Sequence record: NC_133119.1
Reading direction: 5' to 3' (one strand)
Length of the DNA stretch: 64,000 bases
DNA from: Escherichia phage EscoHU1
The notes beneath the pieces were generated by a model. That model searched no databases and was not told the DNA's origin. It worked only from the letters and a program-made list of their open reading frames with translations. This document shows, in pieces, positions 1 to 64,000 of this stretch. The translations under genes and the position numbers were made by a program. How positions within the stretch are numbered: the first letter of the stretch is position 1; every line of letters begins with the position of its first letter.

Positions 1-318
1 TAAAATCTCTCCATTCTAAAGCCAATGAAGTAAGGTGCATTACATGGAACATGCTTAAGATCTTTAAGAGTAATTTTACGTCCTAAGCGTCGTTCCATAC
101 AAGTGAAACATAGAACAATATCTTTGGGCTGCTCTTTTCTTATCTGATCCCATACCCAATCTTCAACCATACACATTTCATGGTATTGTTCACAGTCTCG
201 ACAATAATGACACTGATGTTCTGGTACTTTTTGATTTTTAATACACAGTTCAGTAAAGCGTTTTCCTGCTCTGCCAGACATTTCTGATATTGTTTCTAGA
301 ACTTTGTTAATATTCATA
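1..318 (-). CDS. hypothetical Cys-rich (zinc-finger-like) protein, partial; 3' end lies beyond window start
   Basis: Hand translation of minus strand from ATG at 316-318 (MNINKVLETISEMSG...CHYCRDCEQYH...CFTCMERRLGRK) runs open to position 1; CxxC pairs. Confidence 0.4.
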
Positions 319-336
319 ACAAATTCCTTTAAATTG

Positions 337-412
337 GTTGACCGTCTGGGATTCGAACCCAGAACCTACGAGGTAAAAGCTCGGTACTCTTATCCAGTTG
401 AGTTAACGGTCA
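337..412 (-). tRNA. tRNA-Lys (anticodon UUU)
   Basis: Minus-strand cloverleaf: acceptor TTGACCG/CGGTCAA, T-arm CTGGG-TTCGAAT-CCCAG, anticodon loop CTTTTAC. Confidence 0.55.
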
Positions 413-600
413 ATTTAATACATGTATACTTCTTTAATAGAGTAGACTTTCAAGTAAGGATGATTAATACCAAATTCCGCCATCACTTCGTTTTCATCTT
501 TACCGTAGTGCGCTAGTGGATACTTCTTACGATCTTTGCTAGAACGTAAATCACTTACCTTTAAACGAAATAATTTCATTTCGAAATCCTTCTATTAAAT

Positions 601-678
601 TGGAAGCGGGTGCAGGAATCGAACCTACCTCTTTCTAGCTTATGAGACTAGCGATCTCTACCAGAGATCTAACCCGCA
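601..678 (-). tRNA. tRNA-Met (anticodon CAU; 1:72 unpaired, could be initiator-like)
   Basis: T-loop TTCGATT, anticodon stem CTAGT/GCTAG with loop CTCATAA, acceptor GCGGGT/ACCCGC with position 1 unpaired, encoded CCA. Confidence 0.5.
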
Positions 679-684
679 ATTATT

Positions 685-761
685 TGGTCTCCAATGAAGG
701 ACTCGAACCTTCAACCCCACCGCCCCAAACGGTGTACTCTAGCCAATTGAGCTAATCGGAG
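685..761 (-). tRNA. tRNA-Pro (anticodon UGG)
   Basis: Acceptor CTCCGAT/ATTGGAG, anticodon stem CACCG/CGGTG with loop TTTGGGG, T-arm GAAGG-TTCGAGT-CCTTC, CCA. Confidence 0.6.
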
Positions 762-978
762 AATATTCTTTGTTAACTCACTTTATAAAATATATTATAC
801 AGACATTTAAGTATAATAGCAAATGAGTTTTTAATAAATTTACTTATTGCGTAGGCCACCTGGAGGGTTCAAGCCCCACGGCTGACAAAGAAGTTTGCGA
901 GACTTCTCTTAAATGCCAGAATAGACCCGCCGATCTATCGGAACCTACTCGATAAGTAAACTTTCATTTACTTACTTA

Positions 979-1365
979 TTATGTGCTGTGTATTTCTCGA
1001 TGACAATTCGCACACACTAAAATACATTTCTGTAATTCTTCTCTCAGCTTATCCCTGGAAATACCAGAGGATCTGAATTGACTAATATTATAGTCTTTTG
1101 AGTTTTCATCAATATGATGAAAATCCAGAGCTTGTTTGCATTTATTATACCCACAAATAGAACATTCTAATATAGGGAAGTATTCTGCAATAATAGAATC
1201 AACAGTTTCACGTCTTTTTGCATTTTCGCTAATCTTACATGTTGGCTTCCACTTTTGTTTACCCGAGGGATATATTCCATTAGTATAGAAATATTCCTTG
1301 GTTAGTGGGTGTTCCACACCACAGTTTTTACAAAACTTGTATTCCATAGCTCCTCGAACAGTCAA
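979..1365 (-). CDS. HNH homing endonuclease
   Basis: 128 aa ORF with N-terminal CxxC zinc motifs and C-terminal HH...N...CANCH HNH signature; sits between tRNA genes. Confidence 0.7.
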   Translation of the reverse strand: MTVRGAMEYKFCKNCGVEHPLTKEYFYTNGIYPSGKQKWKPTCKISENAKRRETVDSIIAEYFPILECSICGYNKCKQALDFHHIDENSKDYNISQFRSSGISRDKLREELQKCILVCANCHREIHST

Positions 1366-1491
1366 TCTAGGCAGGACTTGAACCTGCTATCACTTGTGCG
1401 GATTTACGAGAACCATTCTTTCACTCGAATCGAACGAGCTTCTACCCTCGGCAAGCTGGTGCCCCCTCTCCACCACGCTAGAATGTTTATT

Positions 1492-1567
1492 TGGTACACC
1501 CACTAGGACTTGAACCTAGAACCCTCCGCTTAAGAGGCGGTAGCTCTAACCATTGAGCTATGGATGT
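1492..1567 (-). tRNA. tRNA, anticodon read as CUU (Lys); tentative
   Basis: T-arm CTAGG-TTCAAGT-CCTAG, acceptor ACATCCA/TGGGTGT with one G-U, loop CTCTTAA, encoded CCA. Confidence 0.45.
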
Positions 1568-1570
1568 ATA

Positions 1571-1660
1571 TTAGTCCATTGTACATCTACAAAAGAAACC
1601 CCATTTACCGCAGTGTGGACACTGTCCTCCAGAGTTTCTAGCAAAGGATTTGAACTTCAT
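1571..1660 (-). CDS. small Cys-rich peptide (about 29 aa), hypothetical
   Basis: Below ORF-track size cutoff; hand translation MKFKSFARNSGGQCPHCGKWGFFCRCTMD with AAGGAG RBS 7 nt upstream. Confidence 0.3.
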   Translation of the reverse strand: MKFKSFARNSGGQCPHCGKWGFFCRCTMD

Positions 1661-1678
1661 TCAACACTCCTTTAAAGT

Positions 1679-1755
1679 TGGCGCGACCGATGGGATTCGA
1701 ACCCACATTCTCTCCCGTGACAGGGGAGTACCATTACCAAGCCAGCCCCGATCGC
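1679..1755 (-). tRNA. tRNA-Asp (anticodon GUC)
   Basis: Acceptor GCGATCG/CGGTCGC, anticodon stem CTCCC/GGGAG with loop CTGTCAC, T-arm GTGGG-TTCGAAT-CCCAT, CCA. Confidence 0.6.
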
Positions 1756-1764
1756 ATAATTTGT

Positions 1765-1950
1765 TTACTCAGCTTTGAGTTTTTCGATAGCTTCCTTAAC
1801 CTCTTTTAGAGCTTCACGACGTGCATTCTGTTGCTGCATATCTTGTATTAACGTCAGTTTTTGGTTTTCAATTTCTTGATCCCAGACCTTAATATTATTA
1901 ATTAGATTATCACGATCAGCTTCTAGTCGAGCAATTGCACGAGTTGTCAT
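1765..1950 (-). CDS. hypothetical coiled-coil protein
   Basis: 61 aa ORF between tRNAs, charged heptad-like sequence. Confidence 0.45.
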   Translation of the reverse strand: MTTRAIARLEADRDNLINNIKVWDQEIENQKLTLIQDMQQQNARREALKEVKEAIEKLKAE

Positions 1951-1977
1951 ATCTATTTCCTCAGTTGTTAATGAAAT

Positions 1978-2060
1978 TGGCGGGCCGTGTAGGATTCGAA
2001 CCTACGTTGTCTTTCGACATGGATTAACAGTCCACCGCCAAACCGCTTGGCTAACGACCC
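1978..2060 (-). tRNA. tRNA with anticodon GUU (Asn) and an unusually long variable arm
   Basis: Acceptor GGGTCGT/ACGGCCC, D-stem GCCA/TGGC, anticodon stem GTGGA/TCCAT with loop CTGTTAA, variable GTCGAAAGAC mini-hairpin, T-arm GTAGG-TTCGAAT-CCTAC, CCA. Confidence 0.45.
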
Positions 2061-2067
2061 TAAAATT

Positions 2068-2143
2068 TGGACGACCGCATGAGATTCGAACTCACATAAG
2101 GAGGTTTTGCAGGCCTCCGCCTAAGCCATTCAGCCAACGGTCG
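2068..2143 (-). tRNA. tRNA, anticodon read as GCA (Cys); tentative
   Basis: Acceptor CGACCGT/GCGGTCG, T-arm GTGAG-TTCGAAT-CTCAT, loop CTGCAAA, CCA. Confidence 0.45.
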
Positions 2144-2321
2144 ATTTATCTTGTTTTTCGAGATCAACGAACTCTAAATCGTTGAAGTCTCCTAGAGTAC
2201 GGGAGTAATAACCGTCTCCAGCATCATAGCCTGATTTACCACACTTACACATCTTAAACTCACGTAGACGTGTAAAGATATGTTCAGAGCCACAACACTT
2301 AAATTTAACTAACTTTTTCAT
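2130..2321 (-). CDS. hypothetical zinc-ribbon protein
   Basis: 63 aa ORF with CC...H...C.C cysteine pattern. Confidence 0.45.
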   Translation of the reverse strand: MKKLVKFKCCGSEHIFTRLREFKMCKCGKSGYDAGDGYYSRTLGDFNDLEFVDLEKQDKSTVG

Positions 2322-2560
2322 CCAACACGCTCCGGTAAATCTTCGAGTTTATATTGAGTAGCCACATTAGCAGCATCTAGTAACAAACCCATATGTTTAA
2401 GAATTCTAGTGATAGCCTCGCCTTCTGCTTCTTCTACAAAGCAACGTAGTTGCATGAAGTCAATACCACCATCCATACCAGAGAAAATGTTAAGTAAGCG
2501 AAGCATTACCAGCTTACGTTCTTTTAATTCTTGTTCTGTCATGTTGCTTCTCCAGTTCAA
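2318..2560 (-). CDS. hypothetical protein
   Basis: 80 aa ORF with promoter cassette immediately upstream (2572-2600). Confidence 0.45.
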   Translation of the reverse strand: MNWRSNMTEQELKERKLVMLRLLNIFSGMDGGIDFMQLRCFVEEAEGEAITRILKHMGLLLDAANVATQYKLEDLPERVG

Positions 2561-2592
2561 TTTATGTAATAATTATACAGAACTTTAAGCGG

Positions 2593-2880
2593 TTAAGCAA
2601 CTACATTTTTCAGAAATATGATGCCTTTCTTTTTCTTCTTATATTTCCATGTTAATGGATTCTGTCGATTATGAACGCTTGAGATCTTTGTCTCGTCAAA
2701 GTTCTTCAGTACCATGTAATCACAGGCCAACTGTTCCAGTGGGATGTGATCTCCGTCAAAAGCATAAACATAAGGCTGTTGACTGGCACGATAATGATAT
2801 ACTTTGTTAATTCTGCGTTTCAGTGACTTATCCGCACAGTAAATAAAGAAGTTTTCAGGATGCATCAGCATCTCCTTCAA
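2593..2880 (-). CDS. hypothetical protein
   Basis: 95 aa ORF in minus-strand early region. Confidence 0.45.
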   Translation of the reverse strand: MKEMLMHPENFFIYCADKSLKRRINKVYHYRASQQPYVYAFDGDHIPLEQLACDYMVLKNFDETKISSVHNRQNPLTWKYKKKKKGIIFLKNVVA

Positions 2881-2883
2881 ATT

Positions 2884-2958
2884 GGTGCACCCCGTTGGTA
2901 ACGATCCAACCTCTCAAGCTCTTCAGGCAAGCGCTAATCCATCTCAGCTAAAGGTGCA
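2884..2958 (-). tRNA. tRNA-like sequence with non-canonical T-loop; anticodon unresolved (possibly GAA)
   Basis: Acceptor GCACCTT/GGGGTGC plus CCA and T-stem GTTGG/CCAAC, but T-loop ATCGTTA and weak anticodon stem. Confidence 0.3.
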
Positions 2959-2963
2959 AATAT

Positions 2964-3041
2964 TGGCAAACCTACTAGGACTCGAACCTAGACCGTACGG
3001 TTTTGGAGACCGACATGCTGTCCAGTAACACTCTAGGGATG
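2964..3041 (-). tRNA. tRNA, anticodon loop CTCCAAA (Trp, CCA); acceptor pairing not verified
   Basis: T-arm CTAGG-TTCGAGT-CCTAG and anticodon arm CGGT-CTCCAAA-ACCG resemble tRNA-Trp; 5' acceptor strand could not be paired by eye. Confidence 0.35.
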
Positions 3042-3048
3042 CAGAAAT

Positions 3049-3125
3049 TGGCGTCCTGTGCGGGGATCGAACCCGCAAATCCTACCTTGAAAGGGTAGTG
3101 ACTTTACCAGTTTGTCTAACAGGAC
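3049..3125 (-). tRNA. tRNA-Glu (anticodon UUC)
   Basis: Perfect acceptor GTCCTGT/ACAGGAC, anticodon stem CTACC/GGTAG with loop CTTTCAA, T-arm GCGGG-TTCGATC-CCCGC, CCA. Confidence 0.65.
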
Positions 3126-3132
3126 TTAAATT

Positions 3133-3223
3133 TGGTGTTGGATGATGGAGTCGAACCACCCGAGACCCTTCCGAGTCGGCAGATTTACAGTCTGCTTCGC
3201 TACCTCTACGATACTAATCCAAC
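3133..3223 (-). tRNA. tRNA-Tyr (anticodon GUA), long variable arm
   Basis: Acceptor GTTGGAT/ATCCAAC, anticodon stem GCAGA/TCTGC with loop CTGTAAA, long variable arm, T-loop TTCGACT, CCA. Confidence 0.55.
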
Positions 3224-3413
3224 ATATTTGAATGAAAAGTAAGTCGGTTAAACTCAAGGTGGAATATTTCAGGAAATCCTGACTTTACCCCTAAAAGCAA
3301 CTCGCTTAGTTACTTCTCATTCAGATATGTTTTCCAAATTAGATAACTATTATACCAAGTTTTGAAGGACTGAGCAAGTCAAATTTTAAAGAACTTGCTC
3401 AGTGCTATATCAG

Positions 3414-3689
3414 TTACTCGAAGCTAGGAGTGACACTCAGTTTGAATGGAAGCTCGAACACTTCTTCATAATCATCATTGAGCGTAATTACACGACCTTC
3501 TAGCTTAGTCATGGTGATTTCGATATCAGCCCTTGCATCAGGAGCCATACCAGCTTCCACACATTTAGCTTTGACTTCCGGCAGAAGTTCTACATCGTAG
3601 AAATAAAGCCATTCAATCTCACCCTCCCAGCCACCCCAGGATTTACAAACAGCACTTTCAACACCAGTTGCAGTAACACGTTTTGACAT
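3414..3689 (-). CDS. hypothetical protein
   Basis: 91 aa ORF, promoter cassette at 3720-3749. Confidence 0.5.
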   Translation of the reverse strand: MSKRVTATGVESAVCKSWGGWEGEIEWLYFYDVELLPEVKAKCVEAGMAPDARADIEITMTKLEGRVITLNDDYEEVFELPFKLSVTPSFE

Positions 3690-3719
3690 TCGTTAACCCC
3701 TTCATCAATTTATATAACT

Positions 3720-3749
3720 ATTATATCAGAAATCTTAAGTAAAAAGCAA
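3720..3749 (-). promoter_or_regulatory. T5-type early promoter (-35 TTGCTT, -10 TATAAT)
   Basis: Reverse complement gives TTGCTT, 18-nt spacer, TATAAT, followed by the conserved AT-rich leader. Confidence 0.5.
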
Positions 3750-3779
3750 GTACATTTTTAAAATTTCTGCTTGGAGGAG

Positions 3780-4052
3780 TTAAACTCCTGATTCTTCAGC
3801 CAGATCAAGCCCAACCAACGTGATTGCCATAATAGCTGCGCCATGTTCTTTCTCTCCTAGCTCTTTGGCTTGAGTGAGAATATTGAGGAATTGCTTTTGA
3901 AAATCTGCAACTTCTTCTGTCATGCCTGCTTCAGCAATAATTCCTTTCAGCATAAAGCGTTGTGCTGTAATTTCAGGATTAGCCATTTGTTTTCTCCAGT
4001 TATTTAGAATGTAAGCCAAACTTAGGATCATAGCGATCGTAAGTCGTACCAT
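3780..4052 (-). CDS. hypothetical protein
   Basis: 90 aa ORF. Confidence 0.45.
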   Translation of the reverse strand: MVRLTIAMILSLAYILNNWRKQMANPEITAQRFMLKGIIAEAGMTEEVADFQKQFLNILTQAKELGEKEHGAAIMAITLVGLDLAEESGV

Positions 4053-4136
4053 TAGTTGAAGCCTTGATGCTATGAAAACGACAGTACATAAATTTACGTA
4101 GTGCTTTCTTAATAGCTTTCATTTTATTTCCTTAAT

Positions 4137-4214
4137 TTGGTAGGGGTGGTGGGATTCGAACCCACAAAACCCGAATTTTAAGTCCGGTACCTATGCCAAT
4201 TCGATTACACCCCC
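4137..4214 (-). tRNA. tRNA with anticodon UAA (Leu-type anticodon) but short variable loop
   Basis: Acceptor GGGGGTG/CACCCCT, anticodon stem CCGGA/TTCGG with loop CTTAAAA, 5-nt variable loop, T-arm GTGGG-TTCGAAT-CCCAC, CCA. Confidence 0.45.
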
Positions 4215-4223
4215 ATGTAATCT

Positions 4224-4571
4224 TTAGAGTTCGTAACCCTGAATATATCGAGCAAAACCAGTAATCTCGAACTGAATTGCCCATGCTACTTCCATATGCT
4301 CAATCTTACTAAAATGAGCGTCAGACTGTTCTAGGAAATAACGAGAGATTATAGGGAACTCAATGTCAAAATCTTCCTTATCCATACCATAGAAGAAGTT
4401 TCCAGAAATATTACGAACTTCACGAAAGAAATCCTCAATCTGAAAATCCATCAGAGGATAAGTATATTCCTCTTTGCTATCATCCGTTTGGAAGAAGCGG
4501 AAATGCACAAGGCAAGAGCCAATCAGATTTACTGCTGGAGTAGTGTAAATATCCATGTTAACCTCGATCAA
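4224..4571 (-). CDS. hypothetical protein
   Basis: 115 aa ORF. Confidence 0.5.
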   Translation of the reverse strand: MIEVNMDIYTTPAVNLIGSCLVHFRFFQTDDSKEEYTYPLMDFQIEDFFREVRNISGNFFYGMDKEDFDIEFPIISRYFLEQSDAHFSKIEHMEVAWAIQFEITGFARYIQGYEL

Positions 4572-4743
4572 TATCTAGAGAAATTCCAAATTCTGGATTA
4601 ATACCAGAACCATTACATGCTGCACATTCCCACTCTTCAAAACGCATATCGCCAGGTTCAGCATCATTAATAGTACCTGTTCCATGGCAGTGAGCACACA
4701 TGCACTCTTCTAGTTCTTGTTTAAGCTCTTGAAACTTAGACAT
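4558..4743 (-). CDS. hypothetical zinc-ribbon protein
   Basis: 61 aa ORF with two CxxC pairs (CAHCHG...CAAC). Confidence 0.5.
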   Translation of the reverse strand: MSKFQELKQELEECMCAHCHGTGTINDAEPGDMRFEEWECAACNGSGINPEFGISLDIDRG

Positions 4744-4760
4744 ATAGTCTCCTAGTTAAT

Positions 4761-4838
4761 TGGTGGCTCCCGGAGGATTCGAACCTACCTACCTTTCGCT
4801 TATGAGGCGACGGCTCATACCAAATGAGCTTGAGAACC
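4761..4838 (-). tRNA. tRNA with anticodon CAU (Met or lysidine-Ile)
   Basis: Acceptor GGTTCTC/GGGAGCC with G-U pairs, anticodon loop CTCATAA, T-loop TTCGAAT, CCA. Confidence 0.5.
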
Positions 4839-4843
4839 AAATT

Positions 4844-4937
4844 TGGAGGAAGATGCCAGACTCGAACTGGCACACCGTGTCTCCACAGCTACTGGCTGTT
4901 TAGCAAACAGCTCCCTTACCTTTAGGGTTAATCTTCC
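4844..4937 (-). tRNA. tRNA-Ser (anticodon GCU), type II
   Basis: Acceptor GGAAGAT/ATCTTCC, anticodon stem GCTGT/ACAGC with loop TTGCTAA, long variable arm, T-arm GCCAG-TTCGAGT-CTGGC, CCA. Confidence 0.55.
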
Positions 4938-4951
4938 AAATTTATGAATAT

Positions 4952-4980
4952 ATTATATTAGAAATTTAGCTTCATGGCAA
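4952..4980 (-). promoter_or_regulatory. T5-type promoter positioned to transcribe the downstream tRNA cluster
   Basis: Reverse complement TTGCCA-17-TATAAT; predicted start about 8 nt upstream of the tRNA-Ser 5' end. Confidence 0.5.
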
Positions 4981-5431
4981 GAAAATTTTTCAAGTTTTCT
5001 GTATTCATTTCATCTAAATCCATGAGGGAAGTAAACCCATTTAGTTTTTTAGCAAACTTCTCACCAGCAGAATCATTATCGCCTACGGCTACTACTTTAA
5101 AAGGTTGTAATTTTAGCTGCTTTAGCAATGCTTTGCTAGGGGAAGATCCTAGCATTGCTAGTGCGGGATATCCCGCGTTGTGTAGTGCCACAGCTTTAAA
5201 TACAGATTCTGCAACTAATACTAGGTCTTCATTACCTGTAAGAGTTTCTAAACCCCATAGACATTGAGTAGAAGAATGCGTAAAATATTTAGCTTCAGAA
5301 GGACATTTTCCATGACCTTTAGCTGCACTAGGGTTATATGTTTGATATCCACGTAACATGCCAGAGAAATCATACAGTGGAACTGTTAACCATCCATGTG
5401 GAGAGCCAACAGTGATACTTACCACTATCAA
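4958..5431 (-). CDS. Toprim-like domain protein; start unresolved (possible frameshift with upstream 34-codon ORF)
   Basis: 157 aa ORF with VLVAES...VVAVGDNDSAGEKFAKKL (Toprim-like E and DxD motifs); first codon in frame is TTG with no RBS; an RBS-preceded ATG ORF at 5369-5473 overlaps in another frame. Confidence 0.45.
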   Translation of the reverse strand: MIVVSITVGSPHGWLTVPLYDFSGMLRGYQTYNPSAAKGHGKCPSEAKYFTHSSTQCLWGLETLTGNEDLVLVAESVFKAVALHNAGYPALAMLGSSPSKALLKQLKLQPFKVVAVGDNDSAGEKFAKKLNGFTSLMDLDEMNTENLKNFLAMKLNF

Positions 5432-5505
5432 AGCCCCTAGATAAAAGATGTTGTTTTAACTCGTCAACAGTCATATATGACTCCTATCTATAATTTATAG
5501 AATAT

Positions 5506-5534
5506 ATTATATAGAAAATTTCGGCATTAAGCAA
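5506..5534 (-). promoter_or_regulatory. T5-type early promoter
   Basis: Reverse complement TTGCTT-17-TATAAT. Confidence 0.5.
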
Positions 5535-5542
5535 GTGAAATT

Positions 5543-5839
5543 TTACTGAACACTGCACTGATACACTTGTTTGATACGTGTCACTGACTTCTTAGTTGGA
5601 TTGATAGAAGAACCTTGCCACCAACGTGATTCTGAGCTGAGAACAGCACCAGGAACAGCTTGTTCTTTTGGCAGAACAATATCAAAACATTGCTCACCCA
5701 TATTATCTTTAATGTGTGACCAAATATCCAAAGTAAATCGTTCTAACTTATTACAAACCTGAACTTGACAAAGTTCCTGTTGCGGAGCAGCAAATACAGA
5801 AGTAGATACTAGAGTCAATGCAAGTACAATGCGTTTCAT
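5543..5839 (-). CDS. secreted/periplasmic Cys-containing protein, hypothetical
   Basis: 98 aa ORF with N-terminal signal peptide MKRIVLALTLVSTSVFAAP and several cysteines. Confidence 0.5.
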   Translation of the reverse strand: MKRIVLALTLVSTSVFAAPQQELCQVQVCNKLERFTLDIWSHIKDNMGEQCFDIVLPKEQAVPGAVLSSESRWWQGSSINPTKKSVTRIKQVYQCSVQ

Positions 5840-5869
5840 GTTTGATTCCTCTCTCGAATTTATAAATAT

Positions 5870-5898
5870 ATTATACAGAAATTTTCTATATTAAGCAA
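5870..5898 (-). promoter_or_regulatory. T5-type early promoter
   Basis: Reverse complement TTGCTT-17-TATAAT followed by AAGGAG-type RBS; GC hairpin terminator (5905-5935) just upstream on the transcript. Confidence 0.5.
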
Positions 5899-5945
5899 GT
5901 GAAAATTTCTGTATAATAGCCCTCGCTTAGAGGGCTATAACTACT

Positions 5946-6638
5946 TTATTTGTTAACGCGTACAAAGTATCCTTTATAGGCTCCAAGAATGGAGTTACCT
6001 AAGAATACTAGCCACATTGCTAGGATTGCATAAGATGCACCTGTAGATTGAGCAGTTACAAGCCAAATGTATACAGTACCAATGTTAATAGCAATCCAGA
6101 TCAGCCATTGTTCAGCATATTGCTTGACCATAAGCCACATAGCAATCACACTACCAACCGCAGTAAATGCATCGAGCATCGGGAATGGATCAGCTGTAGT
6201 AGCAAGGAAGCTACCGTAACCTAAAGTAGCTACTGCTAGAACCCCTAGAGTCAGCAAAGCTTGGGCTTTAGTCAGAATCTTAGTTGGAACATCTGGCAGA
6301 TTACTTGGCTTATTTTTATGCCATAAGTACATTCCGTAGAACTGCATAGGAACGTAGTACAATAGGTTTAATGCTGCGTTACCATAAAGATCTGCATTTA
6401 AAGCTGTAATACCATAGGTAAGAACACCAACTAAGCCCCAAATATAGTTGGAAACGCGTCCTTTTGCAACCAAAATAACACAAACTACGTTGGTTATCGC
6501 AGTAGCCCAATCTAGAGGTGTACCATTATAGTTAGCTAAACTAATGAAGGCAACCGCTATGAACAGCCACAGATATTCCAGAGGTTTCCAGTTTTTAAAG
6601 TCATTTACGAGATAGTTAGTCATATTAAAACTCTCCAA
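5946..6638 (-). CDS. pnuC: nicotinamide riboside transporter PnuC-like membrane protein
   Basis: About 230 aa, multi-pass hydrophobic protein with W/Y-rich helices resembling PnuC; overlaps and follows the NadR-like gene. Confidence 0.65.
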   Translation of the reverse strand: MESFNMTNYLVNDFKNWKPLEYLWLFIAVAFISLANYNGTPLDWATAITNVVCVILVAKGRVSNYIWGLVGVLTYGITALNADLYGNAALNLLYYVPMQFYGMYLWHKNKPSNLPDVPTKILTKAQALLTLGVLAVATLGYGSFLATTADPFPMLDAFTAVGSVIAMWLMVKQYAEQWLIWIAINIGTVYIWLVTAQSTGASYAILAMWLVFLGNSILGAYKGYFVRVNK

Positions 6639-7680
6639 CGTTAAAGTGATGAATCAGCCAGTCTACTGCGTTTACTGCTTCGTCCATACGAACTTTGTAG
6701 TCCGGGGAGTCGATGTAAACAGTACGCCCTTCAGGGAACTGATTTGGAAATTCTTTCTTCATCTGCTCGAACAGTTCAGAAGTAATTGAACGATCGGAGT
6801 TAATACGTAAACCATCATCTACCCACTTGACAGTAGGCGCTAGAACAATTACTAAATCGTAATGTTCTTCTTTTGCAATTGCTGTAACCACAGGGTTCTT
6901 ACGATGTTCATAAAGTCTGTGGTAGAACTCAGTAATAAAAGCATTTGTATCCACAAACATGATCTTATTTGCAGTACGTTCTGCTTCAAATTCTAGCTCT
7001 TTGTGTCTGAACGCAATTTTACTATAATCTTCGCTGGTAAGCAGATTTTCGTTACCAACTAGATCAACTTCACAATACGTTCGGCCATATTCTTCTACCC
7101 ACGAAGTGTTGTATAGCTTCGCAAGGTATTTTGTTAAAGTAGTCTTTCCCGAGCTTTCAGTCCCAATGATTACAACCTTACGCACGTAATCTTTACGAAC
7201 TACGCTAGGAAGAAACTCCCAATACTTCATAAGATCATTACGAATCATTGTAGCTGAGATTGGAACACGAGTCCGATCAGAATCTACAATATAATGACCA
7301 AACTTCGGCAGATATTTCTTATATTCTGCATCATAGTCTAGTTCGCTAGAGAAAATGGTGATCTCAGGCAAATGTCCATAATTTTCATTAAGGATTCTAG
7401 CATATTCCGGCCAACCATTCGGATATTCAGGAATATCATCTTCAATAATGTACTCTACCGAAACGTGCTCAATATCCGCGTAAGTTTGTTCTAACCAACG
7501 AAGTCGATTCTTTAACTGTAATACTTCCTGATCACGTGTGTTCTGCTTATCCAGCCAACGATTATCATGACTAACTACAACAATAACTCGTTCACACATA
7601 GTTGCTGCTGTGTTTATTAGGTTAATATGACCACGCGTTAATGGTGCGAACTTACCAATTACTAGACCAGTCTTAATCAT
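6625..7680 (-). CDS. nadR: NadR-like bifunctional NMN adenylyltransferase / ribosylnicotinamide kinase
   Basis: N-terminal GKFAPLTRGH (nucleotidyltransferase HxGH-type motif) and central P-loop GTESSGKTT; start taken at MIKTGLVIGKF with RBS. Confidence 0.7.
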   Translation of the reverse strand: MIKTGLVIGKFAPLTRGHINLINTAATMCERVIVVVSHDNRWLDKQNTRDQEVLQLKNRLRWLEQTYADIEHVSVEYIIEDDIPEYPNGWPEYARILNENYGHLPEITIFSSELDYDAEYKKYLPKFGHYIVDSDRTRVPISATMIRNDLMKYWEFLPSVVRKDYVRKVVIIGTESSGKTTLTKYLAKLYNTSWVEEYGRTYCEVDLVGNENLLTSEDYSKIAFRHKELEFEAERTANKIMFVDTNAFITEFYHRLYEHRKNPVVTAIAKEEHYDLVIVLAPTVKWVDDGLRINSDRSITSELFEQMKKEFPNQFPEGRTVYIDSPDYKVRMDEAVNAVDWLIHHFNVGEF

Positions 7681-7710
7681 ATTTGATTCCTCTCTCAAAT
7701 TTATAAATAT

Positions 7711-7739
7711 ATTATACAGAGAATTTAGCATTCAAGCAA
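7711..7739 (-). promoter_or_regulatory. T5-type early promoter upstream of the NadR-like gene
   Basis: Reverse complement TTGCTT-17-TATAAT with conserved leader ...CATAAATTTGAGAGAGG. Confidence 0.5.
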
Positions 7740-7855
7740 TCGAATTTTTTAACTTTTTAGAGGAAAATCGCAGGGCACTTAAGGGTAGCAGATGAGTGGT
7801 GAGGACCAGAAATTGTTACCCCAATAAAAATCCGGGGGCAATTTTTAAAGACCCC

Positions 7856-7884
7856 TTGACATTTTCGCTGGGATAGGATAAAGT
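7856..7884 (+). promoter_or_regulatory. sigma70-like promoter (TTGACA-17-TAAAGT) for the plus-strand islet
   Basis: TTGACATTTTCGCTG motif, nearly identical to the promoter at 37111. Confidence 0.4.
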
Positions 7885-7945
7885 ATATGTTATGGATGAG
7901 TGATCAAAGAGACACACATTTTCTATATACTAGGAGGTGTCAAAA

Positions 7946-8974
7946 ATGACAGAAGAAGTAGCTAAGAAACCTGAATCTCTAAGTGAAGTAGCAGCAGAAC
8001 TGCATCGTCACGAAGAATCAGACAAGAAAAAGTGGGAAAAGCTTAAAGCTCAAGAGCGAGCTGACGAGCATCATTATCATCATCACCATCATGAACACTA
8101 TGAGGAAGATGATGAAGACGACGAAGAAGAAGATGAACATGAACATCATGGTTATCACAAATATGGAGAAAGAAAAATGCAAGAACCAGTAAACGTATTC
8201 ACTAACGGCTTCCCTGGCCTGATGGGTGGTTACCCAGCTAACGCAGGTGCTTTCGGTGGAGAAGGTATGGGTCTATTCGGAGCTATCCTAATCGGTGCTC
8301 TATTAACAGGCGGATTCGGTGGATTTGGTGGATTTGGCGGACGTGGAGCAGGTGCTGTGGCTGAATTAACTGGTGTAGAAACTGTTCTGAGTAACCAAAA
8401 TACGTCAAGTATCCTATCTGCAATCAATACTGCTCGTACTGAAGCTAACCAGGGAACTGGTGCTGTTCTAAGCGCAGTAAATGGTGTAGGTGCTGCAGGT
8501 GCTGCTAGCACTCAGCAGATTCTGACTTCTCTGTACGGTACTGGTGCTAACCTGTCCAATCAGATCTGTCAGGAAACTCGTAGCGTTATTCAGGGTCAGT
8601 TTGACCTGTCTCGCCAGATCGATCAGTCCTTCGCGGCTAACCAGATCGCTCGTGCTCAAGACAAGTTTGATGCTGCTCAGATCGCTTTCCAGCAGACTAT
8701 TCAGACTAACAACCAGTTCGCTGCTGTAGCTGCACAGGCGTGCGCTAACCAGAACGCTCTGGAACGTCAGATCGCTGAATGTTGCTGTGAACTTCAGACT
8801 GCAATCGCTGGTGTAACTACTGCGCGTATTCAGGATGAATTAGATGAATGCCGTCTGCGTGAAGCAATCGCTGCAGGTAATGGTGCTAATGGTCAGGTAA
8901 TCAACCAAATCGCTGTAAGTCTTGGTGCTATCACTCAGACTCTAGCTGGTCTGCAGGCTAAACTGCCGGCTTAA
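7946..8974 (+). CDS. low-complexity protein: His/acidic N-terminus, glycine-zipper hydrophobic segment, Ala/Gln-rich C-terminus with Cys cluster
   Basis: ATG at 7946 with AGGAGG RBS (ORF track starts at GTG 7937); HHYHHHHHEHYEEDDEDDEEEDEHEHH, GLFGAILIGALLTGGFGGFGGFGG, C-terminal AECCCE; host-like codon usage. Confidence 0.55.
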   Translation: MTEEVAKKPESLSEVAAELHRHEESDKKKWEKLKAQERADEHHYHHHHHEHYEEDDEDDEEEDEHEHHGYHKYGERKMQEPVNVFTNGFPGLMGGYPANAGAFGGEGMGLFGAILIGALLTGGFGGFGGFGGRGAGAVAELTGVETVLSNQNTSSILSAINTARTEANQGTGAVLSAVNGVGAAGAASTQQILTSLYGTGANLSNQICQETRSVIQGQFDLSRQIDQSFAANQIARAQDKFDAAQIAFQQTIQTNNQFAAVAAQACANQNALERQIAECCCELQTAIAGVTTARIQDELDECRLREAIAAGNGANGQVINQIAVSLGAITQTLAGLQAKLPA

Positions 8975-8996
8975 TAATTAAGGGGAGGAGCCCATT

Positions 8997-9431
8997 ATGA
9001 GTAAATATGGTTTTGTGAACAACGGATTTAATCAACAAATGGGCTCCCAGCAGCCCGTTCCGGGTCTAGATAACCCTTACTTACAACAGTTGCAACAGCG
9101 TTTGGCAGAAGCACAAAATATGCAACAGCAGTTCCAACAACCTGGAACTGCTAACCCTATGCAGATGATGCAACAGCAAATGGTAGGGCAGCCGCAAATG
9201 CCTCAACAAATGCAGCCTCAGATGCAGCAAATGCAACAAATGCCTCAACAGCAGCAAGTTCAACAACTCCAACATCCGCAGGTATCTGCGGAAGGACAGG
9301 CTGTTCTAGCCCTTTTCGAAGACTTCGCTAAAACAGAGGATGGGAAGCAACTTGTATCGCTTATGGGTAAGTTTAACAGCTTCTGTCAGAGTCAGGTTGC
9401 AAAAGCTCAGAATGGGGGTAATAACTCCTAA
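8997..9431 (+). CDS. Gln/Met-rich low-complexity protein
   Basis: 144 aa, GGAGG RBS, long Q/M/P-rich tract (QQQMVGQPQMPQQMQPQMQQMQQMPQQQQ). Confidence 0.5.
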   Translation: MSKYGFVNNGFNQQMGSQQPVPGLDNPYLQQLQQRLAEAQNMQQQFQQPGTANPMQMMQQQMVGQPQMPQQMQPQMQQMQQMPQQQQVQQLQHPQVSAEGQAVLALFEDFAKTEDGKQLVSLMGKFNSFCQSQVAKAQNGGNNS

Positions 9432-9440
9432 GGAGAAATT

Positions 9441-9635
9441 ATGTGTTGTAGAAAACCTGTGTCATGCTGTCCTATGCCTGTAGCACGTTGTTGCTCTCCA
9501 GCAATGTTTACACAAATACCGGTGTTCAATCCCTTTGCCTTTAAGCCTACTCTTATCCTGCCCCCTAGAGTAGATTTTCAGTCAAGATTGGTCTCCCGTA
9601 TGGGTGGTTGCTGTACACCGAGAGTATGGTTCTAA
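9441..9635 (+). CDS. small Cys-rich protein
   Basis: 64 aa ORF with GGAGA RBS, CC pairs at both ends (MCCRKPVSCCP...GGCCTP). Confidence 0.4.
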   Translation: MCCRKPVSCCPMPVARCCSPAMFTQIPVFNPFAFKPTLILPPRVDFQSRLVSRMGGCCTPRVWF

Positions 9636-9647
9636 ACCAAAAAACAA

Positions 9648-9682
9648 AAGCCCCTACGTCTTTTGACTAGGGGCTTTCTTGT
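9648..9682. terminator. bidirectional intrinsic terminator
   Basis: GC hairpin AGCCCCTA...TAGGGGCT flanked by A-run upstream and T-run downstream, between convergent genes. Confidence 0.55.
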
Positions 9683-10213
9683 TTATAAATTTAAGTAATC
9701 TAGAGAAGGTATCACACCATCAAATTCTTCTAGGATAGCAAACTCTCCAGCAAATTCTTTCCTCATTTCGTTAGCTTTTGCTATCGCACTTCCAAGATCT
9801 TCGTAACCAAAAGATCCTCCTGATCTTTTAATACCTTCCTTATCTCTTATTAATACTCTCCATTTTTGCCTGTTCTTCTCCCAGCATACATTAGCATACC
9901 CAGACTTAGACTTTAATTTCTTATTTCTTTGATTTTGAGAATCTGTAGATTCTCTTAGATTGTCCCATGCATTATTATTTCTAATCCTATCTTTATGATC
10001 GACCATGCTAGGTAGGTATCCTTTTACATAAAGGAATGCTAGAACATGGGCTAAGTACATTTTTCCAGAGATCTGAATTCTGATATATCCATCAGATGTT
10101 AGGCTTCCCGCAATGCTGCCGGCCTTCTTGTTTCCTCTACTAACCTTATATGTAAACAATCCAGTTTCTTGATCATAGTCAAAAAGCTCTTTCAATTTTT
10201 CTTGAGTTAACAT
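9683..10213 (-). CDS. HNH homing endonuclease with AP2-type DNA-binding domain
   Basis: 176 aa; N-terminal HNH_3-like region (YIRIQISGKMYLAHVLAF...VDHKDRIRNNNAWDNLRE) and C-terminal AP2-like region (GYANVCWEKNRQKWRVLIRDKEG). Confidence 0.7.
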   Translation of the reverse strand: MLTQEKLKELFDYDQETGLFTYKVSRGNKKAGSIAGSLTSDGYIRIQISGKMYLAHVLAFLYVKGYLPSMVDHKDRIRNNNAWDNLRESTDSQNQRNKKLKSKSGYANVCWEKNRQKWRVLIRDKEGIKRSGGSFGYEDLGSAIAKANEMRKEFAGEFAILEEFDGVIPSLDYLNL

Positions 10214-10229
10214 AAGTTCCTTAAATACA

Positions 10230-10263
10230 GAAAAGCCCTGCGCTCTCCAGGGAACGCAGGGCT
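10230..10263 (-). terminator. intrinsic terminator downstream of the SPFH gene
   Basis: Hairpin GCCCTGCG...CGCAGGGC followed by a T-run on the minus strand. Confidence 0.5.
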
Positions 10264-10287
10264 TACTTCAGAGATTACATGCTGGTA

Positions 10288-11235
10288 TTACTTATTACGC
10301 ATATCCATGATCATCTGGCCATCGTAACCAGTTCCCACTACTGTTTGCGGTACACCACCTTGGTATTTTTCAGCACGAAGCATTTCAACTTCCAGCTGCT
10401 TCCAACGAATCATTTCAGGAGTAATGGTACGTTGCAGAGCGGCGTTAGCTTCAGCTTCTTTCTTAGCTGCGTACAGTTTAGCATCTGCGTCACGTTCGTT
10501 AGCTACTGCCATGTTTTCACGAGCAGAGCGATCTGCTTCAGCTTGCTTAACTTTCTGCTGTGCTTCTTGTTCAACACGAGCCAGTTCAGCTTTTGCTGCG
10601 TTAACTTGTTCTTCACGAACTTTTGTGTTCTGTACCTGTTCCATAATTACCGGTGGCAGAGTAATATCCTGAAGGAATACTTGCTTAACGGTGTAACCAT
10701 AAGGGCGCGCATACTCTTCTACTTCTTGCTGAATAGCAGTTTGCAGTTGAGCCTGAATCTTAGCGTCGAACAGATCTTGTGCTTTTGGTACAGACTTACC
10801 AAACTCACGAATCGTAGATAGCATCTTCTCTTCAACGTATTTGTTAAGAGCTTGATCCTGAGTACCTGCGTTAACACGGTTCATAGGAGCTTTAGCTCCA
10901 TCAAACTGTAACATAACGGTAATGTCAACAGTAGACTTAAACTTATCCTGGCTAGGAACCTGAAGTTTATCCAGTTTCATAGAAATATCTTTCGTACTAA
11001 AAGTATCAAAAGAGGCTAATGGGTTAACAATATGGAAGCCTGGCAATACAGGATTCGGGCTAACTTTACCCAGGAAAGTTTGAGTCTTAACAGTACCATC
11101 CTGAACAACTGTATAGGAATTGAGAGCCAGAATAAGAGCACCAAGACCAACAGCAGCACCAACACCCCAACGTTTAATAGTACGAATTACTTTTTGCTCA
11201 GAAGTCAGTTCTTTAGTGTTTTTAGTAAACATATA
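10288..11235 (-). CDS. SPFH/band-7 (HflC/HflK/prohibitin-like) membrane protein
   Basis: N-terminal transmembrane helix then band-7-like domain and long coiled-coil tail; start taken at MFTKNTKEL because the longer ORF would overlap tRNA-Arg. Confidence 0.6.
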   Translation of the reverse strand, partial: YMFTKNTKELTSEQKVIRTIKRWGVGAAVGLGALILALNSYTVVQDGTVKTQTFLGKVSPNPVLPGFHIVNPLASFDTFSTKDISMKLDKLQVPSQDKFKSTVDITVMLQFDGAKAPMNRVNAGTQDQALNKYVEEKMLSTIREFGKSVPKAQDLFDAKIQAQLQTAIQQEVEEYARPYGYTVKQVFLQDITLPPVIMEQVQNTKVREEQVNAAKAELARVEQEAQQKVKQAEADRSARENMAVANERDADAKLYAAKKEAEANAALQRTITPEMIRWKQLEVEMLRAEKYQGGVPQTVVGTGYDGQMIMDMRNK

Positions 11236-11265
11236 TTTCCTTTGTTTAGTTACAGTTAATAAAAT

Positions 11266-11340
11266 TGGCCGAGGTGACAGGATTCGAACCTGCATAAAGG
11301 AATTTAGAAGACTCCTGCCTATCCCTTAGACTACACCCCG
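11266..11340 (-). tRNA. tRNA-Arg (anticodon UCU)
   Basis: Acceptor CGGGGTG/CACCTCG, anticodon stem GGAGT/ATTCC with loop CTTCTAA, T-arm GCAGG-TTCGAAT-CCTGT, CCA. Confidence 0.55.
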
Positions 11341-12192
11341 TTTAGGTATTTTTAAGAACTCTCGTAAAAGTCCATAAAAATACCCGACGGTAGGTAGGGT
11401 CAGCCCCCTCAGATTAAGCTCTGCAGCCCTTCCGTCAGACAATATCTTCCAGTTTAAGTCAGGGTGACTTTGTGGTTATGTTCTCCGTATGTGAAGAACT
11501 CGGTTAGGCTTAGGTCATGACTCCCAGCCTGCTGCTGCCGCTCAACAGGAATTATCGCGAATTACCTGTACTATTGGGCACCATTAGTGACATCTCTCAT
11601 GTCAGCATTTCCCACTCTCATATTCACGCGGTCTGTTAGAATCGCACCTCCGATTTTCGATGCGAAGCTGGATGCCTAGTCTCTAGGTTAAACGGGGCAC
11701 ACACTAGGCAGTGATCCCGAGTTCCGAGTTTGGTTGAGGCCGTCAGGTTTCCTCGTGGTTTAGCTGTTTCGATTCTAACCTAATACTGATCAGGCGGTGT
11801 ACCTCCTGAACCGTCATAGTATGTACTACAGCAGCGAATGCTTATCCGGTATAAGCCCGAGTTATCTGATTCTTTCCGACCGCAGGATTCGAACCTGCAT
11901 CTTCCACCAGTTACGGTTTGATATTACCGTTTATACTAGGACGGCAGTGTTATCACATAAGTCAGTTCGACACCCCACTAACATAAACTAGAGAAGAGTT
12001 TACGAGATTTCGGGACAGCTCCCGAGTTTTCCGCAGATTTTCAGTTCCCTATCAATAGCAATAAGCGTTAGCTCGTAGCCTCTCTCAGAGTACTTACTAG
12101 TCTCCAACTCACCGACTCTATTCAGTGGAATAGCTATCCTAGTAGGAATCACTAAACTCACTCAGCGTAATCGGCTCGCTGTTCTCTAATTT
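11341..12192 (-). ncRNA. candidate long structured non-coding transcript / tRNA leader
   Basis: About 850 nt with no ORF over 64 codons on either strand, visibly higher GC than flanking DNA, directly downstream of a consensus promoter (12201-12229) and upstream of tRNA-Arg; contains a tRNA-like T-arm at about 11880-11896. Confidence 0.35.
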
Positions 12193-12200
12193 ATGAATCT

Positions 12201-12229
12201 ATTATACAGAATTTTGAAGCGTTTAGCAA
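12201..12229 (-). promoter_or_regulatory. T5-type promoter driving the ORF-free region
   Basis: Reverse complement TTGCTA-17-TATAAT; no ORF downstream. Confidence 0.5.
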
Positions 12230-12237
12230 ATCAATTT

Positions 12238-12681
12238 TTAATTAAATTCGCCAGCAACCTGAGCAGCAATGCCACCATCGTAACGACCAGGAAACTCTTC
12301 CTTAATCGCTTTCATCAGCATACCCTTTGTAATCCCAGGATTCAACTTAACTAATTCTGCAAAGTATTTGCGAATCTCAGAATCAGATAACTGAGGCGGC
12401 AGATACTGTTGTAGCCATTTGTTCAGTATATATTCATACTGAGCAGACTGCAAGCTATAATTATCAAGGTCTTGACCGTGAAGTTTAGCTTTCGTCTGAT
12501 TAATGCTTTTCAGTTGAGCTTTTAGATAAGATACAAACTGTTCAGAAGTAATGAAGTCTTTATCAACACGCTGAAGATCTCCGATTATGGTCTGGTAGCT
12601 TTTAGCTACTTCTTTATCAGAACCATCAACCTTAGATTCCTGCAAAGCCCTACGCAAAACATCTAGAATATTCTCTTCCAT
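12238..12681 (-). CDS. GatB/YqeY-domain protein
   Basis: 147 aa; LNKWLQQYLPPQLSDSEIRKYFAEL...GMLMKAIKEEFPGRYDGGIAAQV resembles the YqeY/GatB C-terminal domain (EYLP.QLS...GR.DG). Confidence 0.5.
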   Translation of the reverse strand: MEENILDVLRRALQESKVDGSDKEVAKSYQTIIGDLQRVDKDFITSEQFVSYLKAQLKSINQTKAKLHGQDLDNYSLQSAQYEYILNKWLQQYLPPQLSDSEIRKYFAELVKLNPGITKGMLMKAIKEEFPGRYDGGIAAQVAGEFN

Positions 12682-12850
12682 TATTTAATTCCCAGTGCTT
12701 GGTTAAAAGATTGTTCTGTCATAACTGCCGAGACTTTGGCGAAATCAAACTTCTTAGGGTTTGTAGTAATTTCAGCAACGTTAGTAGTTTTAACTGTTTT
12801 CGTAGTACGGATACCACGAGTATTAACACCAATAATTACAACTGATTTCA
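12681..12850 (-). CDS. small hypothetical protein (about 55 aa)
   Basis: Hand-translated ORF MKSVVIIGVNTRGIRTTK... with GAGAGGAAG RBS; below ORF-track cutoff. Confidence 0.35.
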
Positions 12851-12882
12851 TATTTCGCTTCCTCTCATTAATTTATGAAAGT

Positions 12883-12911
12883 ATTATACAGAAATTTAAG
12901 TCTTTAAGCAA
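12883..12911 (-). promoter_or_regulatory. T5-type early promoter
   Basis: Reverse complement TTGCTT-17-TATAAT. Confidence 0.5.
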
Positions 12912-12919
12912 TCGAATTT

Positions 12920-13369
12920 TTAAGTTTTCTTAACCACAGGCTTATAGAACGTATGACCTTGAATCTTCGTTGTTTTCTTAAACTTCTTTGTCCAGTACGG
13001 TTTATCTTTACCACTATGAAAGTATAACGCTCCATGTGTTGGATCTTGTGGTAAATCAACGTAGTATATCACTCTAGCTAAATTCTTAGCAACTTGCCAA
13101 GCCTCATCGGTTTTATCAACTTTTGGTCTCTTGGCCACCCAAGAGAACTGGTTAGACTGATATACTACTTTACAGTAAGAATCAGGAAAAGTACCAGAGT
13201 TAACACGGTTTTTAGTAACCTGTGCAACTGCGATCATTCCTTTAGTGCCCTCACCTCGTGCTTCGAAGTAGATGTTTTTTGCAATGCAATCAATCTGCTT
13301 TGAGTCGTAGGTCGCATGACTATTGAAGCTATAGGTTAGGGCAGCTATTAAAAGCAAAGCTGCCTTCAT
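12920..13369 (-). CDS. SleB-family cell-wall hydrolase with signal peptide
   Basis: Signal peptide MKAALLLIAALTYSFNSHA then NIYFEARGE...IAVAQVTKNRV...YCKVVYQSNQFSW (SleB/Hydrolase_2 hallmark); start at MKAALL with GGAG RBS. Confidence 0.6.
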   Translation of the reverse strand: MKAALLLIAALTYSFNSHATYDSKQIDCIAKNIYFEARGEGTKGMIAVAQVTKNRVNSGTFPDSYCKVVYQSNQFSWVAKRPKVDKTDEAWQVAKNLARVIYYVDLPQDPTHGALYFHSGKDKPYWTKKFKKTTKIQGHTFYKPVVKKT

Positions 13370-13374
13370 TTTAT

Positions 13375-13692
13375 TTACTCCGGCCAATCGTACTCAATAC
13401 GATTAGGGCTTTCTTGATACCCTTCGTCTAGGAGATCATTACGCATGGTCTCTTTAGCTACTGGGTTCGAGGTTACTAGTACCACTTTCTTGGGTCTCTG
13501 ACCAAATTCTAGGAGTAAACGAAGAATTTGATAACCTTCCATACCATCTACAGCCAGATCGTTATCCATATAAACGAAATGACCGGTGGTATCGGTTTTA
13601 TTCAGAAACTCAACAGCGGCTTCGGGGGTTCGAATGATAATGTCCATTCCATGAAGGTTACGCACATCATCAATCAGAATATGAAAAATCAT
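13375..13692 (-). CDS. hypothetical protein, receiver-like fold suspected
   Basis: 105 aa ORF; alternating hydrophobic strands and acidic residues (ILIDDV...YMDNDL...VVLVTSNP). Confidence 0.4.
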   Translation of the reverse strand: MIFHILIDDVRNLHGMDIIIRTPEAAVEFLNKTDTTGHFVYMDNDLAVDGMEGYQILRLLLEFGQRPKKVVLVTSNPVAKETMRNDLLDEGYQESPNRIEYDWPE

Positions 13693-13722
13693 AATAGCCT
13701 CGTCTCATCAATTTAAAAATAT

Positions 13723-13751
13723 ATTATACAGAAAACTAAACTAATTAGCAA
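13723..13751 (-). promoter_or_regulatory. T5-type early promoter
   Basis: Reverse complement TTGCTA-17-TATAAT, RBS and ATG of the 13692 gene follow. Confidence 0.5.
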
Positions 13752-14131
13752 ATACATTTTTAAATTGAGAGACTAGTAAACCGATAAACAGCCTAGAGGC
13801 GCCACAGGCCATATCTTATGAGCCATGTACCTTTGATCTAGGGTTTGAATCATCAACGAATACTTTGCATCTTTTAGCTTTAGAAGGTTAGAAGTTTGAG
13901 TTCTTTTAACTTTTCAGCTTTCATACTTGAGCGTTGATCTTTGAAGTTGTGTTGGTACTACCAACGACCGTTTTTACAGTTCAGCTTAAGAGGCTGGTGT
14001 AATAAACATAATCTCCAATAGATTATACTTTATAGTATGGTCAGCGGTCTTATTTAACCTCGTATTTCAACCGCTGCTGCGAGGTAAGATGCTTGGGCTT
14101 TCGTCTACCGATTTACTAGTCTTTTAAATTA

Positions 14132-14770
14132 TTACTCTACTTCGATGAAAGTAGAGGCGTTGGACTCAGACAGAACAAAGTCAACGTTAGTTGCAAAGTC
14201 CTGGTATTCTTCGTCGTGTTGCTTGATCAGCTTTTCTAGCTCCAGCGGATCGATCAGGAACGGAGTGTTCTTGAGTTCCAGCAGGTTAAGCTGCATCTTA
14301 ACTTCATCCTCGGAAGTCTTCTTGTCGCGGGTAGCCATGGTATCCTGCAGACGCTCATACTTGGCGTCAAACTGAGCCTTCTGAGTGTTAAACTTAACAG
14401 TAGCAGCATGGAACTGCTTACGCATGTTAGCCAGCAACTGAGCTTTGAGTTCCATAGAACGCTTAGCTTCGATTGCTTCCGCAACAGTCATAGAGCGAGA
14501 ACCGATCTCTACAACAGTTTCAGCATTGCTCTTGATCAGCGCTGCTTTCAGATGATCACGCTGGGTCATCATATCCAGCAGAGACTGGAAATCAGTTTTA
14601 ATACGAGTAGACAGAGCATCTACTTCGATTGCAGCACCAACGACAACTTGATTCTTGTCTTTACCTTCACCAACAGCAATCAAAAGCTGTTGTTCAGTAG
14701 CTTTACGGATTTTAGCTTCCAGAGACTTGATAGTTGCCAGAGCACGAGTTTTAGAGATACGAGTAGACAT
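14132..14770 (-). CDS. hypothetical helical protein
   Basis: 212 aa ORF with host-like codon usage suggesting high expression. Confidence 0.5.
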   Translation of the reverse strand: MSTRISKTRALATIKSLEAKIRKATEQQLLIAVGEGKDKNQVVVGAAIEVDALSTRIKTDFQSLLDMMTQRDHLKAALIKSNAETVVEIGSRSMTVAEAIEAKRSMELKAQLLANMRKQFHAATVKFNTQKAQFDAKYERLQDTMATRDKKTSEDEVKMQLNLLELKNTPFLIDPLELEKLIKQHDEEYQDFATNVDFVLSESNASTFIEVE

Positions 14771-14824
14771 TATTTGCTTCCTTATATGAAGTTTGAGATT
14801 TGAATTTGTTTTAAAAACGGTCTA

Positions 14825-15007
14825 TTACAGACCGATTGCCAGCAGAGTGCGCAGAACAGTATCAGAACTGTTATCAATATTCGGATTGGCGCGATTCAGT
14901 ACGTTAAAGATTTTCTGGATGCCGGACTGACGTTCAGCCATATGACGCAGACCCAGGTTACGTTTTGCTACTTTACCATTTTTACGGACGTTTTTAGATA
15001 CTGGCAT
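14825..15007 (-). CDS. small basic protein, hypothetical
   Basis: 60 aa ORF, Lys/Arg-rich N-terminus. Confidence 0.45.
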   Translation of the reverse strand: MPVSKNVRKNGKVAKRNLGLRHMAERQSGIQKIFNVLNRANPNIDNSSDTVLRTLLAIGL

Positions 15008-15047
15008 AATTGTTTTCCTTTTGTTGTTCTCTCAAATTTATGAATAT

Positions 15048-15076
15048 ATTATACAGGATTTTGGAGCTGAAAGCAA
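15048..15076 (-). promoter_or_regulatory. T5-type early promoter
   Basis: Reverse complement TTGCTT-17-TATAAT. Confidence 0.5.
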
Positions 15077-15077
15077 A

Positions 15078-15779
15078 TCAAATTTTGATTTTTTCGATCA
15101 TGACGGCTACACAATAACTTTCAACTAAAGCATCGAATGCTGGATCATGCTTCACAGGATAGATTCCATAACGAATGGTGTCCATCTTTTCCATTTTAGC
15201 TTTTGCCCAGCTAGCACCTTCGGCTTCTAGATCTTTATAGCTATAACCAGCTTGCATCCACTGATTACGGAAAGATCGAACGTTACCTAAGTTCCAGAAT
15301 TTCCACGGAACTATTTCTTCATGGGTTCCGGCATGGAACGTATTTGCAGAGTAGATTGTCATATCAAACTCTGGGCCATTGCCGTAATACAGAGCATTAT
15401 CTCCTAGAGACAATTCCATAATGTTCTGAGCCATAGAGAAGGCAGCATAATTAGAGCCTACGTCATTAGTGCAGTGATGCTTACCATCACGGAAGGCAAT
15501 CAGTTTAGGATTACGACCATTTAGAGCCTCCATAATATGGAGCGCAGATGGACTGTTTTTAGCTTGATCCATCCAGAATGCAATAGTAGAGGCAGTTACC
15601 TTAGCACCCGCATTAAGCTGATCTTGAACGTCTAGAGTAACGAATACCAGATCAGGATCTTTATCAATTCCGTGCATCGCTACAAAAGCGAAAGAAGGCA
15701 TTGCAATATGAGTAGTACCGCAATTTCCTGGAGTACCTAGAGATTCAATGTCCAGCATACCAAAGGGCTTGAATTTCAT
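15078..15779 (-). CDS. DnaQ-like (DEDDh) 3'-5' exonuclease, putative
   Basis: 233 aa; N-terminal LDIESLG (Exo I D-x-E) and C-terminal H-x4-D (VKHDPAFDAL). Confidence 0.45.
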   Translation of the reverse strand: MKFKPFGMLDIESLGTPGNCGTTHIAMPSFAFVAMHGIDKDPDLVFVTLDVQDQLNAGAKVTASTIAFWMDQAKNSPSALHIMEALNGRNPKLIAFRDGKHHCTNDVGSNYAAFSMAQNIMELSLGDNALYYGNGPEFDMTIYSANTFHAGTHEEIVPWKFWNLGNVRSFRNQWMQAGYSYKDLEAEGASWAKAKMEKMDTIRYGIYPVKHDPAFDALVESYCVAVMIEKIKI

Positions 15780-15809
15780 AATTATGTCCTTTATTGTTGT
15801 AGAAAGCTA

Positions 15810-16022
15810 TTAAAGAGCTGTCTCTTTAATAGAATCCCACTGTTTGGGGTCTTTCAGAGGAAGTTCCTCTTCTTCAAACAGGTCTGTTCCATTTTCGTTA
15901 ACATCCCAGTTTTCTTCCATGATCTCTTCTAGAAGCTCATGTTTAGAAAGACGAGTGTAGTCTCTAGCAGATTTATGAGTGCTAGCACGATTAAAATCAT
16001 TCTTTGCAACGAAGTTACGCAT
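15810..16022 (-). CDS. hypothetical protein
   Basis: 70 aa ORF. Confidence 0.45.
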   Translation of the reverse strand: MRNFVAKNDFNRASTHKSARDYTRLSKHELLEEIMEENWDVNENGTDLFEEEELPLKDPKQWDSIKETAL

Positions 16023-16028
16023 AGTTTC

Positions 16029-16052
16029 TCCAAATAAGAGGGGCTTTCGCCC
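16029..16052 (-). terminator. stable hairpin, likely terminator or RNA-stabilising element
   Basis: GGGGGCGAAAGCCCC hairpin immediately downstream of gene 16064-16279. Confidence 0.4.
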
Positions 16053-16063
16053 CCTGATTTAAA

Positions 16064-16279
16064 TTACTTGCCCAGCAGTTTAAGGATATTTTCCTTAATA
16101 GTTTGAGCAGATTTTTCACTCTTATTGGTTTCAGCCAGTTTCAGAGCGAGTTCTTCCTGCTGTTTCTGAATATCAGCAGCAGTTTTCTGGTCAGCTTCAA
16201 TACGAGCTTGAAGTTCATCAGTAATAGTGGTAAAGGAAGCAACGATTTCAGTAACGGAACGTGGTTTCTTAGAGAACAT
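16064..16279 (-). CDS. hypothetical coiled-coil protein
   Basis: 71 aa ORF. Confidence 0.45.
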   Translation of the reverse strand: MFSKKPRSVTEIVASFTTITDELQARIEADQKTAADIQKQQEELALKLAETNKSEKSAQTIKENILKLLGK

Positions 16280-16311
16280 AAAAATATCCTTAATTAGTCA
16301 GAGAAAGAGTT

Positions 16312-16335
16312 AATATATGGGGCTTTCGCCCCATT
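16312..16335 (-). terminator. stable hairpin, likely terminator or RNA-stabilising element
   Basis: Same GGGGCGAAAGCCCC hairpin as at 16029, downstream of gene 16341-16856. Confidence 0.4.
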
Positions 16336-16340
16336 AATCA

Positions 16341-16856
16341 TTACTTCGCTTTACGCTTACGAGCAGGTTTAGCGGATTTACGCTCAGAAGCACCAGTAAA
16401 CTTAATACCGATACCATAGCACAGAGCGCGAACGTTGTCACGGCTATACTCTACACCGAAAATATTCGGTTTAACGGAGCCAAACTGTCCACGGGATTCA
16501 CGCATTACGTCAGCCATTGGCTTACGCTTCTGATTGACTGCTTTTTCATAGTCTTTCAGAGCCATACCGTTGCGGGCGAACATCTCAGCACCGCCGTTAA
16601 AGCTCAGAGTTACTGGTACAGACTTATGACCTTCACCTTTTATGAACACAACCTGCTTAGCAGTTGCGCGAGTAGAGTTCTTGGCCTTCGGCTTCTGGCG
16701 AACCGGAGCCGGAGACTTCAGGGCAGTCTGAGCCTGAGCATCAGTAGGATGCTTACGCAGATGACGTTCCAGACGAGTCTTACGATTGGCTTCGGTCTGA
16801 GTGAAAGTTTTAACTGCCGGAGCTGCCTGAGTTTTTGCGTTTTTCTGCTTAGCCAT
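16341..16856 (-). CDS. basic protein, putative nucleic-acid binding
   Basis: 171 aa, Lys/Arg/Ala-rich termini. Confidence 0.45.
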   Translation of the reverse strand: MAKQKNAKTQAAPAVKTFTQTEANRKTRLERHLRKHPTDAQAQTALKSPAPVRQKPKAKNSTRATAKQVVFIKGEGHKSVPVTLSFNGGAEMFARNGMALKDYEKAVNQKRKPMADVMRESRGQFGSVKPNIFGVEYSRDNVRALCYGIGIKFTGASERKSAKPARKRKAK

Positions 16857-16894
16857 TATTTGTTTTCCTTTTTGTTGATCAATTTATGAGATAT

Positions 16895-16923
16895 ATTATA
16901 CGAAATTTTGAAGCGTTTAGCAA
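16895..16923 (-). promoter_or_regulatory. T5-type early promoter
   Basis: Reverse complement TTGCTA-17-TATAAT. Confidence 0.5.
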
Positions 16924-16939
16924 ATGAATTTTTTAAAAA

Positions 16940-17218
16940 TTATCTGCCGATCATCTTAGCTTGTTCCTCACTGGAAACGTACTGATAACCACCCTTGTTA
17001 TATGCAGGAGCAGTACACAGTTTCTTGCGCTCAATTTCTTCTTGAGCTTTGCGTTCCCTTTCGGCTAATTCTTCATCTAGGTAAACTAGACGTTGCTCCG
17101 GAGGTGGTGGAAGCCTAGTTTCTGGCTCACCAATATTTGCCTTTCTGATCTGACGCGGAGATTGTGCGCGTTTTCTCAAAGGTTTAAATCCTAATGAGTT
17201 TGAGTTGTAAATTCGCAT
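16940..17218 (-). CDS. hypothetical protein
   Basis: 92 aa ORF. Confidence 0.45.
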   Translation of the reverse strand: MRIYNSNSLGFKPLRKRAQSPRQIRKANIGEPETRLPPPPEQRLVYLDEELAERERKAQEEIERKKLCTAPAYNKGGYQYVSSEEQAKMIGR

Positions 17219-17245
17219 AAAGCCCTCCTCACTTTCAATACGAAT

Positions 17246-17274
17246 ATTATACTAAATTCGAGGGCTTTAAGCAA
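17246..17274 (-). promoter_or_regulatory. T5-type early promoter
   Basis: Reverse complement TTGCTT-17-TATAAT. Confidence 0.5.
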
Positions 17275-17294
17275 GTGAATTTTTAAATTATTTA

Positions 17295-17771
17295 TTACAT
17301 CTCAGCAAGTTCTTGCTCAGTAATTACAGTATTGCATAGAGCATCAACTTCTTCGTTACCACGAATACCTGAGTGACCTTTAACCTTAACAAAGGTTGGG
17401 TTAGTATCATGGAAATTAATATACTGTTGAGTTAGTTTAAACGCTTCTTGCCAGAGTTCTAGATTAAGAGGAGTTTCACCATCTCCTTTCTTCCATCCTT
17501 TCTTCTGCCAAGACCACATCCAGCTTTCCATACCATTTTTGCAGTAAGCAGAATCAGTGTAGATAATTACTGGACGATTATCTTTCTTAGTAGACCAACG
17601 AAGAACTTCAACAATTGCAGTAAGTTCCATTTCGTTATTAGTAGTTTTATGGCTGAAGCCAGATTTAGAGCCAATACGATCATCATTATCATTATAGACA
17701 ACGAATCCCCACGCACCTAAACCAGGATTGCCCTTACATGCACCATCTGTATATATGTGGAAAACCGACAT
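17295..17771 (-). CDS. rnhA: ribonuclease H (RNase HI)
   Basis: YTDGACKGNPG...ELTAI...IYTDS.Y...KVKGHSG..GNEEVD motifs. Confidence 0.75.
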   Translation of the reverse strand: MSVFHIYTDGACKGNPGLGAWGFVVYNDNDDRIGSKSGFSHKTTNNEMELTAIVEVLRWSTKKDNRPVIIYTDSAYCKNGMESWMWSWQKKGWKKGDGETPLNLELWQEAFKLTQQYINFHDTNPTFVKVKGHSGIRGNEEVDALCNTVITEQELAEM

Positions 17772-18040
17772 TATTTGCTCCAATCAATTTCAAGCCAAAA
17801 ACCTTCACGCTGCTCATACTTAGCTTCCACAACATAACCTAGTTTGCTAAGTTTTTGCATGACGCTATTTCTAGCATTTTCTGAATATTCAGTCAATCCC
17901 TGGATGTGACAGTTAAATTCTTTATCTTTGATGGCTTTGTCAATCTCTACGGCAATAAGTGACTCTAAGTCAATTACTTCCTTTTTAATACTAGCAATAG
18001 TATTTTGTTTTGCTTCTAAAGCAGATAAAAGAATAGACAT
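17771..18040 (-). CDS. hypothetical protein
   Basis: 89 aa ORF, start overlapping rnhA stop. Confidence 0.5.
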   Translation of the reverse strand: MSILLSALEAKQNTIASIKKEVIDLESLIAVEIDKAIKDKEFNCHIQGLTEYSENARNSVMQKLSKLGYVVEAKYEQREGFWLEIDWSK

Positions 18041-18336
18041 TATTTTTCACCTTCTATAATGACCCTAGTCGCTGGTGGAACTGGCGGCATAGGTGGGATA
18101 CGTGGATGACCTCTCTGTGCATCATTTGGTGCTCTTGGTGGTTCAAGTCTAATTGCCCTTAATTCCTTTTCTAGGAATTGTTCTAACGCCCGTTCTATGA
18201 AATGATCGAAAGGTAAATGGTAATACTGAGACAGAGCTAAGAACCTGCGTTCTTGACTTTGTGTTAAATAAACTTTCTTTTTAAAGAGTCCCATAAGTGT
18301 CTCCAATTTATAAAATATATTATATTTTAATTTCAC
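18040..18336 (-). CDS. hypothetical protein
   Basis: 98 aa ORF with promoter cassette at 18319-18347. Confidence 0.45.
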   Translation of the reverse strand: MKLKYNIFYKLETLMGLFKKKVYLTQSQERRFLALSQYYHLPFDHFIERALEQFLEKELRAIRLEPPRAPNDAQRGHPRIPPMPPVPPATRVIIEGEK

Positions 18337-18347
18337 TCAGTAAGCAA
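18319..18347 (-). promoter_or_regulatory. T5-type early promoter
   Basis: Reverse complement TTGCTT-17-TATAAT. Confidence 0.5.
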
Positions 18348-18386
18348 ATGAAATTTAAATATAATAGCCCCGAAGGGCTATTTGAA

Positions 18387-19241
18387 TTAGACTGTGAATG
18401 GGTATGCAATAGCAGGATGGTGTTCATAGCCACGAACAGTAAAATCATCTTTATTTACCCACGTTAATACATCATCCAAAGTTTGGATATTTGGATTGAT
18501 TTCTAAAGTAGGAGATGCAAAAGGTTCACGATCGAATTGCTTGTGTTCCAGCAGAACATTATACTGATCTTCATAGATATGAAGATTAATAATCTTTTGA
18601 CGAGCAATACCTGGCTTAAGACCTGTAATCTGTGCCATAATAGCTAGAAGTGCATAGCATTGCACCATATTAAATACTTGGCCCAGCAAGAAATCATTAG
18701 ACCTCTGGAAAGAGTTTAGGTATAGTGTATCACCTAAAATAGAGAATTGATGGGTATGCATACACGGACGTAGGCATCCTTTACGAAATTCCCCAGGGTT
18801 CCAAAAAGTTAAAATTTCTCCACGATCGTCAATCCCTCTTTTCAAATTATGATAGACTTTGGCTAACTGATCAAATACCATACCATCAGAATTAGTCCAA
18901 TGACGTCCTTGAACACCATAGACTCGTCCCATATCATCCTCGCCTTTACGGAATGGATTACCTAGCCAGGCAATATTTTCATTTGCATTAGCATTCCATG
19001 TATTAACACCAATAGCGCGGAATTGTGCTGCTGAGTCGTACCCACGGAGATATCCGATCATTTCCATTATTGCTTGTTTAGCAAATGCTTTACGAGTAGT
19101 TACTAGCGGCAGTTCTCCTGCTCCTACGTTAAAGGTAAAGTCTGCATCAATAATGGTTAGGCAACGAACCCCTGTTCTAGGATTCGTTACCCATACACCC
19201 TCTTCAAGAATACGTTTTCCAGTTTCAATATATTGCTTCAT
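18387..19241 (-). CDS. thyA: thymidylate synthase
   Basis: MKQY...RTG...LVTT...[10 protein letters not shown]...QRS.D..LG..FN ThyA signature blocks. Confidence 0.8.
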
Positions 19242-19768
19242 TTAAATATCACCAATTCTTGTAAGAATGAAAGCGTTTTATCTGCATTCTGTCCTGCCAC
19301 ATAGTCCATTCTAGTTGCCATTGAATTAGTTAAAGTAATATGATGATGCAGATGTACATCAGCAGATAATGGTGTGGCTGAAGTAATAGTAGAGATATAC
19401 GCCATATCTAGATGATTTTTGACATACATTTCAAGAAGCAGAGTTGCTCCCCCTAATACTACAGTTACCTCTTCCTTGAGAAAATCAGGCAGACGGTATC
19501 CAATGTTGCTTATGCGTGTAGCTGATCTTATAGAGTTCGGTAGTGGTCTATTTGCATAAATAAATAGGTCAGAATCTCCTAGTATTCTTTTTTGCAGAGT
19601 CTCAGGGAATGCTAACCAAGTTCCTGCTCCTACAATAATATTGTCAGGTGCCAGAGAATCCAATGTAGCATAGAAGATATCTAGTTCTTCTTTGAAAGAA
19701 CCCCAGGGGAGCTTACCATTGAGGCCGAACTCCCCATTCGGCCCAGTTGCATAGATTGCTGTTATCAT
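19238..19768 (-). CDS. folA: dihydrofolate reductase
   Basis: N-terminal [27 protein letters not shown] motif, about 176 aa, directly upstream of thyA. Confidence 0.7.
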
Positions 19769-20913
19769 TAGAACATATCCTCAAATTCGTTGCCAAGATC
19801 TTTCAGAGTATCAGCAGAGGTTTCAGTTACTTGACCTACACGGTACGCTGCACCAATCTGAATCTCTTGTGGAGCAGGTTGTAAAGATGTAGTATCCAAC
19901 CAGTTCATAATCCACGGAATAGGGTTCTTAGTAATTACAGGTAAGTGGCTTGGCCATTCTACACCAATGTGCATAAATGCGTTACGTCCTACAAAGTAAA
20001 GGTATTCTTCAAGCAATTCTGCGTTCAAACCAATCAGACTGCGGCCTTTAAAGATAAAGTGGCCCCATTCAATCTCAGTTTTCAGAGTTTTTAGGAGTTG
20101 TGCTGGTGCTTTAGCTAATGCTTCATCTACCAGATCTTTATCAAACTGCTGGAACATAATCTGGATGATAGCTTTAGACATTTGAGTATGTAGAGCTTCA
20201 TCTTTAGCGATTAATTGCAGGTTCTTAGCAATACCTTGCAGAATATCGTTCTCTGCTAGAGCAAAGGTACATGCAAAGGATGCGTAGAACTGCATTGCTT
20301 CCAGACCGTAGATTGCAAAGTAAGCATCTAACAGCTTAGCCTGAGTTTCACGTTTAACTTCAGGGAACTCAGTTTCTGGATAAGTATTATCACCACGATG
20401 ATCACGTACTGCAAGGAAATACTGACCTAACAGATACAATTCATCAAACAGTTCAACAGAATCTGCGATACGTGCAAATGCTTCTTGGTTTTTAGTTACA
20501 GAATCAATAAATTCTGCTGGATCAGTCAGAACGTTACGAATAATATTACTATACGCACGGCTGTGCAGATCTTCGAAGTAGCTCCACTGCTTGAGCATAC
20601 CCTCCAATTCAGGACGGCTTACAAGCGGCATAATAGCTGCTTCAGGAGCACGGCTAATGAAAGAATCTGTTTGGGTCTGCCATGCTAAGTTCAGGAGAGT
20701 AATTTCCTGAATATCACGCGGGAGGTTTGGCCATTGTTTCTTATCGGCTTCCAGACTGATTTCAGTTTCAGTCCAAAATTGAGAACGTTGCAGAAGTGCT
20801 AGACGCTCAAGTTCAGGATGTGCTACACGAACGTAATCTGCGATACCAAGAGAATCGCCCAGGAAAAGGTCAGCGTTAGTATGATCCCAATTCAGGTTTA
20901 GTAAAGTAGTCAT
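19768..20913 (-). CDS. nrdB: ribonucleotide reductase beta subunit (class Ia)
   Basis: 381 aa with di-iron ligand blocks (E..H) and radical tyrosine region. Confidence 0.8.
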   Translation of the reverse strand: MTTLLNLNWDHTNADLFLGDSLGIADYVRVAHPELERLALLQRSQFWTETEISLEADKKQWPNLPRDIQEITLLNLAWQTQTDSFISRAPEAAIMPLVSRPELEGMLKQWSYFEDLHSRAYSNIIRNVLTDPAEFIDSVTKNQEAFARIADSVELFDELYLLGQYFLAVRDHRGDNTYPETEFPEVKRETQAKLLDAYFAIYGLEAMQFYASFACTFALAENDILQGIAKNLQLIAKDEALHTQMSKAIIQIMFQQFDKDLVDEALAKAPAQLLKTLKTEIEWGHFIFKGRSLIGLNAELLEEYLYFVGRNAFMHIGVEWPSHLPVITKNPIPWIMNWLDTTSLQPAPQEIQIGAAYRVGQVTETSADTLKDLGNEFEDMF

Positions 20914-20944
20914 TGATTTTCCTCTTTCTCACTATTTCAGGAAT

Positions 20945-20973
20945 ATTATAGCAAATCTGGTAGCGATTAGCAA
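20945..20973 (-). promoter_or_regulatory. T5-type early promoter upstream of nrdB
   Basis: Reverse complement TTGCTA-17-TATAAT. Confidence 0.5.
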
Positions 20974-20984
20974 GTAAAATTTCA

Positions 20985-21012
20985 AAGAAAAAGGAGACCC
21001 GAAGATCTCCTT
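20985..21012 (-). terminator. intrinsic terminator downstream of nrdA
   Basis: Minus-strand hairpin GGAGATC-TTCG-GGTCTCC followed by TTTTTCTTT. Confidence 0.5.
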
Positions 21013-21019
21013 GTTTTTA

Positions 21020-23350
21020 TTATAACTGACAGCCTCCTGATGCACAGCCTACTGCTTCTTCACCAGCTCCACCACCATTTTCAGTATTAAAATTAGCATA
21101 ATACCAAGTTTTTATACCATACTTAACAGCGATCATGAAGTCACGAACTACTACTGGGCCTGGAATGATTTCATTCTCGAATTTAGAGTAGTCATAATAC
21201 GACTGGAAGCTTGAAGACTGATTCAGGAACTTCTGGTAAACAGCATTCCACTTAATATACTCTACCCTATCAATGTCATAAGCCAGTTTATAGCTCATTA
21301 ATGTATCCCAATCAGTTGCACCTGGAGCAATTGCAATTACTTTATTCACTGCACTACCCTTGATAGATACAATCTTACGAGGCGGTTCAATAGAGTTAGT
21401 AACACCTAGCAGTACAGAGGAACTTTCACCCGGCATCTGAGCAGTCAGAACGGAGTTACGCATACCATATTTCAGGATATCTGCACGTAGAGATTCCCAA
21501 TCCATTTCTAGATCTACAGTTACCAGTTCATCAACAGTTTTCTTGTACGTGTCGATTACCAGAGTTCCTTGTGAAGGCTTAGTACGATTAAACCAGTCAC
21601 ATGCACCTTGTTCTTTAGCCAGACGTACAGAGGCTTTATGCAGGAAGTAGGACAGCTTTTCAGCTTCACGGTGAATCCAGTTACGGGCTTCAACACCTTC
21701 GTAAGCCAAACCTTCTGCTGCCATTGCACCTGCTGCGTTCATCAGGCCAATACCAACGTTTCGACGTTTCTTAGCCGTGTATTCCATAGTTGGGAATGGG
21801 TAATCCTGAATCTCGATGATTGTATCAACGAATTTCAGAAGAATGTAGCAAGTTTTCTCCCATTCAGCCAGAGATTCCATACGACCTAGTACAACACCAC
21901 CTAAGTTACACAGAGATACTTCACCAATATCTTCTGGACGCATATCGTCTAACTGATCTTGGGTCTTATACAGCTCCGTAATGTGATGGAATGGACGGGT
22001 TGGCTGAGTAATTTCAACACAAAGGTTGGTCATACGAATCGGGTCAAGGAAGTTACCATGACGGTTAGATTCACCAATGTGATGAGCATACATACGCCCT
22101 GTTTCCATACGGATACGTAACCAAGTATCTAGGATTTCTTTTGCAGAGATTCTAGGAGCTGCTGGAATTGTTTTTCCTTCGTGGTCGATCTTTGTAAGAG
22201 ATGCCACACGTTTCTCCGCTGCCACGTAGATTTCTTCAAACTTAGCCTCATCTTCTCCATAAAACGCTTCATGAACTTCTGGTGCGTAGAAGTAGGACAT
22301 TAGCGTAATATCTTCGTTTTTCAGGTAACGTTTTAACAGAAGGTTGTTAAAGCTCAGAGAGTAATCCATCTTATCGATTTTATTCTCGTCTGTAGCACGT
22401 TGCTGCTTAACCTGCATCAACTGAATGATTTCAGGATCGAAGTATGGGTAAGACACAGTAGCAGAACCACCACGGGTTTGCTGAGTGTTAGCTTTTACTG
22501 ATCGGTCAATGTGTCGATAATATGGCAGTTTTCCGGAATGCGGGAATGCCCCATTTCGCACCGGATCAGCAATTGATCGGCTTTCAAGATGATACCCGAT
22601 TCCCGCTCTGGCCGCGACCATTTTGAATACGATGTGCTCGGCTGTGTCGATGCTGTCCAGTGTGTCAGTGGAATCCACGAGGCAGCAACTAGCAAATCCA
22701 CGGTCACTAGAGCGCAGACCAACCAGTGGCGGCGTAGGAACGTTGATTTTGTGGAGTGACATTGCGTTGTAGAGGTCGATTGCATCTAGGATTGTCCAGT
22801 TAGGTTGAGATAACATCGCCATTGCCATACCCATGTAGGCAAACTGCGGGGTTTCATAAATTTCACCAGTTGCAATATTACGACGGGAATACTTGTCGAA
22901 GAACTGTTTCAGTCCACCACTAGTGAATAAACGATCGCGATCATGATCAATAACTTGGTTCAGAGCGTCAAACTGATCATCGCTAATCCATGCACTCATG
23001 TCTTCCCAAGCGCCGACACGAACCATATGATCGTGGAAGAAACGCAGAGAAGGAGGTTCAAAGGAATCATATAGGCGTTTACGCATCTGCGCAAGACGTA
23101 ATTCCTTTGCTACAGTATCATATGCTGGGTTGTCTTTGATAAGACCTTCAGCGGCTTTAATTAACACATCTTGGAGTGTATCGGAGTCTACAACACCTTT
23201 GGGCAGATTTTTCAGGGCAGCCATAACTACGGCAGACCAACTTACGTCAGTATCTTTACATGCCCACGCAGCCCAATCATTGAGTTTTTCAGGAGCAAAG
23301 TCCTGAACAGTACCGTCACGTTTAATTACTTTTTCGATACGATGGCTCAT
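21020..23350 (-). CDS. nrdA: ribonucleotide reductase alpha subunit (class Ia)
   Basis: ATP-cone N-terminus (VIKRDGTVQDF), catalytic Cys/Asn/Glu blocks, C-terminal CxxGxC; start at MSHRIEK with AAGGAAAG RBS and promoter at 23389-23417. Confidence 0.85.
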   Translation of the reverse strand: MSHRIEKVIKRDGTVQDFAPEKLNDWAAWACKDTDVSWSAVVMAALKNLPKGVVDSDTLQDVLIKAAEGLIKDNPAYDTVAKELRLAQMRKRLYDSFEPPSLRFFHDHMVRVGAWEDMSAWISDDQFDALNQVIDHDRDRLFTSGGLKQFFDKYSRRNIATGEIYETPQFAYMGMAMAMLSQPNWTILDAIDLYNAMSLHKINVPTPPLVGLRSSDRGFASCCLVDSTDTLDSIDTAEHIVFKMVAARAGIGYHLESRSIADPVRNGAFPHSGKLPYYRHIDRSVKANTQQTRGGSATVSYPYFDPEIIQLMQVKQQRATDENKIDKMDYSLSFNNLLLKRYLKNEDITLMSYFYAPEVHEAFYGEDEAKFEEIYVAAEKRVASLTKIDHEGKTIPAAPRISAKEILDTWLRIRMETGRMYAHHIGESNRHGNFLDPIRMTNLCVEITQPTRPFHHITELYKTQDQLDDMRPEDIGEVSLCNLGGVVLGRMESLAEWEKTCYILLKFVDTIIEIQDYPFPTMEYTAKKRRNVGIGLMNAAGAMAAEGLAYEGVEARNWIHREAEKLSYFLHKASVRLAKEQGACDWFNRTKPSQGTLVIDTYKKTVDELVTVDLEMDWESLRADILKYGMRNSVLTAQMPGESSSVLLGVTNSIEPPRKIVSIKGSAVNKVIAIAPGATDWDTLMSYKLAYDIDRVEYIKWNAVYQKFLNQSSSFQSYYDYSKFENEIIPGPVVVRDFMIAVKYGIKTWYYANFNTENGGGAGEEAVGCASGGCQL

Positions 23351-23388
23351 TTGGCTTTCCTTTTTGTAGTTATCAGGATTTAGGAAAT

Positions 23389-23417
23389 AGTTTACTTTAT
23401 TCTCAGTCATTTGGCAA
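23389..23417 (-). promoter_or_regulatory. promoter upstream of nrdA (TTGCCA-17-TAAACT)
   Basis: Reverse complement shows AT-rich UP-like tract, TTGCCA, 17-nt spacer, TAAACT. Confidence 0.45.
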
Positions 23418-23471
23418 ATAAAATTTTCTGATAGAAAAGGCCCAAGTATTTTCATACCCAGGCCTTCTATA

Positions 23472-23714
23472 TTACCAGTCTAGTTTTTCGGCTTGATTAA
23501 TTACTTTTGCTTTCGCATTTGCCCTCAAAAGAATATCTACTGATGTTGAAAGTTCATTATAATTAAAAGGCCGATTTGGATTAGAGGCTACAATTTTCCA
23601 CGCTAGGGTAGTCTTAGGACTTTCTTCCCCTTCCTTACGTGTAATCATATTAGCAGCACTCAGTGAAGTACGGTGGATCTTAGTTTTGCGGTGCAGATGT
23701 ACGACGTTTCCCAT
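23472..23714 (-). CDS. hypothetical protein
   Basis: 80 aa ORF between phoH and nrdA. Confidence 0.4.
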   Translation of the reverse strand: MGNVVHLHRKTKIHRTSLSAANMITRKEGEESPKTTLAWKIVASNPNRPFNYNELSTSVDILLRANAKAKVINQAEKLDW

Positions 23715-23715
23715 A

Positions 23716-24477
23716 TTACACCTTCCCCATATCCTTAAAGATATCGTAGAATGCTTTAGACTCTGGTGAGCGAACGTTGTCGATCAGTTCGATCATAGAG
23801 AAAGGGGAGTTTTCGTACTTCTCATAGACTTCCATAAGAAGTGCTAGACCTGAATCACCCTTGATGTCTTTCTGAGCTATATCCCCACAGATAATTAAAC
23901 GACAATCTTGTCCTACACGAGTCAAGAGACAGACCATTGCTTCAACGGAGATATTCTGAGCTTCATCGACAATTACATAGGAGTTGTTGAAAGTTCGGCC
24001 ACGGGCGTGTTCGATAGCCAGGAATTTGATTTTCTGACGTTCGACATATCCTTTGTAGGCGTGATCACCGATTGCCCATTTCATGCCATCGGCTATTGGT
24101 TCCAACCAAGGCTCTAGCTTTTCTGCTAGATCACCTGGGAGCATACCAAGAGATTTACCTAGAGGTTCGTTCGGACGCACGAGGATCACTTGCTCAATAT
24201 CTGAGTGAATGTCTACGAGTTCCTGAGCTGCAAGAACGGATGGGATAAAGGTTTTACCAGTACCTGGTTCACCGATACCCACAGTCACTGTGTTATTCTT
24301 GATCATATTGATATATGATTTTTGCTCACAGTTTTTACCAACTAGGGATTTAGCAACTGGATTGGCATAATCACCAGAGAAATCTGCTTGAATTACGTTA
24401 CTCTCGTACTTGTTGCCACGCTTTCTTGAACCATTGCGGTTCTCTCTTTTTTGACGTGCTTTTCCCATAAATAACAC
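23716..24477 (-). CDS. phoH: PhoH-like ATPase
   Basis: Walker A GEPGTGKTF and Walker B VIVDEAQN in a 253 aa protein. Confidence 0.8.
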   Translation of the reverse strand: MLFMGKARQKRENRNGSRKRGNKYESNVIQADFSGDYANPVAKSLVGKNCEQKSYINMIKNNTVTVGIGEPGTGKTFIPSVLAAQELVDIHSDIEQVILVRPNEPLGKSLGMLPGDLAEKLEPWLEPIADGMKWAIGDHAYKGYVERQKIKFLAIEHARGRTFNNSYVIVDEAQNISVEAMVCLLTRVGQDCRLIICGDIAQKDIKGDSGLALLMEVYEKYENSPFSMIELIDNVRSPESKAFYDIFKDMGKV

Positions 24478-24541
24478 TCCTATAGTGTACTTCGCTAACA
24501 GAGGATCAACAAAAAGATCTTGTTTATCAACTTACAAATAT

Positions 24542-24570
24542 ATTATACCAATATATGTGGTAGAAAGCAA
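24542..24570 (-). promoter_or_regulatory. T5-type early promoter upstream of phoH
   Basis: Reverse complement TTGCTT-17-TATAAT. Confidence 0.5.
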
Positions 24571-24682
24571 CTACAATTTTAAATAAGCCTATGATATTGC
24601 ATTTAAATAAAAAATTTGCTTGCTTTTATTGGGAAATGTATGGTACTAGATAATCATTTTATATCGCGTACACGGGGGCGTG

Positions 24683-24711
24683 ATTATACTATTTTTAGTA
24701 GAGGTTGGCAA
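24683..24711 (-). promoter_or_regulatory. second leftward promoter in the divergent region (TTGCCA-17-TATAAT)
   Basis: Reverse complement TTGCCA, 17-nt spacer, TATAAT. Confidence 0.45.
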
Positions 24712-24772
24712 ATAAAATTTTTTGACTCAGATCAATTTACAGAATGTTATAGTAAAATATTGTTGACATCCG

Positions 24773-24801
24773 CCTTCGAATGAGTTATAATAGTAGTCTT
24801 A
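24773..24801 (+). promoter_or_regulatory. consensus sigma70 promoter upstream of nrdD
   Basis: TTGACA, 17-nt spacer, TATAAT, then AAGGAGAG RBS and ATG at 24821. Confidence 0.6.
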
Positions 24802-24820
24802 GTTAGAGAAGGAGAGTATA

Positions 24821-26695
24821 ATGAATCGCAATGAAGAACTAAAGTATAAAGGAATGCAGTCCTTGATTAGAAACTGCAAAGAAATTATCGAAGGATCAGC
24901 AGATGAAGAGCTACTCTTTAATAATGCGAACAAACCAAGTGAACGTTTCCCTACACAAAGGGATATGCTTGCAGGGGAATTGAGTAAATATCTGATTCTG
25001 GAAGAAATGCCAATCCAGATTCGAAATGCTCACATGATTGGTGATATTCACTTCCATGATGCTGATTACGCTGCGTTAGGTATGACTAACTGTTGCCTGG
25101 TTGCTTTGGAAGATATGTTGAAGAATGGTATGAAGGTTGGTAATGCTGAAATCAGTACACCAAACTCTATTACTACTGCGGCTGCTATCACAGCTCAGAT
25201 TATCACTCAGGTTAGCTCCCATCAATATGGTGGTACTTCTGTAGACCGATTAGATGAAGTACTGGCTCCTTATGTTCGTAAGTCTTATGATAAGAATCAT
25301 GCGTTTGCAAAGCGTTGGACTAAGGATGAAGCCAAAGCATCTGTAATGGCTACGGAAATGACTGAGAAAGAAGTTTACGATGCCTGTCAAGGTCTAGAGT
25401 ATGAAATCAATACGATGTTCAACTCTAATGGTCAGAGTCCATTTATTACCTTTGGTTTTGGTCTAGGAACTTCCTGGGAAGCACGTCTTGTACAGAAAGC
25501 AATCTTAGAAGTGCGTATGGATGGTTTGGGTATCAATAAACGTACAGCTATCTTTCCTAAACTGGTATTTGTTTTGCGTGATGGCGTAAATATGAAACCT
25601 GGTGATGTTAACTATGATATCAAGAAGTTAGCTATGAAATGTACTGCTGAACGTATATATCCTGACTACATCAGTTATGATAAGGTTGTAGAAGTTACGG
25701 GAGACTACAAAGTCTCTATGGGCTGTCGTTCATTCCTGGCTGCTGCGGAAGATGGTGAAACTTCTGGTCGTAACAACTTAGGCGTTGTTTCCGTAAACCT
25801 TCCTCGAATCGCTATCGAAGCGGAAGGAAATATTGATATATTCTTCGATCTGCTTGAGCTGCGTGTGGATACCGCGTTAAAAGCATTGGAGTGGAGGGTT
25901 GATCGCTTAAAATACATTCAAGCTAAAGCTGCGCCCATCCTCTATATGTCAGGAGCCTTTGGATTACGTCTGGGGCCAGATGAATATGTATTTGATCATT
26001 TCTACAAGCGTGCTTCTGTATCTCTAGGATATATTGGTTGCCACGAAATGTTGCAGCTCATGTTTGGTAAAGATGTAGATACAATGTCTGAGTCTTGTAC
26101 CAAGTTCGTTCAACGTGTGCTACAATATATGCGTGATCGTGCTGATCAGAAGAAGGAAGAGACTCAACTAGGGTATAGTCTGTATGCTACACCATCTGAA
26201 TCTCTATGTGATCGCTTCTGTCGCCTAGACCGTGAGTATTTCCCAGAGCATGAAGATATTCTGGCTAAAGGATATTACACTAATTCCCATCACCTTGATG
26301 TGGAACGTAAGGTTGCTCCAAATGTGAAGTTTGATTATGAGTCTAACTTTACTCCTATTGCTTCTGGTGGGTGCATTTCCTATGTGGAATTACCGGATAT
26401 GAAACGATTCCCTGATGCACTGGAATGGGTTATTAACTATGCTGCAAGTAAAGTTCATTACTTCGGTATTAATACTCCAGTAGACTCTTGTGGGGAATGT
26501 GGGTTCTTGGGTGAAACTATAGCTTCTGAGGATGGTTTCAAATGCCCAATTTGTGGCAATCATGATCCTGAGACTCTTGAGGTAACTCGTCGAGTTTGTG
26601 GATATCTTGGAAATCCAGGTGCTCGTCCATTTAACCCAGGTAAACAACATGAGGTTATGGGTCGAGTGAAACATCAGGACATTCGCGCTAAATAA
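24821..26695 (+). CDS. nrdD: anaerobic ribonucleoside-triphosphate reductase (class III)
   Basis: 624 aa; C-terminal zinc ribbon CPICG and glycyl-radical motif RVCGYLG. Confidence 0.85.
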   Translation: MNRNEELKYKGMQSLIRNCKEIIEGSADEELLFNNANKPSERFPTQRDMLAGELSKYLILEEMPIQIRNAHMIGDIHFHDADYAALGMTNCCLVALEDMLKNGMKVGNAEISTPNSITTAAAITAQIITQVSSHQYGGTSVDRLDEVLAPYVRKSYDKNHAFAKRWTKDEAKASVMATEMTEKEVYDACQGLEYEINTMFNSNGQSPFITFGFGLGTSWEARLVQKAILEVRMDGLGINKRTAIFPKLVFVLRDGVNMKPGDVNYDIKKLAMKCTAERIYPDYISYDKVVEVTGDYKVSMGCRSFLAAAEDGETSGRNNLGVVSVNLPRIAIEAEGNIDIFFDLLELRVDTALKALEWRVDRLKYIQAKAAPILYMSGAFGLRLGPDEYVFDHFYKRASVSLGYIGCHEMLQLMFGKDVDTMSESCTKFVQRVLQYMRDRADQKKEETQLGYSLYATPSESLCDRFCRLDREYFPEHEDILAKGYYTNSHHLDVERKVAPNVKFDYESNFTPIASGGCISYVELPDMKRFPDALEWVINYAASKVHYFGINTPVDSCGECGFLGETIASEDGFKCPICGNHDPETLEVTRRVCGYLGNPGARPFNPGKQHEVMGRVKHQDIRAK

Positions 26696-26699
26696 TGAA

Positions 26700-26735
26700 T
26701 CAGCCAGGTTGCTAGTCGACCTGGCTTTTATTTTA
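26700..26735 (+). terminator. intrinsic terminator after nrdD
   Basis: Hairpin AGCCAGGT...ACCTGGCT followed by TTTTATTTTATTT. Confidence 0.6.
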
Positions 26736-26736
26736 T

Positions 26737-26765
26737 TTGCTTTCGAGCTAAAACTTATGTATAAT
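26737..26765 (+). promoter_or_regulatory. T5-type early promoter
   Basis: TTGCTT-17-TATAAT then ...TTTATAAATTTGAGAGGAG leader and ATG at 26794. Confidence 0.55.
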
Positions 26766-26793
26766 TGATTTATAAATTTGAGAGGAGAAAGCT

Positions 26794-27075
26794 ATGAGCG
26801 AATTGCTTCCGAAAGTAGATGTTTCCCATCTTGGAGAGCCTAGTGAAGAACGTAAGGCTCTAGATTGGTTGGGCGGATTTGATTATCGTCGTGTTGTTGC
26901 AACATGGAATGATAAGAAAGTTAAGAAGTTTCGGATACATTATGTAGGTAAAGACAAGTGGCTCTGGATTGATTATGAAGAATCGAAGGGGTCTACTAAG
27001 GCTGTGAAAATTTATCGTATGTATGGGTATTATTATGCTCACTGTGATAAGAATGAATTTACAGTACAGAACTAA
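26794..27075 (+). CDS. hypothetical protein
   Basis: 93 aa ORF with GAGAGGAG RBS. Confidence 0.5.
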   Translation: MSELLPKVDVSHLGEPSEERKALDWLGGFDYRRVVATWNDKKVKKFRIHYVGKDKWLWIDYEESKGSTKAVKIYRMYGYYYAHCDKNEFTVQN

Positions 27076-27084
27076 GGAACAAGA

Positions 27085-27288
27085 ATGAAAAACGTAAAAC
27101 ATCTTAAGTATCGCTTAATTTACAACGGACGTATGGAAACAGAAGATCTAGCTCAGCTAGCGATCAATTCAGATGAAGTTACAGTTCGTGCTTTGTCCAT
27201 CGAGAAGCTGCGTGCTTCTTACGAAAATCGTATTATGGAATTGGAGGAAAAACTTTATGGACTTCTTGAATCAGAATCTAAAAAGTAA
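27085..27288 (+). CDS. hypothetical protein
   Basis: 67 aa ORF, AAGGAACAAG RBS. Confidence 0.4.
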   Translation: MKNVKHLKYRLIYNGRMETEDLAQLAINSDEVTVRALSIEKLRASYENRIMELEEKLYGLLESESKK

Positions 27289-27451
27289 TTTAGAAAATAT
27301 GCTTATGGAGCAGTGGAATGCTGGGTATAATGCTGGAGTAGCTACCTGTATTGCTGGTTTGGATATGCTTATTAAGCAAGAGAAGGTTCGCCCAGAAGAA
27401 GCAATTCTGCTCCAAAATATCATCGAAGGATTCAAGCAAGGAATCGTATAA
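27257..27451 (+). CDS. hypothetical protein
   Basis: Internal ATG at 27257 with GGAGGA RBS; the longer track ORF from 27173 would overlap the previous gene. Confidence 0.4.
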   Translation: MDFLNQNLKSNLENMLMEQWNAGYNAGVATCIAGLDMLIKQEKVRPEEAILLQNIIEGFKQGIV

Positions 27452-28302
27452 TGCGTAGACTAATCGTTGTTAGTGGTGCAGGTTTGAGTGTAGATAGTGG
27501 TGTTCGTGCTTTCCGTACTGATACTGCTAGTGGGAAATCCTTGTGGGATGAGTACGATCTAGAGGAAGTATGTAGCTTGCCTAACTTTGAAGCTGGCTTC
27601 CGTCGCTTCTGTGGTGAAGATGACCCTAACTACTTCAGTGCTCGTTTCCCTGGCATTGATGAAGATGGTAACGATCTGTATCTCAAGACTCATGAGTTCT
27701 ACAACATGCGTCGTCAGGAATTACAGACTGTTGAGCCTAACATTGCCCATCTGCGAATTGCAGAATGGTTCCAGCGTTATGGTGCGGATAGCGTGAAGAA
27801 CTTCACTACTAACGTTGATGACCTTCTGGAACGTGCTGGTATCCCTCGTGATGAAATCATTCACGCTCACGGGTACTTGAAAGAGGTGATCTATCGTCAG
27901 GGTCGCAACCAAATCATCGAAGATGTTGGGTATACTGCGATTGCCCCTGAGGATTACGAATGGGTAAAACCAAACGTAACATTCTTTGGTGAGACGGCTC
28001 CGTGGTATATGGGTCAGATTAACCTGTTTGATACACTTACTAGCAATGATATGGTTATTGTAGTAGGTTGTAGCAACCAAGTAATCGACTTCAACTGGGA
28101 GCTATTTCCTGCTGTATGTCGTGGAACTAAGATGATGGTTGTTAACCCACAAGTTCGTTATGACGAACAGCTTGAGTATGAGAAACGTGGTGTTACTGTA
28201 TGGCGTGCTGGAGCTGCCGAAGTTTTTGGTAACAAACAATTCATTGGCCAAGTTGAAGCTTTTATGGAAGGAACTATTTATGCACCAGAAAAGCATAGGT
28301 GA
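27451..28302 (+). CDS. Sir2-family (sirtuin-like) NAD-dependent protein
   Basis: GAGLSVDSGVRAFRT (sirtuin NAD-binding motif), catalytic-type HG (IIHAHGY), FFGE block; no Zn-ribbon cysteines. Confidence 0.55.
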   Translation: MRRLIVVSGAGLSVDSGVRAFRTDTASGKSLWDEYDLEEVCSLPNFEAGFRRFCGEDDPNYFSARFPGIDEDGNDLYLKTHEFYNMRRQELQTVEPNIAHLRIAEWFQRYGADSVKNFTTNVDDLLERAGIPRDEIIHAHGYLKEVIYRQGRNQIIEDVGYTAIAPEDYEWVKPNVTFFGETAPWYMGQINLFDTLTSNDMVIVVGCSNQVIDFNWELFPAVCRGTKMMVVNPQVRYDEQLEYEKRGVTVWRAGAAEVFGNKQFIGQVEAFMEGTIYAPEKHR

Positions 28303-28442
28303 TCTTTTAGTATGGCCGGACGGTAGTTGGTGCTACCGTTTCGAATTTGCTACCGATGACTTCTCATGGAAGAGTGATGATTTCTGTGTTATCTACGAAG
28401 ATACAGCAGAATGGAAAGAATTCCTGATTAAGGAGGGAGAAT

Positions 28443-28628
28443 ATGGTGAAGAAGATTTTTAAGGGTATCTGGAAAGGTCTAGTATGGTTTGTCAACCTAA
28501 TTGGTGTGATTACCATTTATTCTCTGTTCCTATCTGTTATATGGGGTAAAGGTGAACTGAAGGTTCCAGTTCCTTTTACTGATGAAGTTAAAGTCTGGAC
28601 GTGGGATGCTACTGGTGGAAATAAGTAA
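28443..28628 (+). CDS. small membrane protein
   Basis: 61 aa ORF with one hydrophobic helix (WFVNLIGVITIYSLFLSVIW), GGAG RBS. Confidence 0.4.
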   Translation: MVKKIFKGIWKGLVWFVNLIGVITIYSLFLSVIWGKGELKVPVPFTDEVKVWTWDATGGNK

Positions 28629-29121
28629 TACTCCTGTGATTTTCCTGGATATTGATGGGGTGCTCAATTCGAGCATCTCTCACCATCATGCCCCAGATAA
28701 TGAAAAGCTGTTCTTTGGCAGTGATTGGGTTTATAAACCATTACTCCAGGCTTTTCAGAACTTCCTTAAACCTTCTCCAATAATGATTGTTGGGGTATCT
28801 TCATGGTTTTCTGTACGAAACGAGATGGAGAACGTTCAGATTATGACCGGGCTCGGTTTGATCGATCGTTTCCTTGGTACAACAGATTTTACTGGAGGTG
28901 GTTTATCTCGAGGTAATTCTGTCTTACGTTTCGTAGAAAAACATAAGCTCAAGCATTGGTGCGTCCTAGATGATGCTGGTGCTATGATGTACCAATTTCC
29001 TACTGTTATTGTAAATGGCAGGACTGGAATAAACCTTCAAGATTTAAATGCTATCAGCTATATGCTGGAATTTAGTCCAGATCTTGAAATGTGTAAGGCT
29101 CTTCAGAAACTTAAGGTATAA
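28606..29121 (+). CDS. HAD-superfamily hydrolase-like protein
   Basis: FLDIDGVLN (HAD motif I DxDG) and VLDDAG; start at internal ATG 28606. Confidence 0.45.
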   Translation: MLLVEISNTPVIFLDIDGVLNSSISHHHAPDNEKLFFGSDWVYKPLLQAFQNFLKPSPIMIVGVSSWFSVRNEMENVQIMTGLGLIDRFLGTTDFTGGGLSRGNSVLRFVEKHKLKHWCVLDDAGAMMYQFPTVIVNGRTGINLQDLNAISYMLEFSPDLEMCKALQKLKV

Positions 29122-29159
29122 GCATGTTCAATAATATTTTCATGAAAGAGGTAAATCCT

Positions 29160-29552
29160 ATGCTTCTCAACTTCTGGTGCTCTCTCCCTAATGGTATGTA
29201 TAATGAAACCATCAATCTGCTCAAGATTTGGTGTGAGAATAACGATATCTTCTTATCCTTTAAAGGCCCGCTAGAGGAAGCTCCGTGTATTGGAGTTAGC
29301 GTGGATTTAGGGGAGGGAGTAGAAGAGATTGTAGACTGGAAAGAACTCGATGAAATGGGTCTGGTTTTTGCCTTGAACCATAAGCTGTTTATGCCTGCAA
29401 ATCACCGTCTTATTGTAAATTATCGCACTGGTGAAGCTCCTGCTTTCCAGGTAAATGAACGTGAGGGCTGGTCATATTCGCCCGAGGAAGTAAATGAGGG
29501 GATTCAGAAACTTCGTCGTTTCGGATATATGATCCCAGGTTTAACTGCTTAA
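29160..29552 (+). CDS. hypothetical protein, paralog A of a tandem pair
   Basis: AAGAGG RBS then ATG 29160; C-terminal half aligns with next gene (W.EL..MGL..ALN...F.P......TGE.P...V....W.Y.......L.R.G...PGL). Confidence 0.5.
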   Translation: MLLNFWCSLPNGMYNETINLLKIWCENNDIFLSFKGPLEEAPCIGVSVDLGEGVEEIVDWKELDEMGLVFALNHKLFMPANHRLIVNYRTGEAPAFQVNEREGWSYSPEEVNEGIQKLRRFGYMIPGLTA

Positions 29553-29561
29553 GGAGGCAGA

Positions 29562-29957
29562 ATGGAACAAGTATTTTGGCGTCAGATAGATCCTAGTTTG
29601 GTAGAGCGTGCTGAGGGGCTCCTTGCACGTTGGTTGGGGGTTGACAAGGTTAGTGTAACATTTCCGTTTACTTCTGTAACAGACCCTAGTGTAGGTGTCT
29701 TTGTGGACGAAAATGAAGATGATGGTTGGGAAGCTGACTGGAATGAATTGTCCAGCATGGGCTTGATTGTTGCCCTCAACTTCTCTATATTCCATCCACG
29801 TGGCTTAGCCATTACACGTGACCCCGAAACTGGTGAATCCCCTTATCTTTTGCAAGTAGAAGATGATATTTGGGAGTACACCGAAGATATTCTCGAAGAA
29901 GCTAAAGGTCAATTAAATCGCATTGGAATCTATGTCCCAGGCCTAAATGATGATTGA
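29562..29957 (+). CDS. hypothetical protein, paralog B of a tandem pair
   Basis: 131 aa; clear similarity to the preceding ORF; AAGGAGG RBS. Confidence 0.5.
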   Translation: MEQVFWRQIDPSLVERAEGLLARWLGVDKVSVTFPFTSVTDPSVGVFVDENEDDGWEADWNELSSMGLIVALNFSIFHPRGLAITRDPETGESPYLLQVEDDIWEYTEDILEEAKGQLNRIGIYVPGLNDD

Positions 29958-30048
29958 TTTTCATTAGCTCAATCCTGATTACCGAGTCAAAATGACTCGG
30001 TTTTCTCTGTGCTCAAGGACACTGATAGCACCTTCGGAAAAATTTTAC

Positions 30049-30077
30049 TTGCAGGATGCTCAAAATCTTGATATAAT
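30049..30077 (+). promoter_or_regulatory. T5-type promoter (TTGCAG-17-TATAAT) heading a long leader
   Basis: Same cassette architecture as other early promoters; no ORF for about 490 nt downstream. Confidence 0.45.
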
Positions 30078-30573
30078 ATTTATATTGAATTGAGAGACAT
30101 TAGTAAAAATTGATTTTGCTAATTTTTCTTGTTTACAATCCGCAATACGGAACAGTTAGGCTGCCCCATTAAGGGTTGTTTTAACTATTACTAGTGTTTA
30201 TACTGCATTAGTTAATTATCAATTAAGTGATCTGCGTACCCTGAATTCGGAAAGGTAAATCCAAACCGTGCATATTTAGCTCGTTATATAGGCAGAGTTT
30301 TATATGGGGGTGCGAACGAAAAGAGCAGCGAATGGTGACACGTCCAGTAGCCACCTACCAATAGGATAGTGAGGGCAATCAGAATCGGCTTAGCGGCCAA
30401 TGACCTAGGTTCTGATCTGGATAAGAGTTAAGAGAGCGCAGCACTGAGGTATGATAACTTATTCATACTGCTTGATGATGATTAATGTTTGTGTAAATGG
30501 TAGTAATAGTTGTTCTATTCTTCTGAATAGTCCTAAAGAAAGATATCCGAATAACCAACATAGGAGTATTGTT
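30078..30573 (+). other. long ORF-free 5' leader, candidate structured RNA or replication-associated element
   Basis: About 500 nt between promoter and the GTG start at 30574; GC-elevated core at about 30150-30450. Confidence 0.3.
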
Positions 30574-33363
30574 GTGTTCTCAATCCTACAAGGTCACGCA
30601 GGATTTTCCAGAGATAAAGCCACTGGCATCTGGAAAGAGATCAAAGTGGAAGATTACACCTTTGCAAAGCGATTCTCTAAAGAGCATCCAGAAGGTAAAC
30701 CAGCTTCCATGCCCTTCAAATTTGATGTACTTGAAGAACTTGACCCGCAAAACCTTGCTGAAATGTTACCTATCATGCGTCGTCTTACCAAAGACCCGCA
30801 TATTGTAGCTATTCGTGGTAAATGTTTAGCCCCAAAAGATAATGTGCGTCGTACCAGGGGAAACTTTAACGTATCCAATCCTAGTCATATTATTGCTATG
30901 GACGTGGATGGTATTGTAGATACTGGTGGTTATGACAAGTTTAATCTTGTTGGCATGGCACGTCATATTATTAAGATGTTGAATAGTATTAGCGAGGATA
31001 TGTTTCCTCTTGATGCAGGGTTTATTGCCCATGCATCGTCTTCGGCTGGATTAAAACCAGGTATCCGAATGCACTTAATGCTAGAATCTAATGTCAAGGT
31101 AACGCAGGGACAGTTAAAGTTCTTATTTACATCTATCAATGACAGTAGTAAGCAAAAGTATGGCTTTGATATTGCTGACTTAGCTTATTATTCTTCTGTT
31201 CAGCTTCACTATTTTGCAGATCCCTTATTTGATGATGGTATAGTCGATCCGTTTAAAGCGGAGAATAAACCACGTCTTGTATATGTTAAGGGTTCGAAGG
31301 TGAATCTACCTAATAACCTAGTTGACTTTGAAACAACTAGAGGTGAGTTTAAAGAAGAGTTCTACTCCTTACTTGATCAAATTAAAGGCAAGAAGGCTGC
31401 ATCTGATAAAGTGGAAGAAACCATCAGCGAACTAGAAGAAGCTGAGGATGGAGTGTACCTGCGTATTATCCCAAAACTTTATCACAGAGCGTTAGAAGAT
31501 GGTGTTGACTTTACGTGGTTAGAACGTGAGATTAAACCAGCTTTATCTGAGTATATTGCGACTAAAGATAATAGTCGTAATATTCAAGATTACTTTAATA
31601 ACGGTCGTAAGCAGGCTCTCAAAGCCTTTGTAAATAACTCCAAACGTGAGATTCCACCAAACTTAAAAGGTGTACCATTAAAACGTCTAGACACAGATTC
31701 TCCACCAGAAGTTCCGTACCTGAAAATTAACATTGTACCCCCAAAAGGACATTTAACATTTGTTAAGGCAAGTCTTGGTACGGGTAAAACTACAGCAGTA
31801 ACTAAGTGGCTAGATGCAGGTGTTCTTCCAGGAAACTTTATTGCAATCACAAATACTAGGGCACTTGTATCTTCTAACGCGAAGAAATTCGGTGCTGGTC
31901 AGTATGATAAGTCAGTTGATATGCTGAACTTCAAACGTGGTGCCATTGATCGTATGTCTTCAACTATTCACTCTATCCATAAGTTCAAGAGCTTTGTGGG
32001 TCAGATTGATACGATCTTTATTGATGAATGTGACGCAGTAATGAATGATCTGTTATTCGCTCCGGTTGTTAAAAACCGTCGTGAATGTATTCAGGTTCTT
32101 CGTGATATCCTTATTACTGCTAAAACTGTTATCTTATCCGATGGTGATATCAGTGCAGAAACGATTGAAGCCTATGGTTCTTTGATTGATTTTGATAAAC
32201 CAGTCGCATTTTATAATCACCACCGTAAAATGCTGGCGAAAGCTCATGCTTATGAATTCCCTGATGAATCCAGTATTTGGGTTGCACTTCAAACATCTTT
32301 AGAGATGGGGGAGAAATCAATCCTAGTATCTGACTGTGGCCCGGATGAACTGAATGAGAAGGGAATGGCATTACGTCGTAATACTGGTGCGTTAGTTAAA
32401 GAAATTCACTCAAACTCTACGTCTGATGTAGATATCCGACGTATTCTGGATTATACAACTAATGAGCTAATTGATCAACAGATTGATTGTTTATTATGTA
32501 GTCCATCTGTAACGAGTGGTGTTGACTTTAACTATTTTGATAACGTATTCGTAATCACTAGAACCTCAAACCAAGCGCCAAACATGCGTTTTCAAGCAAT
32601 CAGGCGCGACCGTGGTGCTCAGAACATTTATTATTTTATTGATAAATCTACGAGTGGATTCTCTGCGGGTTCCGAGCAATATAATATTGACGAGGGTTGG
32701 ATTGAGTTAGCTCAGCAACTGTACGCACGCCGTCGTGAGCTGGAATCTAGAAACTATACCAGTACTTTGCGTTATTATCTTCTCGATCAAGGTGCAACTA
32801 TTGATATCTTCAGTGAAAGCTGGGGGACTATCGAAGGTGCAGGCAAAGAGTATACAGAAGAGCGAATCAAAGCTATTCTGCACTCAACTCCTGAATATTG
32901 CGCACCACGTCATGCAGATGCCTATGAAGCCAAGTTACTTCTGGTTCGCTATTATCATCTGGATTCTATTAAAGATGTAACAGTGGAACACGTTGAACAG
33001 TATATCAAGGATAAACCGAATGATAGAGCTGCATTTTTCCATAAGATGCACGAGATGTTCTGGGAAGATATCAAGAAGTGTTCAAACGTAACAATCAAAC
33101 CTTTTATTGAAGCTCTTAAGAATAAGAAGAAGGATTTCTTCCTTAAGACAGGTCAGAGTGCTAACCCAAAATATGCTCGTATGTATCTTGGCATGATGGG
33201 TATCGGTAAAGATCTGGATACGGAAAAGATTGTGGACTGGTACAGAACTTACTGTAAGATCGAATGTATGCCGATTCCAGTTAAGTTTATGACAGATGAA
33301 GAACGTCAGATGCATGAGGAAGCTCTTGCTGAATTGGGAGCTAGAAATGACAGTGAAGAATAA
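30574..33363 (+). CDS. large P-loop NTPase, putative replication initiation / origin-binding helicase-like protein
   Basis: GTG start with AGGAG RBS; N-terminal primase-like region (IIAMDVDGIV), Walker A GTGKTT, Walker B-like IFIDECD. Confidence 0.45.
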   Translation: MFSILQGHAGFSRDKATGIWKEIKVEDYTFAKRFSKEHPEGKPASMPFKFDVLEELDPQNLAEMLPIMRRLTKDPHIVAIRGKCLAPKDNVRRTRGNFNVSNPSHIIAMDVDGIVDTGGYDKFNLVGMARHIIKMLNSISEDMFPLDAGFIAHASSSAGLKPGIRMHLMLESNVKVTQGQLKFLFTSINDSSKQKYGFDIADLAYYSSVQLHYFADPLFDDGIVDPFKAENKPRLVYVKGSKVNLPNNLVDFETTRGEFKEEFYSLLDQIKGKKAASDKVEETISELEEAEDGVYLRIIPKLYHRALEDGVDFTWLEREIKPALSEYIATKDNSRNIQDYFNNGRKQALKAFVNNSKREIPPNLKGVPLKRLDTDSPPEVPYLKINIVPPKGHLTFVKASLGTGKTTAVTKWLDAGVLPGNFIAITNTRALVSSNAKKFGAGQYDKSVDMLNFKRGAIDRMSSTIHSIHKFKSFVGQIDTIFIDECDAVMNDLLFAPVVKNRRECIQVLRDILITAKTVILSDGDISAETIEAYGSLIDFDKPVAFYNHHRKMLAKAHAYEFPDESSIWVALQTSLEMGEKSILVSDCGPDELNEKGMALRRNTGALVKEIHSNSTSDVDIRRILDYTTNELIDQQIDCLLCSPSVTSGVDFNYFDNVFVITRTSNQAPNMRFQAIRRDRGAQNIYYFIDKSTSGFSAGSEQYNIDEGWIELAQQLYARRRELESRNYTSTLRYYLLDQGATIDIFSESWGTIEGAGKEYTEERIKAILHSTPEYCAPRHADAYEAKLLLVRYYHLDSIKDVTVEHVEQYIKDKPNDRAAFFHKMHEMFWEDIKKCSNVTIKPFIEALKNKKKDFFLKTGQSANPKYARMYLGMMGIGKDLDTEKIVDWYRTYCKIECMPIPVKFMTDEERQMHEEALAELGARNDSEE

Positions 33364-33580
33364 AAAGTGGGAGACAAGGAAGTTTCCCGTAAAAGAACGT
33401 AAAACTTCTGTTTACGATACTGCGGAGAAACTATGTAGGGTTGTACCACCTCGTCTCGCTGGTATCCCTAATGTCTCCATATGGTTACTTAAACAACGGA
33501 AGACTCGTGTGTCTCTTCGCATTGGCTTTGAGTTAGATAAAGTCTATGCTGAGCTTGCTTCTTTGCTCAAAGAATCGTAA
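33348..33580 (+). CDS. hypothetical protein
   Basis: Internal ATG overlapping end of previous gene; 77 aa basic protein. Confidence 0.35.
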
Positions 33581-33588
33581 AAATTTAT

Positions 33589-33617
33589 TTGCTTTCAGGA
33601 AAAATTTTCTGTATAAT
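33589..33617 (+). promoter_or_regulatory. T5-type early promoter
   Basis: TTGCTT-17-TATAAT then ...ATTCATAAATTTGAGAGAGGAG and ATG 33649. Confidence 0.55.
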
Positions 33618-33648
33618 AGATTCATAAATTTGAGAGAGGAGTTTAAAT

Positions 33649-34353
33649 ATGGCTGGTTCTCGTAGAAAGAAACTTATTCATGAAATCCCTGATGAAACCT
33701 TTAAAAAGGTTATTGAACATCTGGAGAATGGTGGTACTAAGAAAGCAGCATGTGAAATGCTCGGTGTTTCTTCTAACCCAACTATGGAACGAATGATCGA
33801 AGAATGGAGAGATCGTCAGGTTCAGGTTGCGGAAATGAAAAAGAAGAAGCGCGGAACACTGATTGAAGGTGTTGAGCTTGCAAACGTAATTGAACAGTAT
33901 CTTTCTGGTGATTCTTTTGAAGAAATCGCCGATCGTAACTATCGTTCTGTAGCGATGATTAAATCTGTTCTGGAACGTTATGGTGCTCTGCTTCGCTTAA
34001 ACGATATTGTTGATCCATTGAATCCTCCGTTGATTCCTGATGATGCAATGGCAGAAGAATTTGAAGTTGGTGAACTTGTTTGGGTTCCTGGCTACCAGTG
34101 TATTGGTGAAATCAAGAAAGCAATGACTAATCCAGTTGGTTGTTATCGTGTTTGGTTGTTATCAGAAGGTAAACAACAGAACGTTCACTATATGCACTAC
34201 GAATTAGCTTCTGTTAAACATCTGGAAAAGCTGGGAGTTGATGTTAAAGCTCTAGGCTTTAAGTGGAGTCGTGAAGAAGTTATCACATTGGTTAATGAAG
34301 CTGTTAAAGCTGCCTTGAAACTCGATAAAGAGAAAGGAAAACGCCGTGAGTAA
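33649..34353 (+). CDS. putative DNA-binding protein (helix-turn-helix)
   Basis: 234 aa; N-terminal HTH-like segment (GGTKKAACEMLGVSSNPTMERM). Confidence 0.45.
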   Translation: MAGSRRKKLIHEIPDETFKKVIEHLENGGTKKAACEMLGVSSNPTMERMIEEWRDRQVQVAEMKKKKRGTLIEGVELANVIEQYLSGDSFEEIADRNYRSVAMIKSVLERYGALLRLNDIVDPLNPPLIPDDAMAEEFEVGELVWVPGYQCIGEIKKAMTNPVGCYRVWLLSEGKQQNVHYMHYELASVKHLEKLGVDVKALGFKWSREEVITLVNEAVKAALKLDKEKGKRRE

Positions 34354-34600
34354 ACTAACTGATCTGTTAAAAGCTGGAGACGTAAAATATCTCCAGCGAG
34401 ATAGCTGGGAAAATAATGCCTATTCTACCACTATTATCAAAGTAGATGTTGATAATAATGACATCATAGAATTTACTTGGTGGTGGTCTAAAGATGGGCG
34501 TACTAAACTCACGCTAGACGATGCATCGTGGAAAACCACTGAGCTAACTCTAGACGAAGCTCTGGCCGACGATTGGGAGATCGTTGAACTAGATGTGTAG
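34346..34600 (+). CDS. hypothetical protein
   Basis: 84 aa ORF overlapping previous stop. Confidence 0.45.
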   Translation: MSKLTDLLKAGDVKYLQRDSWENNAYSTTIIKVDVDNNDIIEFTWWWSKDGRTKLTLDDASWKTTELTLDEALADDWEIVELDV

Positions 34601-34620
34601 CAGTTACTGAAAAATTTCAG

Positions 34621-34649
34621 TTGCTTAATCCTGTAATTCTTGATATAAT
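34621..34649 (+). promoter_or_regulatory. T5-type early promoter
   Basis: TTGCTT-17-TATAAT. Confidence 0.55.
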
Positions 34650-34707
34650 ATTCTCATAGTTTGAAAGAACTATTCTGTTTAATTCTTAATTAAGGAAATC
34701 GAAAAAT

Positions 34708-35118
34708 ATGACTACTCCAACTCAGTGGACTGATGAACTGTTCGAAAAAATGTCTTCCGACTACGTTGCTCGTATGGAGCAATTCCCAGAAGATGAGCGT
34801 CCGGGCGTTAGCATGGAAATTGTTAGCGAAATTGCTCAGGAAAATGGTGTAACTCCGAACGGTTTCCGTATGAAGCTGACCAAAGCAGGTCTGTATATCA
34901 AGAAAGCTGCTGGCTCTACTTCTAAATCAAGCGCATCTACTGGAGAAAAAGCTTCTGGTGGTTCTCGTACTTCCAAAGCTCAGGCTCACTCCGATCTTCG
35001 CTCTGCATTCTCTGATGCTGGCTTAGCACCGGACTTCCTGGACGACACGATCATCGACAAGCTGACCGGTAAAGCAGCTGCTCATCTGGCAGAAGCTATC
35101 AGAGCTATTACTAAGTAA
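34708..35118 (+). CDS. hypothetical protein
   Basis: 136 aa, host-like codon usage. Confidence 0.5.
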   Translation: MTTPTQWTDELFEKMSSDYVARMEQFPEDERPGVSMEIVSEIAQENGVTPNGFRMKLTKAGLYIKKAAGSTSKSSASTGEKASGGSRTSKAQAHSDLRSAFSDAGLAPDFLDDTIIDKLTGKAAAHLAEAIRAITK

Positions 35119-35154
35119 TTCTTAGATAAATCCACCAACACAAGGAATACAGTT

Positions 35155-35451
35155 ATGAATAAAGCTGAAATTATTGCTCAATGCGAAAAATTTGGTGAGT
35201 TTTATCTTCATTACGAAAAACTTCGTCAGAAAGGAACCACGTACCTTCAGGGTACTATGGAATTTGATCCAGCTCAGGATAAATACCTGGCTGAGCGTAT
35301 TAAACGTGAGCGCATCCGTAAGCCGAAAGAAGATGAAATCCTCGTTTTCTCTCGTACTAATGATAGCTTCCGTTTCATTCCTGTTGCGAAAGTTCGCCGT
35401 GTGACGAGCCTCCAGTCAGAGTTAGATCGTGCTTCTCCAGTAGGCCGATAA
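35155..35451 (+). CDS. hypothetical protein
   Basis: 98 aa ORF followed by hairpin terminator. Confidence 0.45.
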   Translation: MNKAEIIAQCEKFGEFYLHYEKLRQKGTTYLQGTMEFDPAQDKYLAERIKRERIRKPKEDEILVFSRTNDSFRFIPVAKVRRVTSLQSELDRASPVGR

Positions 35452-35459
35452 GAAACCAA

Positions 35460-35485
35460 TTAGCCCCTATATGGGGCTTTTTGTG
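35460..35485 (+). terminator. intrinsic terminator
   Basis: Hairpin AGCCCC-TATAT-GGGGCT followed by TTTTTG. Confidence 0.55.
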
Positions 35486-35501
35486 TATTTGGGATATGTA
35501 A

Positions 35502-35810
35502 ATGAGCGATCAAGTAAATCAAAACTATGAAGGACACGTTGACGACCAGTCCATCATGCTTTGGGAGAAGGAGGGGGAACAAGTAAGACTAACCGTATCT
35601 GAATTTCGTGGGAATCTATACATGGGAATTCGTTACTGGCTCCAAGATATTACTGGAGAGTGGTTTCCAACGAAATCCGGCTTCTCTTTTCCTTATACCC
35701 TAGAAACTACATCACAGCTATTCTACGCTTTTACGCAAATCCTCAGCGAATCTGAGGTCTTGCATGAAGTACAGAAACGAGCTGAAGAACTCAAAGCCAA
35801 GAATGCCTAG
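35502..35810 (+). CDS. PC4-like ssDNA-binding protein
   Basis: 102 aa; beta-rich core LTVSEFRGNLYMGIRYW...FPTKSGFSF resembling the PC4/p15 fold. Confidence 0.5.
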   Translation: MSDQVNQNYEGHVDDQSIMLWEKEGEQVRLTVSEFRGNLYMGIRYWLQDITGEWFPTKSGFSFPYTLETTSQLFYAFTQILSESEVLHEVQKRAEELKAKNA

Positions 35811-35827
35811 TTCTTGGCTTTTTCTTT
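35794..35827 (+). terminator. intrinsic terminator
   Basis: Hairpin AAGCCAAGAA...TTCTTGGCTT followed by TTTCTTT. Confidence 0.5.
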
Positions 35828-35837
35828 ATAAATGTAC

Positions 35838-35866
35838 TTGCTTTCGACTCAGTTTTCATATATAAT
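35838..35866 (+). promoter_or_regulatory. T5-type early promoter
   Basis: TTGCTT-17-TATAAT then ...TTTATATAAATTGATGAGAGG. Confidence 0.55.
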
Positions 35867-35877
35867 ATTTATATAAA

Positions 35878-36096
35878 TTGATGAGAGGATCAATTATGGC
35901 AATGACAATAACACTTCCAAAGATTCAAGCAAAACTTAATTTGCTCTCCATAGCAAGAATCAATTACCAGGATAGTATCGGCACTCCAAACCAGAAAGCG
36001 TACAAAGATGCGTGGTTGAAAGAAGCTGCTGATTTAGCTGGTATGGCTGCGCAGTATAGTAAAGAACTCAAAATGGAAATCGCAGATGATGAATAA
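35878..36096 (+). CDS. hypothetical protein
   Basis: 72 aa ORF. Confidence 0.4.
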   Translation: MMRGSIMAMTITLPKIQAKLNLLSIARINYQDSIGTPNQKAYKDAWLKEAADLAGMAAQYSKELKMEIADDE

Positions 36097-37060
36097 TGTA
36101 AAAGACTTTATTAAACGTTGTCAAGAAGCGTACTACCAGGGAATGAGTCTTATTTCCGATGAAGAATATGATCGTCTGATTAAAAGATTCCCACTAGAGG
36201 AAGAAATCGGACCGAAAGGTGATATCCCTCATTTGTATCGTATGTATTCTTTGCAGAAAGTCTATTACGATCGTGGTGATAAAGCTCCATTCAACCCACT
36301 TGGTCAGGTTGAAACTGATAAGTTAGATGGTTGTGCGATTTCTCTATTATATATTAATGGTGAGTTTGTTCAAGCGTTAACTCGTGGTAACGGTATTCTA
36401 GGGAATGATGTAACGCATAATGTTAAAATGCTGAACATCCCCAAAACTATTTCCCAAAAAGTACCAACTCAAATCACTGGTGAAGTTCTCATTACTAAAG
36501 AAGTAGAGAACAAACGTAACTATGCTTCTGGTGCTATTAACCTGAAAGATAGTGATGATTTCATGCAACGTATTGGTGAAGGTGGTTTAATCTTCGTTGC
36601 ATATGGTATCCAGTGTTCAGCGGAAACAGTCGGTATTACAGAAGCCTATTTAAAAGATATGCTTTGGCTAGAGAATGAGAACTTCTTGACAGTTATTAAT
36701 GTTCGTTCCTTCTTTAAATGGATTCCGACAGATGGTAAAGTTGTTCGCATTAACGACAACAATAAATTCTTCCGTGAAGGTTGGACTAATAAATTTCCTC
36801 GTGGTGCATTTGCTATTAAAGAGGATGAAGAAGGCGAAATTACCACACTTGTTAAAGTTGAATGGCAAGTAGGGGCTTCTGGTAAAGTAACTCCAGTTGG
36901 TTATTTCGAACCGGTGATTATTGATGATGCCACAATCGTTAAAGCAACTCTTAATAACGTTGATTATATTAACGCTCTCGATTTAGAGATCGGTTGCCAG
37001 ATTCGAGTGATTCGTGCTGGTGGTGTAATCCCTTGTATAGTAGAGCGAGTATACGACTAA
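36086..37060 (+). CDS. NAD-dependent DNA ligase, N-terminal adenylation/OB portion
   Basis: Adenylation motif TDKLDGCAIS (KxDG) and motif-III-like block. Confidence 0.7.
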   Translation: MMNNVKDFIKRCQEAYYQGMSLISDEEYDRLIKRFPLEEEIGPKGDIPHLYRMYSLQKVYYDRGDKAPFNPLGQVETDKLDGCAISLLYINGEFVQALTRGNGILGNDVTHNVKMLNIPKTISQKVPTQITGEVLITKEVENKRNYASGAINLKDSDDFMQRIGEGGLIFVAYGIQCSAETVGITEAYLKDMLWLENENFLTVINVRSFFKWIPTDGKVVRINDNNKFFREGWTNKFPRGAFAIKEDEEGEITTLVKVEWQVGASGKVTPVGYFEPVIIDDATIVKATLNNVDYINALDLEIGCQIRVIRAGGVIPCIVERVYD

Positions 37061-37110
37061 TTCGTAACCCTTTGCTACCCGTTTACCATGTCGGAATTAT
37101 AAAGTGGTTA

Positions 37111-37139
37111 TTGACATTTTCGCCGCTTAGGTATATACT
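37111..37139 (+). promoter_or_regulatory. sigma70-like promoter (TTGACA-17-TATACT)
   Basis: TTGACATTTTCGCCG block shared with the promoter at 7856. Confidence 0.45.
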
Positions 37140-37203
37140 ATTATCATTCAGTTGAGGGATAGAAAGTTATGGCGAGGGTAAGCAAAGTTAGTTAAAATTG
37201 TAG

Positions 37204-37232
37204 TTGCTAAATGCTTAAATACTTGCTATAAT
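37204..37232 (+). promoter_or_regulatory. T5-type early promoter
   Basis: TTGCTA-17-TATAAT then ...TTTATATAAATTGATAAGGAAG and ATG 37263. Confidence 0.5.
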
Positions 37233-37262
37233 ATTTATATAAATTGATAAGGAAGAAATTTG

Positions 37263-38042
37263 ATGAAAATCGAAATTCCAACACAATGTCCCTCTTGTGG
37301 TTCTAAGCTAGATCTTGTCAACGGGCAATTATTCTGTAGGAATAAGTCCAACTGTCCAGCGCAATCAAGTAAGTTAATCGAGAACTTCTGCACAAAAATG
37401 AAGTTAAAGGGCTTTGGCCCGAAAACTATTGAGAAGCTGGAACTGACTAAGATCTCAGAACTGTTTTACCTGACCGAAGAAGATTTGGTCGGAGCTGTGG
37501 GTAGCAAGGTTGCCGCTAAGTTGATTAGCGAGTTAAATACTAAGGTTCGCGGAGACATTGACTTTGGTTCGGTTCTCGGTTCTTTAGGAATTCCTCTTAT
37601 TGGAGAGGTTGCAGCAAAGAAACTGTCCCAAAATTGCACTAGCTTCCACGATGTGAAGGCTGACGGCAAGGCTGGAGAAAATTACAAAACCTGGCTAAAT
37701 TCCCCACAAGGCAAGGATGTTATTGAATTACCATGGAAATTCTCAACTGGTATTCGAGGTACTAAAGCTGATATCATCATTACGGATGATTTAGTTGCCC
37801 AGCCAAATGGAATCACGATCTGTATTACCGGATCTTTGCAAGATTTTGCAAATCGAACGGATGCAACAAACTATTTAGAAAGTCTAGGATATACGGTTAA
37901 GAAATCCGTTACCAAAGACGTCAAATACCTAATCTGTGAGGATGAATCAAAACGTTCTTCCTCATCTTATAAGAAAGCCGAAACGAATGGGATAGAAATC
38001 CTGTCGATTAAAGAACTATTGGAGAAAAATAATAATGTCTAA
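37263..38042 (+). CDS. NAD-dependent DNA ligase, C-terminal zinc-finger/HhH/BRCT portion
   Basis: C4 zinc finger CPSCGSKLD...CRNKSNCP, helix-hairpin-helix-like GFGPKTIEKL, C-terminal BRCT-like region. Confidence 0.65.
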   Translation: MKIEIPTQCPSCGSKLDLVNGQLFCRNKSNCPAQSSKLIENFCTKMKLKGFGPKTIEKLELTKISELFYLTEEDLVGAVGSKVAAKLISELNTKVRGDIDFGSVLGSLGIPLIGEVAAKKLSQNCTSFHDVKADGKAGENYKTWLNSPQGKDVIELPWKFSTGIRGTKADIIITDDLVAQPNGITICITGSLQDFANRTDATNYLESLGYTVKKSVTKDVKYLICEDESKRSSSSYKKAETNGIEILSIKELLEKNNNV

Positions 38043-38802
38043 ACTGAACTGGAACGTAGAAGGTGTAACCGAGTCTCTGAAAGCAAAAGCCACTGCTCTG
38101 GGTGTTGCTGTAATCTCTCAAGAACAAGTAGCTGCTATCGCTGCTGAACTGGCTACCGAGACTGGTAAAGACGTTACCGCTCGCTCTGTTGGCTCTAAGC
38201 TGCGTAAAGAAGGTTTCGAAGTACAGAAAGCTAACGAAGTACAGAAATCCCCGTGGACTCCTGAGCAGGAAGCTGAACTAGTTGATTTCCTGAACGCTCA
38301 TGCTGGTCAGTATACTTACGCTGAAATCGCTGCTGCTGTAGCTGGTGGTCAGTTCGGTGCTAAGCAGGTACAGGGTAAGATCCTGAGTCTGGAAATGACC
38401 ACTTCTGTTAAGCCAACTGAAAAAGCTGCTGCTGTTCGTTCCTTCACTCCGGACGAAGAAACTGACTTCGTTAATCAGGTTGTTGCTGGTGCTACTATTG
38501 AAGCTATCGCTGCTCACTTCGGTCGCAATATTAAGCAGATCCGTGGTAAAGCTCTGAGCCTGCTTCGTGAAGGTCGTATCGCTGCTATGCCGGTACAGGA
38601 AACTTCAAGTGCTAAAACTCGTGAAGATCTGTTAGAAGGTCTGGATCTGGCTAACATGACTGTTGCTGAGATCGCTGAGAAAACTGGTAAGTCTGAGCGC
38701 GGTGTTAAGTCTATGCTGTCTCGTCGTGGTCTGGTTGCTAAGGACTATGATGGTGCCGCTAAGCGTGCTAAACTGGATGCAAAAGCTGCGGCTGCTGAAT
38801 AA
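38035..38802 (+). CDS. hypothetical protein with three to four internal HTH-like repeats
   Basis: Repeated about 60-aa unit (..AEIAAA..G....KQ..GK.LSL..); strongly biased host-like codon usage. Confidence 0.45.
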   Translation: MSKLNWNVEGVTESLKAKATALGVAVISQEQVAAIAAELATETGKDVTARSVGSKLRKEGFEVQKANEVQKSPWTPEQEAELVDFLNAHAGQYTYAEIAAAVAGGQFGAKQVQGKILSLEMTTSVKPTEKAAAVRSFTPDEETDFVNQVVAGATIEAIAAHFGRNIKQIRGKALSLLREGRIAAMPVQETSSAKTREDLLEGLDLANMTVAEIAEKTGKSERGVKSMLSRRGLVAKDYDGAAKRAKLDAKAAAAE

Positions 38803-38817
38803 TCTGGTAAATTAAAC

Positions 38818-38852
38818 CTAAGGGGAGGGGGCTATGCTCCTTCCCCTTTTTG
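38818..38852 (+). terminator. intrinsic terminator
   Basis: Hairpin AAGGGGAGG...CCTTCCCCTT followed by TTTTG. Confidence 0.55.
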
Positions 38853-38884
38853 CATTTAGAAGGCACGAAAGCGTGCAAAGGAGA

Positions 38885-40357
38885 ATGACCTTGTTTAACG
38901 TGCAAGCTGTAGTGTTGAAGATGCTTCTCGCTTCTGAACAGAAGCAAATAGCATTGGAAACATTCTCAAAACTGCATAAAGATCATTTTAATGACGCTTT
39001 CTCCTCAATTTACCAAGCCGTCCAGAATTATTATAAGAAATATAACGCAATGCCGTCCATTGACGCACTGATGCTTGAGGCCAATAGGAACGCCCGCCTT
39101 TCTCAAGCTCTTGTCGTCTTAGCTAACACTCAAATTCCAGAAGTGAGCATGGAACAGGCGCTTGAAGTCCTAGAAGCCGAATATACACAGGATCTATTCC
39201 TGAAACTTCTAGAAACAGACGTGCTTCAAGATTTAACAATGCTGGATCAGGGAGAAATTCTCAACCGAGTTGCCTCCCTTCACTTAAAATTAGAAGAGAA
39301 AGTAACGAATACTGGAAAGGTATTCAACGCAGACACAATGCGTATTTTCCAGAGAGAAGAAGATACCAAACTGAACTTGATCGCTCTTGGTATTTGTAAT
39401 GAGTTCGACGCTCAAATTGGTTTAGCTCGCACAGAAACGTTACTGCTTGGTGGTTGGCGTGGTACTGGTAAATCCATTATCTGTTCAAACATACAGGTTC
39501 AGCAATATTTGAATGGAGACATTGCTCCATACTTCTCAATTGAGATGAAAGAGCACGAAGTGTTTAGACGTAATCTGGCTATGTTAGCTGGAGTATCTGC
39601 ATTAGCAATGCGTAATAACACTCTTGAAGGTGCTGCTCTGTTGAGATTAGCCAGAACTAGGGCTAGGATGTTTAATGGGGGTGAAGAGCTTTTCGATAAC
39701 TTCGTTAAGCAATACACTATGGCTAAAATGAGTGACTTCTATGATATGGAAAGTAAACTCCTTGAAGGCTATGAGCTTCACACTCCTATGATCATCGTTT
39801 ACGATCCTGAACTGTCTATTACGACGGTTGACGTAGAATTAAATAAACTAGTTGCTAAATATGGTGATAAGGTTACTGTAGCTCTTCTAGACTATATTAA
39901 CCAAACAAGACTTCCAGATTCAAAGACCATTGATATGTATGACTGGAAAGAACAGATGGTTGTTAGTTCATCTTTCAAATCTATCTGCCAGAAACATAAC
40001 GTGGCTGGTGTTGCCCCTTACCAGATTGACCAAGATGGTAGAACGCGTATGTCTAAAGGGATTCTTGATTCCGCAGATATGGCTGCTAATCTTAATGCTG
40101 CAAAAGCTGATAACGGTCAAGGTGCTATTATGTTTGACTTCGTTAAGACTCGTTCCTCTGATAGCGTGAAGTTTATGCCTAAGATGAACTGGGAAACTCT
40201 GCGAATGGATAACACTACCAACCTAGCAATGGAAGATATTGCGCAAATGGAAGCTGAGTTCGTTATTCCGATTGAAAAGGATAAACCAGCTCAACCTAAA
40301 CGTGCTAAGAAAGACAAAGCTGAAAATTCAACAGGTGAACAGGCCAGCGATATATGA
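38885..40357 (+). CDS. DnaB-like replicative helicase (RecA-fold ATPase)
   Basis: Walker A LGGWRGTGKS and FSIEMK (DnaB H1a-like); start placed after the terminator hairpin. Confidence 0.5.
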   Translation: MTLFNVQAVVLKMLLASEQKQIALETFSKLHKDHFNDAFSSIYQAVQNYYKKYNAMPSIDALMLEANRNARLSQALVVLANTQIPEVSMEQALEVLEAEYTQDLFLKLLETDVLQDLTMLDQGEILNRVASLHLKLEEKVTNTGKVFNADTMRIFQREEDTKLNLIALGICNEFDAQIGLARTETLLLGGWRGTGKSIICSNIQVQQYLNGDIAPYFSIEMKEHEVFRRNLAMLAGVSALAMRNNTLEGAALLRLARTRARMFNGGEELFDNFVKQYTMAKMSDFYDMESKLLEGYELHTPMIIVYDPELSITTVDVELNKLVAKYGDKVTVALLDYINQTRLPDSKTIDMYDWKEQMVVSSSFKSICQKHNVAGVAPYQIDQDGRTRMSKGILDSADMAANLNAAKADNGQGAIMFDFVKTRSSDSVKFMPKMNWETLRMDNTTNLAMEDIAQMEAEFVIPIEKDKPAQPKRAKKDKAENSTGEQASDI

Positions 40358-41244
40358 GTAGAATAACAGAACTACTTGATCTGAAAGGCATTGAATACAA
40401 AGACACAGGTGGGGACATCCTCATCTGTTGTCTCAATCCAGATCATGATGATAAACATCCAAGCTTGCGTATTGATCCTGAATCAGGTATTATGCATTGC
40501 TTGAGCTGTGGCTTCGGTAGAGGAATACCGAGCATTTACCATTATTTTAATGAGACTCAGTACAGACAGTCACCAAGATTGTCACAAGTACGTAAAAAGA
40601 TTTCAGAGATTAGGAATGGATCTACGAATCTTGCAATTCCTGAATCTGCTTACCTTTTCGAAGGTGATTTCCGAGGTATCAGTTCTAAGACCTTGAAGAA
40701 ATATTTTGCTTTCCAACATCAAGCAGACTGGGAAGGCAGAATTGTATTCCCAATAACAGATGCTGTTGGACGCAATATCCTATTTCTGGGACGTTCTATA
40801 AACAGTTCTGCCCCTCCTAAATACTTAGTAAAACCAAAACAAGTTTCACCACCGATTTTCCCTGTACGATATAATACACCAGTTCTTGTTCTAGTTGAAG
40901 GTATCTTTGATATGTTAAATCTAGAAGATAACGGTGTGGATTATGCTTCTTGCTGCTTTGGTACACATCAGTTTACATCTGATAACATTGCTGATAAGTT
41001 CAGTCCTTACATTATTGCTGGAGTAAGAGTAGTTGTTATCTTGCTAGATAATGATGCCTCTGGTAATAAAGCTGCCCAAGCACTAGCGAAGCTAATTCGT
41101 ACAAAAACACGTTTAACACCTGTAGTTGGTAACTTCCTTCTTCCAGAAGGCAAAGACCCAGGTGACTTAAATAAAGAAGAGATCGATATGTTGGCTCAAC
41201 GTATTGAAATTTTAGTTGCCGAATCGCTCAAAGATTTGGTATAA
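40354..41244 (+). CDS. DnaG-like DNA primase
   Basis: Zinc-binding CHC2-type motif (CLNPDHDDKHPS...HCLSCG) and Toprim region (VLVEGIFD...LDNDASG). Confidence 0.65.
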   Translation: MSRITELLDLKGIEYKDTGGDILICCLNPDHDDKHPSLRIDPESGIMHCLSCGFGRGIPSIYHYFNETQYRQSPRLSQVRKKISEIRNGSTNLAIPESAYLFEGDFRGISSKTLKKYFAFQHQADWEGRIVFPITDAVGRNILFLGRSINSSAPPKYLVKPKQVSPPIFPVRYNTPVLVLVEGIFDMLNLEDNGVDYASCCFGTHQFTSDNIADKFSPYIIAGVRVVVILLDNDASGNKAAQALAKLIRTKTRLTPVVGNFLLPEGKDPGDLNKEEIDMLAQRIEILVAESLKDLV

Positions 41245-41306
41245 TATATTGGTAAGTTAGAGAAGAAACACTGAAGTTATACTTACTTACCAAAAGGAGA
41301 CTAAAT

Positions 41307-43874
41307 TTGAAAATTGCAGTAGTTGATAAAGCTCTAAATAACACTCGTTATGATAAACACTTCCAGCTCTATGGTGAGGAAGTCGATGTATTCCACATGT
41401 GTAACGAGAAGTTATCTGGCCGTTTGCTGAAAAAGCATATTACAATCGGAACTCCAGATAACCCGTTCGATCCGAACGATTACGATTTTGTTGTGCTAGT
41501 TGGTGCTGAACCTTTCCTGTATTTCGCAGGTAAGAAAGGTATTGGTGATTATACTGGTAAACGTGTAGAGCATGGCGGCTATGCCAACTGGATTGCAAGT
41601 ATTAGTCCAGCTCAGTTACACTTTAAACCTGAAATGAAACCAGTTTTCGATGCAACTGTAGAAAGTATTCACGATATTATTAATGGTCGTGAGAAGATTG
41701 CAAAAGCTGGTGATTATCGTCCCATTACTGATCCAGATGAAGCGGAAGAATACATTAAGATGGTGTATAACATGGTTATCGGACCTATCGCATTCGACTC
41801 CGAAACCTCAGCTTTATACGCTCGTGATGGTTATCTGCTTGGTGTTTCTATGTCTCACCAAGAGTATCAGGGTGTTTATATTGACTCTGACAGCATCACC
41901 GAAGTAGCTGTACATTATCTCCAGAAAATTCTGGATAGCAAGAATCATCAGATCGTTTTCCATAACTTGAAGTTCGATATGCACTTTTACTCCTATCATC
42001 TAGGACTCTCCTTTGAGAAAGCACATAAAGAGCGTAGACTTCATGATACCATGTTACAACACTATGTTCTCGATGAACGTCGTGGTACTCACGGCTTGAA
42101 ATCTCTGGCTATGAAGTATACTGACATGGGCGATTACGACTTTGAACTGGATAAGTTCAAGGATGATTATTGCAAGGCACATAAGATCAAAAAAGAGGAT
42201 TTCAGCTATGATCTGATTCCATTTGATATTATGTGGCCATATGCTGCAAAGGATACCGATGCTACTCTGCGTCTGCATAACTTCTTCTTATCGAAAATTG
42301 AGAAGAATGAAAAACTTTGCAGTCTATACTATGATGTTCTAATGCCTGGTTGTGTATTCCTGCAACGTGTTGAAGATCGTGGTGTACCGATTTCTGTTGA
42401 TCGCTTGAAAGAAGCTCAGTATCAATTAACTCATAACCTGAACAAGGCTCGTGAGAAGCTGTATACTTATCCAGAAGTCGTTCAGCTAGAGAAAGATCAG
42501 AATGAAGCGTTTAACCCGAACTCTGTTAAGCAACTTCGTGTTCTTCTGTTTGATTATGTTGGTTTGACTCCAACAGGTAAACTGACGGATACAGGTGCAG
42601 ATTCTACAAACGCAGAAGCTCTGAACGAACTAGCTACTCAGCACCCGATTGCTAAAACTCTGCTAGAGATTCGTAAGCTGACTAAGCTGATCTCTACTTA
42701 TGTTGAGAAGATTCTTCTGAGCATCGATGCAGATGGTTGCATTCGTACTGGCTTCCACGAACACATGACTACTTCTGGTCGTCTGAGTTCTTCTGGTAAG
42801 CTGAACCTGCAACAGTTACCACGTGATGAATCTATTATCAAGGGTTGTGTAGTAGCTCCTCCTGGATATCGTGTAATCGCATGGGACTTAACAACTGCGG
42901 AAGTTTATTACGCTGCTGTACTGTCTGGTGACAGAAACATGCAACAAGTATTTATCAACATGAAGAATGAGCCGGATAAATACCCTGACTTCCACTCAAA
43001 CATCGCACACATGGTATTTAAACTGACCTGTGAACCACGTGATGTTAAAAAGCTGTTCCCAGCTCTGCGTCAGGCTGCTAAGGCAATTACCTTCGGTATT
43101 CTGTATGGTTCTGGCCCAGCGAAAGTAGCTCATTCTGTTAACGAAGCTCTTCTGGAACAGGCTGCTAAGACAGGCGAACCGTTTGTTGAATGTACCGTTG
43201 CAGATGCTAAGGACTATATCGAAACTTACTTCGGTCAGTTCCCTCAGCTTAAGCGTTGGATTGATAAGTGCCACGATCAGATCAAGAACTTTGGATTCAT
43301 CTATAGTCACTTTGGTCGTAAGCGTCGTCTGCACAACATCCATTCCGAAGATCGTGGTGTTCAGGGTGAAGAAATCCGTTCTGGATTTAACGCAATCATT
43401 CAGTCTGCATCTTCTGATAGCCTGTTGTTAGGTGCTATTGATGCTGATGAAGAAATCCTGTCACTGGGTCTAGGAAAAGAGATGAAGATCGTCATGTTGG
43501 TTCACGACTCCGTGGTTGCCATTGTACGTGAAGATCTGATCGATCAGTATAACGAGATTCTGATTCGTAGCATCCAGAAGGATCGTGGTATTAGTATCCC
43601 TGGCTGCCCAATCGGTATTGATTCTGATTCTGAGAAAGGTGGTTCTCGTGACTACTCTTGTGGTAAGATGAAGAAACAGCACCCATCAATCGCTTGTATT
43701 GATGATGATGAGTATACTCGTTATGTTAAGGGTGTATTACTCGATGCAGATTTCGAGTATAAGAAGTTAGCTGCAATGGATAAAGAGCATCCAGACCACA
43801 GCAAGTACAAGGATGATAAGTTTATTGCTGTATGTAAAGATCTGGATAATGTGAAAAGGATTTTAGGTGCTTGA
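41307..43874 (+). CDS. DNA polymerase (family A) with 3'-5' exonuclease domain
   Basis: 855 aa; exo motif AFDSETS and Pol A blocks (RQAAKAITFGILYGSG, VHDS); TTG start with AAGGAGA RBS. Confidence 0.85.
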   Translation: MKIAVVDKALNNTRYDKHFQLYGEEVDVFHMCNEKLSGRLLKKHITIGTPDNPFDPNDYDFVVLVGAEPFLYFAGKKGIGDYTGKRVEHGGYANWIASISPAQLHFKPEMKPVFDATVESIHDIINGREKIAKAGDYRPITDPDEAEEYIKMVYNMVIGPIAFDSETSALYARDGYLLGVSMSHQEYQGVYIDSDSITEVAVHYLQKILDSKNHQIVFHNLKFDMHFYSYHLGLSFEKAHKERRLHDTMLQHYVLDERRGTHGLKSLAMKYTDMGDYDFELDKFKDDYCKAHKIKKEDFSYDLIPFDIMWPYAAKDTDATLRLHNFFLSKIEKNEKLCSLYYDVLMPGCVFLQRVEDRGVPISVDRLKEAQYQLTHNLNKAREKLYTYPEVVQLEKDQNEAFNPNSVKQLRVLLFDYVGLTPTGKLTDTGADSTNAEALNELATQHPIAKTLLEIRKLTKLISTYVEKILLSIDADGCIRTGFHEHMTTSGRLSSSGKLNLQQLPRDESIIKGCVVAPPGYRVIAWDLTTAEVYYAAVLSGDRNMQQVFINMKNEPDKYPDFHSNIAHMVFKLTCEPRDVKKLFPALRQAAKAITFGILYGSGPAKVAHSVNEALLEQAAKTGEPFVECTVADAKDYIETYFGQFPQLKRWIDKCHDQIKNFGFIYSHFGRKRRLHNIHSEDRGVQGEEIRSGFNAIIQSASSDSLLLGAIDADEEILSLGLGKEMKIVMLVHDSVVAIVREDLIDQYNEILIRSIQKDRGISIPGCPIGIDSDSEKGGSRDYSCGKMKKQHPSIACIDDDEYTRYVKGVLLDADFEYKKLAAMDKEHPDHSKYKDDKFIAVCKDLDNVKRILGA

Positions 43875-44364
43875 TTTCAAATTGCCCGTATATGCTTTAC
43901 GGGCGTTTGTATCAATTGAGCAGGAAGGTGATTATTCCATAATTACAACAAGGTATAATAAATATGTGTTAGATAACAGGGAGTTGCCTGGCACATTCTC
44001 TCAACGTAGGTTAGCCTTATTTGAGAAGCGGAAAGAATTACCTTATAAGCTCTATCCTATTCGTGGTAGAATATCAATGTTGTCCCAATTAGTTGGGTCA
44101 AAGCGTAGCCAGTTCATAGATTCTGATGGAAATCTCATTAACTGGAAGAAAACTACGTTCTATGATGTTATCACATCTAAAGTTCTGCATTCTGCAAGAA
44201 TTTATAATGGAAAGTATCAATGCTATGTGGCTAAAGTCCCGTATCCATTCGTGCTATCCTATGTTCCAGCTTATATAAGCTATATTCTGGTAAATAATAG
44301 CCCTGTTATTTATCAAGTCCATCAAGAGGAGCCTGAAATTCCTAGACTTAGAATAAAATTATGA
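43867..44364 (+). CDS. hypothetical protein
   Basis: 165 aa ORF between polymerase and helicase genes. Confidence 0.45.
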   Translation: MLDFKLPVYALRAFVSIEQEGDYSIITTRYNKYVLDNRELPGTFSQRRLALFEKRKELPYKLYPIRGRISMLSQLVGSKRSQFIDSDGNLINWKKTTFYDVITSKVLHSARIYNGKYQCYVAKVPYPFVLSYVPAYISYILVNNSPVIYQVHQEEPEIPRLRIKL

Positions 44365-45713
44365 AGGTTGTTATATCTAATAAAGCCTATTTCAAGCCCG
44401 ATGATGAACTCTGGGATTACTGTAGTAAACAAACCACTTATCACATCGAGACAATGACTAGTAAATACCCTATTATGTATAAGAATAGTGGTGTTGTTGC
44501 TAAAGAGATTAAGTGGATTCCCATTACGCGTCTAGATTTACTAGATGCTAAGGGAGTAAAATACGAATTAGTTGACAAACGCACGTTAGCTCCGGTAGAA
44601 ATACCAGAACCTCAGTTCAAGCTACGTGAGGAAGATCAGCTTCCTATATATGAAGAGTGCGATGATACTTGTATTATCAATGGTAAGCCTGGATTTGGTA
44701 AAACTATCCTAGCTCTAGCTCTTGCATATAAGTTTGGCCAGAAAACTCTGGTAATCTGCACTAACACATCCATTCGTGAAATGTGGGCTGCAGAAGTTCG
44801 TAAATGGTTTGGATTCGAGCCGGGTATTATAGGTTCTGGAAAGTATAACATTGATCCACCAATCGTGGTCAGTAATATACAAACAGTGAACAAACATGCG
44901 AATAATCTTTCTAAGGTATTCGGTACTGTTATAGTTGATGAAGTTCACCACTGTGTAGCTACAACTTTCACTAATTTCCTAGAGATCTCATGTGCTCGCT
45001 ACAAGATCGGTCTATCAGGTACATTAAAACGTAAAGATGGGCTACAAGTTATGTTCAAAGACTTCTTTGGATATAAGATCTTTAGTCCTCCGGTTAATAA
45101 TACTGTTCCACCCACAATCCATAGGTACTCCGTGCCTGTAGAATTATCAGGAAACCAGAACGTACCGTGGGCACTACGTGCTAATGATGTATATAATCAT
45201 CCTGAATATCGGGAAACTATTATAAACCTAGCACATTTATATGTGTCTATGGGGCATAAGGTTCTCTTTGTAAGTGATAGGACGGAACTAATCCAAACAA
45301 TATTAGAAGCTCTCGCACAACGTGGTGTTACAACCTATGAGATTATAGGTGCAACTCCTTTGGATGACCGATTGAGAATCCAGAAAGATGTAGCGGAGGG
45401 CGGACCCTGTGTGCTTGCAGCAGCTCAGAGTATCTTCTCAGAAGGTATTTCTCTTAACGAGCTGTCTTGTTTAATAATGGGAAGTCTCATTAATAATGAA
45501 TCTCTCATAGAACAGTTAGCAGGCCGCGTTCAACGTATTGTTGACGGAAAGCTAGATCCGATTGTTGTAGATTTAATTATGAAAGGAGGTACTGGTTTAA
45601 GACAGGCTTCTGGACGTATGGCCGTGTATCGCAATAATGCGTGGAAAACTATTACTATGACTCCGGAGAAAGCAGTACAATTAGCTAAAATTGCATTTGG
45701 CAACTGCTCATAA
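44361..45713 (+). CDS. SF2 DNA helicase (T5 D10-like)
   Basis: 450 aa; Walker A GKPGFGKT, DExH box VDEVHH, C-terminal helicase motifs. Confidence 0.7.
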   Translation: MKVVISNKAYFKPDDELWDYCSKQTTYHIETMTSKYPIMYKNSGVVAKEIKWIPITRLDLLDAKGVKYELVDKRTLAPVEIPEPQFKLREEDQLPIYEECDDTCIINGKPGFGKTILALALAYKFGQKTLVICTNTSIREMWAAEVRKWFGFEPGIIGSGKYNIDPPIVVSNIQTVNKHANNLSKVFGTVIVDEVHHCVATTFTNFLEISCARYKIGLSGTLKRKDGLQVMFKDFFGYKIFSPPVNNTVPPTIHRYSVPVELSGNQNVPWALRANDVYNHPEYRETIINLAHLYVSMGHKVLFVSDRTELIQTILEALAQRGVTTYEIIGATPLDDRLRIQKDVAEGGPCVLAAAQSIFSEGISLNELSCLIMGSLINNESLIEQLAGRVQRIVDGKLDPIVVDLIMKGGTGLRQASGRMAVYRNNAWKTITMTPEKAVQLAKIAFGNCS

Positions 45714-45796
45714 TTATTGTATAATATACACATAAATTTGAGAGAGAAAGTTTCGGATTGATAAGAAAGTCCGAAGCAGAAAAATAAAAATTGTAC

Positions 45797-45826
45797 TTGT
45801 CAAATCCTCCCGATTTAATGTATAAT
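45797..45826 (+). promoter_or_regulatory. T5-type promoter (TTGTCA-18-TATAAT)
   Basis: Followed by ...CATAAATTGATGAGAGAC and ATG 45854. Confidence 0.5.
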
Positions 45827-45853
45827 ATATACATAAATTGATGAGAGACAAAA

Positions 45854-46216
45854 ATGAAATTCTTTGATTACGAGAGAATTTACCTCTTAGCTAGAGGAAA
45901 CTCCGACCTGATTGTCAAGCTATTTAATAGAATGCTTGCAGAGCCTGATGCTCACCAGTTACTGGTCGGTTCTTCATTCATCTTGAATGAATCAACTATT
46001 GTTGATAACCCTTACAAATTGTCTAATAGACAACTGGCAGAATATCTAGGAATTCTAAGTCTACGAAATTATGCCGAATATAAGTTTACAAACGATCCGA
46101 GTTTGGACATGCAATATGTCCCCATATGGATACCACGTTCTGTAATCGACACTAACCCACTAATTGCAATCAATAAATCGAAGATAATCTTTAAAGAGGA
46201 AATAAAATATGGCTAA
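45854..46216 (+). CDS. hypothetical protein
   Basis: 120 aa ORF. Confidence 0.45.
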   Translation: MKFFDYERIYLLARGNSDLIVKLFNRMLAEPDAHQLLVGSSFILNESTIVDNPYKLSNRQLAEYLGILSLRNYAEYKFTNDPSLDMQYVPIWIPRSVIDTNPLIAINKSKIIFKEEIKYG

Positions 46217-46982
46217 GTCTTGGGGCGAAACTACTGGCGGTTCTAACGATAAAATCGACTTCCTGAAATTCAACAACGGTGTAACTCGTGTTCGTATCGT
46301 TTCTGGTGTTCTTCCACGTTATGTCTACTGGCTGACTAACAAAGATGGTAATGCAGCTCCGTTTGAGTGCCTGCGTTTCAACCGTACTAAAGAGAGCTTC
46401 GTTCGCGGTAAAGCTGACCCGATTCACGAAATGGGCTTCTTCGAGAAAGAGCTGGACAAAGATGGTAATCGTGTTCCGCTGAAACCGAAGAAAAACTACA
46501 TCGCTTTCGTTATCGACCGTTCTGATAACAAACTGAAAGTTATGGAAGTTAAAGCTACGATCCTGAAAGGCATCCAGTCTATCATGAAGCAGCTGAAACT
46601 GTCCGACCCGTTCGATATCGATATTTCTATCGAAAAGAAAGGTAAAGGCTTCGATACTGAGTACGATGTACAGCAGATCGCAGCAATGCAGTTCCAGATG
46701 GCTCTGAAAGATCCTACTAGCGCAGAAGCTAAACTGCACGCCGCAGATGCCGATATCCTCGGTGAAGCTATGTGTGATGATACTGGTGAGTTCATCAAGT
46801 TTGAAAAAGTTCCTTCTCTGGAAGAAACCTACCCGGTTCCGTCCTACGAAGAGCAGAAAGAAGCTATTCTCGCCTTCATGGAAGGTCGTGAGAAGCAAGA
46901 CGGCGGTGACGCTAAGTCTGGTGGTGATGCTGGTTCTCAGAAAGGCATCGACGCTGAAGCTGCTAGCGATCTGGACGACTAA
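46209..46982 (+). CDS. hypothetical replication/recombination protein with acidic C-terminal tail (D11-position)
   Basis: 257 aa, host-like codon usage, Gly/Asp-rich acidic tail (DGGDAKSGGDAGS...SDLDD); function not assigned. Confidence 0.45.
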   Translation: MAKSWGETTGGSNDKIDFLKFNNGVTRVRIVSGVLPRYVYWLTNKDGNAAPFECLRFNRTKESFVRGKADPIHEMGFFEKELDKDGNRVPLKPKKNYIAFVIDRSDNKLKVMEVKATILKGIQSIMKQLKLSDPFDIDISIEKKGKGFDTEYDVQQIAAMQFQMALKDPTSAEAKLHAADADILGEAMCDDTGEFIKFEKVPSLEETYPVPSYEEQKEAILAFMEGREKQDGGDAKSGGDAGSQKGIDAEAASDLDD

Positions 46983-46990
46983 TAAACCAA

Positions 46991-47016
46991 GGGGAGCTAC
47001 GGCTCCCTTTCTTTTT
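46991..47016 (+). terminator. intrinsic terminator
   Basis: Hairpin GGGAGC-TACG-GCTCCC followed by TTTCTTTTT. Confidence 0.55.
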
Positions 47017-47021
47017 AACTT

Positions 47022-47999
47022 ATGAGAATACTATTTAGTGCTGATCATCATATCAAATTAGGACAAGATAAAGTTCCAAAGGAATGGCAGAAGCGTCGCT
47101 TCCTGATGCTAGGAGAACGGTTAAATGACATATTCCATAATCATAACTGTGATCTGCATATTGCTGGTGGTGATATTCTTGATGTTGCCGACCCATCGTC
47201 GGAAGAAATAGAACTTCTTGAACAGTTCATGTCAAGACTTGACCATTCAGGCAAGATCTTCACTGGGAACCATGAAATGTTAACTAAAACTATTTCATGT
47301 CTGTATCATTATGCAGGAGTTATTAATAAAGTAACAAACGGAAATTGGGAAGTCATTACTAAACCATATCGTTCTCCTGAATTTGATATTATCCCTTATG
47401 ATGAAATCCACAAACCAAAGTGGAAACCATCTGAGTCAAAACTATGTTTCACGCATGTTCGTGGTGAAATCCCTCCACATGTAAAACCAGAGATTGATCT
47501 AACGAGGTATAACTGTTATGACACTGTAATTGCTGGCGATTTACATTCTTATACTAATAGTCAAACTGTTGGTTCTACTAGACTTCTTTATCCAGGATCT
47601 CCATTAACTACATCGTTCCATAGAGAACGAACAAAAGGTACAAATGGTTGTTTTATCATTGATACCGACACATTAAAAGTAGAATGGATTGAACTTGGTG
47701 ACTTACCACAACTGATTCGTAAAACAATCGGAGTTGGTGAGGAAATGGAGCCTAGTGACTATGACCGTGTAATTTATGAAGTCACTGGTGACGTCGTTCA
47801 GTTAAAGTCTATTAAAGATTCTGATCTCTTAGATAAAAAGATTAACCATCGAGTTACTAAAGATGCTAAGTTAAATCTTGTTGATCTTGATATGTTAGGC
47901 GAGCTTGAGCTTTACTTCCGTGAAGTTGAAAAGCTGTCTCAAGACGACATTGATAGAATCTTGGCTAGAGCTGCTAAATATGTCAAAGATTATAATTAA
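47022..47999 (+). CDS. sbcD: SbcD/Mre11-like nuclease
   Basis: Calcineurin-like phosphoesterase motifs DHH, GGDILD, GNHE. Confidence 0.75.
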   Translation: MRILFSADHHIKLGQDKVPKEWQKRRFLMLGERLNDIFHNHNCDLHIAGGDILDVADPSSEEIELLEQFMSRLDHSGKIFTGNHEMLTKTISCLYHYAGVINKVTNGNWEVITKPYRSPEFDIIPYDEIHKPKWKPSESKLCFTHVRGEIPPHVKPEIDLTRYNCYDTVIAGDLHSYTNSQTVGSTRLLYPGSPLTTSFHRERTKGTNGCFIIDTDTLKVEWIELGDLPQLIRKTIGVGEEMEPSDYDRVIYEVTGDVVQLKSIKDSDLLDKKINHRVTKDAKLNLVDLDMLGELELYFREVEKLSQDDIDRILARAAKYVKDYN

Positions 48000-49818
48000 G
48001 ACACTAAAATTCAGCAACGTTATGTCTTACGGTAAGGATATCGTAATTCATTTCGATAAGAATCCAGTTACTCAGTTAATCGGAGGAAACGGTCTAGGGA
48101 AGTCCACTATTGCTACTGTTATTGAGGAATTGTTTTATAACAAGAACTCACGTGGTATCAAGAAGGACGCCCTATTCTCTTGGGGTTCTCCGAAGAAAGA
48201 GTATGATATGCATGCTTACTTCTCGAAAGATGAAGATGAGTATGAATTGCATAAAGTAGTTAAATCAACTGCTAAGGTTACACTGATTAAGAATGGAGAA
48301 GATATCAGTGGACACACAGCAACTCAAACGTACAAGATGATTGAAGAGATTATGGGTGGTGACTTCCAAACATTCACTAAACTAATCTATCAATCTGTTG
48401 GTTCCAATCTAGACTTCCTCAAAGCAACTGATGCAACACGTAAAGCTTTTCTTGTTAATCTGTTCAATCAGGAACAGTATAAAGAGATGTCAGAAACTAT
48501 TAAGGCTGATCGTAAAGAAGTGGCAAGTACGTTAAGTAACTTGCAAGGCCAGATGGCCGTAATTACGAAGATCCTCAATGGAAAAGGTAATCTCGGAAGT
48601 TTACAGGAGCCAGTTGAAGTTCCAGAATTTGATGAAGAACCGTTAGCACAAGAACTTACTGAATCGAAAATTAAGGCGGCATTAGCCAAGTCACAAGAGG
48701 CTAATATTACTAAACTCCGTAATTTGGACAAAGCTGTACAAGTTGCCGAACAATCTTTCGAGCCTTTCAAAAATTTCCCTGCGCCCACTGACCAATCTGA
48801 AGAGATCTCAAGTGTTACGCGTGACTTAACGATTGTTACCTCACGTGCGGGAGAAGTCAAGAAACGTTATCAGAAGTTTAAGCAAGAGGCTTCAAATACT
48901 GAATGTCCTACTTGTGGTACGCATCTTGATACAACTGCTGCTCAAAAAGCAATGGATATGGCTAGAACAGAATATGATCCTCTGTTTAAAGAGAAACAAT
49001 CTCTCGAAGCTACATTGGAGCAGTTAAAGAAAGAACAACTCGAGTACGCTGCGTATACTAGAGCTAAGGATGCTTTAGATAAGGCAGTAGCAGCTAGAGA
49101 CGAGTTCAAAAATTCAATGAGTGATGCTTCTTTTGAAGAACTCAATGTGCAGATCCTACAGGTGCAAATCCGACAATTAGAACAGGAAATCGCTGATGGC
49201 CGTTCTAAAGTTGCAATTGCCAAAGAGCATAATGCAAATGTCGAATTAGCCAATGCAAAATATAAAGCGAAACTAGAACAGATTGAAAAAGCTGAGGCAG
49301 AAATGTCTGAGATAACGTCCAAACTGGATGGAGTATCAGAAGCTGTTGCTGATCTTGATATTCTGATCGCTGCATTGAAAAATCTGGTAGGATATAAACT
49401 AGAGCATAGTGTGAAAGTATTTGAGGAATTGATTAATAAATATCTTTCTATTATGACTGGTGGTAAGTTCGCACTTGGATTTGAACTTGATGAAACTAAA
49501 TTACAAGTAGTAATCTTCAATGATGGAAACCGTACCAGTATGGAAAACTGCTCTACTGGTCAGCAAAGTAGAATTAACCTAGCAACTCTGTTAGCTATTC
49601 GAATGCTGTTAACATCTATTAGTAAAGTTAATATTAATCTTCTGTTCCTTGACGAAGTTATTAGCTTTATTGATACGAAAGGACTTGATACTCTCGTTGA
49701 ATTATTAAATGAGGAAGATAGTCTGAATTCTATCATTGTTTCTCATGGGCATACGCATCCATTAGCCCATAAGATTACTGTCAAAAAAGATGCAGAAGGA
49801 TTTTCCTACTTAGAATAA
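47980..49818 (+). CDS. sbcC: SbcC/Rad50-like ATPase
   Basis: N-terminal Walker A GGNGLGKST, long central coiled coil, C-terminal LLFLDEV (Walker B); start at ATG 47980 overlapping sbcD. Confidence 0.7.
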   Translation: MSKIIIKTLKFSNVMSYGKDIVIHFDKNPVTQLIGGNGLGKSTIATVIEELFYNKNSRGIKKDALFSWGSPKKEYDMHAYFSKDEDEYELHKVVKSTAKVTLIKNGEDISGHTATQTYKMIEEIMGGDFQTFTKLIYQSVGSNLDFLKATDATRKAFLVNLFNQEQYKEMSETIKADRKEVASTLSNLQGQMAVITKILNGKGNLGSLQEPVEVPEFDEEPLAQELTESKIKAALAKSQEANITKLRNLDKAVQVAEQSFEPFKNFPAPTDQSEEISSVTRDLTIVTSRAGEVKKRYQKFKQEASNTECPTCGTHLDTTAAQKAMDMARTEYDPLFKEKQSLEATLEQLKKEQLEYAAYTRAKDALDKAVAARDEFKNSMSDASFEELNVQILQVQIRQLEQEIADGRSKVAIAKEHNANVELANAKYKAKLEQIEKAEAEMSEITSKLDGVSEAVADLDILIAALKNLVGYKLEHSVKVFEELINKYLSIMTGGKFALGFELDETKLQVVIFNDGNRTSMENCSTGQQSRINLATLLAIRMLLTSISKVNINLLFLDEVISFIDTKGLDTLVELLNEEDSLNSIIVSHGHTHPLAHKITVKKDAEGFSYLE

Positions 49819-49821
49819 AAT

Positions 49822-50304
49822 ATGGCCGTAGATAGTAGAGAGAAAGGTAAACGTGGTGAATATCAGGTAAGAGATATACTACGTGAACGTACAGGTCTTG
49901 AGTGGGAACGTGTTCCAGGTTCTGGTGCTTTTGGCCAGAGCCATGGACTGAAGGGTGACATCTACCTTCCACCACAAAGCGGACACATTAGTAAATACTG
50001 CTTCGAAGTTAAGTGGTATAAAGATGATAACATATCAAGTAATTTATTTAACGTTGGTGAATCCACTCTAGAGAAGTGGTGGCAGCAGTGTTCCCGTGAA
50101 GGTGAACAGATGAACTCCAAACCAGCCTTAATATTCAAGAAAGACAGAGGACAGTGGTTAATTGCTTTGGATAGCTCAGACCCTATGGTCGACAACTTAA
50201 TGAGTCGTACCCATATGGTGTTAAATAAGAAAGACATGGAAATCGTAATCGGGTTATTCGAACCGTGGTTACATCACGCATCTGTTGAGGACTTAATTAA
50301 ATAA
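49822..50304 (+). CDS. hypothetical protein (D14-position), possible PD-(D/E)xK nuclease fold
   Basis: 160 aa ORF between sbcC-like and flap endonuclease genes. Confidence 0.4.
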   Translation: MAVDSREKGKRGEYQVRDILRERTGLEWERVPGSGAFGQSHGLKGDIYLPPQSGHISKYCFEVKWYKDDNISSNLFNVGESTLEKWWQQCSREGEQMNSKPALIFKKDRGQWLIALDSSDPMVDNLMSRTHMVLNKKDMEIVIGLFEPWLHHASVEDLIK

Positions 50305-51179
50305 TGAGTAAATCCTGGGGAAAATTTATTGAAGAGGAAGAAGCTGAGCTGGCTTCTCGTCGCAACCTAATGATTGTTGATGGAACTAACTTAGGCTTCC
50401 GCTTCAAACATAATAATAGTAAGAAACCCTTCGCTTCAAGTTATGTTTCTACAATTCAATCTCTCGCAAAATCCTACTCAGCTAGAACTACAATCGTTCT
50501 CGGTGATAAAGGAAAGTCTGTATTCCGTTTAGAGCATCTTCCTGATTATAAGGGCAACCGTGATGAAAAGTATGCTCAACGTACAGAAGAAGAGAAAGCA
50601 CTAGATGAACAGTTCTTCGAGTATCTTCGTGATGCTTTCGAGTTGTGTGAAACCACATTCCCAACTTTCACTATTCGTGGTGTAGAAGCAGACGATATGG
50701 CAGCTTATATTGTTAAGCTCATTGGTCATTTATATGATCACGTTTGGCTGATCTCTACTGATGGTGACTGGGATACTCTATTAACTGATCGAGTTTCTCG
50801 CTTCTCCTTCACCACACGTCGTGAGTACCATCTTCGTGATATGTATGAACATCATAACGTTGACGATGTAGATCAGTTTATCTCTCTGAAAGCAATTATG
50901 GGAGATCTTGGTGATAACATCCGTGGTGTTGAAGGCATCGGTGCAAAACGTGGTTATAATATTATCCGTGAATTTGGTAATGTTCTGGATATTATTGATC
51001 AACTCCCTCTGCCTGGGAAACAGAAATATATACAGAATCTGAACGCATCGGAGGAGTTGCTTTTCCGAAATCTGATTCTGGTTGATTTACCGACCTATTG
51101 TGTAGATGCTATTGCTGCTGTGGGTCAAGACGTATTAGATAAGTTTACGAAAGATATTTTGGAGATCGCAGGACAATGA
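50304..51179 (+). CDS. fen: 5'-3' exonuclease / flap endonuclease (T5 D15-type)
   Basis: 291 aa; N-terminal acidic site (MIVDGTNL), central ADDM, C-terminal H3TH block (GIGAKRG). Confidence 0.85.
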   Translation: MSKSWGKFIEEEEAELASRRNLMIVDGTNLGFRFKHNNSKKPFASSYVSTIQSLAKSYSARTTIVLGDKGKSVFRLEHLPDYKGNRDEKYAQRTEEEKALDEQFFEYLRDAFELCETTFPTFTIRGVEADDMAAYIVKLIGHLYDHVWLISTDGDWDTLLTDRVSRFSFTTRREYHLRDMYEHHNVDDVDQFISLKAIMGDLGDNIRGVEGIGAKRGYNIIREFGNVLDIIDQLPLPGKQKYIQNLNASEELLFRNLILVDLPTYCVDAIAAVGQDVLDKFTKDILEIAGQ

Positions 51180-51622
51180 TTAAAATTAAACTAACTCATC
51201 CAGATTGCATGCCAAAGATTGGTTCTGATGATGCCGCAGGTATGGATCTGCGTGCATTCTTCGGTACTAACCTTGCAGCAGATTTACGTGCTATTGCACC
51301 AGGCAAATCCCTTATGATTGACACCGGTGTCGCGGTGGAAATTCCGCGAGGTTGGTTTGGTTTGGTAGTTCCTCGCAGCTCTTTAGGTAAGCGTAAACTG
51401 ATGATCGCAAATACCGCAGGAGTGATCGATTCAGACTACCGTGGTACTATTAAGATGAACCTTTATAACTATGGTTCTGAAATGCAAACTCTGGAGAATT
51501 TCGAAAGACTTTGTCAGCTAGTGGTACTACCACACTACTCAACCCATCATTTTGAAATTGTTGACGAACTAGAGGAGACTGATCGTGGAGAAGGCGGCTT
51601 TGGAAGCTCAGGAAGTAAGTAA
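51176..51622 (+). CDS. dut: dUTPase
   Basis: 148 aa; VIDSDYRGTIK and C-terminal GGFGSSG dUTPase motifs. Confidence 0.85.
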   Translation: MIKIKLTHPDCMPKIGSDDAAGMDLRAFFGTNLAADLRAIAPGKSLMIDTGVAVEIPRGWFGLVVPRSSLGKRKLMIANTAGVIDSDYRGTIKMNLYNYGSEMQTLENFERLCQLVVLPHYSTHHFEIVDELEETDRGEGGFGSSGSK

Positions 51623-51638
51623 TTTTGCTGATCCTAAT

Positions 51639-51851
51639 ATGATAGGATCATTTGAACATCCCGCTACGTATCATCATGTTATGGTAGCAGAACCGGATGT
51701 GAATAACGTAGTTCTTAAGGTAGATCGTGAAGGCAATGTAATCCAGTGGGATGAAAAGGCTTTTGTCGAACTATGTAGCAATTCAGAAGATCCTACTCTT
51801 CGAGCTATGTTAGCAGTGTTTAACTTAGGTGTTATTGCAGGTAGCAGATAA
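51639..51851 (+). CDS. hypothetical protein
   Basis: Internal ATG of an 88-codon ORF after the dut stop; about 70 aa. Confidence 0.35.
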   Translation: MIGSFEHPATYHHVMVAEPDVNNVVLKVDREGNVIQWDEKAFVELCSNSEDPTLRAMLAVFNLGVIAGSR

Positions 51852-51856
51852 TAATA

Positions 51857-51892
51857 AACCCCAGTGGATTGTCCACTGGGGTTTTCTTTTAT
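51857..51892. terminator. bidirectional intrinsic terminator between convergent early and late units
   Basis: Hairpin AAACCCCAGTGG...CCACTGGGGTTT with A/T runs on both sides. Confidence 0.6.
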
Positions 51893-53976
51893 TTAGCAAG
51901 AAGTTGTTTTACCAATTCCTTGAGTTCATCAATTTCTTGCTGCTGCTTCTCAACCACTTCGTTAAGCTCGTTAAAAGCATTAACTAGCAAAGCGTTTACA
52001 CCAGCATGAGATACGCCGAGCATACTATCTTCTTTTTGTGGTTCGATCTTATATACTGCCTCTGGAAGAACAGCCTGTACATCCTGGGCTATAACACCAG
52101 CTTCAATGTTATAGGTAGTATCTTTTTCCTCTTTAAGGGTACTTCTCTTATAATATGTATAGCCTACCAGAGATTTAACCTTATCGCGAGCATTCTCAAT
52201 TTCCTTGAGGTTGGCTTTCATGCGTATGTCAGAAGTACTTACCCATTGACCTGCAGCAGCAGTACCACCACTATCAAAGCGATATTCAGCACCTTTACAG
52301 TATAAGCTAAGCTGTGCACCACCAGCAGCCCATAGCACAGCATCCATACCAGATACCCAATCCACACCCCATTTAACACTTTTCCATATAGCGTACGCTG
52401 CATCCGTAGCTTCATGCTCTACTAGCACTCCACAAGGTCTATCTCTCCAAGCAGTAAATGCCCCTCCTTTAATAGTACCACCTACTAAGCTTCCAGCACC
52501 ACCATCTGCTATACCCATACTTTTGAAGGTAGCTCGATCCCGTATTGGATCAGCTATTAAACCAAATGCCCCATGTACTTGTTGCCAAACACCCCAAGTA
52601 CCACTATCCATTGTACGTGTGCAGATAGAACTTTTCCAAGCACCTGTAAATAACGTAGCCCTTTGAGTTCTATAATTTGGATCAGGGTGGACCAAAGTTT
52701 CTAGAAAGAACCAAGCATCTTCTAATCCTGGGATTTGTTGGAAAGGGCGTACGCCTACAATATTAGAGCCAGGAGAAGGAGGAACTGTTAAGGTTGAATT
52801 AAAGTCTATACTGTCAATATTAAAACCTCCTGGATATCTTCCAGATATAGACTGTAGCAAGCCCCACTCACTTAATTCTAGATTTCTTCTAGCCTGAGCA
52901 GCTGAATTAGCCCCGGTACCTCCACTAGCTATTCCTAGCGGTATTTCCTGATTAGTTTCTAGATTGTAAGCTCCCCAAACCCCATCTGCTATTCTAAATA
53001 TCTTCTTAGCATCAGGACTACTCATTCTAGTATCTAGGGCAGTCTGACTAAATCTATTAATACCAAATTTAGTTTTAGCCCCTTCTATAGAATTAGCCCC
53101 TGTACCACCATTAGCAACTGGTACAGTAGACTGTGAATTGAATTGCTCTTGCCAACCTTTCCAATTACCAGTACCATCCAGAACGTTAGTCCAAGTACTT
53201 CCAGATAATCCAGTGGCTTTTAACATACCATACTGAGCAGCACCATTAATATCCACACCATGGCAATGGAAGTTATATGTCCACCATCCTTCAGTAACTG
53301 GAGGAATATGTGTAACACCATCTCCAGAAGAGTAGTATCCACTTTGTCCAGCGATTGCGATATAATTTAGAACATTCTCCCCATTAGGTATTACTTCAGC
53401 TAAGGCGCCAACTGGAACATTAAGATTTTTTCTTGCAGCTTTTGGAGTAGTTCCTCCAGTACCACCAAATGCAACTTTTAATGCTTGTACAGCCGCAGTA
53501 GAACTCTCAATTAAACCAAAATCTCCGCTATCATATATAAATAAAGAATATTTCTCATTGGGAGATACAATAAAAGTTCCATTACTCTGCTGACGAAGGC
53601 GTTCAACTTGTAAGGCCTTCTTAGCACCATCTAATGTAGTAGCACCAGTACCACCTTGAGAAATTTTAATAGCTTTAGTAAGTGCATTTAATTCTGTAAT
53701 ATCGTTATTAGCACCTTTAGCAGCTTTAGTATTTAAAGTAGTATTAATACCACCTAACGCAGTGTTGATATTACCAATTGATTCGTTAATACTATTGATA
53801 GATGCATCGGTAGCAGCTTTATCAGTATTATACTTTGAAATTTGTAGATATTTAGAAGTTAGCACAACAGCACCAGCTTCTCCGTCAATAGAGAAAACGC
53901 CGGCAACCGCGGCGTCTCTATTAACTACAACATAGGGGGCCATAGCCCCACTTTTTGGCATTAAATTACGTGACAT
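51889..53976 (-). CDS. tail fibre protein with C-terminal intramolecular chaperone domain (second L-shaped-fibre-like gene)
   Basis: 695 aa; Gly/Thr/Ala-rich shaft, C-terminal S74-type chaperone signature (...TSDIRMKANLKEI...VGYTYYKR...) and coiled-coil tail. Confidence 0.65.
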   Translation of the reverse strand: MSRNLMPKSGAMAPYVVVNRDAAVAGVFSIDGEAGAVVLTSKYLQISKYNTDKAATDASINSINESIGNINTALGGINTTLNTKAAKGANNDITELNALTKAIKISQGGTGATTLDGAKKALQVERLRQQSNGTFIVSPNEKYSLFIYDSGDFGLIESSTAAVQALKVAFGGTGGTTPKAARKNLNVPVGALAEVIPNGENVLNYIAIAGQSGYYSSGDGVTHIPPVTEGWWTYNFHCHGVDINGAAQYGMLKATGLSGSTWTNVLDGTGNWKGWQEQFNSQSTVPVANGGTGANSIEGAKTKFGINRFSQTALDTRMSSPDAKKIFRIADGVWGAYNLETNQEIPLGIASGGTGANSAAQARRNLELSEWGLLQSISGRYPGGFNIDSIDFNSTLTVPPSPGSNIVGVRPFQQIPGLEDAWFFLETLVHPDPNYRTQRATLFTGAWKSSICTRTMDSGTWGVWQQVHGAFGLIADPIRDRATFKSMGIADGGAGSLVGGTIKGGAFTAWRDRPCGVLVEHEATDAAYAIWKSVKWGVDWVSGMDAVLWAAGGAQLSLYCKGAEYRFDSGGTAAAGQWVSTSDIRMKANLKEIENARDKVKSLVGYTYYKRSTLKEEKDTTYNIEAGVIAQDVQAVLPEAVYKIEPQKEDSMLGVSHAGVNALLVNAFNELNEVVEKQQQEIDELKELVKQLLAK

Positions 53977-54018
53977 TAACTAGTACCTTTATAAGGGGGC
54001 TAGGCCCCTACTGTATTA

Positions 54019-57000
54019 TCATAGTGACGTTAAAGATGTAACAGCTTGCTTAAGTTGTTCTAACTCTTGCTCCAGTTTATTCATCTTATTACCCATATAA
54101 ACCATTGCACACGCCATATCTGTTAGAATAACATTACTATCAAGAGCAAGTGTGTCATCATTTCTGTCAGTTTCAATCTGGCGATCAATGTATTCCTCAC
54201 CATTTTCATCAACCCCGATCACATCCTCAAATACTGGTGAACCTGGGACAAGTTTCACATATTGCGGATCGATTTTTAACAGGTCTTGAGCTATCAGGCC
54301 AAAACGCTGAATATCAGATCCATTGTATTTGAACATCGTTGGCAACCATTGCATTACTCGATCATAACTTTCCTTTCCATCTGTGTAAACAATTTCTTTC
54401 TTTAAGTCACGATCAGATGTTGGGTTTTTTGCAAAGTCATAACCAACCCCCCACATATCTCCGGGCGAGTTTGCCCATGTTGAGAAAGTACCATTTACGT
54501 TAAACTCAAATCCTCTATGTTTATCGTTATCACCTAACAGCTTGAGTATTGTCCTGGACCATCCTTGGGCACCAGGGGATAACATACCAATTGCGAAACG
54601 TATGTTATAACCATTTGGGGTTGAAGTACCCCCAGCAACTACCGGACTAAATGACCCGTCGTTATTTACAGTGGAGATAGTGTTATAAGGAATTGCATTT
54701 CCTGATTGTGATGCTTCTATACCCCATCCATGATTATTGTAAAGAGCACCTGCATTGACCGCCCTGGTTTGTAAGTAACCTTGCGGATAGAAATCAAAAT
54801 CAGTACCATCAATTCCAGGACTATAAACTCTTAGGCGATGACATTTAATCTTGTCTGAACCAGATCTAACAGCCCCGGATAATGACATATCATTATACCA
54901 GTTATACCTAGTAAAGTTAGCCCAATCATCCAAAGGAACACTAGCCCCGGCATAAAGTTGGAGATTGTTTTGCTCACCCCCTTCCATTGTAAAACTATAA
55001 TTAGCACCAATTTTTATTTTCTGAGCACTAAATTGACCATTTTCGTCAAATTGGTAGAAAGCTGTTTTATCGGCGGTTGAGTTTGTAGTCCTTATTGTTG
55101 TTTTCGCTACACCAGATTGAAGTTCGTTGTAAATAGAGGAATACGAAATTAAGTTTCTAGAAGCATCGTGGTTCCTCATATAAAACAGCCCAGAATTGAA
55201 TCCATTATATAAGCTAGCGGCAACCTGAGCAAAGGTAGGTGTATTAACTTCGCCTAATTCTATGTTAGCCCTTGCATCTGCTGCATTCGTCGCCCCTGTA
55301 CCACCATTATTAATAGCTAGAATTCCTTGGGTATCATTATTTAAATCAGGCTTATTTGCAGAACCGTATAGAATATTAGTATGGATAGTAGGATTTTCAC
55401 CATCTAATTGATTATCATTTATAGTCCCGACAAAAACAATACCACTAGAGTATTGGGGGCAAATAAATGAGTGAGTATCCGCAGTTTTAGAATAAAATCC
55501 TGCAGAATACGATGGTAGTCCACCTATTCCTGTGTCATTTCTATAGTAGCCAGAACCAAAAGCTCTCATAGCTTTAAAAAGAGATACTAAATCAGGCTCG
55601 TTTAAAGTGAGTCCTGCACCACCTAAGCCAAAAGCACCACGAAGTAAAACCTCACCATTAATGCCATCCCAAACATTCTTAGTAACAACGTTACCTAGAG
55701 AAATATTACCACTCTCGTCTGGGCGAATAGTTCCGTTAACCATTGCTACATAAGGAAGTTTAATAGCTCCGGTATCATCAGCAGGACCAATTCCATTCAC
55801 AGTAGTGATATAGGGAATTTGCTCTTTAATTGCGCCAGCATCTTCCTCTCCCTTAGTTGGAGCGCGGAATGCTTGCCCTTGCATCATATCTGGTAAACGG
55901 AACGTCGTAGATCCATCACCAGTGGAGAAGTAAAGAGTTGCACCAGCTTGCCATTGTTCTTCAGTAACAGAAGGGATTAAGCCAGCCTCAATAGCTTCCC
56001 AAGTATCTGGATAATCTACACGAAGAACTTCACGACCATCAGCAGGAAGAACACCAGGGTAGCCAACACCTGAATCTTTATCATAAGGGAACCAAGTAAC
56101 TTCACCCAGCCATAAAGAGGGGTTACCCCCAGGAAGAGTAATCTGTACGTTACCTGCGTCATCTGCATGAACGTTATTGATTGATACGAGTTTCTGTTCA
56201 ATTTCTACTAATTCTAGGACAGGAGCCTCAGCAGTACCAGCAACCTTATACCAACCATATTTTGAATCAGTTTGGTTCCAGACTAGAATCTTTTCACCCA
56301 GAACACGATTTGCAACATCTGCATCAGCTTCTGCTTTTGTCTTATAAACTTTGATGAAACCAGATATATCTTCTTTATCCAGCTTGCTATCTACAATCTG
56401 AGCTGCGCGATCGGCTTCAGCCTTAGCACGATTTGCCTCAGTAGTAGCATCTACAGCCTTATCTCCTGCTTCTACAGCAGAACCAGCCGCATTAGTTTCT
56501 GATTCTTTAGCATTTAATTCTGATTGTTTAGCGGAAGCAGCATGTTCTCCAGCAGTTGTAGCAGCAGCTTCTGCACCTGCTTTTGCTGTTTCAGCACCAG
56601 TCTTAGCAGTTTCTGCAGCTGTCTGAGCTTGTTGAGCCGCAGTTTTAGCTTGTTCGGCAAGTCTACGACTGGTCTCCGCATTTTGAGCAGCTAATTCAGC
56701 AGAATTCCTGAATCCTTTAGATTCTTCCGCCGATGTAGCGGATGCTTCAGCACTCTTTTGTGACAGACCAGCTTGTCTCTCAGCTTCCGCAGCAGATTCC
56801 GCAGATTGAGTTGCAGATGTTTCAGAAGAAGTAGCATAAATTGCAGCTAGGTTCTCCGAGTCCTTAGCATTTGTTTCAGATTCTTTTGCTGCAATTTCGG
56901 AATCTTTTGCTGCCGCAGCAGAAGCAGCAGAGGCTTCTACAGCAGCAGTTAATTCACTAGCAGTAATAGAACTAATAGAATTACCTAAAACTACTGTATA

Positions 57001-57081
57001 TTTAGGATACTTACTAGCAGTAGTTGTAGTGTCATCTATGTTCAGAATCTGCTGTACAATAATTTTAGTTTTAAGTGCCAT
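54019..57081 (-). CDS. ltf: L-shaped tail fibre protein with C-terminal intramolecular chaperone domain
   Basis: 1020 aa; N-terminal Ala/Glu-rich coiled region, beta-rich shaft, C-terminal chaperone/autocleavage region (DRDLKKEIVYTDGKESYDRVMQWLP) and terminal coiled coil. Confidence 0.7.
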   Translation of the reverse strand: MALKTKIIVQQILNIDDTTTTASKYPKYTVVLGNSISSITASELTAAVEASAASAAAAKDSEIAAKESETNAKDSENLAAIYATSSETSATQSAESAAEAERQAGLSQKSAEASATSAEESKGFRNSAELAAQNAETSRRLAEQAKTAAQQAQTAAETAKTGAETAKAGAEAAATTAGEHAASAKQSELNAKESETNAAGSAVEAGDKAVDATTEANRAKAEADRAAQIVDSKLDKEDISGFIKVYKTKAEADADVANRVLGEKILVWNQTDSKYGWYKVAGTAEAPVLELVEIEQKLVSINNVHADDAGNVQITLPGGNPSLWLGEVTWFPYDKDSGVGYPGVLPADGREVLRVDYPDTWEAIEAGLIPSVTEEQWQAGATLYFSTGDGSTTFRLPDMMQGQAFRAPTKGEEDAGAIKEQIPYITTVNGIGPADDTGAIKLPYVAMVNGTIRPDESGNISLGNVVTKNVWDGINGEVLLRGAFGLGGAGLTLNEPDLVSLFKAMRAFGSGYYRNDTGIGGLPSYSAGFYSKTADTHSFICPQYSSGIVFVGTINDNQLDGENPTIHTNILYGSANKPDLNNDTQGILAINNGGTGATNAADARANIELGEVNTPTFAQVAASLYNGFNSGLFYMRNHDASRNLISYSSIYNELQSGVAKTTIRTTNSTADKTAFYQFDENGQFSAQKIKIGANYSFTMEGGEQNNLQLYAGASVPLDDWANFTRYNWYNDMSLSGAVRSGSDKIKCHRLRVYSPGIDGTDFDFYPQGYLQTRAVNAGALYNNHGWGIEASQSGNAIPYNTISTVNNDGSFSPVVAGGTSTPNGYNIRFAIGMLSPGAQGWSRTILKLLGDNDKHRGFEFNVNGTFSTWANSPGDMWGVGYDFAKNPTSDRDLKKEIVYTDGKESYDRVMQWLPTMFKYNGSDIQRFGLIAQDLLKIDPQYVKLVPGSPVFEDVIGVDENGEEYIDRQIETDRNDDTLALDSNVILTDMACAMVYMGNKMNKLEQELEQLKQAVTSLTSL

Positions 57082-57503
57082 TATTGAGTTACTCCATCGC
57101 TGATGTATACTTTACCTTCCATAATACGGAAAGAACTGACTTCAGAGCCAATTACATCACGAGTCATTAGGATATCATAATAACCAGCAAAACGTTGTCT
57201 TGGGTTATACTTATCACGTTCTTTAGATGCTTTTTCACCAATATTAGTAACGTCTGCAACGGAAAGACTAATTGCAGCAGCACCTTGAGCAGCATCAATA
57301 ACACGAGTTTTAAAGTTAGCTAGAACCTCGGCGTTCTCATCTAAACTAGATTTAATAGTTCCTCGGAGTGAATACCCCGTCAAATTAACAGGAACTTCTG
57401 TTGGTGGATATACACTATCATCAACATCCATAAATTGCATGATAAGACCATAAGGTACTTTTTCATCAACAACAATATCAATAACTCGGTTTTCTGTACT
57501 CAT
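57081..57503 (-). CDS. tail collar protein (T5 p132-like)
   Basis: 140 aa ORF immediately upstream of the fibre gene; size and position match T5 p132. Confidence 0.45.
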
Positions 57504-57508
57504 TATAA

Positions 57509-59566
57509 TTACCTTATATGGATATACCCACTATTTAGGTCTATCTTCATCTTGTAGTATGCTTCAGGATTCCCTGATAATGCAGCATTTCTATCGTAGA
57601 TTATATTAACACCGATTTGCGATAAGAAGGCATTTCCTGCCACAATCTTATCCGCAGTAACAGTTCCATTAACAATCATATTGCCATGAAGAACCATTGC
57701 AGGGTTAATCCATCCAGCCCCGTTCCATTGACGGGTAAATGCTGTTTGTGGAGCATTACTGTTAAATTGTGTTAGAACATCGTATTTAACCGGAGGTTTT
57801 CCAAAGTTATTTTGAAAGAATGCATTAGCCTGTCCATCATCCCAACCACCTAATCCAGGAATACCCATGGAGTACATCCCAGGACCACGCTGTCCATCAT
57901 GTCCTATAGTACCTTCAGTACCACTCCACTGAACTACATCAGACCAGCTAGTACCTTCAAGAAGTTTGTTAGTAACTGGATCAAGTGTACCTGTAGTCGC
58001 ATAGATATTTTGTGTCATATCTGTACGGTTAGGTGGAGTTTTTGACCAACCAGGAGGCGGATAATCTTGTTCTAGCGGTTTGGCCGGTAAAGATGTTGCT
58101 AACTTATAAACAAATACTGTTTGTTTACCTTGTAAACCAGTCCCAATATCTACGTCACCATTTGGCGTTCCAATTACTACACCACTAGAGATACGCAGAG
58201 TAGTACCATCATAACGTATCCATTGTGTAGCATTACCAATGTCTAATTTAGCTTTGGCAGAGGTATTATCCATACCCATCCAAATACCAGAGTTATTATC
58301 TCCCCAAGATTTACCTTGAGTGTAAATTGCTGGATTATCTTTACCAGACAAGTTAGTCATAATAAAGTTTGCAGCATTAATATCTCTAGTAATTACTTTA
58401 CCATCAACGTTAACCACACGATTTATAGGATCGAAAGAGATAGGTGCTTTTCCTTCTTCATCTAGCAGACCAATGTTAATAGCACCAGTAGCTGCATCAA
58501 TTAAGAATGTCTGTCTCCAGATTTCTCCATCTTTCATACTACCCTTAATAAAGGCGTAGTTAACATCAATACCCGTCTCATTGACAAAGCTATTGTCTAG
58601 GGGAGTATCTTCATTCAGAATAAATGTTACAGGAGCTGATTCTGTTATATCTTGTTTGTTTGGTCCCCAGGCAATTGATGATACCTTAAAAGTATGGTCA
58701 ACTTTCCATGGGAATGATATAATCGTTGCAGCTCTAGCAGCGCCCACGTTTATCTTTTGAGCTTTAGCCCATCCGGTTTTAGCGTATTCCTCGGAGTTTA
58801 TATAAGTAACCAAGAACTCACGAACGTTAGCACCAGCACCACGTTCCCAGTTCCACTCAATTCTAACATCATATCGTTCTTTACCATCAGCAATTCGTGC
58901 AGCTTTAAAAACAATATCGATAGGTGCAGTAGGAGGAACAAAGTTATAGGCTACAGTTAGAATATTAGGGAACTCATAGTATCCAGAAGAATCAACTGTA
59001 ATACCATCAGGCATAGTTACTTGACCAGATATTCTGATCTTATAATCTCCGATAGGAACTCCACCAAATTTAATAGTAGAACCTAAAGCCCCAATGTAAT
59101 ACTTAGTCCAAGGACTATCTTCAGTAGCTGTACTTTTCAACTCAATAGTACAGTAACTTGCTTCACCAGTTGTTTCCACAACAACTATCGGTGCGCCTAC
59201 CCCAACATCCACGGGTTCTGACTCAGATCTTGCTGTAACAATTATTGGCTTCTCTTTTGTTTTAAAGTTAGTTTCATTAGAGAGGTTAATACCAATTTTT
59301 GCATTTAAAAGTTCTGAGTCAATAATTGAGTCATAAAAAGCTCCCTGAACCTGATAGGTAGTTGAGGGAGTTAAATTATTGATCATAACAAAGAAAGTGT
59401 CGATTCCAGTGAAATCTCTTCTATCCACTTCTTCGCCAAGTTTAAGCCAGAATGATCTACCGATAACATCGTAGTCGGTATAGATAGAATGCTGGATATA
59501 CGCCATCGTATATCCAGTCATAATACTATTTAAGACCATCTTGGCTGGTGCATTATTCGAAATCAT
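57509..59566 (-). CDS. baseplate / central fibre protein (T5 pb4-like)
   Basis: 685 aa beta-rich protein between the hub and collar genes. Confidence 0.55.
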
Positions 59567-62416
59567 TTAAATAGATGCCCAATCCACAGATTGCTCGCCA
59601 TTATCACCTTCTGCTCTTATACGGAAGCGTAACTTCCTATTAATACCCAGAGCATCCTCGTTATGAAGAGCGTAGTCTGCCTTATTGTATATCAGTAGAT
59701 AATCGTAGACATACTGATCTTCAATTCGTACACTTCTTAATAAACGATCTAGGTTATCGTAGATTTCGAGAGTGTAGAAGATTCCATCAATGATATCTTC
59801 TTCTGGAATTCTATCCCAGGCCAACTTAACATCTGGTCCCACAAACTCCGATGCATCTCCTGAGGCTGTATTAGTAACCCTGAAGTTACTAACGACGCTT
59901 AAGTTTTTAGCAGAGTTAAGTTCTACCGATAATGTTACAGGAGAACTTCGTCTACCATTAATATCTACAGCTCTAATCTCAAAGACTGCTAAACCAGCAG
60001 GTTCTCCAATAATTTCTTGGATCATTCGTAGATTTGGATTAGTTTCTAGTTGCTGTACGATATAAGGATCAGCATGTCCTGAGTGAACGATGGAGTAATA
60101 AACAACATTATTAGTTAAGCTAGGAAACCAAGATAACTCACCATTCTTACCAATAGATCCTACTTGTCCACCCGGTGTTGGTGTATACATAAAGTCTCTA
60201 GGAGGCAGTACGTTATTACTAACATCAGGAATATCGTTACCACTATTATCAACCTGCTCGGAGTTAATGAATACATCCTCACCATACTCTTGCAGTGTAA
60301 TATTAATCTTACCTTCTCTAGAGTTTTCAACTTCATCAACTAGGAAGTATTTCTTATCCCAACCATAACGATCATATGTAAAAGCAATCGGATCGTTAGG
60401 CTCAATGCCTATGAAATGATATGGTAATGAGAATGTGAGAGTTCGTGAGTAACGAGACTTTTTCAGTTCTCTATCTGCAAAGCTACGTGCAGTATAGTAG
60501 TTAGTAATGTTTGCAAAAGAAAGCTGAAGTTTTTTATCTAACCCTTTATCTTGTTCTTTAAATATAGAGTTAAAGAATGTAATGGAGTTAGTTTTCCAGC
60601 TTAATGCGGGATCTAATATAGAGGCTTGTACTGAGTTGAATTTATTTCTACCAGTAGTATCTGATAGCTCCAGATCACCATAGGTATCTAAGAAGTCAAT
60701 CTCCAATGGAGTACTCGAGAACTTCTCAACAGTTATTCTATACTGGCCAGATAAGTTGTTGATAGCACCACCATAAGACTCTATTAATCCCTGCACGTTT
60801 TTAAATACTGACTCAGAGGTATCGAGAATAGTATTCATTTGAACTATTTGTCTATTCTCTCCTACAGCATCAGTCCAACCAACGTATCTCCAATAGGGTT
60901 GCCAAGAAACCTGGTAGGATTCATCAATGATATCCAGAATAGCTGCTTCTTGAATTAATTGCTGGAGAGGGAACTGATCAATAGTGATATTAGCACCGTA
61001 GCGGTCAGAGGTTAGGTAGTCCAGAGTTTGCCAGATACCATTTAAGCTAGTCTTATCAGCAGTTACTCTACCATCTGAATGATAGATCTTAATCTTCTTA
61101 CCTTGAACTTCAGCGCTAACTTCTGGAATTTCTGTTCTGTTTTCATTAATAGTAAAGCGAACAATAGCATAAGCAGTATCTAACAGTTTATAACGAGAGT
61201 CCCAGTATTCCGGTCCATTCTCATTCATGTTCTGTAGATAGAAACCTTTCTCTTTTGCAATGTTAACTAGAACATCAGCAGCAGATTGATCAGCCTTACC
61301 ATGATAAGTCCAGATACGGATATCTCCATTACCATCATTATACTTATATTCCTGTCCATGAACAGAAGGTTCAGAGCTTGGTTGACCAGAAGCAATACGT
61401 TGCATGGTATCACCAGCTACTTTCTTAGTACCAAAGCAAGTACGAGACTTACTATCATTAGGATCAATACAGATCATTGGTACATCACCAAAGTAGAAAT
61501 CTAGGAATCCATCAATCTCACCCTCACAGAAGGCGTACACTACATATACGATATTAGGGTTATGCAGTTCAGTATCTGCAAATACTGGGATTCCAGGAAT
61601 TTTCTGAACTCCATATACTACTGGCAGGAATTTAGCAGCTAAGTTAAAATCAAGATCTACTTCCTTAGTTACAGTCTCATAGTATTTCTTTAGACTATAG
61701 CTTCTAGAAAGACCAAATAACTTTTTCTTAGATTGTAACTTATAACGTTCTTCCTGAACCTGATACTTAGCAAGAATAGAAATACTCTTGTTAGCGTGGA
61801 AGAACCCGTAGTCTTCTTGATATTCAGGTCGCTTAGCACCATTAGACGGAACTAATTGGCCGGCAACAATCTCAAGCCCTCTATGGTCAGCATCATCTGT
61901 GAAACGTCCATTTACTCTATCAAAGTCATAGAATTGGTTTGAACAGTTCCATGTAATAACGGATGTACTAACTCCGGAAGTACCAATGTTATCCTTAATA
62001 CCACCACCAGTAATTTTACCACGGAAGTAAAGTAAAGGACCATTAGTGTCTGGATCTACAGGAAGAATGTTACCTTCTTCATCAATAACCGCTTGATGGA
62101 TTGAAATAGATCTATCTAGGAAGGATACACCATTTTGGACTAGTTTTAATACTTCATCCTCAGCAGTACCTGTGATAGTAAAAGAAAGGCTACCAATGGA
62201 AAGTTTTCTATTTTGTTTATGTGTTGTTATAGACTTAACTTTACCGGATGTGTAAAGAATACCATTATAAATTACATCCCTAAAATAGTCTGTAAGATAA
62301 ATGTACGCAGAACTTGATCCGGTAGAGCTTGGCAATTCAAGAGTAATAAGGCATGCAGTTTTTATTTTATTATTGGTTCTTAGATACTCTCTTGCACTGT
62401 CAAGAATTTTCTTCAT
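59567..62416 (-). CDS. baseplate hub protein (T5 pb3-like)
   Basis: 949 aa protein directly downstream of the Dit-like gene. Confidence 0.6.
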   Translation of the reverse strand: MKKILDSAREYLRTNNKIKTACLITLELPSSTGSSSAYIYLTDYFRDVIYNGILYTSGKVKSITTHKQNRKLSIGSLSFTITGTAEDEVLKLVQNGVSFLDRSISIHQAVIDEEGNILPVDPDTNGPLLYFRGKITGGGIKDNIGTSGVSTSVITWNCSNQFYDFDRVNGRFTDDADHRGLEIVAGQLVPSNGAKRPEYQEDYGFFHANKSISILAKYQVQEERYKLQSKKKLFGLSRSYSLKKYYETVTKEVDLDFNLAAKFLPVVYGVQKIPGIPVFADTELHNPNIVYVVYAFCEGEIDGFLDFYFGDVPMICIDPNDSKSRTCFGTKKVAGDTMQRIASGQPSSEPSVHGQEYKYNDGNGDIRIWTYHGKADQSAADVLVNIAKEKGFYLQNMNENGPEYWDSRYKLLDTAYAIVRFTINENRTEIPEVSAEVQGKKIKIYHSDGRVTADKTSLNGIWQTLDYLTSDRYGANITIDQFPLQQLIQEAAILDIIDESYQVSWQPYWRYVGWTDAVGENRQIVQMNTILDTSESVFKNVQGLIESYGGAINNLSGQYRITVEKFSSTPLEIDFLDTYGDLELSDTTGRNKFNSVQASILDPALSWKTNSITFFNSIFKEQDKGLDKKLQLSFANITNYYTARSFADRELKKSRYSRTLTFSLPYHFIGIEPNDPIAFTYDRYGWDKKYFLVDEVENSREGKINITLQEYGEDVFINSEQVDNSGNDIPDVSNNVLPPRDFMYTPTPGGQVGSIGKNGELSWFPSLTNNVVYYSIVHSGHADPYIVQQLETNPNLRMIQEIIGEPAGLAVFEIRAVDINGRRSSPVTLSVELNSAKNLSVVSNFRVTNTASGDASEFVGPDVKLAWDRIPEEDIIDGIFYTLEIYDNLDRLLRSVRIEDQYVYDYLLIYNKADYALHNEDALGINRKLRFRIRAEGDNGEQSVDWASI

Positions 62417-63027
62417 AGACTTTCCCTCAAGGAAAGTGAAATACCAGTATATGTACCATTGCTATTTAACGTAGAGCCGAAGCTGTCTCCGTTCATTAAT
62501 TTAGTTCTAAATAGAATACCATTAAATACCGGTTTCTCACTACCCGTAGTAGTAATGAATAGATCAGGGTAAACACTTATATTCCAAGTATTTCCTGCTG
62601 TGTTGATAGAGGTGATTTTGTACACTTTTGGATGGTTGGACAATTTAAATAAATCACCTGGTTTAGGCAGTCCACGAAGTGTACCCTTAGTGTCCATAAT
62701 AACTGTTGAACCTTTTTGTCCAGCAGGAATATTTACAGCACTAGTATCACCATGAACTCGGAAAGCTTCATATTGTGGTAATAACACATCAATATAGCTA
62801 CCTGTTCTTTTATAATCTAGAATGAATGAGTCTAATTTAGCAAATTCATCTGGGAATAATTCTGGATAAGAGATATTAATACCCCAATATTGAGCAGACA
62901 CCTTAACCTCCCTAACTTTACCATTAGGTAATTCATCACGAATCATAGGGTCATTGTCTACTAAGTTAACGCTTTCAAAACCTAACCCTGATAGCTCTGG
63001 GTTCGTGTATGGGTCTGGTAGTCTCAT
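62413..63027 (-). CDS. distal tail protein (Dit, T5 pb9-like)
   Basis: 204 aa ORF between tape-measure and hub genes. Confidence 0.5.
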   Translation of the reverse strand: MRLPDPYTNPELSGLGFESVNLVDNDPMIRDELPNGKVREVKVSAQYWGINISYPELFPDEFAKLDSFILDYKRTGSYIDVLLPQYEAFRVHGDTSAVNIPAGQKGSTVIMDTKGTLRGLPKPGDLFKLSNHPKVYKITSINTAGNTWNISVYPDLFITTTGSEKPVFNGILFRTKLMNGDSFGSTLNSNGTYTGISLSLRESL

Positions 63028-63135
63028 AGTTAATTTCTCCTCTTAATAACAATATTATAATAGTATTGGAAAATTTTATCAAGAAATTTTTATTTTTCCA
63101 TAAAGAAAAGGAGGACATAAAGTCCTCCTCCAGTA

Positions 63136-64000
63136 TTAAGAATTACCAAGTGATTTCAGGGTGGTTCCATTCTCATTAAGAGCCTGTTCCACGGCATCCC
63201 TGAAAGCAGCACTGTTGCTCGAAGCAAAGTCTCGGAAGCTAGCCGCATCCATCGTACTAATGTTCAACACAATAGGTCTACCCGATGTACCCTTTGAAGA
63301 TCCTTTGAGTTCATCAGTAGGAGTAGCCTTCATCGGAACCATAGGAGTGATTACTTCGGTACCATGCTCACCCATCTGGTAACTAACTCCAGGATACATA
63401 TTACCACCTTCTGCACGAGGTACGAAAGAGTTAGCATTACCAATCCCTTGATCTCCTCGAATATAAGAAAGTTCGCCTGCATTAGCCGACATAGAAACGT
63501 CTACGTTCTTCTGGCGCTCTCCAAGAGTTAAGTAACCAGCTGTCTCAGCACCAGAGTCTCCAATAGAAGACATACCAGATGCAGAGGATGCTTGAGCAAG
63601 AGCCATAGCACCTGCTAAACCAGCCGCAACCATCAGAGGAATAGAGAATGGATACGGAACAGCTGTTGCTGCTTGCATCACCGCTACTGCTGTCTGGATA
63701 ATGATTTGCTTCTTAGCTGCATCTTGCTGGATCTTGAGCTTTTCAGCCTCTAACTTCTTGATCTTAGCTTTGGATTGCTCAGATTTACCATCACGTTTCT
63801 GTTCTGCTGCAATAGCTGCATCAATAGCACTTACCTGTTGACCAACACTATACTGAATCATTGAAGACACAGTTTGCATACCAGCCGCTACTAGAGAAGT
63901 GGTATCCAGAGATCCTTGTGAGAACTGGATCATAGCGTTAGTTAGGTTACCCATGCTTTGTGCTACAGCGGTTGCTTCGGAGTTCAGTTCAGACAGCTTA
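63136..64000 (-). CDS. tape measure protein, C-terminal part (partial; gene continues beyond window end)
   Basis: Reading frame open to the window edge; Ala/Gln-rich helical segment and hydrophobic Ala/Gly-rich stretch; position upstream of Dit. Confidence 0.5.
   Translation of the reverse strand, partial: KLSELNSEATAVAQSMGNLTNAMIQFSQGSLDTTSLVAAGMQTVSSMIQYSVGQQVSAIDAAIAAEQKRDGKSEQSKAKIKKLEAEKLKIQQDAAKKQIIIQTAVAVMQAATAVPYPFSIPLMVAAGLAGAMALAQASSASGMSSIGDSGAETAGYLTLGERQKNVDVSMSANAGELSYIRGDQGIGNANSFVPRAEGGNMYPGVSYQMGEHGTEVITPMVPMKATPTDELKGSSKGTSGRPIVLNISTMDAASFRDFASSNSAAFRDAVEQALNENGTTLKSLGNS

What the first reader, a model, noticed from the sequence alone, without database searches (positions are those of the whole stretch)
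7856..9682. Plus-strand islet of three low-complexity proteins inside a minus-strand region
Three co-oriented genes with their own TTGACA promoter and a bidirectional terminator run against the surrounding transcription. Gene 1 combines a poly-His/acidic head (HHYHHHHHEHYEEDDEDDEEEDEHEHH), a glycine-zipper hydrophobic segment (GLFGAILIGALLTGGFGGFGGFGG) and an Ala/Gln-rich helical tail ending in a CCC cluster. Gene 2 is a Gln/Met-rich prion-like protein. Gene 3 is a 64-aa peptide with CC pairs at both ends. Codon usage is host-like, suggesting high expression. The composition suggests metal binding and membrane or condensate association, but no function can be assigned from sequence.
Basis: seen in the sequence. 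Interest (0 to 1): 0.7.

Follow-up and report, generated by a model that had tools for sequence, protein, structure and literature searches.

The report
Optional three-gene cassette of T5-like phages
This is a real, self-contained, optional three-gene unit (phage T5 genes T5.077-T5.079) with its own promoter and terminator; its main protein belongs to a very large phage-only family also found in crAss-like gut phages, but its function is still unknown and it is not needed for growth in the laboratory.

Summary
The window is a T5-like phage (gene 1 is 100% identical to EscoHU1_076). The islet is the T5.077/T5.078/T5.079 cassette, already annotated in T5 with promoter P12 and a bidirectional terminator, and all three products are listed as hypothetical. 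It behaves like a moron. It has a conserved TTGACA-17-TAAAGT promoter and a strong hairpin terminator, and its GC content is higher than that of its neighbours. It is cleanly absent from close relatives (vaffelhjerte, Bas33) and present in about half of T5-like records. The same three genes also occur in the unrelated Pseudomonas phage KPP23. Gene 1 has a hydrophobic Gly-rich segment, a GGFGGFGG motif, about 200 residues of polar helices and a nearly invariant CCC. It is homologous (hhalign probability 98.5%) to the crAss-like phage genes annotated 'spike protein/viral fiber'. The superfamily has at least 955 clusters at 50% identity. The poly-His head and the Gln/Met 'prion-like' tract are hypervariable and specific to some lineages. 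No characterised family matches in Pfam, NCBIfam, PADLOC, PDB or Foldseek. CRISPRi-ART knock-down of each gene in T5 had no fitness effect. My best guess, at low confidence, is an abundant early protein complex associated with the membrane that serves an accessory role at the cell envelope or in phage-host conflict. The cassette is a well-defined unknown with no explained mechanism.

The parts
7791..10218 (.). Segment present in this phage and absent from the cassette-free relative Salmonella phage vaffelhjerte. It comprises the three-gene islet plus an adjacent HNH endonuclease gene.
   Evidence: blastn of the vaffelhjerte SPFH-NadR intergenic region aligns to the window up to 7790 (97%) and again from 10219. 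The SPFH and NadR genes are adjacent there. Bas33 also lacks the cassette.
7856..7884 (+). Sigma-70-type promoter TTGACA-17 nt-TAAAGT, equivalent to T5 promoter P12, with an A/T-rich stretch upstream.
   Evidence: 10 of 12 matches; annotated as P12 in T5; conserved in T5-like and distant lineages.
7885..7945 (+). Leader / 5' UTR with the ribosome-binding site AGGAGG at 7933-7938. It is essentially invariant among 17 T5-like islets.
   Evidence: sequence; identity 1.00 over 7900-7959; no significant RNA fold (z -1.08); no Rfam match.
7946..8974 (+). Gene 1, 342 aa, the T5.077 homologue (PHROG 8119). It has an N-terminal charged helix, a variable His/acidic tract, a hydrophobic Gly-rich segment with GGFGGFGG, and about 200 aa of polar helices containing CCC.
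   Evidence: E 3e-176; 100% to EscoHU1_076; Fop 0.72.
8069..8149 (+). His/acidic low-complexity tract (residues 42-68), specific to some lineages and hypervariable.
   Evidence: identity 0.61-0.62.
8270..8341 (+). Hydrophobic Gly-rich segment GLFGAILIGALLTGGFGGFGGFGG (residues 109-132), a candidate membrane anchor.
   Evidence: KD19 1.72; G123, G126 and G128 invariant and F127 nearly so in both the T5-type and crAss-type proteins; nucleotide identity 0.96.
8780..8788 (+). Invariant CCC motif (residues 279-281) within AECCCE.
   Evidence: invariant in alignment A2; present in 134 of 140 full-length superfamily members.
8997..9431 (+). Gene 2, 144 aa, the T5.078 homologue (PHROG 7894). It has a conserved N-terminal helix (YLQQLQQRL.EAQ), a variable Gln/Met/Pro linker and a conserved C-terminal helical hairpin (EGQAVLALFE.FAKTEDGKQLV..MGKFNSFCQS).
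   Evidence: E 2e-66; pLDDT 86-90 for residues 98-139; dN/dS 0.12.
9441..9635 (+). Gene 3, 64 aa, the T5.079 homologue. It is a Cys/Pro-rich peptide starting MCC, with no signal peptide or lipobox.
   Evidence: An ORF starting with MCC follows gene 2 in all four lineages examined (T5-like, L027, L028, KPP23). It is nearly identical among T5-likes.
9642..9684 (.). Bidirectional intrinsic terminator: a GC-rich hairpin flanked by an A-run and a T-run.
   Evidence: the T5 counterpart is annotated as an efficient bidirectional terminator.

Best explanation
Shown:
- The islet is a moron-like accessory transcription unit, the T5.077-T5.078-T5.079 cassette.
- It is inserted between genes that are adjacent in related phages.
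- It is transcribed from its own host-type (sigma-70) promoter, in the direction opposite to its neighbours, and it ends at a bidirectional terminator.
- The three genes travel together as a unit between unrelated phages.

Inferred working model:
- Gene 1 is made in large amounts early in infection.
- It attaches to or inserts into the inner membrane through its short hydrophobic Gly-rich segment and the adjoining GGFGGFGG motif.
- It oligomerises through its roughly 200-residue polar helical domain, in which the invariant CCC forms an inter-subunit thiol, disulfide or metal site.
- The two small products join this assembly. Gene 2 is a helical hairpin on a flexible Gln-rich tether. Gene 3 is a Cys/Pro-rich peptide with a conserved N-terminal Cys-Cys.

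Most likely role: an envelope-level accessory function in phage-phage or phage-host conflict. Examples are exclusion of superinfecting phages or protection against defences that act on the membrane. This would matter in natural hosts but not in defence-poor laboratory E. coli. The functional assignment is a guess based on architecture and context.
For: Moron properties:
- The promoter and terminator are conserved.
- The cassette is cleanly absent from vaffelhjerte and Bas33 but present in Bas32, Bas28, Seabear and T5.
- 218 T5-like records carry gene 1, against about 441 records with NrdA at least 80% identical.
- GC is 0.46-0.47, against 0.35-0.42 for the flanking genes.

Unit mobility: the same gene 1, gene 2 and MCC-peptide order occurs in Pseudomonas phage KPP23 and in two distant T5-like lineages.

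The genes are real: dN/dS is 0.42, 0.12 and 0.34. Ribosome-binding sites or tightly spaced start codons are present.

Abundance: gene 1 has Fop 0.72, ranking 5th of 61.

Membrane and oligomer model:
- KD19 is 1.72 at residues 109-127.
- This segment is the best-conserved part of gene 1.
- AlphaFold2 predicts an all-helical chain with a 125-residue helix.
- Helical periodicity is about 3.6-3.7 residues.
- CCC is present in 134 of 140 family members, at a fixed distance of about 116 aa from the hydrophobic segment.

Dispensability and context:
- CRISPRi-ART scores T5.077, T5.078 and T5.079 as 'Not Fit' (PMC11879866 supplementary files 8 and 16).
- The neighbouring gene T5.076 is the anti-retron gene Rad. 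It lies in the spontaneously deletable 'Anti-Defense Island' of the tRNA region.
- The other neighbour is an SPFH membrane protein.
Against: - The hydrophobic segment is only borderline for a transmembrane helix across the family (mean KD19 1.42; only 32% reach 1.6). It has almost no flanking Lys or Arg, so neither membrane spanning nor topology is established.
- Cys counts show no even-number bias, which gives no support for periplasmic disulfides.
- Genes 2 and 3 have no export signals. If the helical domain of gene 1 were periplasmic, they could only meet its N-terminal head.
- No physical interaction among the three products has been shown.
- No PADLOC or other anti-defence homology was found.
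- Azam et al. found anti-retron activity only in fragments 6-8 of the island, not in fragment 9. Whether fragment 9 carries this cassette is not stated.
- Early timing is inferred from the promoter type and was not measured.
- In crAss-like phages the homologue is a late (stop-codon-recoded) gene.
Confidence: 0.35

Rival explanations
1. A lysis-associated membrane fusogen or disruptor, a functional analogue of spanins. Gene 1 would be anchored by a fusion-peptide-like segment and use long polar helices to bring the two membranes together or to destabilise the envelope at lysis. In crAss-like phages the family would supply the so far unidentified outer-membrane step.
For: - The architecture recalls class I fusion proteins. 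GLFGAI is identical to the N-terminus of the influenza HA2 fusion peptide as I remember it, and it is followed by Gln/Asn-rich helices.
- The only PDB profile hits are HA2 and coronavirus S2 HR1 (E 0.03-0.1, not significant).
- crAss genome annotators labelled the homologues 'spike protein/glycoprotein'.
- In four crAss-like genomes the gene lies one to three genes after a holin or endolysin gene.
- It carries recoded stop codons typical of late and lysis genes.
- crAss-type proteins end in aromatic Gly/Tyr/Trp tails that could engage a second membrane.
Against: - T5-like phages already have a holin, an endolysin and two-component spanins elsewhere.
- The cassette has a sigma-70 early-type promoter.
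- Knock-down had no fitness effect.
- Gene 3 has no signal peptide or lipobox, so it is not an o-spanin.
- There is no PHROG or Pfam match to Rz or Rz1.
- Other family contexts are unrelated to lysis: next to RecT, YqaJ and HNH genes in Bacteroides phage C3_41T2LP, and beside a tail gene in a virus assigned to a Methanomassiliicoccales host.
Confidence: 0.15
2. One reading: a metal-binding, redox-active or condensate-forming set of low-complexity proteins in the cytoplasm. The His/acidic head and the Cys clusters would bind metal. The Gly-Phe motif and the Gln-rich tract would drive phase separation.
For: - CCC is nearly invariant.
- The N-terminal MCC and a second CC pair are conserved in gene 3.
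- Many crAss-type members end in CGCGC-like tails.
- The GGFGGFGG motif is conserved.
- No export signals are present on genes 2 and 3.
- There is no positive-inside signal around the hydrophobic segment.
Against: - The His tract and the Gln/Met tract are the least conserved parts and are missing from many homologues.
- Gene 3 has 12.5% Cys, well below my recollection of metallothioneins.
- No match was found to any metal-binding family.
- The strongly conserved hydrophobic core LFGAILIGALL points to a lipid or protein core rather than a soluble condensate.
Confidence: 0.15
3. A virion component, either a fibre or an ejected internal protein, as suggested by the crAss annotations 'outer capsid protein/viral fiber'.
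For: - Annotation labels and the position at the head of the structural gene block in crAss-like genomes, just upstream of DUF7841 and ring-protein genes.
- Late stop-codon recoding.
- Long helices and a low-charge Gln/Asn/Ala composition like that of proteins that pass through narrow channels (my own comparison, not tested).
Against: - In T5-likes the cassette is in the early region behind an early-type promoter.
- It is optional among close relatives that share the same virion genes.
- It is dispensable.
- A profile search of the PDB at E up to 1 listed only haemagglutinin, coronavirus spike, designed coiled-coil and beta-amyloid-like chains. By my recollection the PDB includes the crAss001 virion chains.
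- By my recollection of the T5 virion proteome (Zivanovic et al. 2014; the paper could not be read here), T5.077 is not a structural protein.
Confidence: 0.05
4. A selfish or neutral passenger, kept by linkage and horizontal transfer, with no benefit to the phage.
For: - Patchy distribution: about half of T5-like records.
- No fitness effect on knock-down.
- An HNH homing endonuclease gene lies immediately next to the cassette in this genome.
Against: - Purifying selection acts on all three genes.
- Strong codon optimisation of gene 1.
- The promoter and leader are invariant.
- The same three-gene order is retained across very distant phages.
- The superfamily has at least 955 clusters at 50% identity.
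Confidence: 0.05

Closest known systems
Phage T5 genes T5.077, T5.078 and T5.079 with promoter P12 and the bidirectional terminator (NC_005859 38064-39720); PHROG 8119 and PHROG 7894
   Same: Direct orthologues. The order, sizes, promoter, terminator and position in the tRNA/early region are the same. Gene 1 is 77% identical to T5 at the protein level.
   Different: This phage has a longer poly-His/acidic tract. NadR/PnuC genes lie on one side of the cassette instead of the Rad-like gene, and an extra HNH endonuclease gene lies on the other. All T5 entries are 'hypothetical protein', so this match names the cassette but does not explain it.
Morons of tailed phages (an independent promoter-gene-terminator unit inserted between two genes that are adjacent in relatives; Hendrix/Juhala concept, from my own knowledge)
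   Same: It has its own promoter and terminator. It is cleanly present or absent between conserved neighbours. Its base composition differs from the flanks, and it is dispensable.
   Different: Classical morons are in temperate phages and are expressed from the prophage. This one is in a strictly lytic phage, carries three genes, and is transcribed against the surrounding early genes.
crAss-like phage genes annotated 'spike protein/glycoprotein' or 'outer capsid protein/viral fiber' (PHROG 16490)
   Same: Homologous to gene 1: hhalign probability 98.5%, E 2e-15 over 207 columns, with reciprocal PHROG cross-hits. Both share the hydrophobic segment, GGFGGFGG, the polar helices and the CCC.
   Different: crAss-type proteins lack the roughly 80-residue charged N-terminal head. 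They carry a Pro-rich C-terminal tail that is also Gly/Tyr-rich or Cys-rich. They are late (recoded) genes, and T5.078/T5.079-like partners do not follow them. Their function is also unknown. The annotation labels probably reflect coiled-coil-type similarity only.
Two-component spanins (lambda Rz/Rz1 type)
   Same: A larger protein with one N-proximal hydrophobic segment followed by long helices that contain Cys, plus a small Pro- and Cys-rich partner.
   Different: There is no sequence match. The helices are uncharged rather than highly charged. The small partner has no lipoprotein signal. The cassette is not in the lysis cassette, and T5-likes have genuine spanins.
Class I viral fusion proteins (influenza HA2, coronavirus S2)
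   Same: A Gly-rich hydrophobic peptide (GLFGAI...) followed by long Gln/Asn-rich helices. These are the only PDB profile hits.
   Different: The E-values are not significant (0.03-0.1). There is no second heptad repeat or C-terminal membrane anchor. The helical periodicity is 3.6-3.7 rather than 3.5. The resemblance is one of composition and architecture, not of membership.

Membership tests
T5.077 family (PHROG 8119) | Full-length sequence match to the family profile | tested here: met
   E 3.3e-176 over residues 4-345, matching profile positions 1-332 of 332; 77% identity to T5.
T5.078 family (PHROG 7894) | Full-length sequence match to the family profile | tested here: met
   E 1.9e-66 over residues 1-144, matching profile positions 1-139 of 139; 118 homologues, all from T5-like or related contigs.
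Moron (independent accessory transcription unit) | Own promoter upstream and own terminator downstream | tested here: met
   Conserved TTGACA-17-TAAAGT; hairpin at -22.8 kcal/mol; both are annotated in T5. Activity was not measured here.
Moron (independent accessory transcription unit) | Flanking genes are adjacent in related genomes | tested here: met
   SPFH and NadR are adjacent in vaffelhjerte. SPFH and the Rad-like gene are adjacent in Bas33.
Moron (independent accessory transcription unit) | Base composition differs from the surroundings | tested here: met
   GC is 0.46-0.47 for the three genes, against 0.38 (NadR), 0.35 (HNH) and 0.42 (SPFH).
Two-component spanin | o-spanin: small outer-membrane lipoprotein with a signal peptide and a lipobox Cys | tested here: not met
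   Gene 3 begins MCCRKPVSCC, with no hydrophobic signal region or lipobox.
Two-component spanin | i-spanin: N-terminal transmembrane domain plus a charged periplasmic coiled coil; located in the lysis cassette | tested here: not met
   The hydrophobic segment starts at residue 109 after a charged head. The helical domain is nearly uncharged (10 K+R and 16 D+E in 207 aa). There is no Rz-type PHROG or Pfam hit. T5-like lysis genes are elsewhere.
Class I viral fusion protein | Significant similarity to a fusion subunit; two heptad-repeat regions and a C-terminal membrane anchor | tested here: not met
   The best PDB profile hits have E 0.034-0.1. There is no 3.5-residue periodicity and no second hydrophobic segment.
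Integral membrane protein (single-pass) | A hydrophobic stretch long enough to span the bilayer, with a positive-inside charge bias | tested here: inconclusive
   KD19 is 1.72 in this protein, but the family mean is 1.42 (32% reach 1.6). Flanking K+R counts are 0.29 before and 0.66 after.
Prion-like / Q-rich domain protein (gene 2) | A Gln/Asn-rich low-complexity domain conserved as a functional part of the protein | tested here: not met
   The Gln/Met tract is the variable part (identity 0.71). It is reduced to a few residues in distant homologues, whereas the flanking helices are invariant.
Metal-binding His-rich or Cys-rich protein | Conserved metal ligands; demonstrated metal content | not testable with these tools
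   The His tract is not conserved. CCC and MCC are conserved. Metal content requires biochemistry.
Known anti-defence or defence proteins | Match to a curated defence or anti-defence model, or a demonstrated activity | tested here: not met
   No significant PADLOC hit. The location next to Rad and the 'Anti-Defense Island' is contextual only.

The most novel reading that the evidence does not exclude
The T5.077 / PHROG 16490 superfamily is an unrecognised, very widespread class of phage membrane-active proteins built like a minimal fusion protein. Members have a fusion-peptide-like Gly-rich segment, long polar helices and an invariant CCC inter-subunit site. In crAss-like phages the family would provide the missing outer-membrane or envelope-disruption step of lysis. 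T5-like and KPP23-like phages would have captured a split three-gene version as a mobile early cassette for a different envelope task, such as exclusion or counter-defence.
Probability: 0.12. Interest if true: 0.75.

Novelty: new member of a known kind. Interest (0 to 1): 0.42.

Why it matters
T5 is a classic model phage and crAss-like phages are the most abundant viruses of the human gut. This analysis links an optional T5 cassette to a crAss-like gene family of at least 955 sequence clusters, with a shared architecture and an almost invariant triple cysteine. No member has a known function. The T5 version is genetically tractable: E. coli is the host, natural relatives with and without the cassette exist (Bas32 and Bas33), and knock-down data already exist. 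It therefore offers a practical way to find out what this large family of gut-phage proteins does. If the cassette proves to act in exclusion, counter-defence or lysis, it would add a new protein type to that field. If it does not, the result is simply a well-delimited accessory unit.

Tried and rejected
- Pfam, NCBIfam and PADLOC scans of all three proteins gave nothing above threshold. The weak ZIP-transporter hit of gene 1 (E 0.037) comes from the His-rich tract.
- PDB sequence-profile searches gave only non-significant haemagglutinin and spike hits for gene 1 and nothing for gene 2.
- AlphaFold2 of gene 1 with 16 sequences gave pLDDT 53 and pTM 0.20. That is too poor for a fold search, so none was run on it.
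- AlphaFold2 of gene 2 gave a confident C-terminal helical hairpin only. Foldseek against the PDB found no match.
- I tested whether gene 3 is a split-off equivalent of the Pro-rich, Cys-rich C-terminal tail of crAss-type proteins. phmmer gave no significant matches (best E 0.04), so this stays a speculation.
- A canonical coiled coil is rejected. Hydrophobic periodicity peaks at 3.6-3.7 residues, not 3.5.
- A regulatory RNA in the invariant leader is not supported. The fold z-score is -1.08 and there is no Rfam hit.
- Host range from the genome collection is unreliable. Hits were on metagenome-assembled contigs that look like mis-binned crAss-like phages, with the same gene order or with fragmented ORFs compatible with stop-codon recoding. 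They say nothing about Gram-positive hosts.
- Expression data from the Bas33 transcriptome/proteome paper could not be used, because Bas33 lacks the cassette.
- phiR2-01 virion and lysate proteomics are not informative. No Yersinia phage record appears among the records that carry gene 1.
- The T5 virion proteome paper could not be accessed.
Full report
**What the window is.** The window comes from a T5-like phage (Demerecviridae, Markadamsvirinae). Gene 1 of the islet is 100% identical to hypothetical protein EscoHU1_076 of Escherichia phage EscoHU1. The islet DNA is 95% identical to Salmonella phage STG2 and about 85% identical to T5-type phages. The surrounding genes are the typical tRNA and early region: 14 tRNA genes, PnuC, NadR, an SPFH membrane protein and NrdA.

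**Checking the observation.**
- Three + strand ORFs lie at 7946-8974, 8997-9431 and 9441-9635. Every other substantial ORF from 979 to 24468 is on the - strand.
- The start of gene 1 is ATG 7946, behind AGGAGG, and this matches the deposited 342-aa protein.
- The promoter-like site TTGACA-17-TAAAGT at 7856-7884 is the best in the region. A consensus scan alone is no better than chance, with 4 sites found against 7.3 expected.
- The site is conserved across 17 T5-like islets (0.97-1.00 identity, together with the leader). It is also conserved in two lineages whose proteins are only 41-45% identical.
- The hairpin at 9642-9684 folds strongly on both strands.
- In phage T5 the same unit is annotated as T5.077, T5.078 and T5.079 with 'promoter P12' and an 'efficient bidirectional rho-independent transcription terminator'.
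The CCC lies 61 residues before the end, not at the end.
- Only gene 1 has host-optimal codon usage. Its Fop is 0.72, against a window mean of 0.515 (sd 0.10). Genes 2 and 3 have 0.49 and 0.39.

**The unit is optional and mobile.**
- The Epseptimavirus vaffelhjerte has the SPFH and NadR genes next to each other. It aligns to the window up to 7790 and again from 10219, so 7791-10218 is a clean insertion or deletion. That segment holds the islet plus an HNH endonuclease gene.
- The Tequintavirus Bas33 also lacks the cassette, whereas Bas32, Bas28, Seabear and T5 have it.
- Gene 1 is found in 218 T5-like records, against about 441 records whose NrdA is at least 80% identical. Both counts include GenBank/RefSeq duplicates.
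- The islet is richer in G+C than its flanks.
- Own promoter, own terminator, conserved neighbours that are adjacent elsewhere, and deviant composition are the defining properties of a moron.
- The same three genes, in the same order, occur in the unrelated 63-kb Pseudomonas phage KPP23. There the small third gene is annotated in the wrong frame. They also occur in two distant T5-like lineages from metagenomes.
- The three genes are therefore inherited and transferred as one unit, which argues that they work together.

**The proteins.**

Gene 1:
- It starts with a charged N-terminal helix, followed by a hypervariable acidic or His-rich tract.
- Next comes a conserved motif (QEPVNVF) and a short, strongly conserved hydrophobic Gly-rich segment (Kyte-Doolittle 19-mer 1.72) running into GGFGGFGG.
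- The rest is about 200 residues predicted as long helices, nearly uncharged and rich in Ala, Gln and Asn, with an invariant AECCCE.
- Hydrophobic periodicity is 3.6-3.7 residues, as in an amphipathic helix, rather than the 3.5 of a canonical coiled coil.

Gene 2:
- It has a conserved N-terminal helix and a conserved C-terminal helical hairpin (pLDDT 86-90).
- These are joined by a Gln/Met/Pro linker whose length varies from a few residues to about 50.

Gene 3:
- It always begins MCC and has at least one further CC pair. It is Pro-rich and has no export signal.

All three genes are under purifying selection. The promoter, leader, hydrophobic segment, gene 2 C-terminal domain and gene 3 are the most conserved.

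**A large superfamily.**
- Weak hits of gene 1 (E about 1e-4) led to 290-323-aa proteins of crAss-like phages.
- Profile-profile comparison confirms homology: probability 98.5%, E 2e-15, 207 aligned columns. PHROG cross-hits agree.
- These are the genes that crAss genome annotators labelled 'spike protein/glycoprotein' or 'outer capsid protein/viral fiber'.
- An exhaustive profile search of 1.84 billion representatives found 955 clusters at E up to 1e-3 and 440 at up to 1e-10. In the 150 best hits, complete proteins are almost all 280-340 aa and shorter entries look like fragments. None of the 26 sequences I read carries an enzymatic domain.
- CCC is present in 134 of 140 full-length members, about 116 residues after the hydrophobic segment.
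- crAss-type members lack the charged head. They carry a C-terminal Pro-rich motif and then a Gly/Tyr-rich or Cys-rich tail.
- In two crAss-like genomes the gene contains an in-frame stop codon exactly where the family has Gln. It is therefore a stop-codon-recoded gene, and by inference a late one.
- It often lies just after holin or endolysin genes and before structural genes. Other phages place it among recombination genes or beside a tail gene.

**What is known experimentally.**
- No paper in the library mentions T5.077-079 in its main text.
- The CRISPRi-ART study lists all three as 'unknown function' and 'Not Fit', meaning that knock-down does not reduce T5 fitness on laboratory E. coli. 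It annotates the neighbour T5.076 as the anti-retron gene.
- Azam et al. describe an approximately 8-kb, spontaneously deletable 'Anti-Defense Island' in this tRNA region that contains Rad. The cassette lies next to it.
- T5-like phages have a canonical holin, endolysin and two-component spanins elsewhere.

**Interpretation.** The following points are firm:
- The genes are real.
- The unit is a moron-like, optional, horizontally mobile cassette.
- Gene 1 is codon-optimised and belongs to a huge family of phage proteins with no known function.
- The poly-His and prion-like features are lineage-specific decoration.

The mechanism can only be inferred. I favour an abundant early assembly associated with the membrane. 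Gene 1 would be held at the inner membrane by its hydrophobic Gly-rich segment and would oligomerise through its helices and the CCC site. Genes 2 and 3 would act as partners. The assembly would serve an accessory role at the envelope in phage-phage or phage-host conflict (confidence about 0.35). Weaknesses of this model:
- The hydrophobic segment is only borderline for a membrane span across the family, and it lacks flanking positive charges.
- The small partners have no export signals.
- Nothing links the cassette directly to defence.

The rivals are:
- a spanin-like or fusogen-like lysis function, which is attractive for the crAss-type members but poorly fitted to T5;
- a cytoplasmic thiol/metal or condensate function;
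- a virion component;
- a neutral passenger.

**Verdict.** The cassette is already annotated in T5 but remains unexplained. Its interest lies less in the low-complexity tracts than in the link to a very large crAss-like phage family, and in the fact that T5 offers a tractable system for finding that family's function.

Noticed in passing
window 9683-10213 (- strand): A 176-aa ORF ends right at the islet terminator. I take it to be an HNH-type homing endonuclease from its sequence and from the T5 hegA analogy, but it had no NCBIfam hit. It is part of the segment missing in vaffelhjerte and is absent at this position in T5, Seabear and Bas32. It is therefore a separate mobile insertion beside the cassette.
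   Followed up: partly
L006 (Pseudomonas phage KPP23, AB910392) 6900-7082 versus annotated ORF072 at 6902-7096: The GenBank annotation of KPP23 calls ORF072 in a different frame. The frame that starts MCCNQPVPQCC is the homologue of T5.079, so the deposited ORF072 is probably mis-called.
   Followed up: partly
window 7885-7959: The leader and first codons of gene 1 are 100% identical among 17 T5-like islets whose coding regions differ by 10-40%. No stable RNA fold or Rfam family explains this.
   Followed up: partly
window 9441-9635: Gene 3 has unusually low synonymous divergence (dS 0.10, against 0.30-0.54 for genes 2 and 1). A promoter-like site on the opposite strand lies inside it at 9465-9438. 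Constraint at the nucleotide level, or a recent sweep, is possible.
   Followed up: no
L003 8001-8873 and L031 5752-6729 (crAss-like phages): The homologues of gene 1 contain an in-frame stop codon at positions where the family consensus has Gln. This indicates stop-to-Gln recoding in these phages.
   Followed up: partly
protein P0276: In one superfamily member a DnaJ-type J-domain and the start of a Gly/Phe-rich region replace the hydrophobic segment. The join lies in the Gly/Phe-rich stretch. It may be a true fusion or an assembly chimera. P0184 similarly starts with a region that resembles the DNA-binding protein encoded upstream in L004.
   Followed up: no
window 10288-11295 (- strand) and tRNA-Arg at 11266-11340: The longest ORF for the SPFH/band-7 membrane protein overlaps the tRNA-Arg gene. 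Homologues align from residue 17-19, so the real start is probably the internal Met near 11241. Close homologues of this SPFH protein (about 80% identity) also occur in T4-like Klebsiella and Escherichia phages such as RB16.
   Followed up: no
window 38035-38802, 34708-35118, 46209-46982, 14132-14770, 16341-16856: A small set of early-region genes shares the very high host-optimal codon usage of gene 1 (Fop 0.72-0.84, against a mean of 0.515). They may mark the most abundantly made early proteins.
   Followed up: no
window 7818-7842: A hairpin CCCC-AATAAAAATCC-GGGGG followed by a T-run lies between the divergent NadR and islet promoters. It is conserved in T5-likes. Its role is unknown.
   Followed up: no
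several GenBank records (e.g. ESCO30, STWB21, Seabear): The gene 2 homologue is annotated as 'cAMP-dependent protein kinase catalytic subunit'. No kinase domain is detectable. This looks like an annotation error that spread through the Gln-rich tract.
   Followed up: partly

What the first reader, a model, noticed from the sequence alone, without database searches (positions are those of the whole stretch)
11341..12237. About 0.9 kb ORF-free, GC-elevated region under its own strong promoter beside tRNA-Arg
A consensus T5-type promoter (12201-12229, minus strand) fires into roughly 850 nt with no ORF longer than 64 codons on either strand and visibly higher GC than the surrounding AT-rich phage DNA. 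The region ends at tRNA-Arg (11266-11340) and contains short GC hairpins (e.g. CGGGACAGCTCCCG near 12010) and a tRNA-like T-arm (GCAGGTTCGAATCCTGC, about 11880-11896) that does not resolve into a clean cloverleaf. This fits a large structured non-coding RNA, a long processed tRNA leader, or degenerate tRNA remnants; large structured RNAs in phages are often found next to tRNA genes.
Basis: partly seen in the sequence, partly recalled or inferred. Interest (0 to 1): 0.75.

Follow-up and report, generated by a model that had tools for sequence, protein, structure and literature searches.

The report
T5-type RNAX large structured RNA
This ORF-free stretch is this phage's copy of 'RNAX', a roughly 0.85-kb folded non-coding RNA that T5-like phages make from a strong early promoter just upstream of tRNA-Arg; it has been annotated in phage T5 for about 20 years, but I found no published structure or function for it.

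Summary
Window 12229-11341 (minus strand) holds a consensus sigma-70 promoter, then about 854 nt with no ORF over 64 codons. GC is 0.463 against a window mean of 0.403. The stretch ends exactly at tRNA-Arg(UCU).

It is not new as a locus. T5, BF23, phage 5, DT57C and DT571/2 GenBank records annotate the homologous stretch as misc_RNA rnaX, "stable RNA with unknown functions", with promoter P16-17.

The RNA is modular:
- a 5' hairpin domain with a conserved base and a swappable tip;
- a tRNA-like element held in a 12-bp covarying clamp helix;
- a 3' core present in every homologue examined, containing a hairpin with an invariant palindromic loop (AGUCAUGA), a three-way junction and a long terminal hairpin.

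Compensatory base changes support these helices. Substitutions show no codon periodicity. No Rfam family other than tRNA matches. The core motif occurs only in T5-like phage genomes.

Function remains unknown. My best reading is an abundant trans-acting structured RNA. Its layout parallels GOLLD and ROOL (phage-borne, beside tRNAs, conserved 3' half, embedded tRNA, self-complementary loop), but it is not a member of either family.

The parts
12201..12229 (-). Sigma-70 promoter (P16-17 type): -35 TTGCTA at 12229-12224, 17-nt spacer, -10 TATAAT at 12206-12201. The start site was not mapped here. It is inferred at about 12194 (A of AUAAAUU); the equivalent of the GenBank RNAX 5' end is about 12187.
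   Evidence: Annotated as promoter P16-17 in T5, BF23 and S114.
11341..12194 (-). RNAX primary transcript up to the RNase P site of tRNA-Arg: about 854 nt, non-coding, GC 0.463.
   Evidence: Whole-RNA MFE -266 kcal/mol, z = -3.3.
12105..12181 (-). 5' domain: a long irregular hairpin. The base helix (CAGC..GCCGAUU pairing with AGUCGGU..GUUG) is almost invariant. The tip hairpin exists in at least 4 unrelated sequence versions among relatives. The whole domain is absent in T5 and SHSML-45.
   Evidence: z = -3.81; absence shown.
11991..12029 (-). Conserved block B, containing the hairpin CGGGAGCUGUCCCG (12024-12011) followed by AAAUCUCGUAAACUCUUCUC. It is 90-95% identical in Yersinia and Klebsiella phage versions and absent from the T5 type.
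11952..11965 (-). Clamp helix, 5' strand (CUGACUUAUGUGAU). It pairs with 11870-11857.
   Evidence: 12 pairs, 6 with compensatory changes, 99.4% of cells paired, on a structure-blind MAFFT alignment.
11874..11945 (-). tRNA-like element: acceptor stem with 2 mismatches, D arm, T arm, a non-canonical anticodon arm and no encoded CCA. The anticodon arm differs between lineages. The element is deleted or replaced in phage 1-29 and two other loci.
   Evidence: Annotated as a pseudo-tRNA in T5 record AY587007.
11857..11870 (-). Clamp helix, 3' strand (AUCAGAUAACUCGG).
11840..11856 (-). Hairpin GCUUAU-ACCGG-AUAAGC. The stem covaries: GCUUUU/AAAAGC, GCUUC/GAAGC, GGUUC/GAACC.
   Evidence: helix 7.
11625..11839 (-). 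Variable middle region, lineage-specific. It includes the motif AAACCACG (11761-11754) and conserved block D (11665-11625), whose loop carries GGAGGU (11651-11646).
   Evidence: Folding here is no better than shuffled sequence (z = +0.5).
11472..11616 (-). 3' domain, first half: a predicted multi-hairpin domain closed by GUGG (in AGUGGGAAA, 11616-11608) pairing with CCAC (in AUAACCAC, 11479-11472). Both motifs are nearly invariant.
   Evidence: The closing helix is predicted only; it shows no covariation.
11507..11529 (-). Hairpin GGCUGGG-AGUCAUGA-CCUAAGCC. The 8-nt loop (11522-11515) is invariant in all 21 distinct variants (UCAUGA is a palindrome), while the stem covaries.
   Evidence: (invariant columns).
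11480..11499 (-). Hairpin H1, GUUCU..AGAAC.
   Evidence: all 5 pairs show compensatory changes on a MAFFT alignment.
11443..11469 (-). Invariant hairpin H2, AGUCA-CCC-UGACU (11469-11457), plus the single-stranded junction UAAACUGGAAGAUA (11456-11443).
11384..11438 (-). Three-way junction: closing stem CUGACGG/CCGUCGG plus AGG/CCU, and two hairpins separated by the conserved CUUAAU.
   Evidence: the same topology is predicted independently for 5 sequence types; model-based alignment with 4 + 2 + 1 pairs showing compensatory changes.
11346..11383 (-). Terminal AU-rich hairpin of 15 bp with the conserved loop UUUACGAG. In every lineage it is followed directly either by tRNA-Arg or by the ribosome-binding site of an inserted ORF.
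11266..11340 (-). tRNA-Arg(UCU). Its RNase P cleavage would create the 3' end of RNAX (inference).
10233..10264 (-). Intrinsic terminator ending the transcription unit (RNAX, tRNA-Arg, SPFH/Band_7 gene).
   Evidence: Annotated as a bidirectional terminator in T5 and BF23.

Best explanation
The region is the Epseptimavirus orthologue of the T5-family gene rnaX. It is a non-coding, multi-domain structured RNA.

Shown here:
- A conserved strong sigma-70 promoter fires into about 854 nt that carry no coding signal.
- The RNA is built of modules: a 5' hairpin domain; a tRNA-like element held between the two strands of a covarying 12-bp clamp helix; a lineage-variable middle; and a 3' core of about 270 nt.
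- The 3' core contains a hairpin with an invariant palindromic loop, the invariant hairpin AGUCA-CCY-UGACU, a three-way junction and a 15-bp terminal hairpin.
- The core from the palindromic-loop hairpin onward is present in every homologue aligned; all 46 T5-like loci searched with the model contain its last 127 nt.

Inferred:
- Host RNA polymerase makes the RNA early and in large amounts.
- RNase P cleavage at tRNA-Arg, or an endonuclease cut after the terminal hairpin in phages that have an ORF inserted there, frees a stable RNA. Structured 5' and 3' ends would protect it.
- It then acts in trans as a folded RNA particle rather than as a message.
- The most likely mode of action is as a scaffold or decoy in the tRNA and RNA-metabolism side of host takeover.
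- It may self-associate through the palindromic loop.

The confidence of 0.75 applies to 'expressed structured ncRNA orthologous to RNAX'. The trans-acting scaffold or decoy mechanism on its own deserves about 0.35.
For: Homology and annotation:
- 533 phage records hold a match.
- The T5 reference genome, AY734508, BF23, phage 5, DT57C and DT571/2 annotate the homologous stretch as misc_RNA rnaX, 'stable RNA with unknown functions', flanked by promoter P16-17 and tRNA-Arg.

Non-coding:
- No ORF over 64 aa.
- Variable columns are spread evenly over the three codon positions (p = 0.81-0.97), and indels are mostly not multiples of 3.

Structure, on a structure-blind MAFFT alignment of 27 distinct sequences:
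- 98% of cells are paired, against 30-44% when partners are slid.
- 15 pairs changed on both sides, against 1-4 when slid.
- 0 of 500 shuffles reach the observed values.

Structure, 3' core:
- A covariance model built from 9 window-type sequences finds every T5-like locus at 62-158 bits.
- It finds nothing in 715 kb of unrelated viral DNA except one 22.6-bit match.
- 94% of cells are paired against 34-52% slid, and 10 pairs changed on both sides against 2-3.
- The same three-way junction is predicted independently for 5 sequence types.
- The stem of the palindromic-loop hairpin covaries while its loop is invariant.

Stability: z = -3.86 for the 3' core and -3.81 for the 5' domain.

Selection: alignable modules are 80-82% identical between this phage and VEc33. 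Third codon positions of the flanking genes are 67-78% identical.

There is no terminator inside the region; the unit ends at 10264-10233.
Against: - No expression data were available. 'Stable RNA' rests on GenBank annotation only, and I found no paper on RNAX in the searchable library.
- The sequences fall into only about 5 lineage types, so the compensatory changes represent few independent events.
- Alignment A4 was fitted to the model structure, which biases its pair counts.
- Whole modules are dispensable: T5 lacks the 5' domain, and phage 1-29 lacks the tRNA-like element.
- The middle region folds no better than shuffled sequence.
- Nothing tested here says whether the RNA acts in trans.
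Confidence: 0.75

Rival explanations
1. Cis-acting leader. The 0.85 kb exists to deliver tRNA-Arg and the downstream genes. It would shield a long untranslated transcript from Rho, provide entry and cleavage sites for RNase P, E or III, and stabilise the downstream message. On this reading it has no function once cut off.
For: - It is physically the leader of tRNA-Arg and the SPFH gene, with no internal terminator.
- The terminal hairpin always directly abuts either tRNA-Arg or the ribosome-binding site of an inserted ORF.
- The clamp helix around the tRNA-like element resembles paired leader and trailer stems of stable-RNA precursors (established knowledge of rRNA and tRNA precursor processing).
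- Block B has a hairpin followed by a CUCUU tract, loosely like the boxB-boxA antitermination signals of rrn leaders (sequence reading only, not tested).
Against: - Other tRNAs in the same window, packed into clusters at 335-4937, have no comparable leader.
- In several lineages a 169-aa ORF separates RNAX from tRNA-Arg, yet the 3' core is kept.
- A core of about 270 nt with invariant single-stranded motifs and a covarying three-way junction is far more than known leaders need.
- Block B is absent from the T5 type.
Confidence: 0.15
2. tRNA decoy. The functional part would be the tRNA-like element. It would soak up or mislead host tRNA-targeting defence nucleases or tRNA-binding sensors, in the way that phage tRNAs counter PARIS, Retron-Eco7 and PrrC. 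The rest of the RNA would be carrier.
For: - The element keeps its acceptor, D and T arms with covariation.
- Its anticodon arm differs sharply between lineages: a conserved GUAACUG loop, a UCA anticodon, or 15-20 nt expansions. That pattern fits an arms race.
- T5-family tRNAs are documented counter-defence tools (PMC11555353; PMC10644984).
Against: - The tRNA-like element is missing in 1-29, L018 and L030, while the 3' core is never missing.
- No specific nuclease target resembles its loop.
- Not tested experimentally.
Confidence: 0.1
3. Genomic debris: decayed tRNA genes and scars left by homing endonucleases, in a recombination hot spot that happens to be transcribed.
For: - The region is mosaic, 650 to about 1800 bp long.
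- HNH and other ORFs are inserted in some relatives.
- One pseudo-tRNA shares an 18-nt T-arm segment with tRNA-Arg.
- The middle part folds no better than shuffled sequence.
Against: - Compensatory changes keep helices intact across genera.
- Motifs of 10-27 nt are invariant where neighbouring synonymous sites are only 67-78% identical.
- Only one tRNA-like element is detectable.
- The promoter is retained in every relative checked.
Confidence: 0.03
4. A missed protein-coding gene or set of micro-ORFs, as annotated automatically in some relatives ('hypothetical protein' x2-x5).
For: Several GenBank records place short hypothetical CDSs here.
Against: - No ORF over 64 aa.
- No third-position bias in substitutions, and indels of 1, 2, 4 and 5 nt dominate.
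- The annotated CDSs differ from record to record.
Confidence: 0.02

Closest known systems
rnaX / RNAX of phages T5, BF23, phage 5, DT57C and DT571/2 (GenBank misc_RNA, 'stable RNA with unknown functions')
   Same: - Same position: promoter P16-17, then RNAX, then tRNA-Arg(UCU), then the SPFH gene.
- 75% identity over 75% of the length.
- Shared tRNA-like element, clamp helix and 3' core.
   Different: - The window copy (854 nt) has block B, block D and about 60 extra nt in the middle that the T5 type lacks.
- T5 itself (719 nt) lacks the 5' domain and has a duplicated motif flanking an insertion of about 87 nt.
GOLLD and ROOL large phage RNAs (Rfam families; cryo-EM nanocages, PMC12286853)
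   Same: - Phage-encoded and next to tRNA islands, roughly 600 to over 800 nt, function unknown.
[quoted passage not shown]
- tRNAs are sometimes embedded in the GOLLD linker.
- Self-interacting kissing loops hold the assemblies together.
- RNAX shows each of these layout features.
   Different: - No match to either Rfam model at E up to 10 for the window or up to 5 for six relatives.
- No sequence or secondary-structure correspondence was established.
- Oligomerisation of RNAX is untested.
- The hosts are Enterobacteriaceae rather than Lactobacillales, Actinobacteria or rumen and marine organisms.
Small stable RNAs of unknown function ('species 1 and 2') in the phage T4 tRNA cluster (from my own knowledge of the older literature, not checked here)
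   Same: Non-tRNA stable RNAs co-transcribed with phage tRNAs and released by the tRNA-processing machinery; function unknown.
   Different: They are about 120-140 nt, so RNAX is 5-7 times larger. No homology was tested.
Non-decoding tRNA-like modules inside larger RNAs (tmRNA, bacterial Y RNA YrlA, mascRNA)
   Same: A tRNA-shaped module with a T arm and an acceptor stem, embedded in a larger functional RNA.
   Different: - In RNAX the clamp extends from the acceptor end, so the ends are not free.
- ARAGORN and Rfam find no tmRNA or Y RNA.
- There is no tag ORF.
Palindromic-loop dimerisation hairpins (HIV-1 DIS) and the loop-loop rings of phi29 pRNA (from my own knowledge)
   Same: A hairpin that presents a strictly conserved 6-nt self-complementary sequence (UCAUGA) in its loop.
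   Different: This is only a sequence analogy. Dimerisation was not tested. The loop could instead pair within the molecule with the invariant AGUCA/UGACU hairpin.

Membership tests
T5-family rnaX (RNAX) | Lies between promoter P16-17 and tRNA-Arg(UCU), upstream of the SPFH/Band_7 gene | tested here: met
T5-family rnaX (RNAX) | Sequence homology to the annotated rnaX genes | tested here: met
   75% identity over 75% of the length to BF23 and phage 5 rnaX. nhmmer modules M2 and M4 reach E of 1e-22 to 1e-45. T5-type loci score 62-71 bits with model R1, which was built from window-type sequences.
T5-family rnaX (RNAX) | Accumulates as a stable RNA in infected cells | not testable with these tools
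   Asserted only in GenBank notes. No paper was found.
tRNA (for the element at 11945-11874) | Cloverleaf recognised by the tRNA covariance model | tested here: inconclusive
   29.3 bits against a gathering score of 29, with the anticodon arm left unaligned. ARAGORN finds it only at relaxed thresholds. Homologues score 26-40 bits.
tRNA (for the element at 11945-11874) | Canonical 7-nt anticodon loop, fully paired acceptor stem, and a free or encoded CCA end | tested here: not met
   The acceptor stem has G1-A72 and U5-U68 mismatches. The loop GUAACUG is non-canonical. The 3' trailer is AAAGAAUCAG with no CCA and pairs into the clamp helix.
GOLLD / ROOL | Match to the Rfam covariance model | tested here: not met
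   No hit at E up to 10 in window 10000-14000, and none at E up to 5 in six diverse relatives.
GOLLD / ROOL | Homo-oligomeric RNA-only assembly | not testable with these tools
   The only lead is the invariant palindromic loop.
tmRNA | tRNA-like domain plus a tag-peptide reading frame | tested here: not met
   ARAGORN, which also detects permuted tmRNA, and Rfam find none.
Group I intron (considered because of HNH ORFs in relatives and an AAGAUAU-like motif) | Match to the Rfam intron model, flanking exons of a split gene, and a P3-P7 core | tested here: not met
   No Rfam hit. tRNA-Arg and the flanking genes are intact. The segment after GGAAGAUA pairs downstream to form the three-way junction, not a P7 helix.

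The most novel reading that the evidence does not exclude
RNAX would be a third, independent class of 'ornate' large phage RNA, alongside GOLLD and ROOL.

On this reading it is an abundant early RNA whose shared 3' core folds into a compact body. That body would self-associate through the invariant UCAUGA loop into dimers or larger RNA-only assemblies. The assemblies would display or enclose the clamped tRNA-like element, and would act on host tRNA or ribosome metabolism or on tRNA-directed defences.

Because it sits in T5, a genetically tractable E. coli phage, it would make the unsolved function of such RNAs directly testable.
Probability: 0.2. Interest if true: 0.85.

Novelty: already known. 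Interest (0 to 1): 0.55.

Why it matters
Large structured RNAs of unknown function are rare. The two phage-associated classes, GOLLD and ROOL, were recently shown to build RNA-only cages, and their biology is still unknown (PMC12286853).

RNAX has been an unexplained line in the T5 genome record for two decades. It is absent from Rfam, and automatic pipelines routinely over-annotate it as 'hypothetical proteins', 'tRNA-Sec' or 'tRNA-OTHER'.

That turns it into a concrete experimental target in one of the best-studied E. coli and Salmonella phage families. Deletions, loop mutants, cryo-EM and defence-system panels are all straightforward there.

Tried and rejected
- **Known RNA families.** Rfam at permissive thresholds on the window and six relatives returned only tRNA. 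GOLLD, ROOL, tmRNA, RNase P RNA, 6S RNA, group I and II introns, and riboswitches are therefore rejected as memberships.
- **Host mimicry or antisense.** blastn of the RNA against 5,426 complete E. coli genomes found no match.
- **Array of degenerate tRNAs.** Only one tRNA-like element appears. Further ARAGORN calls at a 70% threshold overlap each other on both strands and are noise.
- **Group I intron.** Prompted by HNH ORFs in relatives and by GGAAGAUAUUGUCUG, which resembles the J8/7-P7 region of T4 introns as I remember it. Rejected: there are no split exons and no model hit, and the segment pairs downstream.
- **Wider distribution.** The 22-nt core motif occurs only in T5-like genomes in IMG/VR, plus one isolated match in L057, and in none of 185,579 species genomes. 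A looser gapped pattern gave about 120 chance hits with no core behind them, so that scan told nothing.
- **Metagenome scan.** Using the neighbouring YqeY-like protein as bait gave only 7 loci, all T5-type.
- **RNAalifold long-range helix on alignment A1** (columns 4-7 with 300-303). I judged this a MAFFT misalignment artefact, because per-sequence folds favour a local hairpin.
- **Pairing between block B and the terminal loop.** There are 9 perfect base pairs, but no covariation, and about 1.4 such matches are expected by chance. Left as an idea.
- **Literature.** Searches for RNAX and for T5 non-coding RNA found nothing specific.
Full report
**What the window is.** The window comes from a T5-like phage of the genus Epseptimavirus. 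The 897-bp finding is 98.4-98.7% identical to Salmonella phages beppo, S114 and Stitch, and 468 phage records match it by megablast. Everything relevant is read on the minus strand.

**Checking the observation.**
- A sigma-70 promoter (TTGCTA, 17 nt, TATAAT) lies at 12229-12201. It is one of the two best matches (10 of 12) in 3.5 kb.
- tRNA-Arg(UCU) is at 11340-11266.
- Between them no ORF exceeds 64 codons, and that one is antisense to the transcript.
- GC is 0.463, against 0.403 +/- 0.026 for windows of equal size. Only 2.4% of such windows are as GC-rich.
- One correction: the T-arm belongs to a recognisable cloverleaf. Rfam's tRNA model scores 29.3 bits, just at the gathering score, with the anticodon arm unaligned. 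ARAGORN finds it at relaxed thresholds.
- There is no terminator inside the region. The unit runs on through tRNA-Arg and an SPFH/Band_7 gene to a terminator at 10264-10233.

**The locus is already annotated.** A more sensitive blastn found 533 records. Among them, the tRNA-region records of BF23 and phage 5 annotate the homologous stretch as misc_RNA rnaX, "RNAX, stable RNA with unknown functions". It starts inside "promoter P16-17" and ends at tRNA-Arg. The T5 reference genome AY543070/NC_005859 (719 nt, positions 40848-41566), AY734508, DT57C and DT571/2 carry the same annotation. The other T5 record, AY587007, marks a pseudo-tRNA there. Most other records leave the stretch blank or fill it with short hypothetical CDSs, "tRNA-Sec" or "tRNA-OTHER". 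I found no paper that discusses RNAX in the searchable library. The basis for "stable" could therefore not be checked.

**Architecture across relatives.** I collected homologues from Tequintavirus, Epseptimavirus, Yersinia phage phiR2-01 and the Klebsiella Sugarlandvirus phages, from GenBank, IMG/VR and metagenomes. The promoter is retained in the relatives checked. The region is a mosaic, 650 to about 1800 bp long.

The following modules are present in the loci indicated:
- The 5' domain is missing in T5 and SHSML-45.
- The tRNA-like element with its conserved flanks is missing in 1-29, L018 and L030.
- The 3' core from the palindromic-loop hairpin onward is present in every homologue aligned, and all 46 T5-like loci searched with the model contain its last 127 nt.

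Blocks B (12029-11991) and D (11665-11625) are 90-95% identical between this phage and the Klebsiella and Yersinia phages, but are absent from the T5 type. Some relatives carry an HNH endonuclease ORF just after the promoter. Others carry a 169-aa ORF between RNAX and tRNA-Arg. RNAX therefore does not need to touch tRNA-Arg.

**Evidence for a folded RNA: clamp and tRNA-like element.** I aligned 27 distinct sequences covering 11980-11760 with MAFFT, which takes no account of structure. RNAalifold then predicts three things: a 12-bp helix pairing 11965-11952 with 11870-11857, so that it clamps the tRNA-like element; the tRNA-like arms; and a following hairpin at 11856-11840. The pair counts are as follows:

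| Measure | Observed | Partners slid |
|---|---|---|
| Cells paired | 98% | 30-44% |
| Pairs changed on both sides | 15 | 1-4 |
| Shuffles reaching the observed values | 0 of 500 | n/a |

Six of the twelve clamp pairs show compensatory changes.

**Evidence for a folded RNA: the 3' core.**
- Hairpin H1 (11499-11480) has compensatory changes at all five pairs on a MAFFT alignment.
- The segment after UAAACUGGAAGAUA folds independently into the same three-way junction in five sequence types.
- A covariance model built from nine window-type sequences (window 11471-11345) finds all 46 T5-like loci at 62-158 bits.
- The same model finds nothing in 715 kb of unrelated viral DNA except one 22.6-bit match.
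- On its alignment, 94% of cells pair against 34-52% when slid, and 10 pairs changed on both sides against 2-3. This alignment is fitted to the model, so it leans towards the structure.
- The hairpin at 11529-11507 has a covarying stem (GGC/GCC, AGC/GCU, GUGAC/GUCAC, ACUAAAC/GUUUAGU, GACU/AGUC). Its 8-nt loop AGUCAUGA is invariant in all 21 distinct variants.

**Other structural evidence.**
- The 5' domain has an invariant base helix and a tip that has been replaced by at least four unrelated hairpins.
- Folding energies are well below shuffled controls for the 3' core (z = -3.86), the 5' domain (z = -3.81) and the whole RNA (z = -3.3). They are not for the variable middle (z = +0.5).

**Not coding, and under selection.** Variable columns are spread evenly over the three codon positions (p = 0.81-0.97). 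Indels of 1, 2, 4 and 5 nt dominate. Between this phage and VEc33, third codon positions of the flanking genes are 67-78% identical and first and second positions 91-100%. The alignable RNAX modules are 80-82% identical and contain invariant runs of 10-27 nt. That pattern fits an RNA with paired stems and free loops.

**Distribution.** The 22-nt core motif (AGTCACCYTGACNWWAACTGGA) is found only in T5-like genomes in IMG/VR, plus one isolated match. It is absent from 185,579 bacterial and archaeal species genomes. E. coli genomes have no similarity to the RNA on either strand.

**How it probably works.**

Shown:
- a strong conserved promoter;
- a non-coding, structurally constrained RNA;
- structured 5' and 3' ends;
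- a 3' boundary at an RNase P substrate.

Inferred:
- Host RNA polymerase makes the RNA abundantly in the early phase. The early timing and strength of such promoters come from the T5 promoter literature as I know it.
- RNase P cleavage at tRNA-Arg releases it. The terminal 15-bp hairpin and the 5' hairpin domain then protect the ends.
- The clamp keeps the tRNA-like element as a side branch. Alternatively it marks the element for excision; this is undecided.
- The 3' core is the working part.

Its invariant single-stranded motifs and the palindromic loop suggest specific contacts, either with a partner or with another copy of itself. I rate "expressed structured ncRNA orthologous to RNAX" at 0.75. 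I rate the narrower [quoted passage not shown] at about 0.35. A purely cis-acting leader gets 0.15, and a decoy centred on the tRNA-like element 0.10. Debris and hidden coding are each at or below 0.03.

**Comparison with what is known.**
- Membership in rnaX is met on synteny and homology.
- Membership in tRNA fails for the embedded element: acceptor mismatches, a non-canonical loop, and no CCA.
- Memberships in GOLLD, ROOL, tmRNA and group I introns fail.
- In layout, RNAX is closest to GOLLD and ROOL. According to PMC12286853 these are phage-encoded RNAs near tRNA islands, with function unknown. [quoted passage not shown] Self-interacting kissing loops join the cage halves. RNAX reproduces each of these layout features, but this is a resemblance, not a demonstrated relationship.

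**Verdict.** The finding is real and correctly interpreted, but the locus is already on record as RNAX. What remains open is its structure in three dimensions, its processing and its function. That question is interesting, and this phage family is a convenient place to answer it.

Noticed in passing
window 11883-11900 and 11278-11295: An 18-nt segment (ATGCAGGTTCGAATCCTG on the RNA strand) is identical in the T-arms of the tRNA-like element and of tRNA-Arg. This suggests a common origin or gene conversion.
   Followed up: no
window 12011-11999 and 11368-11356: UCUCGUAAA in block B is perfectly complementary over 9 bp to the invariant loop UUUACGAGA of the terminal hairpin. This could be a 5'-3' tertiary contact. 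However, there is no covariation, about 1.4 such matches are expected by chance, and the T5 type lacks block B.
   Followed up: partly
window 11651-11646 (inside block D, 11665-11625): A conserved predicted hairpin loop carries GGAGGU, the exact complement of the 16S rRNA anti-Shine-Dalgarno sequence. No conserved start codon or ORF follows it. It is absent from the T5 type.
   Followed up: partly
L007 1492-1565, L012 1656-1729, L015 1184-1257: In some Epseptimavirus relatives the same tRNA-like element has a regular anticodon stem and a UCA anticodon (ARAGORN 'SeC(tca)', GenBank 'tRNA-Sec'). It may be an opal-suppressor-like tRNA. In L014, L032, L035 and L047 that arm instead carries a 15-20 nt expansion.
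   Followed up: no
L011 1244-1726, L015 664-1146; L004, L007, L012, L013, L015 (510-bp ORF): The locus is an insertion hot spot. An HNH_3 endonuclease ORF replaces the 5' domain in mar003J3 and RA40. A 169-aa ORF with no Pfam match sits between RNAX and tRNA-Arg in several phages.
   Followed up: partly
L056 (phage T5) 5792-5813 and 5879-5900; L046: In T5 and one metagenomic relative the invariant 22-mer AGTCACCTTGACTTAAACTGGA is duplicated about 87 nt apart, flanking an inserted segment. It looks like a target-site duplication.
   Followed up: no
L016 (IMGVR_UViG_3300035698_009252, 139.6 kb), minus strand around 2270-2288: An unrelated large phage contig carries CAGCGGGCCGAUUACGCUG directly after a tRNA. 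A perfect complement of its loop (AAUCGGC) lies about 70 nt downstream, and the segment folds like the RNAX 5' domain. It sits upstream of an ORF that looks like an acyl-carrier protein. The 5' domain may be a separate, more widespread module.
   Followed up: partly
L057 (IMGVR_UViG_3300028534_000003) 11187-11208: An exact copy of the 22-nt RNAX core motif lies at the end of an ORF in an otherwise unrelated 97-kb viral contig. Model R1 scores it only 22.6 bits, and about 0.1 such matches are expected by chance.
   Followed up: partly
window 335-4937: Thirteen further tRNA genes lie on the minus strand (Lys x2, Met x2, Pro, Asp, Asn, Cys, Trp, Glu, Tyr, Leu, Ser). They form the phage tRNA island downstream of the RNAX unit.
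   Followed up: no
window 12238-12681: The gene directly upstream of the RNAX promoter has a weak YqeY-like (GatB-tail-type) domain: 25.4 bits, below Pfam's threshold of 27. It could be an RNA- or tRNA-binding partner. Klebsiella phages lack this gene at that position.
   Followed up: no

What the first reader, a model, noticed from the sequence alone, without database searches (positions are those of the whole stretch)
12238..12681. GatB/YqeY-domain protein encoded beside the tRNA and candidate ncRNA region
The C-terminal half matches the YqeY/GatB-type helical domain (EYLP.QLS...GR.DG). A phage copy placed directly upstream of the promoter for the ORF-free transcript and tRNA-Arg suggests a role in tRNA handling or translation remodelling.
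Basis: partly seen in the sequence, partly recalled or inferred. Interest (0 to 1): 0.45.

Follow-up and report, generated by a model that had tools for sequence, protein, structure and literature searches.

The report
Phage YqeY protein beside tRNA genes
This is the T5-family phage copy of YqeY, a small helical protein of still unknown function related to the tRNA-docking tail of the enzyme GatB; it is already annotated in databases, and its repeated placement next to phage tRNA and RNA-repair genes supports, but does not prove, a role in tRNA handling.

Summary
The ORF at 12238..12681 (minus strand, 147 aa) is real. The window is a T5-like Epseptimavirus, about 99% identical to Salmonella phages Stitch and S114, and the ORF is the ortholog of T5 gene T5.081.

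The stated context is correct. A TTGCTA-17-TATAAT promoter follows the stop codon, then an ORF-free stretch equivalent to T5 "RNAX", then tRNA-Arg(TCT).

Among about 17 phage lineages with YqeY homologues, 7 have tRNA genes within 1 kb. Five have a tRNA-repair or RNA-repair gene (RtcB, Rnl1 twice, Thg1, RlaP) within about 2.5 kb.

A tRNA-linked accessory role is the best reading, but RNA binding is untested. Identical proteins are already labelled YqeY-domain in GenBank, so the finding is low in novelty and moderate in interest.

The parts
12238..12681 (-). CDS of 147 aa: a full-length standalone YqeY-family protein, the ortholog of T5 gene T5.081. The N-terminal helical sub-domain is roughly residues 1-94. 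The C-terminal three-helix bundle is roughly residues 95-147 and corresponds to YqeY-C and the GatB tail.
12681..12851 (-). CDS of 56 aa, DUF7616 (ortholog of T5.082), basic (pI 10.4). Its TAA stop overlaps the ATG of the YqeY gene (TAATG), so the two are probably translationally coupled.
   Evidence: Pfam DUF7616 5.6e-34. Junction sequence AAATAATGGAA and pI. The same 1-nt overlap occurs in T5 (42051). This partner is absent in My1, Proteus phage 2 and Thalassa.
12883..12911 (-). Promoter-like site TTGCTT-17-TATAAT that would drive the DUF7616-YqeY pair. It corresponds to the T5 early promoter annotated as P-D/E 33.
   Evidence: Read directly from the sequence. Annotated 'P-D/E 33-like promoter' in S114 and T5 at the same position. 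The consensus scan did not list it because the -35 hexamer matches only 3 of 6.
12201..12229 (-). Promoter-like site TTGCTA-17-TATAAT, 9 nt after the YqeY stop codon. It is equivalent to T5 promoter P16-17 and would drive the ORF-free RNA and tRNA-Arg.
11341..12200 (-). ORF-free transcribed stretch equivalent to T5 'RNAX' (stable RNA of unknown function). It contains a tRNA-like element at 11874..11945.
   Evidence: T5 annotation. Rfam tRNA 29.3 bits. Blocks 79-85% identical to T5 RNAX, plus one of 92.6% spanning its 3' end and tRNA-Arg. No minus-strand terminator-like site between the YqeY gene and 10264.
11266..11340 (-). tRNA-Arg (anticodon TCT), the tRNA gene nearest to the YqeY gene.
   Evidence: ARAGORN. 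Rfam tRNA 49.3 bits.

Best explanation
**What it is.** The gene encodes a complete, non-enzymatic standalone YqeY-family protein and is the Epseptimavirus ortholog of T5.081.

**Expression (inferred from the annotated promoter).** It is transcribed early by host RNA polymerase from a T5-type sigma-70 promoter. It is translated by coupling to the small basic DUF7616 protein encoded just upstream.

**Proposed mechanism (inferred).**
- The well-conserved C-terminal three-helix bundle is the homologue of the GatB/GatE tail domain, which docks on the D-loop/elbow of tRNA. It recognises the elbow of tRNAs: phage tRNAs, damaged host tRNAs, or the tRNA-like module of RNAX.
- The fast-evolving N-terminal helical domain contacts a partner protein, such as an aminoacyl-tRNA synthetase or a tRNA-processing or repair enzyme.
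- The protein would thus act in trans as an affinity or specificity adaptor. It would favour maturation, charging or repair of tRNAs during infection of hosts such as E. coli (and, from my own knowledge, Salmonella) that have no YqeY or GatB of their own.

**Shown here:** the ORF, the fold, family membership, the conservation pattern, promoter and gene order, and recurrent linkage to tRNA and RNA-repair genes in other phages.

**Inferred:** early expression, tRNA binding, the existence of a partner, and the benefit to the phage.
For: **Fold and family**
- AF2 pLDDT 92.6.
- Foldseek probability 1.00 to 1NG6, 8XJE and 8XJG, with the next hit at E about 0.8.
- Profile hit to 1NG6 at 1e-20 and to the GatE tail at 0.0069.
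- 50 of 57 remote homologues match Pfam YqeY at E <= 0.001.

**Conservation**
- The nearly invariant residues across remote homologues are M123, K127, Y134, D135 and G136.
- They lie in helix 2, the loop and helix 3 of the C-domain. In S. aureus GatB the equivalent elements form the conserved pocket modelled on the tRNA D-loop (PMC2811023).
- The C-domain is 77% identical among T5-like phages, the N-domain 49%.
- The gene is kept full-length in 449 of 460 matching phage records.

**Linkage to tRNA genes (within 1 kb)**
- All four Demerecviridae branches sampled: T5, Thalassa, where the gene lies inside the tRNA array, Proteus phage 2 and My1.
- Ralstonia phage RSP15.
- Metagenomic contigs L015, L016, L017 and L019.
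- Phage pf16 (PMC5587285).
- L021, L033 and L030 have tRNAs at 2-5 kb.
- Rough binomial P(>=7 of 16) is about 9e-4 at a background of 0.11.

**Linkage to tRNA/RNA repair genes**
- RtcB immediately upstream in BcepSauron (1.8e-119).
- HD phosphohydrolase, P-loop kinase and Rnl1-like ligase directly downstream in RSP15.
- Thg1 in L015.
- RlaP in L030.
- RNA_lig_T4_1 in L033.
- A cREC_REC protein in the adjacent operon of this window (PMC7824862).

**Host background.** E. coli has no yqeY (PMC13374519).
Against: - The protein is acidic (pI 5.5), which is unlike a typical free RNA binder.
- The isolated YqeY domain of D. radiodurans GlnRS did not shift tRNA and did not work in trans (PMC1865053).
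- The phage protein lacks the extra helix and the Lys-rich KxGKxK motif that GatB uses near the variable loop.
- Seven of about 17 lineages have no tRNA within 6 kb.
- Synteny within Demerecviridae is inherited, so it counts as a single observation.
- Lineage independence and the chance background are only roughly estimated.
- The YqeY fold can serve as a pure protein-protein bridge, as Aim41/NUQM does in yeast complex I (PMC12487887).
- I found no experimental data on T5.081 in the literature searched.
Confidence: 0.45

Rival explanations
1. It is a ribosome- or translation-linked factor. In bacteria yqeY is co-transcribed, and possibly translationally coupled, with rpsU (ribosomal protein bS21). 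The phage copy, coupled to a small basic protein, would act on the ribosome or on bS21-dependent initiation rather than on tRNA.
For: - The rpsU-yqeY operon is co-regulated in F. tularensis (PMC13374519).
- rpsU and yqeY are adjacent in H. halodurans (PMC11445130).
- In this window the gene is translationally coupled to a 56-aa basic protein with pI 10.4, which superficially resembles the bS21-YqeY pairing.
Against: - DUF7616 has no Pfam match to Ribosomal_S21.
- Its low-confidence model is a beta-hairpin plus short helices. From my own knowledge bS21 is all-helical, so the model does not resemble it.
- DUF7616 is missing next to YqeY in My1, Proteus phage 2 and Thalassa.
- No bS21-like gene was seen beside any phage YqeY examined, whereas tRNA and RNA-repair genes recur.
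- No direct YqeY-ribosome interaction is reported in the papers read.
Confidence: 0.2
2. It is a protein-protein adaptor unrelated to RNA. The two-domain helical fold would bridge or inhibit host or phage proteins, as the YqeY-family subunit NUQM/Aim41 bridges two domains of yeast complex I. On this view the tRNA neighbourhood is only inherited gene order.
For: - NUQM acts as a structural bridge, mainly through its N-terminal domain (PMC12487887).
- The protein is acidic.
- An isolated YqeY domain does not bind tRNA.
- Seven lineages have no nearby tRNA.
Against: - The best-conserved part is the C-terminal bundle homologous to the tRNA-docking GatB/GatE tail, not the N-domain.
- Linkage to tRNA arrays and to RNA ligases, Thg1 or RlaP recurs in lineages that share no other neighbours.
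Confidence: 0.15
3. It is what many database records call it: a tRNA amidotransferase (GatB) subunit, an aspartyl/glutamyl-tRNA synthetase, or a recombination-related exonuclease, with the corresponding enzymatic activity.
For: Only names propagated in PHROG 1460 and in GenBank and RefSeq records.
Against: - The protein is 147 aa and all-helical.
- Its only significant Pfam match is YqeY. The next hits, RasGAP_C (E 0.031) and YlmH_RBD (E 0.18), are far below their cut-offs, and no GatB catalytic, amidase, synthetase or nuclease family appears.
- NCBIfam gives no match.
- Structural neighbours are only non-enzymatic YqeY proteins.
- GatB needs its N-terminal cradle domain plus GatA and GatC (PMC2811023).
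- Another gene three positions upstream is the one annotated as the exonuclease, the T5.087-like gene.
Confidence: 0.01

Closest known systems
Standalone bacterial YqeY proteins (B. subtilis 1NG6; C. jejuni 8XJE; V. parahaemolyticus 8XJG; Pfam PF09424)
   Same: - Same length class: 147 aa here, against deposited chains of 148-153 aa.
- Colinear full-length alignment.
- Same conserved C-terminal G-x-(Y/A)-D-G region.
- Function unknown in both.
   Different: - Encoded by a lytic phage whose host lacks the gene.
- Not next to rpsU; it is coupled instead to DUF7616 and sits at the head of a tRNA/RNAX unit.
- Sequence identity is only about 12-20%.
- The single-sequence Pfam score falls just under the gathering cut-off.
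T5 gene T5.081 and its orthologs across Demerecviridae (for example Stitch gp84, S114 orf74)
   Same: - Same gene at the same position. The order is endolysin-like hydrolase, DUF7616, YqeY, promoter P16-17, RNAX, tRNA-Arg.
- Proteins 100% identical to this one are deposited, some labelled 'YqeY protein domain-containing protein'.
   Different: - T5 belongs to the divergent clade of T5-like phages whose proteins are 44-59% identical to this one, with the divergence concentrated in the N-domain.
- The window carries about 180 bp between the promoter and the conserved RNAX block that T5 lacks.
C-terminal tail domain of GatB/GatE (tRNA-dependent amidotransferases) and the YqeY appendix of D. radiodurans GlnRS
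   Same: - Homologous three-helix bundle. The GatB tail superimposes on YqeY-C at 1.97 A (PMC2811023), and the profile hits the GatE tail at E = 0.0069.
- This is the part modelled on the tRNA D-loop.
   Different: - No catalytic cradle domain and no GatA or GatC partner.
- Lacks the extra helix and the Lys-rich motif.
- Free-standing rather than tethered in cis. The Deinococcus domain works only in cis (PMC1865053).
Pseudomonas phage pf16 gp65 and other phage YqeY-like proteins (PHROG 1460)
   Same: - Same fold in BFVD (probability 1.00).
- pf16 gp65 is reported adjacent to the phage tRNA clusters and was speculated to aid tRNA charging (PMC5587285).
   Different: - A different phage family (T4-like) with only 15% sequence identity.
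- No experimental work on either protein.
Aim41/NUQM, the YqeY-superfamily subunit of Pichia pastoris complex I
   Different: It is a mitochondrial structural bridge between complex I domains with no RNA role (PMC12487887). It shows that the fold alone does not imply tRNA binding.

Membership tests
Standalone YqeY family (Pfam PF09424) | Sequence match to the family HMM above the curated threshold | tested here: inconclusive
   As a single sequence the protein scores 25.4 bits against a gathering score of 27, at E = 1.7e-5, and only over residues 90-141. A profile of the protein plus its remote homologues hits YqeY structures 1NG6, 8XJG and 8XJE at 1e-20, 1e-18 and 1e-14. 50 of 57 of those homologues match PF09424 at E <= 0.001.
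Standalone YqeY family (Pfam PF09424) | Protein of about 150 aa with an N-terminal helical sub-domain plus a C-terminal three-helix bundle (the 1NG6 fold) | tested here: met
Standalone YqeY family (Pfam PF09424) | Conserved C-terminal motif (LP-x-QL ... G-x-x-D-G) | tested here: met
   YLPPQLS and PGRYDGG are present. P95, M123, K127, Y134, D135 and G136 are nearly invariant across 57 remote homologues.
Bacterial rpsU-yqeY operon arrangement | yqeY lies immediately downstream of the bS21 gene (rpsU) | tested here: not met
   The upstream gene is DUF7616, with no Ribosomal_S21 match. Other phage homologues are preceded by an endolysin, ClpP, RtcB, tRNAs and so on.
GatB subunit of Asp/Glu-tRNA amidotransferase | N-terminal catalytic cradle domain, about 475 aa in total | tested here: not met
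   The protein is 147 aa, YqeY is its only significant Pfam match, and no GatB catalytic-domain family appears. NCBIfam gives no match.
GatB subunit of Asp/Glu-tRNA amidotransferase | Extra helix and Lys-rich KxGKxK motif in the tail domain | tested here: not met
   The C-domain has only three helices. The motif is described as absent from YqeY-C (PMC2811023), and no KxGKxK is present in the sequence.
GatB subunit of Asp/Glu-tRNA amidotransferase | Partner subunits GatA and GatC encoded by the same genome | not tested
   I did not scan the whole window. None is annotated in the 20-kb T5 region or in the Stitch and S114 regions I read.
tRNA-binding protein (functional class) | Direct, specific binding to tRNA | not testable with these tools
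   Support is indirect only: homology to the GatB/GatE tail and gene linkage. Against it stand the acidic pI of 5.5 and the negative EMSA for an isolated YqeY domain (PMC1865053).

The most novel reading that the evidence does not exclude
Phage YqeY proteins are trans-acting tRNA-elbow recognition modules. They work with tRNA repair or maturation enzymes (RtcB, Rnl1/Pnkp-type kits, Thg1, RlaP, cRec), or with host synthetases, to keep phage and host tRNAs functional when anticodon-nuclease defences attack. If true, this would give the first assigned function to the widespread, 20-year-old 'unknown function' YqeY family. It would also add a new accessory component to phage tRNA counter-defence.
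Probability: 0.2. Interest if true: 0.65.

Novelty: already known. Interest (0 to 1): 0.3.

Why it matters
YqeY is a widespread protein family in bacteria, mitochondria and phages. Crystal structures have existed since 2003, yet papers from 2024-2026 still list its function as unknown.

T5-like phages infect E. coli (and Salmonella), which lacks YqeY and, from my own knowledge, GatCAB. The phage gene is therefore the only member of the family in the infected cell, which makes a clean genetic system for finding out what YqeY does.

In unrelated phages YqeY genes recur beside tRNA arrays and RNA ligases. If that reflects function, YqeY would be a new accessory factor of phage tRNA maintenance or counter-defence.

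As it stands, the finding itself confirms an existing annotation. It also corrects misleading database names such as 'tRNA amidotransferase' and 'recombination-related exonuclease'.

Tried and rejected
- **Locus retrieval from viral contigs.** The search for related loci with the diverse alignments A2 and A3 failed because no stretch was conserved enough. I sampled lineages instead by tblastn against phage records and by exact-protein contig look-ups. Three of those contigs (L020, L025, L026) were too short to be informative.\n- **Literature.** Searches for T5.081, T5.082, DUF7616, RNAX and 'tRNA amidotransferase' with 'T5-like' found nothing. No paper links YqeY with RNA repair beyond genome announcements.\n- **'Putative tRNA synthetase' next to YqeY in phage PaulScherrer.** The label could not be substantiated. 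There was no Pfam, NCBIfam or PDB sequence match, only a PHROG name, so I did not count it as evidence.\n- **DUF7616 as a bS21 analogue.** There is no sequence match. The single-sequence AF2 model is weak (pLDDT 74, other models about 50) and predicts a beta-hairpin plus short helices. The idea is unsupported, and I ran no fold search on that model.\n- **Weak profile hits.** Hits to AcrIF14, CENP-A/Cse4 and others (E 0.07-0.8) are helical-repeat noise.\n- **NCBIfam.** It gave no match for the YqeY-like, DUF7616 or cREC proteins.\n- **GatB chains in fold searches.** None appeared among the top hits. The GatB/GatE relation rests on the profile hit to the GatE tail and on published superpositions.

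Full report
**1. What the window is and whether the ORF is there**

Megablast of 11200-14200 finds 517 phage records. The best are about 99% identical and cover 100% of the query: Salmonella phages Stitch and S114, Escherichia phage Wa28 and others, all Demerecviridae of the genus Epseptimavirus. The ORF list contains 12238..12681 on the minus strand, ATG start, 147 aa.

In phage T5 the same position is occupied by T5.081 (144 aa). Downstream of it lie promoter P16-17, the misc_RNA 'RNAX, stable RNA with unknown functions' (719 nt) and tRNA-Arg. S114 and Stitch are annotated the same way.

tblastn finds the protein in 460 phage records, 449 of them at 80% coverage or more. Some hits are 100% identical and already labelled 'YqeY protein domain-containing protein'. 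Others are called 'tRNA amidotransferase' or 'recombination related exonuclease'.

**2. Is the YqeY assignment real?**

- As a single sequence against Pfam, YqeY (PF09424) matches residues 90-141 at E = 1.7e-5. The score of 25.4 bits is just below the gathering score of 27.
- PHROG 1460 matches at 2.8e-46.
- phmmer against PDB sequences gives B. subtilis YqeY (1NG6, 148 aa) as the best hit, at E = 0.023.
- A profile of 23 T5-like homologues aligns 6-138 to residues 4-141 of 1NG6, at E = 0.0084.
- An exhaustive profile search of 1.84 billion representative proteins finds 769 proteins at E <= 0.001. Nearly all of the best 150 are 130-155 aa and align end to end.
- 50 of 57 sampled members match Pfam YqeY at E <= 0.001, the best at 3.5e-27.
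- A profile of these 57 hits 1NG6 at 1e-20, V. parahaemolyticus YqeY at 1e-18, C. jejuni YqeY at 1e-14 and the tail of GatE at 0.0069.
- The AlphaFold2 model is confident (pLDDT 92.6, pTM 0.76) and has seven helices.
- Foldseek against the PDB returns only YqeY structures at probability 1.00 (TM 0.56-0.71). After those, hits fall to E about 0.8.
- BFVD holds about 15 viral cluster representatives with the same fold. They include pf16, Serratia phage BF and Bacillus phage G.

The protein is therefore a complete standalone YqeY, not just a C-terminal YqeY half.

**3. What it is not**

YqeY is the only significant Pfam match. The next hits, RasGAP_C (E 0.031) and YlmH_RBD (E 0.18), are far below their cut-offs, and no GatB catalytic, amidase, synthetase or nuclease family appears. 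NCBIfam has no match.

GatB is about 475 aa and has a catalytic cradle domain. Its tail carries an extra helix and a Lys-rich KxGKxK motif that standalone YqeY-C lacks (PMC2811023). The phage C-domain has three helices and no such motif. The database names 'tRNA amidotransferase', 'aspartyl/glutamyl-tRNA synthetase' and 'recombination-related exonuclease' are therefore unsupported.

**4. Local anatomy (minus strand, in the direction of transcription)**

1. A promoter-like site TTGCTT-17-TATAAT at 12911..12883. I read it, and it is annotated P-D/E 33-like in S114 and T5.
2. DUF7616, 56 aa, at 12851..12681 (Pfam 5.6e-34), with pI 10.4.
3. The YqeY gene. Its ATG overlaps the DUF7616 stop codon (AAATAATGG). 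The same overlap occurs in T5, so translational coupling is likely.
4. Nine nucleotides after the YqeY stop codon, TTGCTA-17-TATAAT at 12229..12201, equivalent to P16-17.
5. About 860 nt without a credible ORF, equivalent to RNAX.
6. tRNA-Arg(TCT) at 11340..11266.
7. The SPFH/Band_7 lipoprotein gene.
8. A strong terminator-like hairpin at 10264..10233.

No minus-strand terminator-like site lies between the YqeY gene and RNAX. Read-through from the upstream promoter could therefore place YqeY, RNAX and tRNA-Arg on one transcript; this is an inference.

The operon just upstream encodes a SleB-type cell-wall hydrolase and a cREC_REC protein (1.1e-14). The cRec domain was predicted to process cyclic phosphates and is linked in operons to RNA ligases (PMC7824862).

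**5. What is known about YqeY**

- The tail domains of GatB and GatE are homologous to YqeY-C and are implicated in recognising the tRNA D-loop. The conserved pocket is formed by the last two helices and the loop between them (PMC2811023).
- The YqeY appendix of D. radiodurans GlnRS raises tRNA-Gln affinity, but only in cis. The isolated domain neither shifts tRNA nor acts in trans (PMC1865053).
- In bacteria yqeY follows rpsU (bS21) and is co-regulated with it. E. coli lacks the gene, and the protein is described as poorly characterised (PMC13374519). A 2024 paper still lists it as 'unknown function' (PMC11445130).
- A yeast homologue is a structural bridge in complex I (PMC12487887).
- In the phage protein the nearly invariant residues M123, K127, Y134, D135 and G136 lie in helix 2, the loop and helix 3 of the C-domain. 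These are the equivalent of the GatB D-loop pocket, an inference through the published superposition.

**6. Comparative context: a test of the tRNA-handling idea**

*Within Demerecviridae.* The gene sits at the head of, or inside, the tRNA array in all four branches sampled.
- T5.
- My1: tRNA-Leu about 630 bp downstream.
- Proteus phage 2: tRNA-Arg TCT about 800 bp downstream.
- Vibrio phage Thalassa: the gene lies between tRNA-Val and tRNA-Trp.

The upstream neighbour differs in each case: DUF7616, an endolysin, ClpP or a tRNA. Metagenomic contigs L027 and L034 share this synteny. I count all of these as one lineage.

*Outside that family.* tblastn with remote homologues finds YqeY genes in many large phages.

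| Distance to nearest tRNA | Lineages |
|---|---|
| Within 1 kb | Ralstonia RSP15 (0.67 kb after a seven-tRNA cluster); L015 (tRNA-Arg TCT 247 bp upstream); L016 (tRNAs on both sides, one 9 bp away); L017/L018 (five tRNAs from 247 bp); L019 (322 bp); pf16 by published description (PMC5587285) |
| 2-5 kb | L021 (15 tRNAs at 3.1 kb); L033 (2.2 kb); L030 (5 kb) |
| None within 6 kb | Cassandra, CcrSwift, Aeromonas G2, Cronobacter S13, phiN3, PaulScherrer, BcepSauron |

About 12.5% of this window lies within 1 kb of a tRNA, and I estimate about 11% for T5 from the tRNA coordinates. With a background of 0.11, seven or more of 16 lineages has a binomial probability of about 9e-4. This figure is rough. 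Lineage independence is judged only from different neighbours and 25-45% protein identity, and short contigs limit what can be seen.

*Recognised tRNA- or RNA-repair genes nearby.*
- BcepSauron: RtcB is the gene immediately upstream (1.8e-119).
- RSP15: an HD phosphohydrolase, a P-loop kinase of the AAA_33/Zeta/KTI12 type, a T4 Rnl1-like ligase (PHROG 562, 7.8e-56) and phosphoesterases follow directly.
- L015: Thg1, 2.3 kb downstream.
- L030: RlaP, 2.1 kb downstream.
- L033: RNA_lig_T4_1, 1.4 kb downstream.

The literature I searched does not discuss a link between YqeY and RNA repair.

**7. Interpretation**

The identity of the protein is settled. For function, the best-supported reading is a non-enzymatic, tRNA-associated accessory protein. 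The conserved C-terminal bundle would recognise the tRNA elbow. The variable N-domain would contact a partner enzyme. The protein would help maturation, charging or repair of tRNAs early in infection. I give this reading a probability of about 0.45.

Several things weigh against it:
- the acidic pI of 5.5;
- the negative in-trans result for the Deinococcus domain;
- the missing Lys-rich motif;
- the lineages without nearby tRNAs;
- the precedent of a purely structural YqeY-fold subunit.

The rivals are a bS21- or ribosome-linked role (0.2), an RNA-independent protein adaptor (0.15) and the enzymatic roles implied by database names (about 0.01).

**8. Novelty and score**

The gene, its YqeY domain and its position next to promoter P16-17, RNAX and tRNA-Arg are already in public annotation. 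The idea that a phage YqeY next to tRNAs acts on tRNA charging was published for pf16 in 2017.

This check adds four things:
- proof that the YqeY fold spans the full length of the protein;
- rejection of the enzymatic database names;
- the asymmetry in conservation between the two domains;
- a multi-lineage, though only roughly quantified, linkage to tRNA arrays and RNA-repair genes.

I rate the finding 'already known' with interest 0.3. The most novel reading not excluded is YqeY as a tRNA-elbow adaptor for tRNA repair or counter-defence. I give that reading a probability of about 0.2 and an interest of 0.65 if true.

Noticed in passing
window 11874..11945 (-), within block 11840..12000: A tRNA-like element lies inside the ORF-free RNAX-equivalent stretch. 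Rfam tRNA scores 29.3 bits against a gathering score of 29. The D- and T-arms are intact (GGUUCGAAUCC) and the acceptor stem has two non-canonical pairs. ARAGORN misses it. The surrounding 160-nt block is 85% identical to the 5' end of T5 RNAX, which is better conserved than the neighbouring coding DNA.
   Followed up: partly
window 12001..12182: About 180 bp lie between the P16-17-like promoter and the conserved RNAX block with no counterpart in T5, where the two are contiguous. The stretch contains only a 53-aa ORF that the ORF tool listed mechanically.
   Followed up: no
window 13375..13692 (-): A 105-aa protein with a cREC_REC domain (Pfam 1.1e-14) is encoded in the operon just upstream of the YqeY pair. 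This domain was predicted to process cyclic phosphates and is linked in operons to RNA ligases (PMC7824862). It is another RNA-end-processing candidate in this neighbourhood.
   Followed up: partly
window 12681..12851 (-): DUF7616 is a 56-aa basic protein (pI 10.4) of unknown function, with its stop codon overlapping the YqeY start (TAATG). It occurs in T5 and Epseptimavirus but not next to YqeY in My1, Proteus phage 2 or Thalassa. The single-sequence AF2 model is weak (pLDDT 74) and shows a beta-hairpin plus short helices.
   Followed up: partly
window 13760..14130: A second ORF-free stretch of about 370 bp lies between the T5.085-like gene (14132..14770) and the promoter at 13751..13723. T5 has a similar gap. 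Rfam found nothing there at E <= 1. It could be a long 3' UTR or another small RNA.
   Followed up: no
window 14132..14770 (-): This 212-aa protein is labelled 'tail fiber protein' through PHROG 1491 and RefSeq, yet it sits among early genes, has no supporting Pfam domain and looks coiled-coil-rich. The name is probably a propagated mis-annotation.
   Followed up: no
window 11266..11340; L005 6225..6301; L015 2958..3034; L027 1615..1690; L007 2775..2850; L033 1003..1079: tRNA-Arg(TCT) is repeatedly the nearest tRNA to the YqeY gene, or the first tRNA of the adjacent cluster, in different lineages. This may only reflect that Arg-TCT is, as far as I know, among the tRNAs most often carried by phages.
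   Followed up: no
L007 (Ralstonia phage RSP15) 7066..11593: Directly after the tRNA cluster and YqeY comes a likely T4-style tRNA repair kit: an HD phosphohydrolase, a P-loop kinase, an Rnl1-like RNA ligase and further phosphoesterases. The ligase matches PHROG 562 at 7.8e-56 but is annotated 'metallophosphoesterase' in the record.
   Followed up: partly
window 10288..11295 (-): The mechanically listed 335-aa ORF runs into the tRNA-Arg gene at its 5' end. S114 and Stitch annotate two genes here instead: an SPFH/Band_7 lipoprotein of 945 nt and a separate 201-nt ORF. The true start is therefore further downstream.
   Followed up: no
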